The translations under genes and the position numbers were made by a program. The notes beneath the pieces are model-generated. The model was given only the letters and a program-made list of their open reading frames with translations. It searched no databases and was not told the DNA's origin. From Cylindrospermopsis raciborskii Cr2010 (GTDB taxonomy: Bacteria > Cyanobacteriota > Cyanobacteriia > Cyanobacteriales > Nostocaceae): a DNA stretch of 32,000 nt. Position 1 is the first letter of the stretch, and the number at the start of each line of letters is the position of its first letter. Shown one piece after another: positions 1 through 32,000 of this stretch. The DNA lies in contig NZ_CP065936.1 of NCBI RefSeq assembly GCF_003367075.2, forward strand, positions 3,600,001 through 3,632,000, given 5' to 3'.

Positions 1-1
1 A

Positions 2-2626
2 CGGGAAGATGGATATTTACATACATTACTTAAAAGTTTTCAGCGGGAATTATTACCTTCTCTTAAACTTAGTGCAGATAATGAAAAAGATTACAGTTTT
101 GCTGATATTTATGCCCAAACTATTGCTTATGCTTTGTTTACAGCTCGGGTATTCGGTTATGTGAGAGATAAAAGAGCAGGAAGGACACAAGAAACCTTAT
201 TTGATAGAGAATCAGCTTGGCAACAATTACCCGAAACTAATCCGTTTCTACGTAAGCTGTTTCAGGATGTTTCTGAACGCAGTGCTGAGAAATTGGGTGA
301 TGATTTGATAGGGGCGATCGCGGATATTTTTGTCATCCTTCGTACTACTAAGATGGATGCGATTTTATCGGATTTTGAGATGAAAATGAACCGGGAGGAT
401 ATTGTAATTCGGTTCTATGAAGATTTCTTAGCAGCATATAAACCCCAAATGCGGGAACGACGGGGGGTTTATTACACACCTGAACCTGTGGTTTCTTACA
501 TGGTGCGTTCTGTGGATATTTTGGTGCGGGAAAAGTTTAATAAACCCTTGGGTTTGGCAGATCCAACAGTGACGATTCTTGACCCTGCTTGTGGTACTGG
601 TACATTTTTATTGTATATTTTTCAACTTATCTATCAACGCTTTCAAGAGTCCCCAGCAACACTTACAGAAGGCTTAGCTGATAGGTCTTGGTCTGGGTAT
701 GTTGAGGAGCGGTTGCTACCTAGAATATTTGGTTTTGAGCTGTTAATGTCCCCCTATGCGATCGCCCATCTGAAAATAGGTTTGTTTTTGCAAGAAACCG
801 GGTATAGGTTTGATGGTGCTAAGCGATTGGGAGTTTATTTAATTAATACTTTGGAGGATATTACGTTAAGGGAAGAAACCCAGCAGTTAAGTTTAAATAT
901 TCCCCAAATGGAGGAATTAATAGCTGAGGAAGCGAAAGCAGGGGCTAGGGTTAAGAAGGAGGAACCGATTATGGTGGTAATTGGTAATCCTCCCTATTCG
1001 GGACATTCAGAAAATAATAACCCTTGGATTAAGGAGTTAGTTAATGATTATTATTTTGTAGATGGCAAACCATTGGGTGAGAAAAATCCTAAATGGTTAC
1101 AAGATGATTATGTTAAATTTATCCGTTTTGCTCAGTGGCGAATTGATAAATCAGGTCAGGGAGTTTTAGCTTTTATTAGTAATCATGGATTTTTAGATAA
1201 TCCCACCTTTCGGGGAATGCGTCAGCATTTGATTGATAGTTTTAATGGCATTTATATTTATGATTTACATGGCAATAGTAAGAAGAAGGAAACTGATATG
1301 GATGGAGGGAAAGATGAAAATGTCTTTGATATTCAGCAAGGTGTAAGTATTACTTTAGCTCTTAAAGTAGAGAATGAATGTATTAATAATCATGCTCATT
1401 TATATGGATTGAGAGATTACAAATATAATACTTTGACTGAAAATACAGTTAATACTACTAGGTTTTCTGAGGTTAAACCAAAGTCTGAGTTCTATTTATT
1501 AATTCCTCAAGATACGGATTTATTTACAGAATATGAGCATTATTTTAAAATAACTGATGTTATGCCTGTGAATTCTGTAGGTATTGTGACAGCTAGGGAT
1601 AAATTAACTATTCAAGACAGTCCTGAAGAGGTTTGGAATATTGTTACTGATTTTGTAAATTTAGGTATTGAAGAAGCAAGAGAGAAGTATAGTTTAGGTG
1701 AAGATACTAGGGATTGGAAAGTTAATCTAGCCCAAGAAGATATTAGAAACAGTAATCTTGATAAAGATAATATATCACCGATTTTATACAGACCATTTGA
1801 CCAGAAGTTCACTTATTACACTGGGAAGAGTAGAGGTTTTATTTGTATGCCTCGTCCCGAAGTTATGTCTCACTTAATTAAGTTTATTAATCTTTGTTTA
1901 GTTGTTAGTAGGCAACAATCACAACAAGGTAACTGGCAACTAGTGGGAGTAACCAATGTTCTAACGGAATCTTGTTCAATTTCTAATAAAACTAAAGAAA
2001 TTGGGTATGTTTGTCCCCTTTACCTCTACCCAGATAAAAACAACCCCAAAGAACTCCAACAAGAAAAACGCGCCAACTTTTCAGAAGACTTTCTAAAAAA
2101 AATAGAAATAAACCTGGGTTATCTCCCCACACCAGAAACCATATTCTACTACATATACGCCATCTTCCACTCCCCCACCTACCGCACCCGCTACGCTGAA
2201 TTTTTAAAAATAGATTTTCCCCGAGTTCCCATCACCAGTGACAAAAACCTCTTCTCTCAACTGGCAAAATATGGGGAAGAACTAGTAGCACTACACCTGA
2301 TGAAATCCCCCAAATTAAATAACCTCATCACCCAATTCACCGAAAATGGAGGTTATGGAATAGTGGATCCCGGTCACCCTAAATATACCCAAAGCACAGT
2401 AGTCATCAACAAAAAAGGTGACAAATTTGTGGGAGTACCAGAACCAGTCTGGAACTTTTATGTTGGAGGTTATCAAGTTTGCCAAAAATGGCTTAAAGAC
2501 CGTAAGGGACGCACCCTAAATGATAATGATATTCAACATTATCAGCGCATAATTGTAGCACTACAGGAAACTATTAAACTCATGCAATCAATTGACGAAA
2601 CCATACTAAACTGGCCCATTCAGTAA
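2..2626 (+). CDS. N6-adenine DNA methyltransferase, type ISP/IIG-like (MTase plus C-terminal specificity-type domain); 5' end outside window
   Basis: The frame is open from base 2. The ORF-track start at 134 is an internal TTG, so the true start is upstream of the window. Motifs seen: FADIYAQTIAYALFTAR (helical N-domain as in MmeI/PglX/type ISP-family enzymes), GVYYTPEPVV, motif I LDPACGTGTF, and motif IV VIGNPPYSG (gamma-class N6A MTase). These are followed by YRPFD, FHSPTYRTRYAEFLKIDFPRVP and GGYQVCQKWLKDRKGR blocks that I recognise from type ISP C-terminal domains. Family call is from memory, not searched. Confidence 0.85.
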   Translation, partial: REDGYLHTLLKSFQRELLPSLKLSADNEKDYSFADIYAQTIAYALFTARVFGYVRDKRAGRTQETLFDRESAWQQLPETNPFLRKLFQDVSERSAEKLGDDLIGAIADIFVILRTTKMDAILSDFEMKMNREDIVIRFYEDFLAAYKPQMRERRGVYYTPEPVVSYMVRSVDILVREKFNKPLGLADPTVTILDPACGTGTFLLYIFQLIYQRFQESPATLTEGLADRSWSGYVEERLLPRIFGFELLMSPYAIAHLKIGLFLQETGYRFDGAKRLGVYLINTLEDITLREETQQLSLNIPQMEELIAEEAKAGARVKKEEPIMVVIGNPPYSGHSENNNPWIKELVNDYYFVDGKPLGEKNPKWLQDDYVKFIRFAQWRIDKSGQGVLAFISNHGFLDNPTFRGMRQHLIDSFNGIYIYDLHGNSKKKETDMDGGKDENVFDIQQGVSITLALKVENECINNHAHLYGLRDYKYNTLTENTVNTTRFSEVKPKSEFYLLIPQDTDLFTEYEHYFKITDVMPVNSVGIVTARDKLTIQDSPEEVWNIVTDFVNLGIEEAREKYSLGEDTRDWKVNLAQEDIRNSNLDKDNISPILYRPFDQKFTYYTGKSRGFICMPRPEVMSHLIKFINLCLVVSRQQSQQGNWQLVGVTNVLTESCSISNKTKEIGYVCPLYLYPDKNNPKELQQEKRANFSEDFLKKIEINLGYLPTPETIFYYIYAIFHSPTYRTRYAEFLKIDFPRVPITSDKNLFSQLAKYGEELVALHLMKSPKLNNLITQFTENGGYGIVDPGHPKYTQSTVVINKKGDKFVGVPEPVWNFYVGGYQVCQKWLKDRKGRTLNDNDIQHYQRIIVALQETIKLMQSIDETILNWPIQ

Positions 2627-2663
2627 ATATTGCATTAGTTATTTTTCATCTGCTACAATCAAA
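2593..2663 (+). repeat. 71-bp direct repeat, copy 1 (3' end of methyltransferase plus 37 bp downstream)
   Basis: The sequence tgacgaaaccatactaaactggcccattcagtaaatattgcattagttatttttcatctgctacaatcaaa is identical at 3035-3105. Confidence 0.95.
2651..2659 (+). promoter_or_regulatory. duplicated copy of the extended -10 box, upstream of the small chimeric ORF
   Basis: Same TGcTACAAT, inside direct-repeat copy 1 and 89 bp before the ATG at 2748. Confidence 0.25.
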
Positions 2664-2747
2664 GTAATATAATAGACATCTCCGAAGCGATCGCTCTTCT
2701 GTTTAGTCTAAGTAGGTGGGTGGAATTAAATAAGAGATTTTATAATT

Positions 2748-3068
2748 ATGCAAATCACAATCAATATACCAGATAACTTAACAGATAAATTCCGGGATAA
2801 ATTAGGTCACTTATCCGAAAAGGTCATGAATAAATTAGCTTTAGAAGCTTTTTTAGAAGGATTGATTAATTTTAATGAATTTAGACAGATGTTAAGTTTT
2901 CAGGATGAAAATGCTTTCAAGGCTTTTTTATCAGCAAATTTCCCCCTACATTCTGGGGGGTTATTAAATTTAGCGGGGAGTTGTGCGGATATAGATTTTA
3001 CCATTGATGAAGAAGGGATTTATGATCATAAGAATGACGAAACCATACTAAACTGGCCCATTCAGTAA
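2748..3068 (+). CDS. small UPF0175/antitoxin-like protein with chimeric 3' end (orphan, no adjacent toxin)
   Basis: 106-aa ORF. The N-terminus MQITINIPDNL...LALEAFLEGLINFNEFRQMLSF resembles small cyanobacterial UPF0175/antitoxin-like proteins (memory-based). The last 10 aa, DETILNWPIQ plus stop, match the methyltransferase C-terminus. This is because they lie in the second copy of a 71-bp direct repeat. Confidence 0.5.
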   Translation: MQITINIPDNLTDKFRDKLGHLSEKVMNKLALEAFLEGLINFNEFRQMLSFQDENAFKAFLSANFPLHSGGLLNLAGSCADIDFTIDEEGIYDHKNDETILNWPIQ

Positions 3069-3105
3069 ATATTGCATTAGTTATTTTTCATCTGCTACAA
3101 TCAAA
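3035..3105 (+). repeat. 71-bp direct repeat, copy 2
   Basis: Identical to 2593-2663, offset by 442 bp. It supplies the last codons and stop of the 106-aa ORF. Confidence 0.95.
3093..3101 (+). promoter_or_regulatory. candidate extended -10 box TGcTACAAT upstream of the PLD-SNF2 gene
   Basis: TGnTAnAAT-type extended -10, located 57 bp before the ATG at 3158. It lies within the 12-mer atctgctacaat, which also occurs at 2648-2659 and 15285-15296. Confidence 0.3.
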
Positions 3106-3157
3106 CTAATTATTTCCCCAAACCGCACCTGTGATTTTTAGATATTTTTAACCTCAA

Positions 3158-6100
3158 ATGCTGGACACCTTTATCCAAGAACTGATCCGAAAACAGCGTC
3201 CTTACTACATCATCCAAGGTACACCCATAAAAGGGCTTGAGAATCAGTATTGGTTGGTTTTCAAACATCGTGATGCAGATAACCTGCTGCATAAAGTTGT
3301 TAAATTCTTAGGTGCTAGTAAAAAACAAACAACTTATAAACTATTAAGAATAGACCAAAAAGCTGCTAAGGTCTTTACATATACCCCCATCAAGCAAAAT
3401 GACTTACCCAGCACCAGCTTACTGAGAACATCCAAGCTCGATATTATTGAAAAATTCTTGGATGTGGAAAATGTCACTAAAGAAAAAGCCTTATTAACTG
3501 GTAGTTTCCGAGAAATCTCTGGTCGTCAGCGGCGCTTCAATCTGCCCAATGATTTGGATAAGTACCATCAATTCTTTAGTAAAGTATTAGAACGCAGTCA
3601 AATTTATCGTCGTTCCACAGCTTACTTTGATAGTGGTATTCTGAAATTATATGAGGAACCATTGGCTGCTATTATTCAAGCAGAAGGAAGAATTCGCTTG
3701 TTAGTGGACTGGCAAGGATTTACTAAAAAGTCCGATGTTCAAGAACTGGAAAAACTTCATGACTCTAATTATCGCACTCAGTTTATTCAACGCACCTTAC
3801 AAGAGTTTCTACGAAATTTAAAAGATAGAGAATTAGATCACACAGAAATATTAGCTGAGTTAGTCAGACTAGGATTTATGGTGATTAAACTAGTCAAAAT
3901 GGAATCAGAAAGGGCCATTTATCATAAAAAAACAGGTATTCTCAGCGACTCCCTGGGATATCATATTCAACATGATGGTTCGGACAACTTCACCCGCGCT
4001 GCTTATTCTCGAAATGCTGAAAGTATCACTTTTTTATATTCCTGGGATGAACTGGATACAGAAACCATATTAGAGAACATTCGTCAATTTGATAGGGAAT
4101 GGGAACGGGAAGATATAGCATTTGATATCAGTTTAGAATTCCTCCAAGAAGTATTAGCAGAAAAGGAACGTCGCAGTCAATTAAAAACACCAGTTATTGA
4201 TTCTATCACCCCTGACACCGTTCCCTCGGGAAAAACTACCAACGTTGAAATTACCGGTCAAAACCTAGATCGCGTAGAAGAAATCCAAATTGTTGATAAT
4301 GACCTGGTACAAGTTACCATTAATAGTAAAGAACCAGAGCGTATTTTCGGTCAAATTACTATAAACACAAACCATCCACCAACAGTTTTAAAAGAGTTTA
4401 AGGTAAGAACTACTGAACAAAGTTATGAAATAGCACCGAAAAAACCTCCGGTGGTCACTAATTCCCCAGAAATTCCTGAGTTTGCAGAAATTGAGGGATT
4501 TAAACGAGCAGTAGAAATGATTTTAGCGGGTAATCATGGCACACCTAGTGACTTTCTTTATTGGTTAGCACGGCAAAAACCCCAACAGTTTCAAGTAGAA
4601 CGCAGTGATTTATTAGATGAACTGTTAAATAATAGCACCCTCTTTGAACACCAAAAGTCAGGGGCCCAACATTGTTTAAGAGTGATGAAAAATTTTGGTG
4701 TAGCTGTGTGTGCAGATGCAGTAGGCTTAGGGAAAACCCGTTTAGCTGCTACTGTAGCCAGACTATATCGTCAACAAAATGCACAAGCTAAAATTGCTAT
4801 TATAGCTGCTAAAAAACTTCATCCCAACTGGGAACGGGAACTGGGAGAATTAGGATTATTTCAATCCCGTGATTACGAACCCTATAACAAAAACCTCATG
4901 AGTCGTAAAGGTGGTTTTATAGAAAACTTTGGTCGTTTTGGGGGACCAGACTTAGTAATTATTGATGAGGCCCACGAAGGTATTCGCAATTATAGAAACC
5001 GTATTCACAAAACTTGTTTAGAGATACAAGAACAAGATAGAAAAACTGGCAAGCAACGTCATTTTCTGCTTTTGACCGCCACTCCCTGGAATAATCGCCG
5101 AGAAGATATTTATAATATCCTTTCACCCTTTATTAGTCGTCCAGAAGGTTTTAATGATTTAAAATTCCCCCCAGAAGTAACCCACTGGTTTCAAAATCGC
5201 GAAAGTGGTGTAGAAAATTTTACGGACAATACGGAACTATTTCGCCGCACCTATCGGGAACTGTTTCTTCAACGGACTAGACAAATGCTACGAGAAGCTA
5301 CTCCGGATTTAAACTTGTATGCCAAACGGGTGGCGGAATGGTTACCAGTAAAATTTGAAGATGGTACTGAATTAGCGCTAAATCAAATTTTCACCCAGTT
5401 TGAAACTAGTTTATATATTCCTTTTGCTGACCCTATTCGTTATTTAACCAGTAATGTGGAACAACGTAGTTTGTTATCCAATCAGCGCCGCTTTTTCTTA
5501 CAAAGAGCTGAATCTAGTATGTATGCCTTGGGTAGAACTATTGGGAGTTTTGGTTACCGAATTGAACAAATGCAGAAACGTTTAGAATCAGTTTCTTCTG
5601 ATGCGGAGGGACTAAAGGAGTTTTTACTAGTCCACTATAATTTCAACTCCGATAGAAAAGATAACTCAGAAAAGTTCTTAGATCATTATTTAGATCATTA
5701 TGAAGATGAGGATTATGAAGAAGAGGAGGAAGAAGAGGAAAATGAAGCAAATCAAGAACAAAACCGTCAACAATTAAGACGTTCTATAGATACTCTCACA
5801 GGTAATCTACAGAATGATCCTGACAATGCCCAAAAAATTTATAATCGCATGCTAGATGATTGTGAAAAAGACCTACAACAATTGGATGAAATTCACGCCT
5901 TATTAAAGAATGAGTTTTTGGTTGATCACAAAAAACAACAAGTTACCCAAAAAGTTCGTGAGTTAGTGAAACTTGGTCATAAGGTACTACTAATTTCTAC
6001 CTTTAGCGATACTGTGATTGATTATTATCATTATATGACCCGCGACAGTGCGATCGCAGCTAAGGGTATTGGGATGTTAATTGGTTCCACAAAATTATAT

Positions 6101-7417
6101 TATCCGGACAATTCAGATAAACCACAAAGAGTAAGTCCTGCTTATGTAGTACAACCTAAACAAGGTCGAGTTGTTTCCAATCGCCAAAGTATCTTTAGAT
6201 TGTTTGCTCCACATGCTACCTGTAAAAGTCCTGAAGAGCTTCCCAAACCAGAAGAAGAAATTAGAGTATTAATTGGTTCAGAAACCTTATCGGTGGGTCA
6301 AAATTTGCAAGATGCGGATTATTTGATTAATATTGATTTGCCTTGGAATCCCATGATTTTAGAGCAAAGAATTGGCAGGATTGATAGACCGAAACAACAT
6401 AAGACGGAACATATTTATATTTATTATGCCAACAGCGAAAGTCAGCTACTGAGACAAGCATCTCGATTAACAAATTTACATAAAAAACTAGTAGGTGAAT
6501 TAGCTCAACTAGATGGGAAGATCACAAATATTGAAGACCATCCTCCTATTCCTACTATTTCCAGTGTTAATAAATTAGGATCTTCTATTTATGGTGATAC
6601 ATTATTTGATGATGAAATTTTACCAGGATATGTGGATTTCATCCAAAGTCTAATTAAAGCTAGAAAAATGGAACAAGGTAATTTACAGGAGGATGCTTAT
6701 AAAAAACAAGAAACCAATCGAGATGTTTATACCCAAAATGAAATATTACACAGTGAAGAGCTGAGTGAACTTTTAAAAAAAATGGGCGATGATTACCAAC
6801 CAAATCCCATTGCTCTAGGTCGAATCAATGAACCAAACCAACCAACCGGATTAGTAGCACTAATAGTGCGATATTTCGGACCCAATGGTGAACCTATAAA
6901 AAATAAACAAGAAACCCTATTTTGGAACAATATCACAAGAGAAAAAGATGGTTATGGTTTGGCGATCGCCACTGCTATCAAAACCCCAGCAGCTAACAAT
7001 GTGTTTTCTTCAAAATATTTAATATCATTAGCTGAATCAATTTATGACGAACTGGTGAAACTCAAGGAACAACGCAGTGCAGAACTAGAGGAACCAGAAA
7101 CCCTAGAAAATATTAATATTACTTCGGAACGGATTACCAAAATACAACGTCGTTTAAATAAGCTAGATAGGTTCCCAGGTAATTTAGACCGTGTTATGGT
7201 GAAAAGTACGCTGAAAAAACTGAATAGTTGGAAAGAGGGAAAATCTGTACAAAAACTTTTGAAGGAATATACAGATGGGGATAAATCAAATTTGGATGAT
7301 GAGAAATTTATTATTCAGTTGGTGGAAGATACGGATAGGTTAAACCTAATTTTGGATGAAGGAATTAAACCTACCAGTATGCAAATTTCCTTAACAGCAT
7401 TTTTATTAAGAGGTTGA
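3158..7417 (+). CDS. PLD-like nuclease / IPT-TIG-like / SNF2-family (SF2) helicase fusion protein
   Basis: 1419-aa ORF. N-terminal PLD/Nuc-like region: AYFDSGIL and a single HKD-like motif IYHKKTGILSD...GSDNFTRAAYSRNAES. IPT/TIG-like segment: ITPDTVPSGKTTNVEITGQNLDRVEEIQIV. SNF2/SF2 motifs: LFEHQKSG, ADAVGLGKT (I), LVIIDEAHEG (II, DEAH), LLLTATPWNN (III), and SVGQNLQDADYLINIDLPWNPMILEQRIGRIDRPKQ (V-VI). Acidic tract: YEDEDYEEEEEEEENE. Confidence 0.85.
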   Translation: MLDTFIQELIRKQRPYYIIQGTPIKGLENQYWLVFKHRDADNLLHKVVKFLGASKKQTTYKLLRIDQKAAKVFTYTPIKQNDLPSTSLLRTSKLDIIEKFLDVENVTKEKALLTGSFREISGRQRRFNLPNDLDKYHQFFSKVLERSQIYRRSTAYFDSGILKLYEEPLAAIIQAEGRIRLLVDWQGFTKKSDVQELEKLHDSNYRTQFIQRTLQEFLRNLKDRELDHTEILAELVRLGFMVIKLVKMESERAIYHKKTGILSDSLGYHIQHDGSDNFTRAAYSRNAESITFLYSWDELDTETILENIRQFDREWEREDIAFDISLEFLQEVLAEKERRSQLKTPVIDSITPDTVPSGKTTNVEITGQNLDRVEEIQIVDNDLVQVTINSKEPERIFGQITINTNHPPTVLKEFKVRTTEQSYEIAPKKPPVVTNSPEIPEFAEIEGFKRAVEMILAGNHGTPSDFLYWLARQKPQQFQVERSDLLDELLNNSTLFEHQKSGAQHCLRVMKNFGVAVCADAVGLGKTRLAATVARLYRQQNAQAKIAIIAAKKLHPNWERELGELGLFQSRDYEPYNKNLMSRKGGFIENFGRFGGPDLVIIDEAHEGIRNYRNRIHKTCLEIQEQDRKTGKQRHFLLLTATPWNNRREDIYNILSPFISRPEGFNDLKFPPEVTHWFQNRESGVENFTDNTELFRRTYRELFLQRTRQMLREATPDLNLYAKRVAEWLPVKFEDGTELALNQIFTQFETSLYIPFADPIRYLTSNVEQRSLLSNQRRFFLQRAESSMYALGRTIGSFGYRIEQMQKRLESVSSDAEGLKEFLLVHYNFNSDRKDNSEKFLDHYLDHYEDEDYEEEEEEEENEANQEQNRQQLRRSIDTLTGNLQNDPDNAQKIYNRMLDDCEKDLQQLDEIHALLKNEFLVDHKKQQVTQKVRELVKLGHKVLLISTFSDTVIDYYHYMTRDSAIAAKGIGMLIGSTKLYYPDNSDKPQRVSPAYVVQPKQGRVVSNRQSIFRLFAPHATCKSPEELPKPEEEIRVLIGSETLSVGQNLQDADYLINIDLPWNPMILEQRIGRIDRPKQHKTEHIYIYYANSESQLLRQASRLTNLHKKLVGELAQLDGKITNIEDHPPIPTISSVNKLGSSIYGDTLFDDEILPGYVDFIQSLIKARKMEQGNLQEDAYKKQETNRDVYTQNEILHSEELSELLKKMGDDYQPNPIALGRINEPNQPTGLVALIVRYFGPNGEPIKNKQETLFWNNITREKDGYGLAIATAIKTPAANNVFSSKYLISLAESIYDELVKLKEQRSAELEEPETLENINITSERITKIQRRLNKLDRFPGNLDRVMVKSTLKKLNSWKEGKSVQKLLKEYTDGDKSNLDDEKFIIQLVEDTDRLNLILDEGIKPTSMQISLTAFLLRG

Positions 7418-7544
7418 ATGCAACCAGTAATTACCGCTTATAAAAATAGATGCACATCTAATTAATTATCTTTAAATTAGGGTTTAACTTTCTACTTTGG
7501 GCTGAGAATTTCACTTCATCAACAAATTAGGGTGTGATTATGAG

Positions 7545-8261
7545 CTATGGTAACACTATATCAGCATAACTATATATCTCAATGCCTAGGGATTTCGCTA
7601 CCGGTATAGCTCGCTCATCCACCATGGGGGAAATCACAATTTTACGGTCAACCACTCTATTTTGACTTTTAGCGTAGAATTCCGCCTTGCGACCAAAAAC
7701 GTACATACCAGCTTTGTCAATAGAAGATTTAAGTTCACAGACAATAGTCAGTCCATTTTTGATAATTATATCCAATTCCACCTGCTCTGGGCGTCCAAAT
7801 ACTTCCCCCTCCTGGTCATAAAGGGTGAGATTGAGCACCTCCACTCCAAAGGACTGACCTAAAATAGCTTTCAGTCCATTACGGAAACTAGCTTCAGAAT
7901 AGAGACCCCAGCGGGAACCAATAGCACCAATGGCGCTTTCATAACGACGGTTAGCCTTCTGGATCTCCTCCAGGGTAGCACTGTTCTGGGCTTCGATTCT
8001 GTCAAGACGTTGAGTATTTTCCTCCCATTTGCGATTTTGCTCATCCCACTTACGAGCTTGCTCCTCCCTATCTCGCTGTAACTCATTCAAAACTCGGTCA
8101 AATTTTTCGTCGAACTCAGTCCGGGGGGTGTAATATTCTGACACCGTGCGCAAGACGAAATCCCGTACCCCTGGTTCTTCGGCGAGCTCCCGTAGGGAGT
8201 GCTTCGCAATCGCCCGGGGCAATTCTTTTTGGATTAATGCTTTAATTTCAGCCTCTATCAT
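7545..8261 (-). CDS. coiled-coil + PD-(D/E)XK-like nuclease-fold protein (DUF3782-like), array copy A (divergent edge copy)
   Basis: 238 aa, starting at the ATG (MIEAEIK) conserved in all copies. Module string: a (8028-8048). It has an extra KHSLRELA (24 bp), a C-terminus IEIYSYADIVLP, and several substitutions relative to B-G. The core SEASFRN / VELDIII / IVCELKSS fits the E-D-ExK arrangement of the restriction-endonuclease fold. Confidence 0.75.
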   Translation of the reverse strand: MIEAEIKALIQKELPRAIAKHSLRELAEEPGVRDFVLRTVSEYYTPRTEFDEKFDRVLNELQRDREEQARKWDEQNRKWEENTQRLDRIEAQNSATLEEIQKANRRYESAIGAIGSRWGLYSEASFRNGLKAILGQSFGVEVLNLTLYDQEGEVFGRPEQVELDIIIKNGLTIVCELKSSIDKAGMYVFGRKAEFYAKSQNRVVDRKIVISPMVDERAIPVAKSLGIEIYSYADIVLP

Positions 8262-8387
8262 AGGTTTTGGTATAGATGTTGAAATGCTCCCCTCAAATGG
8301 TAGGGATTCTGGTAACTAGTTTTTAGCTACTTACCCATATTATAACCTCTAATTTTAGGATCTTTGTAAACTCTACTAAGTAAAGAT

Positions 8388-8486
8388 GCACAATTGCAGG
8401 ATGGGTTAGCGGTAGGGTAACCCATGGGGGTGTTGGGTTCATACTTCAACCCAACCTAGCTTCATTTTATATTTAATTCCACTCAC
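8388..8486 (-). repeat. spacer double-hairpin dispersed-repeat element (copy in spacer A/B)
   Basis: The element runs gcacaattgcaggATGGGTTAgcggtagggTAACCCATgggggtGTTGGGTTcatacttcAACCCAACctagcttcat...aattccactcac. It contains two 8-bp stems. Confidence 0.8.
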
Positions 8487-8524
8487 ACACTTAATTCCTT
8501 AACAGAGTAGAGTGTGATTATAAG

Positions 8525-9292
8525 CTATGATACCACCATGTCAGCGTAACTATATGTCTCAATACCTAGGGATTTCGCTACCGGTATAGCCCGTTCATCC
8601 ACCATGGGGGAAATCACAATTTTACGGTCAACCACTCTATTTTGATTTTTAGCGTAGAATTCCGCCTTGCGACCAAAAACGTACATACCAGCTTTGTCAA
8701 TGGAAGATTTAAGTTCACAGACAATAGTCAGTCCATTTTTGATAATTATATCCAATTCCACCTGCTCTGGGCGTCCAAATACTTCCCCCTCCTGGTCATA
8801 AAGGGTAAGATTGAGCACCTCCACCCCGAAGGACTGACCTAAAATAGCTTTCAGTCCATTACGGAAACTAGCTTCAGAATAGAGACCCCAGCGGGAACCA
8901 ATAGCACCAATGGCGCTTTCATAACGACGGTTAGCCTTCTGGATTTCCTCTAGAGTAGCACTATTCTGAGCTTCGATTCTGTCAAGACGTTGAGTATTTT
9001 CCTCCCATTTGCGATTTTGCTCATCCCATTTACGATTTTGCTCATCCCACTTCTGAGCTTGCTCAGCTTGAAAAGCATCGAATTTACGATTTTGCTCATC
9101 CCACTTACGAGCTTGCTCCTCCCTGTCTCGCTGTAACTCATTCAAAACTCGGTCAAATTTTTCGTCGAACTCAGTCCGGGGGGTGTAATATTCTGACACC
9201 GTGCGCAAGACGAAATCCCGTACCCCCGGTTCTTCGGCAATCGCCCTGGGCAATTCTTTTTGGATTAATGCTTTAATTTCAGCCTCTATCAT
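8525..9292 (-). CDS. coiled-coil + PD-(D/E)XK-like nuclease-fold protein, array copy B
   Basis: Start taken at the conserved ATG at 9292; the ORF track extends to a TTG at 9328. Module string abaa (9008-9103). Asn variant (AKNQNR). Confidence 0.75.
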   Translation of the reverse strand: MIEAEIKALIQKELPRAIAEEPGVRDFVLRTVSEYYTPRTEFDEKFDRVLNELQRDREEQARKWDEQNRKFDAFQAEQAQKWDEQNRKWDEQNRKWEENTQRLDRIEAQNSATLEEIQKANRRYESAIGAIGSRWGLYSEASFRNGLKAILGQSFGVEVLNLTLYDQEGEVFGRPEQVELDIIIKNGLTIVCELKSSIDKAGMYVFGRKAEFYAKNQNRVVDRKIVISPMVDERAIPVAKSLGIETYSYADMVVS

Positions 9293-9370
9293 AGGTTTTG
9301 GGTATAGATGTTGAAATGCTCCCCTCAAATGGTAGGGATTCTGGTAACTAGTTTTTAGCTACTTACCCAT

Positions 9371-9376
9371 ATTATA
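9371..9376 (-). promoter_or_regulatory. perfect TATAAT (minus strand) about 79 bp upstream of each array gene start (representative, copy B)
   Basis: The same hexamer sits at the same offset in every spacer: 8339-8344, 9371-9376, 10457-10462, 11468-11473, 12641-12646, 13694-13699 and 14801-14806. The only -35-like TTTACA lies 20 nt upstream, which is suboptimal spacing. TATAAT is not rare in AT-rich DNA. Confidence 0.3.
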
Positions 9377-9419
9377 ACCTCTAATTTTAGGATCTTTGTA
9401 AACTCTACTAAGTAAAGAT

Positions 9420-9518
9420 GCACAATTGCAGGATGGGTTAGCGGTAGGGTAACCCATGGGGGTGTTGGGTTCATACTTCAACCCAACCTAGCTTCATTTT
9501 ATATTTAATTCCACTCAC
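9420..9518 (-). repeat. spacer double-hairpin element (spacer B/C)
   Basis: Same element. Hairpin 1 lies at 9433-9457 and hairpin 2 at 9464-9487. Confidence 0.8.
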
Positions 9519-9556
9519 ACACTTAATTCCTTAACAGAGTAGAGTGTGATTATAAG

Positions 9557-10378
9557 CTATGATACCACCATGTCAGCGTAACTATATGTCTCAATACCTA
9601 GGGATTTCGCTACCGGTATAGCCCGTTCATCCACCATGGGGGAAATCACAATTTTACGGTCAACCACTCTATTTTGACTTTTAGCGTAGAATTCCGCCTT
9701 GCGACCAAAAACGTACATACCAGCTTTGTCAATGGAAGATTTAAGTTCACAGACAATAGTCAGTCCATTTTTGATAATTATATCCAATTCCACCTGCTCT
9801 GGGCGTCCAAATACTTCCCCCTCCTGGTCATAAAGGGTAAGATTGAGCACCTCCACCCCGAAGGACTGACCTAAAATAGCTTTCAGTCCATTACGGAAAC
9901 TAGCTTCAGAATAGAGACCCCAGCGGGAACCAATAGCACCAATGGCGCTTTCATAACGACGGTTAGCCTTCTGGATTTCCTCTAGAGTAGCACTATTCTG
10001 AGCTTCGATTCTGTCAAGACGTTGAGTATTTTCCTCCCATTTGCGATTTTGCTCATCCCATTTACGATTTTGCTCATCCCACTTCTGAGCTTGCTCAGCT
10101 TGAAAAGCATCGAATTTGCGATTTTGCTCATCCCACTTCTGAGCTTGCTCAGCTTGAAAAGCATCGAATTTACGATTTTGCTCATCCCACTTACGAGCTT
10201 GCTCCTCCCTGTCTCGCTGTAACTCATTCAAAACTCGGTCAAATTTTTCGTCGAACTCAGTCCGGGGGGTGTAATATTCTGACACCGTGCGCAAGACGAA
10301 ATCCCGTACCCCCGGTTCTTCGGCAATCGCCCTGGGCAATTCTTTTTGGATTAATGCTTTAATTTCAGCCTCTATCAT
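9557..10378 (-). CDS. coiled-coil + PD-(D/E)XK-like nuclease-fold protein, array copy C
   Basis: Conserved ATG at 10378 (track: TTG at 10414). Module string ababaa (10040-10189). Ser variant (AKSQNR). Confidence 0.75.
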   Translation of the reverse strand: MIEAEIKALIQKELPRAIAEEPGVRDFVLRTVSEYYTPRTEFDEKFDRVLNELQRDREEQARKWDEQNRKFDAFQAEQAQKWDEQNRKFDAFQAEQAQKWDEQNRKWDEQNRKWEENTQRLDRIEAQNSATLEEIQKANRRYESAIGAIGSRWGLYSEASFRNGLKAILGQSFGVEVLNLTLYDQEGEVFGRPEQVELDIIIKNGLTIVCELKSSIDKAGMYVFGRKAEFYAKSQNRVVDRKIVISPMVDERAIPVAKSLGIETYSYADMVVS

Positions 10379-10505
10379 AGGTTTTGGGTATAGATGTTGA
10401 AATGCTCCCCTCAAATGGTAGGGATTCTGGTAACTAGTTTTTAGCTACTTACCCATATTATAACCTCTAATTTTAGGATCTTTGTAAACTCTACTAAGTA
10501 AAGAT

Positions 10506-10604
10506 GCACAATTGCAGGATGGGTTAGCGGTAGGGTAACCCATGGGGGTGTTGGGTTCATACTTCAACCCAACCTAGCTTCATTTTATATTTAATTCCAC
10601 TCAC
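10506..10604 (-). repeat. spacer double-hairpin element (spacer C/D)
   Basis: Same element at the same offset (137 to 39 bp below the next stop codon). Confidence 0.8.
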
Positions 10605-10642
10605 ACACTTAATTCCTTAACAGAGTAGAGTGTGATTATAAG

Positions 10643-11389
10643 CTATGATACCACCATGTCAGCGTAACTATATGTCTCAATACCTAGGGATTTCGCTACC
10701 GGTATAGCCCGTTCATCCACCATGGGGGAAATCACAATTTTACGGTCAACCACTCTATTTTGATTTTTAGCGTAGAATTCCGCCTTGCGACCAAAAACGT
10801 ACATACCAGCTTTGTCAATGGAAGATTTAAGTTCACAGACAATAGTCAGTCCATTTTTGATAATTATATCCAATTCCACCTGCTCTGGGCGTCCAAATAC
10901 TTCCCCCTCCTGGTCATAAAGGGTAAGATTGAGCACCTCCACCCCGAAGGACTGACCTAAAATAGCTTTCAGTCCATTACGGAAACTAGCTTCAGAATAG
11001 AGACCCCAGCGGGAACCAATAGCACCAATGGCGCTTTCATAACGACGGTTAGCCTTCTGGATTTCCTCTAGAGTAGCACTATTCTGAGCTTCGATTCTGT
11101 CAAGACGTTGAGTATTTTCCTCCCATTTGCGATTTTGCTCATCCCACTTCTGAGCTTGCTCAGCTTGAAAAGCATCGAATTTACGATTTTGCTCATCCCA
11201 CTTACGAGCTTGCTCCTCCCTGTCTCGCTGTAACTCATTCAAAACTCGGTCAAATTTTTCGTCGAACTCAGTCCGGGGGGTGTAATATTCTGACACCGTG
11301 CGCAAGACGAAATCCCGTACCCCCGGTTCTTCGGCAATCGCCCTGGGCAATTCTTTTTGGATTAATGCTTTAATTTCAGCCTCTATCAT
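10643..11389 (-). CDS. coiled-coil + PD-(D/E)XK-like nuclease-fold protein, array copy D
   Basis: Conserved ATG at 11389 (track: GTG-extended to 11455). Module string aba (11126-11200). This is the base unit of 1011 bp. Asn variant. Confidence 0.75.
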   Translation of the reverse strand: MIEAEIKALIQKELPRAIAEEPGVRDFVLRTVSEYYTPRTEFDEKFDRVLNELQRDREEQARKWDEQNRKFDAFQAEQAQKWDEQNRKWEENTQRLDRIEAQNSATLEEIQKANRRYESAIGAIGSRWGLYSEASFRNGLKAILGQSFGVEVLNLTLYDQEGEVFGRPEQVELDIIIKNGLTIVCELKSSIDKAGMYVFGRKAEFYAKNQNRVVDRKIVISPMVDERAIPVAKSLGIETYSYADMVVS

Positions 11390-11516
11390 AGGTTTTGGGT
11401 ATAGATGTTGAAATGCTCCCCTCAAATGGTAGGGATTCTGGTAACTAGTTTTCACCTACTTACCCATATTATAACCTCTAATTTTAGGATCTTTGTAAAC
11501 TCTACTAAGTAAAGAT

Positions 11517-11615
11517 GCACAATTGCAGGATGGGTTAGCGGTAGGTTAACCCATGGGGGTGTTGGGTTCATACTTCAACCCAACCTAGCTTCATTTTATA
11601 TTTAATTCCACTCAC
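11517..11615 (-). repeat. spacer double-hairpin element (spacer D/E)
   Basis: Same element, with loop variant ggtaggttaaccc. Confidence 0.8.
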
Positions 11616-11653
11616 ACACTTAATTCCTTAACAGAGTAGAGTGTGATTATAAG

Positions 11654-12562
11654 CTATGATACCACCATGTCAGCGTAACTATATGTCTCAATACCTAGGG
11701 ATTTCGCTACCGGTATAGCCCGTTCATCCACCATGGGGGAAATCACAATTTTACGGTCAACCACTCTATTTTGATTTTTAGCGTAGAATTCCGCCTTGCG
11801 ACCAAAAACGTACATACCAGCTTTGTCAATGGAAGATTTAAGTTCACAGACAATAGTCAGTCCATTTTTGATAATTATATCCAATTCCACCTGCTCTGGG
11901 CGTCCAAATACTTCCCCCTCCTGGTCATAAAGGGTAAGATTGAGCACCTCCACCCCGAAGGACTGACCTAAAATAGCTTTCAGTCCATTACGGAAACTAG
12001 CTTCAGAATAGAGACCCCAGCGGGAACCAATAGCACCAATGGCGCTTTCATAACGACGGTTAGCCTTCTGGATTTCCTCTAGAGTAGCACTATTCTGAGC
12101 TTCGATTCTGTCAAGACGTTGAGTATTTTCCTCCCATTTGCGATTTTGCTCATCCCACTTCTGAGCTTGCTCAGCTTGAAAAGCATCGAATTTGCGATTT
12201 TGCTCATCCCACTTCTGAGCTTGCTCAGCTTGAAAAGCATCGAATTTGCGATTTTGCTCATCCCACTTACGAGCTTGCTCAGCTTGAAAAGCATCGAATT
12301 TGTGATTTTGCTCATCCCACTTCTGAGCTTGCTCAGCCTGAAAAGCATCGAATTTACGATTTTGCTCATCCCACTTACGAGCTTGCTCCTCCCTGTCTCG
12401 CTGTAACTCATTCAAAACTCGGTCAAATTTTTCGTCGAACTCAGTCCGGGGGGTGTAATATTCTGACACCGTGCGCAAGACGAAATCCCGTACCCCCGGT
12501 TCTTCGGCAATCGCCCTGGGCAATTCTTTTTGGATTAATGCTTTAATTTCAGCCTCTATCAT
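11654..12562 (-). CDS. coiled-coil + PD-(D/E)XK-like nuclease-fold protein, array copy E (longest)
   Basis: Conserved ATG at 12562 (track: GTG-extended to 12628). Module string ababababa (12137-12373), with one WDEQNHK and one ...AEQARK variant. Asn variant. Confidence 0.75.
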   Translation of the reverse strand: MIEAEIKALIQKELPRAIAEEPGVRDFVLRTVSEYYTPRTEFDEKFDRVLNELQRDREEQARKWDEQNRKFDAFQAEQAQKWDEQNHKFDAFQAEQARKWDEQNRKFDAFQAEQAQKWDEQNRKFDAFQAEQAQKWDEQNRKWEENTQRLDRIEAQNSATLEEIQKANRRYESAIGAIGSRWGLYSEASFRNGLKAILGQSFGVEVLNLTLYDQEGEVFGRPEQVELDIIIKNGLTIVCELKSSIDKAGMYVFGRKAEFYAKNQNRVVDRKIVISPMVDERAIPVAKSLGIETYSYADMVVS

Positions 12563-12689
12563 AGGTTTTGGGTATAGATGTTGAAATGCTCCCCTCAAAT
12601 GGTAGGGATTCTGGTAACTAGTTTTCACCTACTTACCCATATTATAACCTCTAATTTTAGGATCTTTGTAAACTCTACTAAGTAAAGAT

Positions 12690-12788
12690 GCACAATTGCA
12701 GGATGGGTTAGCGGTAGGTTAACCCATGGGGGTGTTGGGTTCATACTTCAACCCAACCTAGCTTCATTTTATATTTAATTCCACTCAC
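12690..12788 (-). repeat. spacer double-hairpin element (spacer E/F)
   Basis: Same element, with loop variant ggtaggttaaccc. Confidence 0.8.
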
Positions 12789-12826
12789 ACACTTAATTCC
12801 TTAACAGAGTAGAGTGTGATTATAAG

Positions 12827-13615
12827 CTATGATACCACCATGTCAGCGTAACTATATGTCTCAATACCTAGGGATTTCGCTACCGGTATAGCCCGTTCAT
12901 CCACCATGGGGGAAATCACAATTTTACGGTCAACCACTCTATTTTGACTTTTAGCGTAGAATTCCGCCTTGCGACCAAAAACGTACATACCAGCTTTGTC
13001 AATGGAAGATTTAAGTTCACAGACAATAGTCAGTCCATTTTTGATAATTATATCCAATTCCACCTGCTCTGGGCGTCCAAATACTTCCCCCTCCTGGTCA
13101 TAAAGGGTAAGATTGAGCACCTCCACCCCGAAGGACTGACCTAAAATAGCTTTCAGTCCATTACGGAAACTAGCTTCAGAATAGAGACCCCAGCGGGAAC
13201 CAATAGCACCAATGGCGCTTTCATAACGACGGTTAGCCTTCTGGATTTCCTCTAGAGTAGCACTATTCTGAGCTTCGATTCTGTCAAGACGTTGAGTATT
13301 TTCCTCCCATTTGCGATTTTGCTCATCCCATTTACGATTTTGCTCATCCCATTTACGATTTTGCTCATCCCACTTCTGAGCTTGCTCAGCCTGAAAAGCA
13401 TCGAATTTACGATTTTGCTCATCCCACTTACGAGCTTGCTCCTCCCTGTCTCGCTGTAACTCATTCAAAACTCGGTCAAATTTTTCGTCGAACTCAGTCC
13501 GGGGGGTGTAATATTCTGACACCGTGCGCAAGACGAAATCCCGTACCCCCGGTTCTTCGGCAATCGCCCTGGGCAATTCTTTTTGGATTAATGCTTTAAT
13601 TTCAGCCTCTATCAT
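12827..13615 (-). CDS. coiled-coil + PD-(D/E)XK-like nuclease-fold protein, array copy F
   Basis: Conserved ATG at 13615 (track: GTG-extended to 13681). Module string abaaa (13310-13426). Ser variant. Confidence 0.75.
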   Translation of the reverse strand: MIEAEIKALIQKELPRAIAEEPGVRDFVLRTVSEYYTPRTEFDEKFDRVLNELQRDREEQARKWDEQNRKFDAFQAEQAQKWDEQNRKWDEQNRKWDEQNRKWEENTQRLDRIEAQNSATLEEIQKANRRYESAIGAIGSRWGLYSEASFRNGLKAILGQSFGVEVLNLTLYDQEGEVFGRPEQVELDIIIKNGLTIVCELKSSIDKAGMYVFGRKAEFYAKSQNRVVDRKIVISPMVDERAIPVAKSLGIETYSYADMVVS

Positions 13616-13742
13616 AGGTTTTGGGTATAGATGTTGAAATGCTCCCCTCAAATGGTAGGGATTCTGGTAACTAGTTTTCACCTACTTACCCATATTATAA
13701 CCTCTAATTTTAGGATCTTTGTAAACTCTACTAAGTAAAGAT

Positions 13743-13841
13743 GCACAATTGCAGGATGGGTTAGCGGTAGGTTAACCCATGGGGGTGTTGGGTTCATACT
13801 TCAACCCAACCTAGCTTCATTTTATATTTAATTCCACTCAC
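13743..13841 (-). repeat. spacer double-hairpin element (spacer F/G)
   Basis: Same element, with loop variant ggtaggttaaccc. Confidence 0.8.
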
Positions 13842-13879
13842 ACACTTAATTCCTTAACAGAGTAGAGTGTGATTATAAG

Positions 13880-14722
13880 CTATGATACCACCATGTCAGC
13901 GTAACTATATGTCTCAATACCTAGGGATTTCGCTACCGGTATAGCCCGTTCATCCACCATGGGGGAAATCACAATTTTACGGTCAACCACTCTATTTTGA
14001 TTTTTAGCGTAGAATTCCGCCTTGCGACCAAAAACGTACATACCAGCTTTGTCAATGGAAGATTTAAGTTCACAGACAATAGTCAGTCCATTTTTGATAA
14101 TTATATCCAATTCCACCTGCTCTGGGCGTCCAAATACTTCCCCCTCCTGGTCATAAAGGGTAAGATTGAGCACCTCCACCCCGAAGGACTGACCTAAAAT
14201 AGCTTTCAGTCCATTACGGAAACTAGCTTCAGAATAGAGACCCCAGCGGGAACCAATAGCACCAATGGCGCTTTCATAACGACGGTTAGCCTTCTGGATT
14301 TCCTCTAGAGTAGCACTATTCTGAGCTTCGATTCTGTCAAGACGTTGAGTATTTTCCTCCCATTTGCGATTTTGCTCATCCCATTTACGATTTTGCTCAT
14401 CCCATTTACGATTTTGCTCATCCCACTTCTGAGCTTGCTCAGCTTGAAAAGCATCGAATTTGCGATTTTGCTCATCCCATTTACGATTTTGCTCAGCTTG
14501 AAAAGCATCGAATTTACGATTTTGCTCATCCCACTTACGAGCTTGCTCCTCCCTGTCTCGCTGTAACTCATTCAAAACTCGGTCAAATTTTTCGTCGAAC
14601 TCAGTCCGGGGGGTGTAATATTCTGACACCGTGCGCAAGACGAAATCCCGTACCCCCGGTTCTTCGGCAATCGCCCTGGGCAATTCTTTTTGGATTAATG
14701 CTTTAATTTCAGCCTCTATCAT
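13880..14722 (-). CDS. coiled-coil + PD-(D/E)XK-like nuclease-fold protein, array copy G
   Basis: Conserved ATG at 14722 (track: TTG at 14758). Module string ababaaa (14363-14533); the first b reads FDAFQAEQNRK. Asn variant. Confidence 0.75.
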   Translation of the reverse strand: MIEAEIKALIQKELPRAIAEEPGVRDFVLRTVSEYYTPRTEFDEKFDRVLNELQRDREEQARKWDEQNRKFDAFQAEQNRKWDEQNRKFDAFQAEQAQKWDEQNRKWDEQNRKWDEQNRKWEENTQRLDRIEAQNSATLEEIQKANRRYESAIGAIGSRWGLYSEASFRNGLKAILGQSFGVEVLNLTLYDQEGEVFGRPEQVELDIIIKNGLTIVCELKSSIDKAGMYVFGRKAEFYAKNQNRVVDRKIVISPMVDERAIPVAKSLGIETYSYADMVVS

Positions 14723-14849
14723 AGGTTTTGGGTATAGATGTTGAAATGCTCCCCTCAAATGGTAGGGATTCTGGTAACTAGTTTTTAGCTACTTACCCAT
14801 ATTATAACCTCTAATTTTAGGATCTTTGTAAACTCTACTAAGTAAAGAT

Positions 14850-14947
14850 GCACAATTGCAGGATGGGTTAGCGGTAGGTTAACCCATGGGGGTGTTCGGT
14901 TCATATTAAACTTAACCTAGCTTCATTTTATATTTAATTAAACTCAC
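14850..14947 (-). repeat. spacer double-hairpin element (spacer G/H, degenerate second hairpin)
   Basis: The second hairpin is mutated (gtgttcggttcatattaaacttaacc) and the 3' flank reads aattaaactcac. Confidence 0.7.
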
Positions 14948-14985
14948 ACACTTAATTCCTTAACAGAGTAGAGTGTGATTATAAT

Positions 14986-15225
14986 CTATGATACCACTAT
15001 ATGAGCGTAACTATATGTCTCAATGCCTAGGGATTTCGCTACCGGTATAGCTCGTTCGTCCACCATGGGGGAAATCACAATTTTACGGTCAACCACTCTA
15101 TTACGATTTTGCTCAGCTTGAAAAGCATCGAGTTTGCGATTTTTCTCATCCCATTTACGAGCTTGCTCTTCCCTATCTCGCTGTAACTCATTCAAAACTC
15201 GGTCAAATTTTTCGTCGAACTCAGT
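14986..15225 (-). pseudogene. remnant array copy H (5'-truncated, internal deletion of the nuclease-like core)
   Basis: The 3' end (…NRVVDRKIVISPMVDERAIPVAKSLGIETYSYAHIVVS) is fused at ~15102 directly to the module region (…ARKWDEKNRKLDAFQAEQNR). Homology to intact copies stops at 15225, within the TEFDEKF region. There is no conserved start. Confidence 0.85.
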
Positions 15226-15287
15226 AATGTGCAATAGCTAGGTATAGAAAAGGTAAGCGATGCGATCGCCACTTAGGAAGCTAAATC

Positions 15288-15296
15288 TGCTACAAT
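15288..15296 (+). promoter_or_regulatory. candidate extended -10 box TGcTACAAT upstream of the 15336 methyltransferase gene
   Basis: Located 40 bp before the ATG at 15336. It shares the 12-mer atctgctacaat. Confidence 0.3.
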
Positions 15297-15335
15297 TAAT
15301 AAAGCTCAAAAGAATTTTACGGACAAATATTTCTT

Positions 15336-15989
15336 ATGCTGCTGCGACCAGAACAACGTCTAAAAATAGACGATACCGATGACAACCTATTTTACGACTA
15401 CCCACGATTGGTAACTCATGTTGATGATGGATTCATTCAGCAGCTAACCGACATATACCGTCAATACCTGCAACCTAAAACCCGCATTTTTGATATGATG
15501 AGTAGCTGGGTGTCTCATTTACCACCAGAGGTAGATTTTGACCATGTGGAAGGGCACGGACTAAACGCTGAGGAACTAGCACGCAATCCTCGCTTAAAAC
15601 ATTATTTCGTCCAAAATATTAACGCCCAACCCCAACTACCACTAGCGAATGAGGATTTTCACGCTGTGATCAATTGCGTGTCTGTACAGTACATCCAATA
15701 TCCAGAAGCTATATTTTCAGAAATCCATCGTATTCTCAAACCTGGTGGTGTGGCGATTATTAGTTTTTCCAATCGGATGTTCTATCAGAAGGCAATTCAA
15801 ATCTGGCGTGATGGCACAGAATCATCTAGAGTGGAGTTAGTCAAACGTTATTTTGCCTCCGTGTCCGGTTTTACCACCCCCAAGGTGATTGCTACTAGAT
15901 CACAAGCTCCTCATTTAATACAAAAATGGTTGGGTTTACCTGGAGGAGACCCATTTTACGCGGTGATAGCTCATCGAGCCTCCAAGTAA
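15336..15989 (+). CDS. class I SAM-dependent methyltransferase (Methyltransf_11-like)
   Basis: 217-aa ORF. It contains ILKPGGVAIISFSN and VINCVSVQYI motifs typical of type 11 SAM MTases. The family is conserved in cyanobacteria (memory). Confidence 0.7.
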   Translation: MLLRPEQRLKIDDTDDNLFYDYPRLVTHVDDGFIQQLTDIYRQYLQPKTRIFDMMSSWVSHLPPEVDFDHVEGHGLNAEELARNPRLKHYFVQNINAQPQLPLANEDFHAVINCVSVQYIQYPEAIFSEIHRILKPGGVAIISFSNRMFYQKAIQIWRDGTESSRVELVKRYFASVSGFTTPKVIATRSQAPHLIQKWLGLPGGDPFYAVIAHRASK

Positions 15990-16141
15990 AAATACTTAAA
16001 ATTAAGTAGTATTTCTTAGAAAAGAATAGAAAAATAATAAGGAAATAATAAATTTTTCCTTACAAATGATCACCCTGCATTAAATTGGTAATTGCTTCAA
16101 CAAAAACCACAATAAATTACAATAATTCCAGGAGAATCAAC

Positions 16142-16651
16142 ATGAATTTATCCCGTGGACGCAGGATATTGGCCAGCTTGCTACTGTGCATTTTACTGTT
16201 GACAACAGCTTGCGCAGCCAAAGCACCTAGTCGTTTTGATGCGGTACAACAAGAAAGTACAAAGCAAAAAAGTGGTCAAGCAGTTTCTAAAAACGCCACC
16301 CAGGGTAGTAAATTAAATGCTTTCTTTCCTAAAAGTGAAGATGGCTACAGTCGAGTTTATACCCAGGAGAAAAAGGGGTTCTCGGAGGCTAATTTGAAAA
16401 AAGATGGTAAAGTGATAGCACAGTTAGCCATTTCTGACACCACTAGCACTCCTGGAACGGCGTCAAAATATGCCAATAGCACCAAAACAATAGATGGTTA
16501 TCCAGCAGTGGAACTGGGTAAAACCCAAACCTCTGTTTTGGTAGGTAAGTACCAAGTAAAAGTGATTTCTAAAGACCCATTATTTAACGCCAGTGAGAGA
16601 GAAGATTGGATTGAAAAATTTGATCTTGATGGTTTATCCAAGTTGAAATAA
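16142..16651 (+). CDS. putative lipoprotein, unknown function
   Basis: The internal ATG at 16142 is preceded by an aggag RBS. The signal peptide MNLSRGRRILASLLLCILLLTTAC has a lipobox-like LTTAC. The ORF track starts earlier, at 16085. Confidence 0.65.
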   Translation: MNLSRGRRILASLLLCILLLTTACAAKAPSRFDAVQQESTKQKSGQAVSKNATQGSKLNAFFPKSEDGYSRVYTQEKKGFSEANLKKDGKVIAQLAISDTTSTPGTASKYANSTKTIDGYPAVELGKTQTSVLVGKYQVKVISKDPLFNASEREDWIEKFDLDGLSKLK

Positions 16652-16751
16652 CCTTTCAACTAAAGTCAAATTACCCCCCTCCCTCAACAACCTAAAATAG
16701 CACAGTAGCAAAACAAATACTACCATACCAGAGATAAATCAGGAGATTATT

Positions 16752-17639
16752 GTGAGCAAGCCAATTTTTGAACTAGTTGATGAGTTACCTACCAGTGGTT
16801 TAACTGTTTCTTTGTTGAACGCTTTGGACTTTGTTGCTCCTGGTGAATGGCAAAATACAGTGGGGTTTGTCAATACAATTAAAACTGTTACTGGTGAAAC
16901 TGACGAAGATTTAATTCAAGCCATTGGTGAACGGGCGGTTTACCTTTTTAATGATAAATCTCAAGGTTATCAAACTGCCTTATGGTTGTATCAAACCGTA
17001 GATGGCACTGATAAAGCTTTGGGTGCAGCAGCTTTGGCAAATAAGGTTGGTGAAACCATACCCCTACTTGGTTTCTTAAACTCTATCACCCCCAAACCCG
17101 ATAAAGCCCAAACTATTGACCTCACCTTAAAAATTGTGGTAGAATTAGTGGCTTTTTGTCAAATTAATGGCATTCCCGGTGATAGTATTGGCGATTTTGT
17201 AGCCGCTTTGGGGGAATATGCTGGTGAATCACTAATTAGGATGGTAGCATTAATCTGTGTGGATGGTATTCTCCCCCTCGGTCCTGATTTTGTGCAAAAA
17301 TCATTGGCCTTCCTCAGTAGTATGAATCCCCAGGAATTGGACCAAAATTCTACTTTTAAAAGCATCAAGGATGCAATCCCCGGAAATGGTATCGGGGGAA
17401 AAATAGACTTTATTGGTCAAAGTCTGGACTCTGTTCAGGGTTGGATGAATGGAATAGTTTCTGCTAATGCCTTAACTGCTCAAAAAGTCCTGAATAACAT
17501 CAGTGGTTTTCTTGATTTTGCTGATGATAAATTAGACTATGTAGCAGCCTTTTTAGATGTGTCCACCAACTATTATGAACACACGGGAACTCAAACTCTA
17601 GCTCGTCGCTTGATTGAACGGGCTGTAGCTGAAATATAA
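16752..17639 (+). CDS. hypothetical protein
   Basis: 295-aa ORF with a GTG start preceded by aggag. No motif recognised. Confidence 0.6.
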   Translation: MSKPIFELVDELPTSGLTVSLLNALDFVAPGEWQNTVGFVNTIKTVTGETDEDLIQAIGERAVYLFNDKSQGYQTALWLYQTVDGTDKALGAAALANKVGETIPLLGFLNSITPKPDKAQTIDLTLKIVVELVAFCQINGIPGDSIGDFVAALGEYAGESLIRMVALICVDGILPLGPDFVQKSLAFLSSMNPQELDQNSTFKSIKDAIPGNGIGGKIDFIGQSLDSVQGWMNGIVSANALTAQKVLNNISGFLDFADDKLDYVAAFLDVSTNYYEHTGTQTLARRLIERAVAEI

Positions 17640-17687
17640 GCCCCATTAGTCCACAATCATCTCCTATAACCCTAACCATCCGGTCAC

Positions 17688-17716
17688 AGCCAGAATGACT
17701 AGCAAGCATTCTGGCT
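17688..17716. terminator. 10-bp-stem hairpin between convergent genes (candidate bidirectional terminator)
   Basis: AGCCAGAATG actagcaag CATTCTGGCT, located between the 17639 (+) and 17730 (-) gene ends. No clear U-tract. Confidence 0.45.
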
Positions 17717-17729
17717 AAGGCTGTACAAG

Positions 17730-18227
17730 CTAAAATGGTATCTCGTCCGGATTAGGTGTTGGCTGAATCACTGGTTGAGGACTTACCACTTGAGCTACAG
17801 GTTGAGGACTGGGATCCAAGGTGGTTACTGAAGGTGCTGTTTCTGTTGGGGTGGGAGTGGGTCTACTTGCTTGATAGTTGGGGGTCTCTTGGGAAGGTTG
17901 TGCAGCTGATTGACTAGTTCCCGTATTTTTGGTGACAGGGTGAATTTTTTGCACTGTCAACTCAGCGCGTTTTTCTTTAAACCCTTCAGGACGATCAAAG
18001 GTGTTCATTCCCAGACGTCCCTCTAAAATCACCCGGTCACCTGCATGATAATTCTGATGAATATCCTTGGCTAAATTCCCCCAACCTACTACTTTTAAGG
18101 GATGGGTAGGGTCATCAGTACGTAATCCTGGTACATGAACTATCATCTCTGTGACTTCTAACCCCTCTGTTGTGTGTCTCAATTGAGGTTCATCATAAAT
18201 CTCTACCATTAAGATACAATTGTTCAT
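17730..18227 (-). CDS. ssb: single-stranded DNA-binding protein
   Basis: 165 aa. It has an N-terminal OB-fold-like region, a P/Q/T-rich linker, and a C-terminal acidic tip PDEIPF resembling the SSB DDIPF tail. Confidence 0.75.
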   Translation of the reverse strand: MNNCILMVEIYDEPQLRHTTEGLEVTEMIVHVPGLRTDDPTHPLKVVGWGNLAKDIHQNYHAGDRVILEGRLGMNTFDRPEGFKEKRAELTVQKIHPVTKNTGTSQSAAQPSQETPNYQASRPTPTPTETAPSVTTLDPSPQPVAQVVSPQPVIQPTPNPDEIPF

Positions 18228-18272
18228 AGTCTATCCTCACTAAATCTTTGACCAAGTAGAAATCTCAAGAAC

Positions 18273-19613
18273 CTAGTCTCCAGTAATGGAAAGTTCACCT
18301 ACCCAAATTCTGGGACAAACTCCCCCCGGTGTTAATTCTGGTTCTTTCTCTATGTAAACAATAGATTTCAATAGTTCCAGAAAATCCCCCGCCACGGTTG
18401 CTGAATCAATGCTGATTTTTTCGCCCTTGTTCACTAACCAACCATCAAAAGGTAAGGAAAAAGAACCTTGTAAAGCTTTAACACCCGCATGAAGAGCCTG
18501 TAAATCATCAATTAGTATCACATTTTCTGCTGTTTGTAAACTGAATTCTTTTTCAGTTGTATTAGCAGCAAACACATGATAAAAATTAGGACTCACAGTT
18601 ACTTTGGCACCAATGCTGGCATTACCTGTAGGTTGAGCATTGAGTCTTTTGGCAGTTCCTGCACTGTGTAAAAAACTGGTTAAAATTCCCTTTTCTATTA
18701 GCTTTATTTGACGGGTAGGTGTACCCTCTCCATCAAAGGTTTCTGCTCCTACATTAGCTGGATGCAAGGCGTCATCATAAACTGAAAGTAAAGGAGAGGC
18801 AATTTGCTTCCCTAGGTCATCTACCTGGGATAAACTTTGATTATCTAGAATATTTTGGGCATTAAATAAATTAGAGAACGCACCCAATAAACTCAAAAAA
18901 GCTTCAGGAGAAAAAACTACCTGATATCTACCAGTTTTAACTTTTTGGTAATCCAAATGACTGATAGTTTTATCTGCTGCTTCTTTGATGCAACCTGCAA
19001 TATCTAAATTGCCTAAATTTTCTTTTACCCGATAAGCACCAGCACTGCGAGGTTTTTTCCCTTCTTGTTCTGTTTTACTGTACAAATAAATTGAGGCTAA
19101 AGAGTGAGACTCTTTTCTTAGTGCACCATTACTATTGAGATAGAACCGCTCTATGTCTCGTTGAGATAAGCCATTATAAGGTACACCATTAATTGCAGGG
19201 TGGGAGTCTAAAAGTTCTTTTTCCGCCAATAGCAGTTTGTCAATCAGTTCCGAAACAGGTGCTTGAGCAAATTTCTCTTTGGATGTACTTTCAATGGGCA
19301 ATGTTGCTTCTGGACTAAAGTCAGGAACATTTTCCTTCACCCCAAAGAAACTAGCTTCATAAGCAGTTTGCAAGGCTAATTCTAAACCTTTGGGATCCAC
19401 GTCTGTGGTGCTGGTAACACCCATTGTATTCTCCTCGTTCCAAACCCTGACTGTCACCCCAGAACGATTGGAAGCTTTTACCTGTTTGGGTTCTCCTTGG
19501 TCAACTTGTACGCTGGTGTCATCTACAGTTGAACCATAAATATCGAATTTTTCAATACCCAGTTTTTTAGCGGTTTCCTGGGCGTTTTTAGCGACTTGTT
19601 GGATATTAGACAT
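18273..19613 (-). CDS. pmbA: TldD/PmbA-family metalloprotease subunit PmbA (TldE)
   Basis: 446 aa. It lies adjacent to tldD and has the typical PmbA N-terminus and length. It lacks the HExxxH motif present in the partner. Confidence 0.8.
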   Translation of the reverse strand: MSNIQQVAKNAQETAKKLGIEKFDIYGSTVDDTSVQVDQGEPKQVKASNRSGVTVRVWNEENTMGVTSTTDVDPKGLELALQTAYEASFFGVKENVPDFSPEATLPIESTSKEKFAQAPVSELIDKLLLAEKELLDSHPAINGVPYNGLSQRDIERFYLNSNGALRKESHSLASIYLYSKTEQEGKKPRSAGAYRVKENLGNLDIAGCIKEAADKTISHLDYQKVKTGRYQVVFSPEAFLSLLGAFSNLFNAQNILDNQSLSQVDDLGKQIASPLLSVYDDALHPANVGAETFDGEGTPTRQIKLIEKGILTSFLHSAGTAKRLNAQPTGNASIGAKVTVSPNFYHVFAANTTEKEFSLQTAENVILIDDLQALHAGVKALQGSFSLPFDGWLVNKGEKISIDSATVAGDFLELLKSIVYIEKEPELTPGGVCPRIWVGELSITGD

Positions 19614-19665
19614 GAGAATTCTAGTATTTAAACTTTGTTATTGGTTATCGATATGTGATCCCAAA

Positions 19666-21138
19666 CTATCTCCCCCCCACGGTAATGGAATCTACCTTAA
19701 TATGTGGCTGTCCTACTGTGGTGTAAATGCTACCACTCACAGAACCACAAAAACCAGGTGCCAATTCTAAATCCTGGGAACAAAGGGAAATTTTGTTCAT
19801 GATTTCCTTAGCTTCTCCAATTAGGGTAGCGCCCTTTAAAGGTTTGGTGACTTTCCCATTTTCTATGAGATAGGCCTCATCAACGCTGAAATTAAATTGC
19901 CCAGTTGCACCTACACTACCTCCACCCATTTTCTTGCAGTAAATACCTTTGTCGATGGAAGCAAACAGATCTTCGTTGGTGTATTCTCCAGGAGCAATAT
20001 AGGTATTTCTCATGCGACTGGCAGCAGCAAAGGTATAATTTTGACGGCGACCACTACCTGTTCTTGGGTGTCCAGTTCTCATAGACCCGGTTCGATCAGC
20101 TAAGAAGTTTTTGAGAACTCCTTTTTCTATGAGTAATGTTCTTTGGGCTGGCATTCCCTCATCATCCATGTCAATTGTGCCAAAAGCATTATCTGATCTC
20201 CCTTCATCCCAAGCTGTTAGACTTTCATGGGCAATTTTCTCGCCCTTTTTATCCGCAAATGGGGTGGTTTTTCTTTCTATTTGGGTGGTTTCTAGTAGGT
20301 GTCCACAAGCTTCATGAAATATTACCCCGCCAAAGTGATTGGCCATGACAATGGGGTAATTCCCTGATTCTACGTAGTCAGCATAAAGCATTTTACCAGC
20401 TGATTCGGCAATTTGGTCTGCTGACTGTTCATAATCCCAGCTTTTGAGGAAGTTAGGATCGCTGGTATTGCCTGCTCTTTCACTGATGGAGGTACGGTGA
20501 GATCCGTCAGCACATAGAAGGCTAAAACCTGCGGATTGAGTCAGGCGAATATCCCGAGCAAATGTACCATCACTGGCTGCAACTAATACTTCTTGCCAAT
20601 CACGAAAATAGCTGGCACGACGAGATTGAATGTGAGTGGCTTTTTTATGCAATTGGGCTGTACCCTCTAGCAGTATTTCCCCCATTTCCCTAATTGTGGT
20701 ACACAGGGGTAACCAACTGTCTTTTCCTCTTTTATTGCCATAGTCTCGGAACAATTCCAGGTAGATTTCAGGGATGAAGGCATTTGCTATGGGTAATTGT
20801 AAGCCTAGTATGGAAAGTGCCTTTTCTAAGGCTGCTTTTAAACCCGCAAAGGTGAGATTGTTGGTGCTAACGTAACAATCCGCTTTACCATGGAATACTC
20901 TCACACCCGCACCTGTGCTGAAACTAGGTGAAATACTGGTGATAATATCTTCTTCTGCTAAACAACTAATGTAATTACGACGCTCTAAAAAAAACTCCAC
21001 AAAGTCCGCACCAGCAGCACGCCCCAACCCCAATAAGGTTGCTAATGGAGCTTCCCAGGTTTGGTCAAACCGCTCTGTGGTGGATGAGTAATTTAAGTTA
21101 GGGATTTGAGAGGAAATAAGTAAGGTATTTATAAGCAT
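19666..21138 (-). CDS. tldD: metalloprotease TldD
   Basis: 490 aa with an HEACGHLLE (HExxxH) motif. Paired with pmbA. Confidence 0.85.
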
Positions 21139-21226
21139 GTATGGCCTCGCCTACTGGCTTTGTGTGGAAAATATCCATTTACATTCTAGTTATATTCTAA
21201 CAATTTTTTGAATCCATCAGCATCAC

Positions 21227-23176
21227 CTACAAGGATGTGATGGTTCCTGTTGTAGGTGAACTGGCACTGGCATATTCTTTGATTGGCATTCTACCTGCTA
21301 GGTATGCCATTCTTCCCGCTGTGGTGGCTAGGTTCATAGCATAGGCCATCGCTGGTGCATTTTGTGCTAGGGCGATCGCACTATTAATTAATAAGGCATC
21401 AGCTCCTAACTCCATAGCTTGTGCTGCTTCTGAAGGTGAGCCAATTCCCGCATCTACCACTACTGGTATTTTACTATTTTCTATGATAATCTGGATATTG
21501 GCACTGGTTTTTAATCCTTGTCCTGAACCTATGGGAGCTGCTAAGGGCATAACTGTGGCACATCCTACTTCCTCCAAGCGCTTTGCTAACATTGGATCGG
21601 CATTGATATAGGGTAAAACCGCAAAACCTTCTTTTACCAGTTGCTCTGCTGCTTCTAAGGTACCAATGGGGTCAGGTAACAGGTATTTAGGATCGGGTAT
21701 GACCTCTAATTTAACAAAGTTATTATCTTCTTGTCCTAACAATTTAGCCATTTCCCTACCTAAGCGAGCTACTCGGATGGCCTCCTGGGCGGTTTGACAT
21801 CCAGCTGTATTGGGTAACATCCAAATTTTACTCCAATCTAAGGACTCTGCTAAACCTTCATGTCCAGGAGCATTAGTTTGCACCCTGCGCACAGCTACGG
21901 TAACTATTTGACAACCACTAGCATTAATGCTTGCTTGCATTTCCCCCATACTGCGATATTTTCCTGTCCCGGTCATTAATCTGGAATGGAAGACCTTGTG
22001 ACCAATCTTTAATTCTGAATCTATCTGCTTAAATTCTGGAAATTTTAAGTATGAATTATTAGCTTTGCTGTCAGTAAAATTAGCGGAATGAGTGAATGGT
22101 ATGTTTGGCACGGATGAATGTTCAAAGCGGGAATAATGGAAATGGTTGAGCAGAGGATCGGGTTTTTGGGACACAATCAGGTCAGCTAGTAGTTTGGCTG
22201 TCACTGGTGCTAACAAAACCCCATTGCGATAATGACCAGTGGCCATGGTCAGGTTTTGACAGTAACTTTCACCCAAAATGGGCAATTCATCGGGTGTAGC
22301 TGGACGGAAACCCCACCACATCTCTTCTAGGGAATAATCTGCTAGGGACGGGTACAACCGGGTGCACTGGTTGAGTAAATTTTGAATCCCCGCTGGTGTG
22401 TTATTGGGTGTAAACCCCACCTCTTCCACGGTAGCACCCACAAGAATAGAACCGTCTTTTCGAGGCACAATATAAACATTTTCACCATATAGCACTCTTG
22501 TTAGAGGTATTTCTTGCACAATTCCCAGCACGCGCAACCGCAACATTTGTCCTTTACAGGGGCGCACTGGTAAAGGTAACAATTGATTTGACCAAGCACC
22601 AGCAGCTAGGATGTAGTGACCAGCGTGGAATAAACCCTTGTTGGTTTGAACCCCCATAATCTGGGAATGTTGCTGTAGAATTGCCTCAACAGTAACCCCA
22701 TCCTGGAACTCAATCCCTAAAGACTCTGCTGCTGAACGTAAAACCTGAATTAGGGACTGATTATTCACCTGTCCGTTTTCAGGATACCACCAACCACCAA
22801 TTATATCCGATCCTAAACCCCGTTGATATTGCTCAATTGTTGATTTATCCAACCAGTAACCTGGGGTGTAATTAGTTGGTTTTTGACTCACGGGAGCAAC
22901 AACACCACAAGGCCAATAACCCGTACTCAACCCTGTTAACTCTTCCAACTTACTAACCCATTCTGGGTATAAATAAAGCGATCGCTTGCTCAGGGTCAAC
23001 ATAGCTTCATTGGCTATGTTTTCAGCATCAGGAGCCAACATACCTGCTGCTGCATGACCAGCTGCTTCAGTAAAATTACGACATAAAACCGTAACATTTT
23101 CACCCCTTAACTTCAACTCTACAGCACAGGCCAAGCCAATAACACCACCACCAATAATCAAAATATCCGTATTCAT
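21227..23176 (-). CDS. thiG: bifunctional glycine oxidase ThiO / thiazole synthase ThiG fusion
   Basis: 649 aa. The N-terminus has the FAD-binding motif [15 protein letters not shown] (ThiO/DAO-like). The C-terminal ~260 aa ([10 protein letters not shown]...[13 protein letters not shown]...[29 protein letters not shown]) is ThiG-like. Confidence 0.85.
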
Positions 23177-23230
23177 TACTCAGTATTTATCAGTATCTAT
23201 TTAGCCATTATTAGCTATTAATGGTAGACT

Positions 23231-23246
23231 GGGGGCTTTAGCCCCC
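23231..23246 (-). terminator. GC hairpin GGGGGC-ttta-GCCCCC between the 23279 gene and thiO-thiG
   Basis: 6-bp GC stem with a 4-nt loop. No U-tract follows. Confidence 0.3.
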
Positions 23247-23278
23247 TAACCTAGATTACACCTTATATAATTACTTTA

Positions 23279-23707
23279 CTACCACAAAGCACGAATAGGT
23301 CGTTTGTTTCGATTAATTCTAACAGATTCCGATCCATTATTTATATCAGAGCTAGATCCATCACTGTTGTTCAGGTCTTGGGTGGTACTAGAATCTCTGG
23401 GTGAACCGGTAGTAGAATTGCTTTGAGCTACCCTAGCACCTCTGGGAGTATTGGGAACGTCATCGGGGATATCCGTGTTATTGGCACTTTCCGAATTGTT
23501 TTGATTATTTCTATTAGCAGATTCCCCATCCTCTCCCGGAGCAGATGTGTTAACATTAATATTAGCTGGGAGAACGCCGGAAGCACGCCTTTCTGGGGGA
23601 ACATTAGCAGACTGGTCTCCACCCATGGGAAAGTTAATCCCCAATAGGGTGCCCACTAGGATTGCCACGCCTCCAGCCATTAAAACTAATGGTGTCCATT
23701 TACCCAT
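23279..23707 (-). CDS. hypothetical membrane-anchored/secreted low-complexity (N/S/D-rich) protein
   Basis: 142 aa. It has an N-terminal hydrophobic helix WTPLVLMAGGVAILVGTLLGI followed by a disordered N/S-rich sequence. Confidence 0.5.
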   Translation of the reverse strand: MGKWTPLVLMAGGVAILVGTLLGINFPMGGDQSANVPPERRASGVLPANINVNTSAPGEDGESANRNNQNNSESANNTDIPDDVPNTPRGARVAQSNSTTGSPRDSSTTQDLNNSDGSSSDINNGSESVRINRNKRPIRALW

Positions 23708-23943
23708 CTTGTTTATCTCCTTTATAAGTTTCCGGTGTGCAAGCTGGCTGAGAACCTTGACCGTGAAAATCCATGATGTGTCATTTTCAAACTACCTAAA
23801 ATCCAGATTTGACAGGCTAAGAACAAATCATATCTCACTTTGGGGATAACAGGTAGGAGTTGATGGTCAATTTGACTCGCACCAAATTGTACAGTGATTA
23901 AAGAACATAGAAAATAGGTAGTAGTTTACCAGATCTTTGCTTT

Positions 23944-25566
23944 ATGACTAAAGCTCTCTCCACGCCAATTCTCATCTATGACACTACTCTCCGAGACGGC
24001 AGTCAACGGGAAGGTTTGTCATTATCTATACAAGATAAATTATGTATTGCCCATAAACTGGATCAATTAGGTGTACCCTTTATAGAAGGTGGTTGGCCAG
24101 GCGCTAATCCCAAGGATATAGAGTTTTTTTGGCAAGTGGGGAAAAATCCTCTACAGCAAGCTCAACTAGTCCCCTTTTGCTCCACCCGTCGTCCTTTTTC
24201 CCAAGCTATTAATGAACCCATGCTAGAACCGATTTTAGCTGCGGGTACAACTTGGGTGACAATCTTTGGCAAATCTTGGGATCTACACGTTACAGAGGGC
24301 ATTAAGACCTCTTTGGATGAGAATTTGTCCATGATTGGTGATACCATCGAGTATTTACGTTCCCAAGGTAAGCGGGTAATTTATGATGCCGAGCATTGGT
24401 TTGATGGATATAAGCAAAATCCAGATTATGCCTTACAGACCATCAAAACAGCTGCTCAGTGCGGTGCTGAGTGGTTAGTTTTATGTGATACTAATGGTGG
24501 AACTTTCCCCCAGGAGGTTTCCCAAGTTGTTACTATCGTTAGCAAGTCAATTTCTGACTGGTCATCAAATGCTCATATTGGTATCCATACTCACAATGAT
24601 GGAGAAATGGCAGTTGCTAATGCTATTACAGCTGTAATGGCGGGAGCTACAATGGTTCAGGGGACGATAAATGGGTATGGTGAGCGTTGTGGCAATGCTA
24701 ATCTCTGTTCTTTAATTCCCAACTTACAATTAAAATTAGGTTATAATTGTATTGGCGAAAATCTACTAAGTCAATTAACACCCACAAGTCGTTTTGTGAG
24801 TGAAGTGGTTAATTTAGCACCAGATGACCACGCGCCCTATGTAGGACGTTCAGCTTTTGCTCATAAAGGTGGCATTCATGTCTCAGCTGTGGAGCGTAAT
24901 TCTCTCACCTATGAACATATCCAACCGGAGCAAGTGGGCAATCTCCGTCGAATCGTGATTTCTGAACAAGCTGGGGTGAGTAATGTTTTAGCCAAGGCGA
25001 AAACTTTGGGCATAGAATTAGATAAACATGACCCGAAAACCAAGGAAATTCTCAGACGCATTAAGGAACTAGAAAATGAAGGCTATCAATTTGAGGCTGC
25101 AGAAGCTAGTTTTGTCCTATTAATGTATGAAGTATTAGGACTCAAACAACAGTTCTTTGAAGTCCAAGGTTTTCGAGTACATTGTGATCTAGCTGAGGGA
25201 AAAAACATCACTAACTCCCTAGCGACAATTAAGGTAGGTGTGGGGGGAGAAAATATTTTAGAGGTAGCAGAAGGAAATGGTCCTGTTGCAGCTTTAGACG
25301 CAGCGTTGCGTAAAGCGCTGTTGAATTTTTACCCTCAAATTGGCGAGTTTGAACTAACAGACTACAAAGTCAGAATTCTCAATGGTAATGTGGGCACCTC
25401 TGCCAAAACCCGCGCCCTAGTTGAGTCTGGTAATGGTCAAGCACGTTGGACAACCGTAGGAGTATCCACTAATATTTTGGAAGCTTCCTATCAAGCAGTG
25501 GTAGCAGGTTTGGAATATGGTTTATTAATACATTTTCCCTCTCCTGTTCCCTACTGTAAAATTTAA
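23944..25566 (+). CDS. cimA: citramalate synthase (LeuA/HMGL-like family)
   Basis: 540 aa. The N-terminus IYDTTLRDGSQREGLSLS, the HTHNDGEMAVAN motif and the C-terminal regulatory domain are as in CimA-type 2-isopropylmalate synthase homologues. Confidence 0.75.
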   Translation: MTKALSTPILIYDTTLRDGSQREGLSLSIQDKLCIAHKLDQLGVPFIEGGWPGANPKDIEFFWQVGKNPLQQAQLVPFCSTRRPFSQAINEPMLEPILAAGTTWVTIFGKSWDLHVTEGIKTSLDENLSMIGDTIEYLRSQGKRVIYDAEHWFDGYKQNPDYALQTIKTAAQCGAEWLVLCDTNGGTFPQEVSQVVTIVSKSISDWSSNAHIGIHTHNDGEMAVANAITAVMAGATMVQGTINGYGERCGNANLCSLIPNLQLKLGYNCIGENLLSQLTPTSRFVSEVVNLAPDDHAPYVGRSAFAHKGGIHVSAVERNSLTYEHIQPEQVGNLRRIVISEQAGVSNVLAKAKTLGIELDKHDPKTKEILRRIKELENEGYQFEAAEASFVLLMYEVLGLKQQFFEVQGFRVHCDLAEGKNITNSLATIKVGVGGENILEVAEGNGPVAALDAALRKALLNFYPQIGEFELTDYKVRILNGNVGTSAKTRALVESGNGQARWTTVGVSTNILEASYQAVVAGLEYGLLIHFPSPVPYCKI

Positions 25567-25575
25567 GTCTCAAAG

Positions 25576-25610
25576 CTCTCCAGCTCGCGAAGGACTCGCA
25601 ACCTGGAGAG
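25576..25610 (+). terminator. hairpin downstream of cimA
   Basis: CTCTCCAG, a 19-nt loop, then CTGGAGAG, located 10 nt after the stop. A second 7-bp hairpin TGGGTGG-gacgca-CCACCCA lies at 25631-25650. No U-tract, so this is weak. Confidence 0.3.
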
Positions 25611-25812
25611 ATCGGATCTAATATTTCCCATGGGTGGGACGCACCACCCAATATTACACCCCGCGAATTTTCCTCCTACAGTTCTAATGAATGAGAAGTC
25701 AAAAAGATGATACAGTTGGTTGGAAAGTCATTATTTTTGGTAGCACAAGCATGTAACTTTCGCAAATAAACAACACTACTAGAAAACTTAACAACTAACT
25801 GACAGATTTAAT

Positions 25813-27045
25813 ATGTTAAACAAAGTACGTAATCTTTTTAGCAAGTTTTTTAATAATACTAGCACGCTTAATCGAGAACCATTAAATAAGGCCAGCTTGA
25901 TAGTTATTATCATAATAGACGTTTTTATTCTAATTAATGTATTTACAGGATTGGATAGTATTGGTAGATGGCATCTTACTCCTGACGAAACTTATCCCTG
26001 TCATAATGAATGGAAGGGTTATCAAGAGCAAACCTCAGCAACTAAAGATTATGAAATAATTACTAATTCATTAGTAGAAAATAATCAGCCCAACTTTAAC
26101 GCAAAATATAAACAGCAAGAACAAGGAAGATTAGGGAAAGTGTCAGAAATATGCCTGAACTATGGCCTATTAAAAGACAATTTAAATACCGTTCAAAATC
26201 GGCAATTTTTACAAAGTATTGGTCAGACCCAAAAAAAAATCAATAAGTTGGGGCAAGAAAATGCCGAAATTCGTAGACAATACGATTCCACCCTTCTGGA
26301 AAAAATGGTTCGTCAACCTGATAGCAAGTCCATCAACCAAGTAGAAGCTGATAAAGCTAGGCAAAAACTAGATAGTAATACGAGGCAAATTGCCCAATTT
26401 AAAGAGGAAAATAAAAAGAGAAAAAATCAGCTACTCAACCGACCAGCAAGTGGCAAATTTCTCTCGTTTTTGCAGGATAAAATTCAATTTTCTAACTTAG
26501 TTAATGGCTATAAAACAGCCTCATTTTGGTATCCCAGCATTCAAGTAACCCTGCAAGCTATATTCCTATTACCTTTAATTTTCATCGCTTCATTCATTTA
26601 TGGTAGGTCACAACGCCAAGGGTATGGACTAGTATCTCTAATTAGCTGGCATTTACTAGTTATATTTGTGATTCCCCTAGTTATCAAAGTCTTGGAATTT
26701 CTGCAAGTTGGCGTAGTATTTAAATTCTTAGTAGATATTATTAGTAGCTTATTGGGGGGGTTACTATTCTTAGTTAGCTATGTTTATATTGTAGTGATTC
26801 CCCTAGTCGGGTTTGGGATTATTAAGTTGTTGCAAAGGAATGTAGTTTTTAATAGTAAAATTCAAGCTGGTAAAAGAGTACAGAACTCCCAGTGCATCAA
26901 CTGTGGAAGAAACCTTAGGTCTCGTGAGGCCCATTGTCCCCATTGTGGTTATTACCAGTATGTGGAATGTCACCATTGCCATAACTTGACTTATAAGAAG
27001 TTACCCTATTGTTATCATTGTGGTACTGAGCAAATTTCTCTATGA
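25813..27045 (+). CDS. multi-pass membrane protein with central coiled-coil and C-terminal double zinc-ribbon
   Basis: 410 aa. It has hydrophobic helices at the N-terminus and at aa ~240-340. The C-terminus CINCGRNLRSREAHCPHCG...CHHCHNLTYKKLPYCYHCG carries four CxxC pairs. Its stop overlaps the next start (ATGA at 27042-27045). Confidence 0.6.
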   Translation: MLNKVRNLFSKFFNNTSTLNREPLNKASLIVIIIIDVFILINVFTGLDSIGRWHLTPDETYPCHNEWKGYQEQTSATKDYEIITNSLVENNQPNFNAKYKQQEQGRLGKVSEICLNYGLLKDNLNTVQNRQFLQSIGQTQKKINKLGQENAEIRRQYDSTLLEKMVRQPDSKSINQVEADKARQKLDSNTRQIAQFKEENKKRKNQLLNRPASGKFLSFLQDKIQFSNLVNGYKTASFWYPSIQVTLQAIFLLPLIFIASFIYGRSQRQGYGLVSLISWHLLVIFVIPLVIKVLEFLQVGVVFKFLVDIISSLLGGLLFLVSYVYIVVIPLVGFGIIKLLQRNVVFNSKIQAGKRVQNSQCINCGRNLRSREAHCPHCGYYQYVECHHCHNLTYKKLPYCYHCGTEQISL

Positions 27046-28679
27046 CTGAATCCCTATTGAATATTCAAAATCTCTGTGTAGCTTATCCTCAAGATTATGA
27101 CCAAACTCCAATCTGGGCGGTTAATGATGTATCCTTTAGTCTAAAACCAGGAGAAAAGATTGGTTTGGTGGGTGAGTCTGGTTGTGGTAAATCTACTATT
27201 GGTCGGGCAATTATGCGATTATTGCCTGACCATAGTCGGGTTCAAGGTCAGGTAAATTTTCGTGAGAGTTCGGTGTTAAATTTAACTCCTGCTCAAATGC
27301 GACAGTTTCGAGGTGAAGCGGTGGCTTTGGTGTTTCAAGATCCTATGACCAGGTTAGACCCACTAATGACTATTAGTGAACACTGTTTGGAAACCTTGGC
27401 TGCACATTCACCACAACTGACTAAAAAACAAGCTAAGGAAAGAGTTTTGGCTACCTTAGAAAAAGTAAAAATTCCTGGAAGTCGTTGGAGTCAGTACCCC
27501 CATGAGTTTAGTGGAGGAATGCGTCAAAGAGTAGCTATTGCTTTAGCTTTGTTACTCAATCCCAAGTTAATTATTGCGGATGAACCAACAACTAGTTTAG
27601 ACGTAACTGTTTCTGCCCAGATTTTACAAGAACTAACTAGACTGTGTGCAGAAGATAATATGGGCTTGTTGTTGATTTCCCATGATTTAGCAATGGTAGC
27701 AGAATACTGCGATCGCATTGGGGTGATGTACCAGGGTAAAATAGTGGAAATGGGTAAAACAGAGAGTGTATTTAAACAACCACAGCATGAATACACCCAA
27801 TCTTTATTAAGAGCAGCTCTACACATTCAGCAAGAACCAGTAGGTGTGGGAGAAGAGGAGAAAAAAGAAAATCCCATCCTTAAAATCACAGAATTACAAC
27901 AGTATTATAGTATAGAGCCGAATTTTCTAGAGCGATTATTTCAGAGTCAACAGCAAACAATCAAAGCAGTAGATGGCATTAACCTAGAATTATATCCAGG
28001 AGAGATATTAGGTCTGGTGGGAGAGTCAGGTTGTGGTAAAAGTACCCTATCTAGAACCATTTTACAATTGATTCCTCCCACGGGTGGAAAAGTGGAATTT
28101 TTAGGGCAAGAATTAACCAGATTATCCCGTGAAGAAGTTCGCAGTTTCCGCAGGGAAATTCAAATGATATTTCAAGATCCCCATGCTTGTTTAAATCCAG
28201 CTATGACCGTGGGAGAAAGTATAGCAGATCCCCTATTAATTCACAAAATAGCCCGTGGAAAACAGGCCGAAGAAGAGGTTGTATGGATGTTAGAAAAAGT
28301 GGGGTTAACTCCTTGGCAAACTTATTATCGCCGTTATCCAGCAGATTTATCGGGGGGACAACAACAACGGGTAGCCATAGCGCGAGCTTTGATTACCCGC
28401 CCTAAATTAGTGATCTGTGATGAACCTGTGAGTATGTTGGATGCTAGTGTCCAAACCCAGGTTTTGGATTTAATGTTACAATTAAAGGCGGAATTTGACC
28501 TAACTTACCTATTTATTACCCATGACTTATGGTTGGCTAGGTTTTTGTGCGATCGCATTGCTGTAATGAATAGTGGTAAAATAGTAGAGTTAGGAAAAAC
28601 GAAGGAGATATTTTCCCATCCCCAGCATCCTTACACCCAAACTCTGTTGGGTGCTGCACCATTATTAGCTAGGGTTTAA
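27042..28679 (+). CDS. ABC transporter ATP-binding protein with two fused ATPase domains (Dpp/Opp D-F type)
   Basis: 545 aa. Two Walker A motifs (GESGCGKST twice), two signature motifs (FSGGMRQR, LSGGQQQR) and two Walker B motifs (IIADEPTT, VICDEPVS). Confidence 0.85.
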   Translation: MTESLLNIQNLCVAYPQDYDQTPIWAVNDVSFSLKPGEKIGLVGESGCGKSTIGRAIMRLLPDHSRVQGQVNFRESSVLNLTPAQMRQFRGEAVALVFQDPMTRLDPLMTISEHCLETLAAHSPQLTKKQAKERVLATLEKVKIPGSRWSQYPHEFSGGMRQRVAIALALLLNPKLIIADEPTTSLDVTVSAQILQELTRLCAEDNMGLLLISHDLAMVAEYCDRIGVMYQGKIVEMGKTESVFKQPQHEYTQSLLRAALHIQQEPVGVGEEEKKENPILKITELQQYYSIEPNFLERLFQSQQQTIKAVDGINLELYPGEILGLVGESGCGKSTLSRTILQLIPPTGGKVEFLGQELTRLSREEVRSFRREIQMIFQDPHACLNPAMTVGESIADPLLIHKIARGKQAEEEVVWMLEKVGLTPWQTYYRRYPADLSGGQQQRVAIARALITRPKLVICDEPVSMLDASVQTQVLDLMLQLKAEFDLTYLFITHDLWLARFLCDRIAVMNSGKIVELGKTKEIFSHPQHPYTQTLLGAAPLLARV

Positions 28680-28697
28680 TTAAGTTACGGAGAAATC

Positions 28698-29420
28698 ATG
28701 TCTAAAAATTCACTCTCCCATATTTTTAAAAACAGCTATTCTGCGGACAAATGGCAACAGAGAATAGAACAGGTAGCTCATCGATTCAATCAAGAATATC
28801 AAAATCAACCCTTTGAACTACCAGAGGAAATCAAACAAATGTCCATTTATCAAGAATGGAAAAGTGGGATCCTATCATCAAAAATTGCCACCCCGTTTTG
28901 GGAAATTGCCCAACCTCAAAAAAATCAACACTGTTTAGATATTGGTTGCGGAGTTAGTTTTTTAATATATCCTTGGCGAGATTGGCAAGCATATTTCCAC
29001 GGACAGGAAATTAGCAATATAGCCAGGGATGCTTTAAATTCTCGGGGTTCCCAATTAAATTCTAAGCTGTTTAAGGGTGTGGAATTAGGAGCAGCTCATT
29101 GTTTGGAATATGATGCAGCACAGTTTGATTTAGTCATTGCTACAGGATTTAGTTATTACTTTCCTTTGGAATATTGGCAATTGGTACTGGAGGAGGTAAA
29201 ACGGGTCTTAAAACCTGGTGGAAATTTTGTCTTTGACACTATCAATTCAGTTCAACCAGTAGCAGAAGATTGGGCAGTTTTGGAAACCTATTTAGGCACG
29301 GAGGTGTTTTTAGAAACTACCAGCGACTGGAAAAAAACTATTAAATCCCAAGGAGGTAAAATAGTGAAGGAACAATTAAATGTAGGGGAAATAATAGCCT
29401 TATATAAGGTGAGATTTTGA
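28698..29420 (+). CDS. class I SAM-dependent methyltransferase
   Basis: 240 aa with motif I LDIGCGVSF and LKPGGNFVFD. Confidence 0.65.
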   Translation: MSKNSLSHIFKNSYSADKWQQRIEQVAHRFNQEYQNQPFELPEEIKQMSIYQEWKSGILSSKIATPFWEIAQPQKNQHCLDIGCGVSFLIYPWRDWQAYFHGQEISNIARDALNSRGSQLNSKLFKGVELGAAHCLEYDAAQFDLVIATGFSYYFPLEYWQLVLEEVKRVLKPGGNFVFDTINSVQPVAEDWAVLETYLGTEVFLETTSDWKKTIKSQGGKIVKEQLNVGEIIALYKVRF

Positions 29421-29448
29421 ACCTAAACCTGAATCTACCCCTAACCGG

Positions 29449-29541
29449 GTGAGTGGAATTAAACATGAACGTAGGTTGGGTTGAGGAACGAAACCCCCCA
29501 CGGGTTACCCTACCACTAACCCATCCTACAAATAATTGTGC
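29449..29541 (+). repeat. solo, inverted copy of the array spacer element (dispersed cyanobacterial repeat, MITE-like)
   Basis: The reverse complement reads gcacaatta..gtaggatgggttagtggtagggtaacccgtgggggg...caacccaacctacgttcat..tttaattccactcac. This aligns with the array spacer element over about 90 bp. It lies just downstream of the 28698-29420 gene. Confidence 0.7.
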
Positions 29542-29752
29542 CTCCCTACTTACTATCAAATAGTAGACCCTCTTCTACAAAATATGGGTTAAAAATAATT
29601 CCTAGGATAGATGGGTTAACTGGGTACTTAACATTCAATTATTTTGAATTATAAAGACATGATTGAACCGGGATTTTTGACCGGATTTGAACACATGTAA
29701 GTTGATGTTGTTAATCAGTACTGTTGACCGATTTATCAAAGGAGATTTTTAG

Positions 29753-30934
29753 GTGGAAGATATAAGTACAAAATCAGTATTAAATTCCGCTTCTATCCTC
29801 ACCGTCGGGAGCGGTTGGTTCCCTACCACACCAGGGGGAATGGAAAGGTATATTTATGAACTAATTGATAAATTGGCTATTAACCAAGACCAGATTGAAT
29901 TATGCGGAGTTGGTCTACCTGAACAAGAGGATATATCTATTGCCAATATTAGGTTACGTAATCTCGCATCTCCCCATAGCAAGATTTGGCAAAGATTATG
30001 GTCTATTCGCAGTAGCTTTCGACAAATTAACCTCAATCACTTTGATGCAGTTAACTTACACTTTGCATTGTATAGCTTTCCTATTTTAGATCTTTTACCC
30101 AAGAGATTGCCAATTACATTTAATTTCCATGGTCCATGGGCCGCTGAAAGTCAAGAGGAACTATTAAATAAACAACTGACTATTTGGATCAAGCAACACT
30201 TGGTGGAAAAAAATACCTATAACCAATGCGATCGCTTTATAGTTTTAAGTCGAGCTTTTGGGAACATTTTACATCAACAGTATGAGGTTCCCTGGGAAAA
30301 AATACATGTTATTCCTGGGGGAGTAGATGTGAAACATTTTAAAAATAATTTATCCCGTTTAGCAGCGAGAGAACAACTGGGTTGGCCAACTGAAAGACAG
30401 ATATTATTTACCTCTCGTCGTCTAGTACATCGTATGGGAATTGATAAACTCTTGACAGCAATAGCAAAAATTAAGCCTGTAGTTCCAGATATTTGGTTAG
30501 CTATTGCTGGAAGGGGACATATACAAACTTCTCTGGAGAAACAAGTGGTGGAATTGGGATTGGAAAATCAAGTCAGATTTTTAGGATTTTTACCAGATCA
30601 ACAGTTACCTATAGCCTACCAAGCAGCTGATTTGACTGTGATGCCAAGTCAATCTTTTGAAGGTTTTGGACTGGCAATTCTAGAGTCTTTGGCTTGTGGA
30701 ACTCCTGTTTTATGTACTCCTGTGGGGGGAATGCCAGAAATTTTACAACCCTTTACACCTGAGTTAATTACTGATTCCATCGCGGTTGATAGTCTTGCTA
30801 ATAAATTGCAGGAAGTAATGTTAGCAAAGATTGTTTTACCCTCTAGGGAAGAATGTAGAAATTATGCTGCTGAAAACTATGATTGGACTAATATTGCTCA
30901 AAGGGTGAGACAAGTAATTGTATTCCATAAATAA
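29753..30934 (+). CDS. glycosyltransferase family 4
   Basis: 393 aa. GTG start 7 nt after an aggag. The C-terminal EGFGLAILESLACGTPV motif is GT4/GT-B. Confidence 0.8.
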   Translation: MEDISTKSVLNSASILTVGSGWFPTTPGGMERYIYELIDKLAINQDQIELCGVGLPEQEDISIANIRLRNLASPHSKIWQRLWSIRSSFRQINLNHFDAVNLHFALYSFPILDLLPKRLPITFNFHGPWAAESQEELLNKQLTIWIKQHLVEKNTYNQCDRFIVLSRAFGNILHQQYEVPWEKIHVIPGGVDVKHFKNNLSRLAAREQLGWPTERQILFTSRRLVHRMGIDKLLTAIAKIKPVVPDIWLAIAGRGHIQTSLEKQVVELGLENQVRFLGFLPDQQLPIAYQAADLTVMPSQSFEGFGLAILESLACGTPVLCTPVGGMPEILQPFTPELITDSIAVDSLANKLQEVMLAKIVLPSREECRNYAAENYDWTNIAQRVRQVIVFHK

Positions 30935-30941
30935 GATAATT

Positions 30942-32000
30942 ATGAAGATTCTATTTTTAGACCAAAGTGGTAAACCAGGTGGTGCAGAGTTATGTCTATT
31001 AGATATTGCTAAACCTTTTGGTGATAGTTGTTTAGTGGGTTTATTTGCTGATGGTGATTTTAGAAAGCTATTAGAAAGCTATCAAATTCCTGTGGAGGTT
31101 TTAACAACTCAAAGTATTCCTATTAGAAAGAAAAGTAGTTTTTTATCTAGCTTGATTGGTATACAACACATTATCCCTCTTATTAATGCAGTTATTTGCC
31201 ATGCTAAAAACTATGATTTAATCTATGCTAACACCCAAAAGGCTTTAGTTGTAGGAGCAATTGCTAGTTTTTTGACTCGTGTCCCCTTGGTTTACCATCT
31301 ACATGATATTTTGTCTTTAGAACATTTTAGTCACATTAACTTACAAATCGCTGTTAATTTTGCCAATAGGTTTGCATCTTTAGTGATTGCTAACTCTCAA
31401 TCTAGTAAGGACGCATTTATTCAAGCCGGCGGAATCTCTAAACTGGTAGAAGTTGTATATAATGGATTTGATACGAAAAACTATCAAGTGTCAGAATATC
31501 AAACCCAGCAAATACGAAACACTTTAGCAGTAGAGAATAAATTTGTCATTGGACATTTCAGTAGGTTATCTCCATGGAAGGGACAGCATATTCTGATAGA
31601 AGCATTAGCCCATGTTCCAGACAATATCATAGCTATTCTGGTGGGAGATGCTTTATTTGGGGAACATGAGTATGTTCGGGAATTACACCAAAAAGTTCAT
31701 CACCTACAATTGGAACACCGAGTTAAATTTTTAGGCTTTCGTCAGGATATACCACAATTAATGTCAGCTTGTGATTTAATCACCCATACATCCATTGCAC
31801 CTGAACCTTTTGGAAGAGTTATTGTGGAAGGTATGCTCTGTGGTAAAATAGTCATCGCAGCTAAATCTGGAGGAGCTGTAGAACTAATAGAAAATGGCAC
31901 AAATGGTTTTTTAGTTACACCTAATCAACCTCATGAGTTGGCAAGTATAATTAAATATTGTTTTGACCAACAACAACAAATCCAAAATATTGCTAGTTAT
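30942..32000 (+). CDS. glycosyltransferase family 4 (3' end outside window)
   Basis: Not in the ORF track because no stop is reached. ATG at 30942, and the frame is open for 353 codons to the window end. My translation gives MKILFLDQSGKPGGAELCLL... and EPFGRVIVEGMLCGKIVIAAKSGGAVELIENGTNGFLV (GT4 motif). Confidence 0.8.
   Translation, partial: MKILFLDQSGKPGGAELCLLDIAKPFGDSCLVGLFADGDFRKLLESYQIPVEVLTTQSIPIRKKSSFLSSLIGIQHIIPLINAVICHAKNYDLIYANTQKALVVGAIASFLTRVPLVYHLHDILSLEHFSHINLQIAVNFANRFASLVIANSQSSKDAFIQAGGISKLVEVVYNGFDTKNYQVSEYQTQQIRNTLAVENKFVIGHFSRLSPWKGQHILIEALAHVPDNIIAILVGDALFGEHEYVRELHQKVHHLQLEHRVKFLGFRQDIPQLMSACDLITHTSIAPEPFGRVIVEGMLCGKIVIAAKSGGAVELIENGTNGFLVTPNQPHELASIIKYCFDQQQQIQNIASY

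Follow-up and report, generated by a model that had tools for sequence, protein, structure and literature searches.

A tandem array of predicted coiled-coil PD-(D/E)XK nuclease genes of differing stalk length in Cylindrospermopsis raciborskii

Introduction

Why would a cyanobacterial chromosome keep seven nearly identical protein genes side by side? This question is raised by a tandem array in the bloom-forming Cylindrospermopsis (Raphidiopsis) raciborskii, found in a window of 32,000 nucleotides (the whole stretch of DNA that was analysed). The family to which the genes belong is already known: coiled-coil PD-(D/E)XK endonucleases of archaea and bacteria, comprising DUF3782 (PF12644) and PDDEXK_10 (PF07788, formerly DUF1626; COG5493). 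NCBI names such proteins 'PD-(D/E)XK nuclease family protein' or 'DUF3782 domain-containing protein', and the literature agrees with an earlier description of the family, made from the sequence alone, as uncharacterised (PMC1913061, PMC3424549, PMC4786415). On cyanobacteria, PMC3424549 mentions only a clade 'mostly C. raciborskii', and we found no literature description of the array or of its stalk-length diversity.

Results

The array spans positions 7545-15234 of the window on the minus strand and consists of seven intact genes and one remnant, with between-gene spacers of 263 or 264 bp. Its right-hand boundary is a plus-strand gene convergent with the array (3158..7417), which encodes a PLD and SNF2 helicase protein of 1419 aa and belongs to a restriction-like island; the left-hand boundary is a divergent plus-strand gene (15336..15989) for a Methyltransf_11 protein of 217 aa. 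Counted from the conserved ATG (MIEAEIK...), copy A (7545..8261, minus strand) is 238 aa long and is the edge copy beside the helicase gene; its stalk is a single 7-aa module, and it has an additional 8-aa insertion (AKHSLREL) and a C-terminus reading ...ADIVLP. The inner copies, all on the minus strand, are B (8525..9292, 255 aa, modules L-s-s), C (9557..10378, 273 aa, L-L-s-s), D (10643..11389, 248 aa, L-s), E (11654..12562, 302 aa, L-L-L-L-s), F (12827..13615, 262 aa, L-s-s-s) and G (13880..14722, 280 aa, L-L-s-s-s). Remnant H (14986..15234, minus strand) is an N-terminally truncated 82-aa reading frame in which an internal deletion fuses the stalk straight onto the final 41 codons; it is also found in L002 and L003. 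The sequence-only reading had thus counted correctly, both in its seven intact copies plus one remnant, each intact copy with its ORF stop at the first position given above, and in its lengths of 238-302 aa and spacers of 263/264 bp (263 bp at 8262-8524, otherwise 264 or 263 bp). Its claim that copies B-G are nearly identical outside the modules also holds: they show 0 differences across the 189-nt 5' part and a mean of 0.53 across the 483-nt 3' part, and their spacers differ at about 4 positions. The 1.0-1.2-kb units are ~99-100% identical, well beyond chance.

Short-read drafts break at this locus, and contigs of R. brookii D9 end inside or beside copies, as would be expected if a collapsed or mis-expanded repeat had been shown as seven copies. 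Such an assembly artefact is nevertheless extremely improbable. The array is resolved in three megabase-scale records and one complete chromosome (3.8-4.07 Mb) with partly shared unit orders, the unit order in the window is the Cr2010 order minus one unit, and each unit is marked by a stalk architecture and single-nucleotide variants of its own. Comparison of the syntenic locus in other assemblies, which refuted the artefact, also revealed copy-number variation: in four further assemblies, the same locus with the same flanks holds 8, 11, 12 and at least 11 copies, and R. brookii D9 carries an array as well. Copy number varies between 7 and 12 from strain to strain by occasional gain or loss of units. 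All 7-12 copies are intact across the five assemblies, the sole decayed copy lying at the array edge. The "very recent amplification" that had been proposed is not borne out, since all strains examined, as well as R. brookii D9, carry the array, and since edge and inner copies are separated by a pS of 0.13 while the strain flanks differ by merely 0.02-0.5%. The earlier interpretation is partly supported: it holds for family, fold and the reality of the array, but recent amplification is not supported.

We used copy D, which is identical to P0012, a protein present in three other genomes, as the query for searches and structure models. Profile searches matched it far above the cut-off to DUF3782 (E 1.6e-25) and PDDEXK_10 (E 9.5e-21), confirming the earlier DUF3782 call; the corresponding values for copy A are 2.4e-26 and 1.2e-20. 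The protein consists of a 63-aa N-terminal helical domain, which is confined to the DUF3782/PDDEXK_10 family, a single long stalk helix and a C-terminal PD-(D/E)XK nuclease core whose E...D...ExK site is intact. The motifs quoted earlier (SEASFRN, VELDIII and CELKSS) are present, and E133, D174, E186 and K188 are invariant among 40 aligned homologues. The motif III lysine (ExK) is kept here, whereas many archaeal family members have threonine (PMC1913061). The proposed PD-(D/E)XK fold is upheld by Pfam and by Foldseek, for which the best PDB folds with the predicted core were AF1548 (PDB 1y88), the C-terminal nuclease domain of NucS/EndoMS (PDB 5gkj, 2vld) and VC1899. These fold matches are weak, with E about 1e-3 and TM 0.5-0.56; the domain-only model gave E 3e-4 to 1.5e-3, probability 1.0 and TM up to 0.56 for NucS/EndoMS and AF1548. 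The array protein shares the minimal PD-(D/E)XK fold with both, and sequence-level similarity to these or any solved structure was not found. It lacks the N-terminal DNA-binding domain of NucS, and its own helical N-terminal domain and stalk have no equivalent in NucS/EndoMS or AF1548. The RmuC family also combines a coiled-coil N-terminal region with a PD-(D/E)XK-like C-terminal domain. This likeness is one of architecture alone, a stand-alone protein in which a restriction-endonuclease-fold domain follows a long stretch of helix or coiled coil; RmuC has a different N-terminal domain and no modular repeat stalk, and no RmuC Pfam match was obtained at E <= 0.01.

The nearest solved folds being AF1548 and the mismatch/repair nuclease EndoMS/NucS, the protein might be a chromosome-maintenance nuclease, NucS- or Hjc-like and structure- or mismatch-specific, that serves repair or recombination in polyploid cells, with its copies raising dosage. 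In keeping with this, a prior profile analysis tied DUF1626 to DUF91 and Hjc/Hje (PMC1913061), and the gene is solitary, chromosomal and not found in the phage and plasmid collections searched. We consider it unlikely, however, given the missing NucS domain and sequence-level match, a variation of 7-12 copies among near-identical strains, and seven stalk lengths, which are unexpected for a housekeeping repair enzyme. The patchy distribution of the family across bacteria also suggests horizontal transfer, as previously noted (PMC3424549): Raphidiopsis aside, 0 of the 80 best genome matches come from Nostocales, with Synechocystis and Pseudanabaena as the nearest relatives beyond the genus.

The region between the two domains has been termed the coiled-coil stalk of these endonucleases (PMC4786415, PMC1913061). 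It is built of 7-aa (WDEQNRK) and 18-aa (WDEQNRKFDAFQAEQAQK) modules, which Tandem Repeats Finder detected as 21-bp and 54-bp periods within the genes. All seven intact genes differ in stalk length, from about 1 to 12 nm, the longest being that of copy E, with ~79 variable residues (about 12 nm if helix). The structure model predicts one 74-residue helix, and its hydrophobic residues recur at intervals of 7-3-8, which corresponds to a heptad and a hendecad.

Outside the stalk, linked variant blocks are shuffled across units and strains, and the inner copies owe their near-identity to ongoing short-tract gene conversion acting on the N-terminal and nuclease parts. Between two strains, the 3' parts of orthologous units show 2-7 differences in 483 nt despite flanks that are 99.6-99.98% identical. 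Copies group by species, with 1-4 differences within R. brookii D9 and 33-46 between D9 and C. raciborskii. The helicase-end copy escapes homogenisation: the 3' part of copy A is the same as in the L001 and L003 edge copies, yet differs from the window's inner copies at 19 of 483 nt. Between edge and inner copies, pN is 0.013, or 0.003 when the last 12 codons are excluded, and pN/pS is about 0.1; these comparisons show strong purifying selection. That this is a real array of functional genes in concerted evolution is, in our judgement, very probable.

Redundant copies left by neutral amplification, with stalk differences as replication-slippage noise, would be an alternative for which 21-bp and 54-bp repeats are classic slippage or unequal-exchange substrates, and a single stalk change, L-L-s to L-s, did occur between two near-identical strains. 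We regard this as improbable in view of the intact copies in all five assemblies, with decay only at the edge, and the low pN/pS. Moreover, 7/7 and 9/10 orthologous units have the same stalk in both strains of a pair, while the coding sequence on either side was converted, and small independent arrays in purple sulfur bacteria, Prochloron and Chloroflexi likewise combine identical domains with differing stalks. Selection for dosage or diversity, as proposed from the sequence, is possible, and the retained stalk-length diversity leans towards diversity without proving it; it might also have arisen neutrally as a by-product, if differences in length merely block conversion tracts.

The spacers, represented by that at 11390..11653 (264 bp, minus strand), lie further at 9293-9556, 10379-10642, 12563-12826, 13616-13879 and 14723-14985, besides the 263-bp one named above. 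The R. brookii D9 spacer is just 37 nt long and homologous to the last ~35 nt of the C. raciborskii spacer; thus, a lineage-specific stretch of about 225 nt has spread through all C. raciborskii units. With this insertion of ~225 bp, each C. raciborskii spacer acquired a strong promoter-like site and a dispersed element. The site, CTGACA-16 nt-TATAAT (11646..11673, minus strand), straddles the upstream copy's stop codon and fits 11 of 12 consensus positions, as a consensus match only. It recurs at 8517-8544, 9549-9576, 10635-10662, 12819-12846 and 13872-13899, has a weaker version (CTGATA/CATAAT) downstream of copy A, and is missing from the R. brookii spacer. The dispersed-element copy (11503..11615, minus strand) shares 75% identity with window positions 29449-29555 and includes a hairpin, GGTTGGGTT...AACCCAAC, that is probably not functional because it is degenerate in most spacers of one strain (L001). 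With z -1.25, the folding energy of the spacer does not stand out.

A Type IIG methyltransferase/PLD-SNF2 helicase island borders the array directly, and the helicase gene is the array's neighbour in all strains as well as in R. brookii D9. An array lies beside such an island only in Cylindrospermopsis/Raphidiopsis, and the adjacency could be plain synteny. The left neighbour in D9 differs, being an AA_kinase and PUA protein, probably encoded by a glutamate 5-kinase (proB-like) gene. Among 144 immediate neighbours of homologues elsewhere, we found no conserved partner gene; Uma2 proteins account for 16 and DUF29 for 4, and the commonest PADLOC matches were to the defence-candidate PDC-S03 models (2-5 members per model). 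PADLOC model PDLC01085, for the candidate type III CRISPR accessory cluster C3a181 (Shah et al. 2018, PMC6546367), matches residues 43-240 of the array protein (E 5.3e-18). The cluster rests on just three CRISPR-adjacent occurrences, with an association score of 25.55%, and was seeded with Tpen_1359 of Thermofilum pendens, which PMC1913061 names as carrying DUF1626. Its label, 'Diadenylate cyclase', is at odds with a PD-(D/E)XK core, and no cas genes occur among the Pfam-scanned window ORFs or the common neighbour families.

Solo genes at unrelated loci, several dispersed copies per genome (three loci each in Crocosphaera XPORK-15E and R. brookii D9), frequent proximity to multi-copy cyanobacterial nuclease-like families (Uma2, DUF29) and local duplication repeated in several phyla might point to a selfish, free-standing nuclease gene, homing-like or addictive, whose own activity produced the array. 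Such a gene seems a poor candidate, as the units are without transposase, integrase, intron or intein context and without a partner immunity or antitoxin gene, their position is stable across all C. raciborskii strains, the phage and plasmid collections searched contained no copies, and all three protein parts are under strong purifying selection.

Discussion

The best overall explanation, in which we have moderate confidence, is an array of stalk-length-variant nuclease genes maintained in concerted evolution, with genome conflict as its most likely role. An active nuclease oligomerised via its stalk is somewhat favoured: the stalk would form a parallel coiled coil uniting two or three nuclease domains, and the oligomer would be a Mg-dependent DNA endonuclease. 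A role in defence or genome conflict, that is, the cutting of foreign or aberrant DNA, is proposed more tentatively, because of the adjoining restriction-like island, the Uma2 and PDC-S03 neighbours, the patchy distribution and horizontal transfer. Counting against the explanation are the lack of a conserved partner gene, the absence from the phage and plasmid collections, the consensus-only promoter, the degenerate hairpin, the spacer z-score and the weak fold matches.

Tandem arrays under concerted evolution are familiar from rDNA, and repeat-encoded rods of variable length from surface proteins such as streptococcal M-like proteins and trimeric autotransporter stalks. Our array resembles the former in its homogenised inner units, diverged edge units and copy-number change via unequal exchange, and the latter in that in-frame DNA repeats set rod length. 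In contrast to an RNA gene or a surface antigen, its product is a predicted cytoplasmic nuclease; its length variants are paralogues together in one genome, whereas rod variants of surface proteins are alleles; and its stalks, unlike such rods or rDNA-type arrays, change less than the coding sequence beside them.

Elsewhere, the DUF3782/PDDEXK_10 family usually has one gene per locus, whereas here it forms a 7-12-copy array of graded stalk lengths in concerted evolution. If transcription starts separately at every unit's own promoter, the cell would have a high dosage of the nuclease together with stalks graded from about 1 to 12 nm. The N-terminal domain may serve as an anchor or sensor, from which stalk length would fix the reach of the nuclease.

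Organization and strain distribution of the array

The array spans window positions 7545-15234 on the minus strand. By ORF calling, it consists of seven intact ORFs (copies A-G, with stops at 7545, 8525, 9557, 10643, 11654, 12827 and 13880) and one 82-aa remnant, H, at 14986-15234 on the same strand. Counted from the conserved start MIEAEIK, the proteins encoded by copies A-G are 238, 255, 273, 248, 302, 262 and 280 aa long, and the spacers between units are 263 or 264 bp. Tandem Repeats Finder detected periods of 21 bp and 54 bp within the genes. In an alignment of the eight units, the inner copies (B-G) are nearly identical outside these internal repeats, with no difference among the six across the 189-nt 5' part and, on average, 0.53 across the 483-nt 3' part. 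A sequence-only reading of this DNA had described seven copies plus a remnant, ORFs of 238-302 aa, 263/264-bp spacers and near-identical inner copies, and the ORF coordinates, unit alignment and difference counts bear that description out.

Remnant H lacks the N-terminal domain, and an internal deletion has removed all codons from the stalk up to the final 41. Two other strains have this remnant too, and LYXA01 carries a 181-aa truncated copy at that position. ORF calling also returned a 66-aa ORF that starts with TTG, runs antisense to the nuclease core and recurs in every unit (plus strand, 7662-7862, 8642-8842, 9674-9874, 10760-10960, 11771-11971, 12944-13144 and 13997-14197), and the stalk repeats are traversed by further ORFs in other frames. 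Both sets are most likely by-products of the repeat and not genes.

The array proteins match proteins of Cylindrospermopsis (Raphidiopsis) raciborskii with full or near-full identity. Other assemblies were found by looking up where copy D (10643..11389), copy A and an edge copy are encoded. The same locus is present in four of them, each time between a Methyltransf_11 gene and the gene for a 1419-aa PLD-SNF2 helicase. We counted 7 copies plus a remnant in the window, 8 plus a remnant in CP091284 (Cr2010), 11 in LYXA01000001, 12 plus a remnant in CP195152 and at least 11 in JBPFSD010000001. The flanks of these strains are 99.5-99.98% identical, yet copy number clearly differs, which is the variation at the syntenic locus that the earlier reading had proposed to look for. 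Unit order in the window is that of CP091284 minus one unit, and the units can be told apart by their stalk architecture and single-nucleotide variants. Because the locus recurs in separate assemblies and its units are individually distinct, an assembly artefact is excluded for practical purposes. The locus does break short-read assemblies, so family copy numbers in draft genomes are underestimates.

Raphidiopsis brookii D9 also carries the array, with family copies separated by 37-nt spacers beside the same helicase gene (contig L004, 8523-11835; contig L008, 1-5120); these contigs end inside or beside copies, and the copies seen are those on the contigs. The left neighbor in D9 differs, being an AA_kinase plus PUA protein that we read as proB-like, and what remains of a further copy, its 3' end, is found upstream of the first full one.

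Concerted evolution of the array

The 3' part of copy A, the edge copy beside the helicase gene, is identical in three strains, yet the inner copies of the same strains depart from it at 19-23 of its 483 positions. The edge/inner comparison gives a pS of 0.13 and a pN of 0.013, the latter falling to 0.003 when the last 12 codons are left out. A pS of this size indicates that the edge/inner split is much older than the strains, and the mostly synonymous character of the differences indicates that the genes are under purifying selection. We consider neutral redundancy, in which the copies would be interchangeable and their stalk differences of no functional meaning, very unlikely.

Among the inner copies, blocks of linked variants are distributed as a mosaic over units and strains. 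Orthologous units of the window and Cr2010 show 2-7 differences in the 3' part in five of seven cases, far above the expectation from the flanks, and the exchange among inner copies is by conversion and not by new mutation. Within D9 the copies differ at 1-4 positions, against 33-46 in comparisons with the C. raciborskii copies, of which the edge copy is the closest to D9.

Spacer type is likewise uniform within a lineage and different between lineages. The 37-nt D9 spacer corresponds by homology to the final ~35 nt of its C. raciborskii counterpart, and an extra ~225 nt, absent from D9, has spread through every C. raciborskii spacer. Together with the preceding stop codon, this insertion forms a strong promoter-like site that matches the consensus, CTGACA-16-TATAAT. 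It also contains a copy of a dispersed element of ~110 nt with the hairpin TAGGTTGGGTTGA...AACCC, found at 29449-29555 (plus strand) between methyltransferase and glycosyltransferase genes; the copy at 11503-11615 (minus strand), which recurs in the middle of every spacer, is 75% identical to it. This is probably a small mobile or repeat element captured in the array. A structured RNA in the spacers was considered and rejected: folding energy is ordinary (z -1.25), the hairpin is degenerate in C. raciborskii strain L001, and the spacers have no Rfam match. The whole window gave no Rfam match at gathering thresholds and contains no tRNA or tmRNA genes.

Given the within-species clustering, the mosaic blocks, the diverged edge copy and the lineage-uniform spacers, the locus is a tandem array under concerted evolution, with exchange reduced at the edge. 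Very recent amplification, which the earlier reading had offered as one alternative, is not supported. All five C. raciborskii assemblies and D9 have the array, its edge copy is diverged and each unit has a distinct stalk; a recent, unstable amplification would be confined to a subset of isolates, its units identical and its edge copies undiverged.

The array protein is a predicted PD-(D/E)XK nuclease

The Pfam model DUF3782 (PF12644) matches copy D over its full length (positions 1-78 of 78, 89.5 bits, E 1.6e-25) and copy A with 92.1 bits, against a gathering score of 24.4 bits. PDDEXK_10 (PF07788) is also matched in full (1-74 of 74, 74.0 bits, E 9.5e-21; gathering score 21.2 bits). Across 40 homologues, conservation is high in the N-terminal 63 and the C-terminal ~135 residues, and the region between them, the stalk, varies in length; E133 (SEASFRN), D174 (VELDIII) and E186/K188 (CELKSS) are invariant. 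In the AlphaFold models of copy D, with core elements H133-148, E151-159, E169-178, E181-187, H193-209 and E216-220 at pLDDT 85-94, the glutamate falls on helix 1, the aspartate on strand 2 and the ExK motif on strand 3; a domain-only model reached pLDDT 84.7 and pTM 0.78. Foldseek against the PDB ranked AF1548 (1y88), EndoMS/NucS (5gkj, 2vld) and VC1899 first, all of the restriction-endonuclease fold and all weakly similar (E about 1e-3, TM up to 0.56), and also matched MspJI. The predicted fold and catalytic residues thus place the protein in the PD-(D/E)XK superfamily. DUF3782, named in the sequence-only reading, is confirmed as the family, and the E / D / ExK arrangement proposed there agrees with the invariant residues and with the structure comparison that it had called for.

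The rank of EndoMS/NucS among these matches raises the question of a NucS/Hjc-like role in repair or recombination. However, the likeness is confined to the nuclease core, sequence-level homology is lacking, and NucS/EndoMS has an N-terminal dimerizing DNA-binding domain where the array protein is helical instead. We regard such a role as rather unlikely.

Other searches returned little beyond the two Pfam families. A profile search of all PDB sequences found no nuclease match (best E 0.18, to coiled-coil proteins), no NCBIfam model matches, and a viral structure library gave only generic restriction-endonuclease-fold matches. There is no profile match to RmuC; a Pfam scan at E <= 0.01 gives DUF3782 and PDDEXK_10 only. 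The 63-aa N-terminal domain alone, searched against 1.84 billion representative proteins, had 118 matches, N-terminal in nearly all; every long match scanned has the DUF3782 plus PDDEXK_10 architecture, with no other found. Family searches returned 3540 matches, that is, thousands of members. In 2007, DUF1626 was predicted to belong to the PD-(D/E)XK nucleases and to have a coiled coil at its N-terminus (PMC1913061), and Hartmann et al. (2016) described the coiled-coil stalk of these endonucleases under the name DUF3782 (PMC4786415). Our search of the literature on the family found no functional study.

Stalk lengths differ between otherwise homogenized copies

Two modules make up the stalk, s (WDEQNRK, 7 aa, 21 bp) and L (WDEQNRKFDAFQAEQAQK, 18 aa, 54 bp), with L modules always ahead of s modules. 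Listed from the methyltransferase side, the seven stalks in the window are LLsss, Lsss, LLLLs, Ls, LLss, Lss and s, all distinct. As alpha-helix, the variable segments in the window would measure about 1.1, 3.8, 4.8, 5.8, 7.5, 8.5 and 11.8 nm, and the 7-3-8 hydrophobic spacing, heptad plus hendecad, fits a coiled coil. The heptad WDEQNRK is conserved across cyanobacteria, gammaproteobacteria and Chloroflexi.

Nearly all stalks differ inside each array, and the stalks are steadier than the sequence around them. All seven orthologous units of the window and Cr2010 have identical stalk architecture, with 0-1 nucleotide differences, and JBPFSD01 and CP195152 have nine of ten stalks in common, the one change being LLs to Ls. 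In D9 the stalks are 25, 0 and at least 60 residues long.

In other species the gene is usually single per locus, with occasional pairs or triplets (78 loci). Three tandem copies in a Chromatiaceae genome (locus L063, 600-3000) have stalks of roughly 0, 39 and 36 residues and identical nuclease parts. The stalks of two Prochloron copies (L019, 280-2000) differ by 65 residues, and those of two Lamprocystis purpurea copies (L059, 8100-10700) are also different. In these three arrays the end domains are near-identical and the stalk lengths unequal; a pair in an Anaerolineae genome (L067, 9000-10550) is more diverged. All four are small, independent arrays.

This diversity has two possible explanations: either conversion tracts stop at a length difference, or a set of lengths is selected. 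In one form of the second, the array would be a selected set of rulers, that is, otherwise identical endonucleases with coiled-coil stalks deliberately held at different lengths. Gene conversion would homogenize the anchor and catalytic domains, selection or an exploited conversion barrier would preserve the length series, and stalk length would set the distance or geometry from the bound anchor to the cut. We find such a ruler set distinctly unlikely. If it were real, cyanobacteria, purple sulfur bacteria and Chloroflexi would repeatedly have arrived at the same solution, and it would represent an undescribed diversification of nucleases by reach and not by sequence specificity.

Gene neighborhood and possible role

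The array is convergent with a three-gene restriction-like island on the plus strand (window 1-7417). Its first gene, open at the window start (134-2626), encodes a Type IIG/ISP-like methyltransferase-specificity protein with a Type_ISP_C domain (PADLOC REase_MTase_IIG, E 1.6e-208), which is 1073 aa long at locus L082. A 106-aa ORF with no family match follows (2748-3068), and then the gene for the 1419-aa helicase (3158-7417), which combines a PLD nuclease (PbeA-like PLD domain, E 1.7e-35), TIG and an SNF2 helicase. The helicase protein matches PbeA, PLD_Helicase, DrmD and DpdE models. It does not reach the NCBIfam cut-offs for the anti-phage PLD protein, DrmD and DpdE, so it may represent a split variant, not described before, of a Type ISP-like system. 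Adjacency of array and island is confined to Cylindrospermopsis/Raphidiopsis.

Beyond the other end of the array, ORFs at 16085-16651 (plus strand; with a hydrophobic, lipoprotein-like N-terminus) and 16752-17639 (plus strand) are kept beside it in other strains. A single-strand-binding protein gene (17730-18227) and a TldD/PmbA metallopeptidase pair (18273-21138), all on the minus strand, form an ordinary housekeeping context that is conserved in other strains. Further along, 21227-23176 (minus strand) encodes, in a single 649-aa ORF, an FAD-dependent oxidoreductase (Pfam DAO) fused to the thiazole synthase ThiG. ORFs 23279-23707 (minus strand) and 25813-27045 (plus strand; a C-terminal zinc ribbon only) have no informative family match, nor do the two ORFs kept beside the array.

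Across 75 loci, the 144 immediate neighbors include no conserved operon partner; Uma2 accounts for 16 and DUF29 for 4, the rest being unrelated housekeeping or miscellaneous genes. Among PADLOC matches to neighbors, the defence candidate PDC-S03 is commonest (2-5 members per model), with fewer matches to DpdF, BrxH, mad3 and RtcR-CARF. The array protein itself matches no validated anti-phage system in PADLOC (e.g. Shedu, Lamassu). Its sole hit is C3a181 (PDLC01085), over residues 43-240, that is, stalk plus PD-(D/E)XK core (E 5.3e-18). The CRISPR link of C3a181 is judged weak because it derives from three loci with an association score of about 25%. The Pfam scan of window ORFs found no cas family and hence no type III cas cassette beside the array, and cas families are not among the common neighbor families at other loci. 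The "Diadenylate cyclase" label of C3a181 looks like an annotation error inherited from Shah et al. 2018.

Outside the genus, the nearest relatives are in Synechocystis, Pseudanabaena and Snowella, not in other Nostocales, and the gene was probably acquired horizontally. A selfish nuclease, one that serves its own spread, is highly improbable in our estimation. A homing or mobile-element nuclease was rejected: tblastn of the array protein against phage and plasmid collections gave no match, no transposase or integrase is among the commonest neighbor families, and the array sits at the same locus in five assemblies.

Our leading, and still tentative, reading of the biological role is genome conflict, that is, restriction of foreign or aberrant DNA, to which we assign a probability of roughly 0.35. 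The array protein would most likely be a Mg-dependent endonuclease that oligomerizes through a parallel coiled-coil stalk, bringing catalytic domains together, and the family-specific N-terminal domain would act as an anchor or sensor. The array would provide dosage together with stalks of graded length, and in C. raciborskii every unit would be driven by a promoter of its own.

Significance of the array

The family, fold and annotation are already in public databases. In the family literature and the CS-505/D9 genome paper we found no description of a 7-12-copy array evolving in concert. Nor did we find one of a promoter-bearing insertion swept through all spacers, or of differing stalk lengths kept while the rest of the gene is homogenized and recurring in distant phyla. 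The nucleases of the DUF3782/PDDEXK_10 family are widespread and share a conserved active site, and we found no known function for them. The locus provides a clean bacterial case of concerted evolution, with a diverged edge copy, a swept spacer insertion and conversion tracts that spare one gene segment. It is also a natural experiment, offering, in several sequenced strains, 7-12 paralogues with essentially no difference but the length of the stalk. If stalk length is functional, these nucleases would vary their reach, which would give biochemistry a concrete handle on the family.

Follow-up and report, generated by a model that had tools for sequence, protein, structure and literature searches.

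A tandem array of predicted PD-(D/E)XK nuclease genes with variable-number in-frame modules in Cylindrospermopsis raciborskii

Seven gene copies and their module strings

The window, i.e. the whole 32,000-nucleotide stretch analysed here, carries seven paralogous genes of Cylindrospermopsis raciborskii arranged head to tail on the minus strand (7545-14722), each with a different central string of short in-frame modules. This raises the question of whether the differing protein lengths form a selected series or are a by-product of repeat instability. The stop-codon ends of the seven ORFs lie at 7545, 8525, 9557, 10643, 11654, 12827 and 13880 (minus strand), giving successive stop-to-stop periods of 980, 1032, 1086, 1011, 1173 and 1053 bp. 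Once the modules are set aside, the units, each taken with a spacer of about 264 bp, are ~99-100% identical. A polishing artefact could account for part of the near-perfect identity seen among the window's internal copies. In all compared strains, the array site has a methyltransferase gene on one side and an SNF2 gene on the other.

The variable region is bounded by ...REEQARK and WEENTQRLD and is built from module a (WDEQNRK, 7 aa, 21 bp) and module b (FDAFQAEQAQK, 11 aa, 33 bp). A sequence-only reading of the window had assigned a string and a total length to each copy; all seven strings were recovered by module type, and the seven totals are indeed all different. On the minus strand, copy G (13880..14722; 280 aa from the ATG of MIEAEIK) carries a b* a b a a a, or (ab)2 a3, which is 57 aa at 14363-14533; copy F (12827..13615; 262 aa) carries abaaa, or (ab)1 a3, 39 aa at 13310-13426; copy E (11654..12562; 302 aa) carries ababababa, or (ab)4 a1, 79 aa at 12137-12373; copy D (10643..11389; 248 aa) carries aba, 25 aa at 11126-11200; copy C (9557..10378; 273 aa) carries ababaa, 50 aa at 10040-10189; copy B (8525..9292; 255 aa) carries abaa, 32 aa at 9008-9103; and the terminal copy A (7545..8261; 238 aa) has a single a, 7 aa at 8028-8048. 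While the module types stand as first written, the modules are not strictly uniform. Copy E contains two point variants, WDEQNHK and FDAFQAEQARK, and the first b of copy G (b*) is a hybrid, FDAFQAEQNRK, with the head of b and the tail of a, which shows an exchange within the common EQ..K tail. The proposed DNA patterns match exactly in 23 of 24 a-type and 7 of 11 b-type modules, all within 8028-14533.

Tandem Repeats Finder, which the same reading had suggested as a check, independently found periods of 21 and 54 bp at the module sites, with up to 4.7 copies and 94-97% matches. The formula (ab)^m a^n (m = 0-4, n = 1-4) fits 59/59 intact units from six genomes, and no 'bb' junction occurs among them. 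This grammar amounts to a 54-bp repeat adjoining a 21-bp repeat. The increments relative to copy D that had been proposed for copies B, C, E and F (+21, +75, +162 and +42) are reproduced by the stop-to-stop periods. The period of copy A fits only once a 24-bp insertion (KHSLRELA) is allowed for together with a 1-bp deletion in the spacer; this copy also has a diverged 3' end (..ADIVLP) and, over its 633 non-module coding nucleotides, departs from the internal copies at ~22 positions.

The six spacers (8262-8524, 9293-9556, 10379-10642, 11390-11653, 12563-12826 and 13616-13879, minus strand) are near-identical, each 264 bp long except the one upstream of copy A, which has 263 bp; the spacer upstream of copy G is also 1 bp short. 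Short hairpins are found in the spacer with a folding z-score of only -1.25, and an Rfam search of it gave no match. A promoter-like motif, CTGACA-16-TATAAT, with 11/12 consensus matches, spans the stop codon of copy D (10635..10662, minus strand), and the same motif is found at the stops of copies B, C, E, F and G (8517-8544, 9549-9576, 11646-11673, 12819-12846 and 13872-13899, minus strand). Since it lies at the unit's stop, each unit may bring the promoter of the next gene, as far as a consensus match goes. At the upstream edge of the array, a copy-0 remnant (14986..15234, minus strand) has a 5' truncation near codon 39 and lacks an internal stretch running from module b to QNRNRVV; copy 0 of the LYXA01 genome has the 5' truncation alone (181 aa).

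Variation between strains

We compared the window with the same locus in five complete sister genomes (Cr2010, G7, JBPFSD01, CP073250 and LYXA01), with flank identities of 99.3-99.98%. The comparison shows variation at two nested levels, module count and gene copy number. There are 7 gene copies in the window, 8 in Cr2010, 12 each in G7 and JBPFSD01, and 11 each in CP073250 and LYXA01. The window and Cr2010 differ by one whole unit, and their flanks by 1-15 substitutions per 4 kb. In Cr2010 the window's seven units recur in unchanged order; the strings are identical in six, and the seventh has one amino-acid change but the same module number and type. The strings are heritable, and their stability between the window and Cr2010 argues for moderate rates of change. 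Across all genomes the strings coincide in part, with their order preserved. G7 and JBPFSD01 differ in 1 of 12 units, by one 'ba' (ababa vs aba), and G7 and CP073250 in one copy (aaa vs aa), which bears out the variation between isolates that the sequence-only reading had asked to be checked. That reading had not included the variable number of the whole ~1-kb gene unit itself (7 to 12 copies across strains).

Among 60 full-length units from the six genomes, a single frameshift was found, caused by one extra C (+1) in a homopolymeric C-run that lies outside the modules. The view of a protein-length VNTR rather than an on/off switch stands, as the repeat units of 21, 33 and 54 bp are all divisible by three and 59/60 units are intact. 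The accompanying claim that the changes had been filtered for an intact frame does not: slippage or exchange by 21, 33 or 54 bp leaves the frame intact in any case, which makes the pattern uninformative on selection, and frame selection need not be invoked. Simple-sequence on/off phase variation was rejected on the same counts, and no on/off element was found for the array.

Outside the modules, 52 of 633 coding nucleotides are variable, in blocks common to non-orthologous copies, and such mosaic SNP blocks indicate gene conversion. Positional orthologues of the window and Cr2010 have up to 7 site differences, with their strings kept identical. The variable sites comprise 39 synonymous and 13 non-synonymous ones, and the non-module parts of all copies are under purifying selection.

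A predicted nuclease on a long helix

Copy D matches the Pfam families DUF3782 (PF12644; 1.6e-25, 89.5 bits vs 24.4 gathering) at residues 84-168 and PDDEXK_10 (PF07788; 9.5e-21, 74 bits vs 21.2 gathering) at residues 169-238, while NCBIfam returned no family match for the nuclease. Residues E133, D174, E186 and K188 are invariant in 38/38 homologues and form an E...D...ExK motif. Both profiles and this catalytic signature place the product in the predicted DUF3782/PDDEXK_10 nuclease family. The predicted model has the alpha/beta core expected of a restriction-endonuclease-like fold, and the best Foldseek matches of the C-terminal domain are AF1548, NucS/EndoMS and VC1899 (1y88, 9.5e-4; 5gkj and 2vld, ~2e-3), at 13-19% sequence identity to these Hjc-type and NucS nucleases. 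NucS has an N-terminal DNA-binding beta-domain, whereas a helical stalk is found here, and mismatch- or junction-specific activity is not inferable from the likeness to NucS or Hjc. We infer nuclease activity and the oligomeric state.

In the AlphaFold2 models, an N-terminal head of two helices (~60 aa) is combined with a long helix, residues 39-114 in copy D and 39-168 in copy E. Copy E gains 54 helical residues over copy D, exactly the module difference, with pLDDT > 90 across its modules. A heptad/hendecad register is readable from the sequence, its position a being occupied by W, F, L or I; each module places its W or F at the heptad's a position, and module b consists of a heptad with a four-residue stutter. 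That the modules are the heptad and hendecad of one continuous helix was absent from the sequence-only reading. The models are monomeric, and the long helix probably forms a coiled-coil stalk. The module region has one hydrophobic residue per heptad, Q/N at d and i/i+4 acid-base pairs, so it could instead be a single stable alpha-helix. The N-terminus MIEAEIKALIQKELPRAIAEEPG, read directly, contains neither the hydrophobic segment of a signal peptide nor a lipobox.

The same periodicity extends through the family. In 71 proteins from GTDB genomes, a W-W spacing of 7 residues occurs 231 times, one of 18 residues 34 times and one of 11 residues 14 times, and the stalks measure 42-179 aa. Adjacent paralogues have different stalk lengths in 5/5 evaluable loci of other lineages: Chromatiaceae 42/81/78 aa, Lamprocystis 99/74, Prochloron 67/124, an uncultured cyanobacterium 81/42 and R. 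brookii 74/49. Published accounts equate DUF3782 with the coiled-coil stalk found in prokaryotic PD-(D/E)XK endonucleases (PMC4786415); DUF1626 is classed as Hjc/Hje-like, with a coiled coil at its N-terminus (PMC1913061). Bacterial and archaeal proteins with DUF3782 and PDDEXK_10 (formerly DUF1626, COG5493) have both Pfam domains found above gathering here, in the same order of an N-terminal coiled-coil or helical region followed by an Hjc/NucS-like nuclease core (PMC1913061, PMC4786415). Crenarchaeal members contain nonad beta-layers, which the bacterial branch studied here lacks (PMC4786415). These accounts of family architecture (PMC1913061, PMC4786415) describe neither variable-number heptad/hendecad modules nor tandem gene arrays.

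The array adjoins a Type ISP-like methyltransferase and a PLD-SNF2 helicase. PADLOC gave a single match, the unvalidated candidate cluster PDLC01085 'C3a181' (5.3e-18). From this neighbourhood and the candidate match, we infer a possible role in genetic conflict; the evidence for a defence setting is weak. A validated anti-phage defence system was rejected as an assignment, as PADLOC matched a candidate cluster only and conserved partner genes are lacking: no conserved neighbour gene was found across 78 loci, and the window contains no cas genes or CRISPR array.

Origin of the length differences

We consider it fairly probable that the array is a fast-evolving nested tandem repeat, shaped by unequal recombination and conversion outside and by slippage or misaligned recombination inside, in a length-tolerant stalk. 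At the outer level, the ~1-kb unit (promoter-like motif, 264-bp spacer and gene), which runs head to tail in 7 to 12 copies according to strain, would change in number by unequal homologous recombination together with gene conversion between units. At the inner level, two adjoining in-frame minisatellites, of 54 bp (a+b, 18 aa) and then 21 bp (a, 7 aa), would change in copy number by slippage or misaligned recombination, with the GAGCAA...AA(A/G) tails common to a, b and the flank as the likely source of homology. The product would be a stand-alone PD-(D/E)XK nuclease of the DUF3782/PDDEXK_10 type with a two-helix head, a long helix and a NucS/Hjc-like domain, in which gain or loss of one module would change the helix by ~1.0, 1.6 or 2.7 nm with the register kept. 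As the modules are whole heptads or hendecads with W/F at core a, such changes should be tolerated. By default, the length differences would then be a by-product of repeat instability rather than a selected series. The rarity of identical adjacent strings (once in 59 units) is not obviously explained by this neutral reading: unequal crossovers would fall mostly outside the modules, so string duplications would be expected.

An adaptive length series is unlikely by comparison. Seven 'molecular rulers' would hold the nuclease domain ~1 to 12 nm of extra helix from the head, for cutting at graded distances, blocking mixed oligomers or escaping inhibitors, and selection would keep the lengths apart. 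Lengths are distinct in 7/7 copies in the window, 11/12 in G7 and 10/10 intact copies in CP073250, strings stay constant while conversion reshuffles the flanking SNP blocks, and neighbouring stalks differ in all five loci of unrelated lineages; the promoter-like motif in each unit and purifying selection on every copy are also consistent with it. However, distinct lengths are not a rule, as LYXA01 has three lengths twice each and G7 an adjacent ababa pair, and the six arrays, having common ancestry, amount to one or two independent observations. A draw-from-pool test of length distinctness for seven copies was not significant (P = 0.127), and its pool is biased because it contains orthologues. 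Length heterology also blocks gene conversion through the modules, which accounts for persistent strings in the absence of selection, and no DNA-recognition domain was identified in the N-terminal head. Somewhat more doubtful still is a selected set of 7-12 co-expressed versions of one nuclease with the catalytic domain at graded distances from a common head, the nested repeat supplying new lengths and conversion keeping the rest identical. If true, steps of ~1.0, 1.6 or 2.7 nm over a span of ~11 nm would give an intracellular conflict or repair nuclease a design that generates diversity, recurring in cyanobacteria and purple sulfur bacteria.

A high-frequency, within-culture size-variation (contingency) system resembling Mycoplasma Vlp, with somatic changes in module number of which the assembly would be one snapshot, seems improbable. 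Perfect 21- and 54-bp repeats of up to 4.7 copies, differences between near-identical strains and 21 distinct type-strings among 48 C. raciborskii-like protein clusters speak for it, but module number and order are kept in 7/7 units between the window and Cr2010 despite the flank substitutions, and only 1/12 units differs between G7 and JBPFSD01. This stability is far above that of classical contingency loci, and an antigenic role would require a signal peptide or surface feature, both of which the protein lacks. We give hardly any weight to the module differences being assembly noise from a collapsed or mis-resolved repeat. Units ~99-100% identical over ~1 kb are hard to assemble, and drafts such as that of R. 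brookii D9 are broken right at this gene (loci L009 and L013); but five independent complete genomes have the same kind of array, the window's distinct strings recur in order in Cr2010, six of them identical, and 59/59 intact units are in frame under one grammar, which rules out chance or noise as their source.

Two known gene families come close to the array. The Vlp lipoproteins of Mycoplasma hyorhinis are a size-variable gene family with in-frame repeats and on/off promoter switches. Plasmodium vivax MSP3 is a head-to-tail cluster of size-variable coiled-coil genes (PMC3662707). These families likewise consist of clustered paralogues differing mainly in in-frame repeat number, with a heptad coiled-coil centre whose length varies between paralogues and isolates; their proteins are surface antigens under immune selection, whereas a predicted cytoplasmic nuclease without a signal peptide is encoded here. 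The present paralogues are also almost identical outside the repeats, and the C-terminus is a nuclease domain rather than part of a secreted or lipoprotein product.

The best precedent for repeat number acting as a 'ruler' is the Type I restriction specificity subunit HsdS, in which a short in-frame repeat in a helical spacer likewise alters a physical distance in a DNA-acting enzyme. EcoR124I and EcoR124II have 2 and 3 TAEL repeats, respectively, in the HsdS central coiled coil, with a demonstrated effect on the recognition sequence. The HsdS repeats space two DNA target-recognition domains, whereas the spacer here lies between a ~60-aa helical head and the nuclease domain, and no TRD or Methylase_S match was found for the array protein. 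In the present array, repeat units measure 7 and 11 aa, and the variants coexist as paralogues, not alleles.

Module strings in the array and in sister strains

Seven head-to-tail ORFs, copies A to G, lie on the minus strand within 7545-14758 of the window, and their ATG start codon (MIEAEIK...) is the same in public annotation and in our alignment. Between ...DREEQARK on one side and WEENTQRLD on the other, each copy carries a string of two modules, a (WDEQNRK, 21 bp) and b (FDAFQAEQAQK, 33 bp). The seven strings proposed by the sequence-only reading were confirmed: a in copy A (7 aa; product 238 aa), abaa in copy B (32 aa; 255 aa), ababaa in copy C (50 aa; 273 aa), aba in copy D (25 aa; 248 aa), ababababa in copy E (79 aa; 302 aa), abaaa in copy F (39 aa; 262 aa) and ababaaa in copy G (57 aa; 280 aa). 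The plus-strand DNA patterns given for the modules match exactly 23 times for a and 7 times for b; the other five are point-variant modules, among them WDEQNHK, FDAFQAEQARK and a hybrid, FDAFQAEQNRK. Tandem Repeats Finder returned periods of 21 and 54 bp, coinciding with the modules, and stop-to-stop periods of 980, 1032, 1086, 1011, 1173 and 1053 bp reproduced the proposed period arithmetic, into which unit A fits only when 24 inserted bp (KHSLRELA) and the loss of 1 bp from its spacer are counted. Apart from the modules, the units are about 99-100% identical, their ~264-bp spacer included, with terminal copy A as the outlier. The insertion keeps the frame and is confined to the terminal copy, where it lies in the N-terminal head (8178-8201 region, minus strand); it is common to the window, Cr2010 and a C. 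curvispora protein (P0047), and is missing from the terminal copies of G7, JBPFSD01, CP073250 and LYXA01.

The array proteins are 100% identical to PD-(D/E)XK nuclease family / DUF3782 proteins of Cylindrospermopsis (Raphidiopsis) raciborskii, and exact-protein look-ups led to the same locus in five complete genomes; the exact copy E protein had no entry in the collection searched. Its flanking genes are constant in all five, with a small methyltransferase gene on one side and the gene for a 1419-aa SNF2 helicase on the other, and the flanks of the sister strains are 99.3-99.98% identical to those of the window. With upper-case letters marking point-variant modules, the window array reads aBabaaa, abaaa, abABababa, aba, ababaa, abaa, a. 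Cr2010 has the window's units plus one extra (ababaaa) after abaaa, and abaA for abaa (one amino-acid change in one module). The G7 array has 12 units (abaBaba, abaaa, abaBabAba, aba, abaaaa, ababa, ababa, ababaaa, abaa, aaa, ababaa, a), and JBPFSD01 equals it except for unit 6, which is aba, not ababa. CP073250 carries 10 intact units and one frameshifted, LYXA01 10 intact units and a truncated one. Module numbers and whole-unit numbers both differ among these very close isolates.

Re-sequencing that gave identical module counts in all copies had been named as the sign of assembly noise. We found the opposite outright: the differing strings are not assembly noise, because independent assemblies give them in the same order, and assembly error as the source of the module differences is excluded for practical purposes. 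Frameshifted variants, the other outcome set against the sequence-only reading, are not common either, at one of 60 full-length units. This unit is the first array copy of CP073250 (L007 3449-4304), in which a C6 run at codons 37-39, away from the modules, has gained one C; after frame correction it reads abaBaba, as does the first copy of G7, and the frameshift could be a homopolymer sequencing error.

A single grammar, (ab)^m a^n (m from 0 to 4, n from 1 to 4), describes 59 of 59 intact units; among them there is no bb junction, and a stands first and last in every string. The variable region therefore consists of a 54-bp minisatellite with a 21-bp one next to it, and it lengthens the protein by 18m + 7n residues. 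Module a DNA is TGGGAT + GAGCAAAATCG(T/C)AAA, module b DNA is TTCGATGCTTTTCAAGCT + GAGCAAGCTCAGAAG, and the left flank terminates in GAGCAAGCTCGTAAG; an EQ..K tail is thus common to all three and is a source of homology for misalignment. The copy G hybrid module, with a b-head and an a-tail, is the footprint of exchange within this tail. The proposal that length changes had been filtered for an intact frame gains no support from the pattern, since every unit is a multiple of three and the frame is kept automatically.

The stalked nuclease and its family

The Pfam domains of copy D are DUF3782 (residues 84-168) and PDDEXK_10 (residues 169-238). When 38 homologues sharing 62-85% identity with copy D were aligned, the N-terminal ~63 and C-terminal ~150 residues proved highly conserved, length varied only between them, and E133, D174, E186 and K188 were invariant. 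The closest solved structures to the nuclease domain are AF1548, NucS/EndoMS and VC1899; a PDB profile search by sequence had given only spurious coiled-coil matches (E >= 0.1). In structure models of monomers, a single helix spanning residues 39-114 in copy D extends to 39-168 in copy E, the additional 54 residues being the exact module difference, with pLDDT > 90 across the copy E modules.

With W64 as position a, the register read from the sequence is unbroken from L50 to I124. Positions a are occupied by L, R, W, F, W, W, L, N, I, Y and I, and positions d by Q or N in the modules and by L, F or I in the flanks. Module a is one heptad, and module b adds a four-residue stutter to a heptad, which makes it a hendecad; a+b makes 18 residues, or five turns. 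This stalked-nuclease reading agrees with published descriptions, in which DUF3782 gathers coiled-coil stalks of prokaryotic PD-(D/E)XK endonucleases (PMC4786415) and DUF1626 is Hjc/Hje-like with a coiled coil at the N-terminus (PMC1913061). A single stable alpha-helix is an alternative to a coiled coil, given that each heptad has one hydrophobic residue and that D/E and R/K residues are paired at i/i+4.

Scanning a single genome for each species gave 416 loci, most of them cyanobacterial and the rest in Competibacter, Chromatiaceae, Methylococcaceae, Anaerolineae and Desulfobacterales. In the 71 proteins that could be parsed, the stalk spans 42 to 179 aa with 1-19 tryptophans, and successive tryptophans are spaced by 7 residues (231 times), 18 residues (34 times) or 11 residues (14 times). 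The 7/11 module logic therefore belongs to the family as a whole and is no local accident. More than one copy within 10 kb occurs at just 8 of 78 loci, and thus large arrays look specific to Cylindrospermopsis/Raphidiopsis, although draft assemblies break at the gene (R. brookii loci L009 and L013). Adjacent paralogues elsewhere differ in their stalks in all five evaluable cases, including those of Chromatiaceae (L070 433-3011; 42/81/78 aa), Lamprocystis (L065 7744-10723; 99/74 aa), Prochloron (L024 281-2001; 67/124 aa) and an uncultured cyanobacterium (L018 10001-13380; 81/42 aa). The gammaproteobacterial paralogues have a different second module, of EQRLNWDEQNRK type.

When all ORFs within 4 kb were clustered, no partner gene was conserved in more than 16 of the 78 homologous loci; the top neighbour clusters are short ORFs, some probably overlapping the nuclease gene, or apparently (by eye) abundant cyanobacterial nuclease-like families. 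A mobile-element origin was considered and rejected: tblastn of phage and plasmid collections returned no homologue, and PHROGs gave one marginal match only (1.5e-3).

Concerted evolution and the origin of the strings

Among the 633 non-module coding nucleotides of the 59 units, 52 sites are variable. They are grouped in a few haplotype blocks (e.g. GATAT, CGCTG or ..CTG around positions 300-315, plus blocks near the 3' end), which are spread mosaically over copies and strains. Positional orthologues of the window and Cr2010 have identical strings and differ at no more than 7 sites, always via blocks found in other paralogues, a pattern that is the hallmark of gene conversion between paralogues. 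The six internal window copies (8525-14722) show at most one difference in the 633 nucleotides, against up to 13 among their Cr2010 positional orthologues (L006 7841-15145), again in blocks common to other paralogues; the window's internal near-identity reflects either recent gene conversion in its strain or repeat-blind read polishing. The variable sites comprise 39 synonymous and 13 non-synonymous ones, showing purifying selection on the copies.

The best-supported account has two levels. Unequal recombination and gene conversion among the ~1-kb units would change copy number and homogenise the domains, and stalk length would change through slippage, or through exchange out of alignment, within the 54- and 21-bp minisatellites; these length changes would be tolerated because every one is in frame and in helical register. 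The strings persist amid shuffled flanking SNPs, possibly because length heterology itself blocks conversion through the modules. The extra Cr2010 unit was also considered as a simple E-left/F-right crossover hybrid; its string agrees, but its C-terminal SNP block disagrees.

The main rival to this two-level account is that selection acts for length diversity itself, either as a ruler set or to insulate the paralogues from one another. It is consistent with lengths that are nearly always distinct within one genome, with the rarity of identical strings in adjacent copies, and with the recurrence of neighbours of differing stalk length in other phyla. The six arrays have common ancestry. When 7 copies were drawn from the pool of 59 units, the chance of all being distinct was P = 0.127, a non-significant and biased value that is no evidence either way and was set aside, since the pooled arrays are orthologous. 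Given how stable the array is between the window and Cr2010, frequent switching of the Vlp type is unlikely.

Surface proteins are well known to vary by in-frame repeats; to our knowledge, such variation is not well known for a cytoplasmic nuclease held as a big array of otherwise identical paralogues. Taken singly, the nuclease family and the repeat variation are both of known kinds. Their combination, 7-12 otherwise identical cytoplasmic nuclease genes with individual heptad/hendecad strings, varying between strains at two nested levels, appears undescribed in the literature searched. As a natural experiment in concerted evolution, the locus combines domains evened out by conversion with stalk strings that remain individual, and it offers a ready length series of 7 to 79 extra residues for probing the role of the DUF3782/PDDEXK_10 stalk. 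The array is also a high-resolution strain marker for C. raciborskii, a toxin-producing, bloom-forming cyanobacterium, and it will be collapsed in assemblies from short reads.

Neighbourhood of the array

The array converges on a defence-type gene trio on the plus strand (134-7417). Its members are a methyltransferase carrying a C-terminal Type ISP specificity domain (ORF listed from 134, ending at 2626; 1073 aa in sister strains), a UPF0175-like small protein of 106 aa (2748-3068) and a 1419-aa PLD + TIG + SNF2 helicase (3158-7417), whose N-terminus matches PADLOC PbeA (1.7e-35). Disruption of the Type ISP-like gene at the window start was rejected: its frame is open from base 2, and the gene merely continues past the left end. 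Against NCBIfam phospholipD_antiphage, DpdE and DrmD, the trio scores far under the cut-offs, and it could represent either a Type ISP-like system that has been split or a new system. The nuclease matches only candidate cluster C3a181 in PADLOC (5.3e-18) and none of the curated NCBIfam families. Housekeeping genes (SSB, PmbA/TldD, ThiO-ThiG and LeuA) lie on the opposite side. A role of the nuclease array in genetic conflict is a plausible inference.

A promoter-like CTGACA-16-TATAAT (11/12 consensus matches) lies across the stop codon of each internal copy on the minus strand, at 8517-8544, 9549-9576, 10635-10662, 11646-11673, 12819-12846 and 13872-13899, so placed that the final codons (ADMVVS) contain the -35 element and the -10 element comes directly behind the stop. 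This placement suggests that each unit may drive the next gene. In copy A, the C-terminus is different and the motif weaker. Rfam at gathering thresholds and a tRNA scan found no RNA element in the whole window, and folding of the spacer does not stand out from that of shuffled sequence (z = -1.25); an RNA element within the spacer is therefore not supported.

At the upstream array edge, copy 0 (14986-15234, minus strand) is a dead remnant, 5'-truncated near codon 39, in which an internal deletion joins module b to QNRNRVV; its LYXA01 counterpart has the truncation only (181 aa). A HIP1-like GGCGATCGC palindrome at 15256-15270 sits directly on the array border beside copy 0. Two conserved plus-strand ORFs near the array, of 188 aa (16085-16651) and 295 aa (16752-17639), are without a Pfam or PHROG match, and a 410-aa ORF at 25813-27045 (plus strand) has a C-terminal double zinc ribbon as its sole recognised domain.
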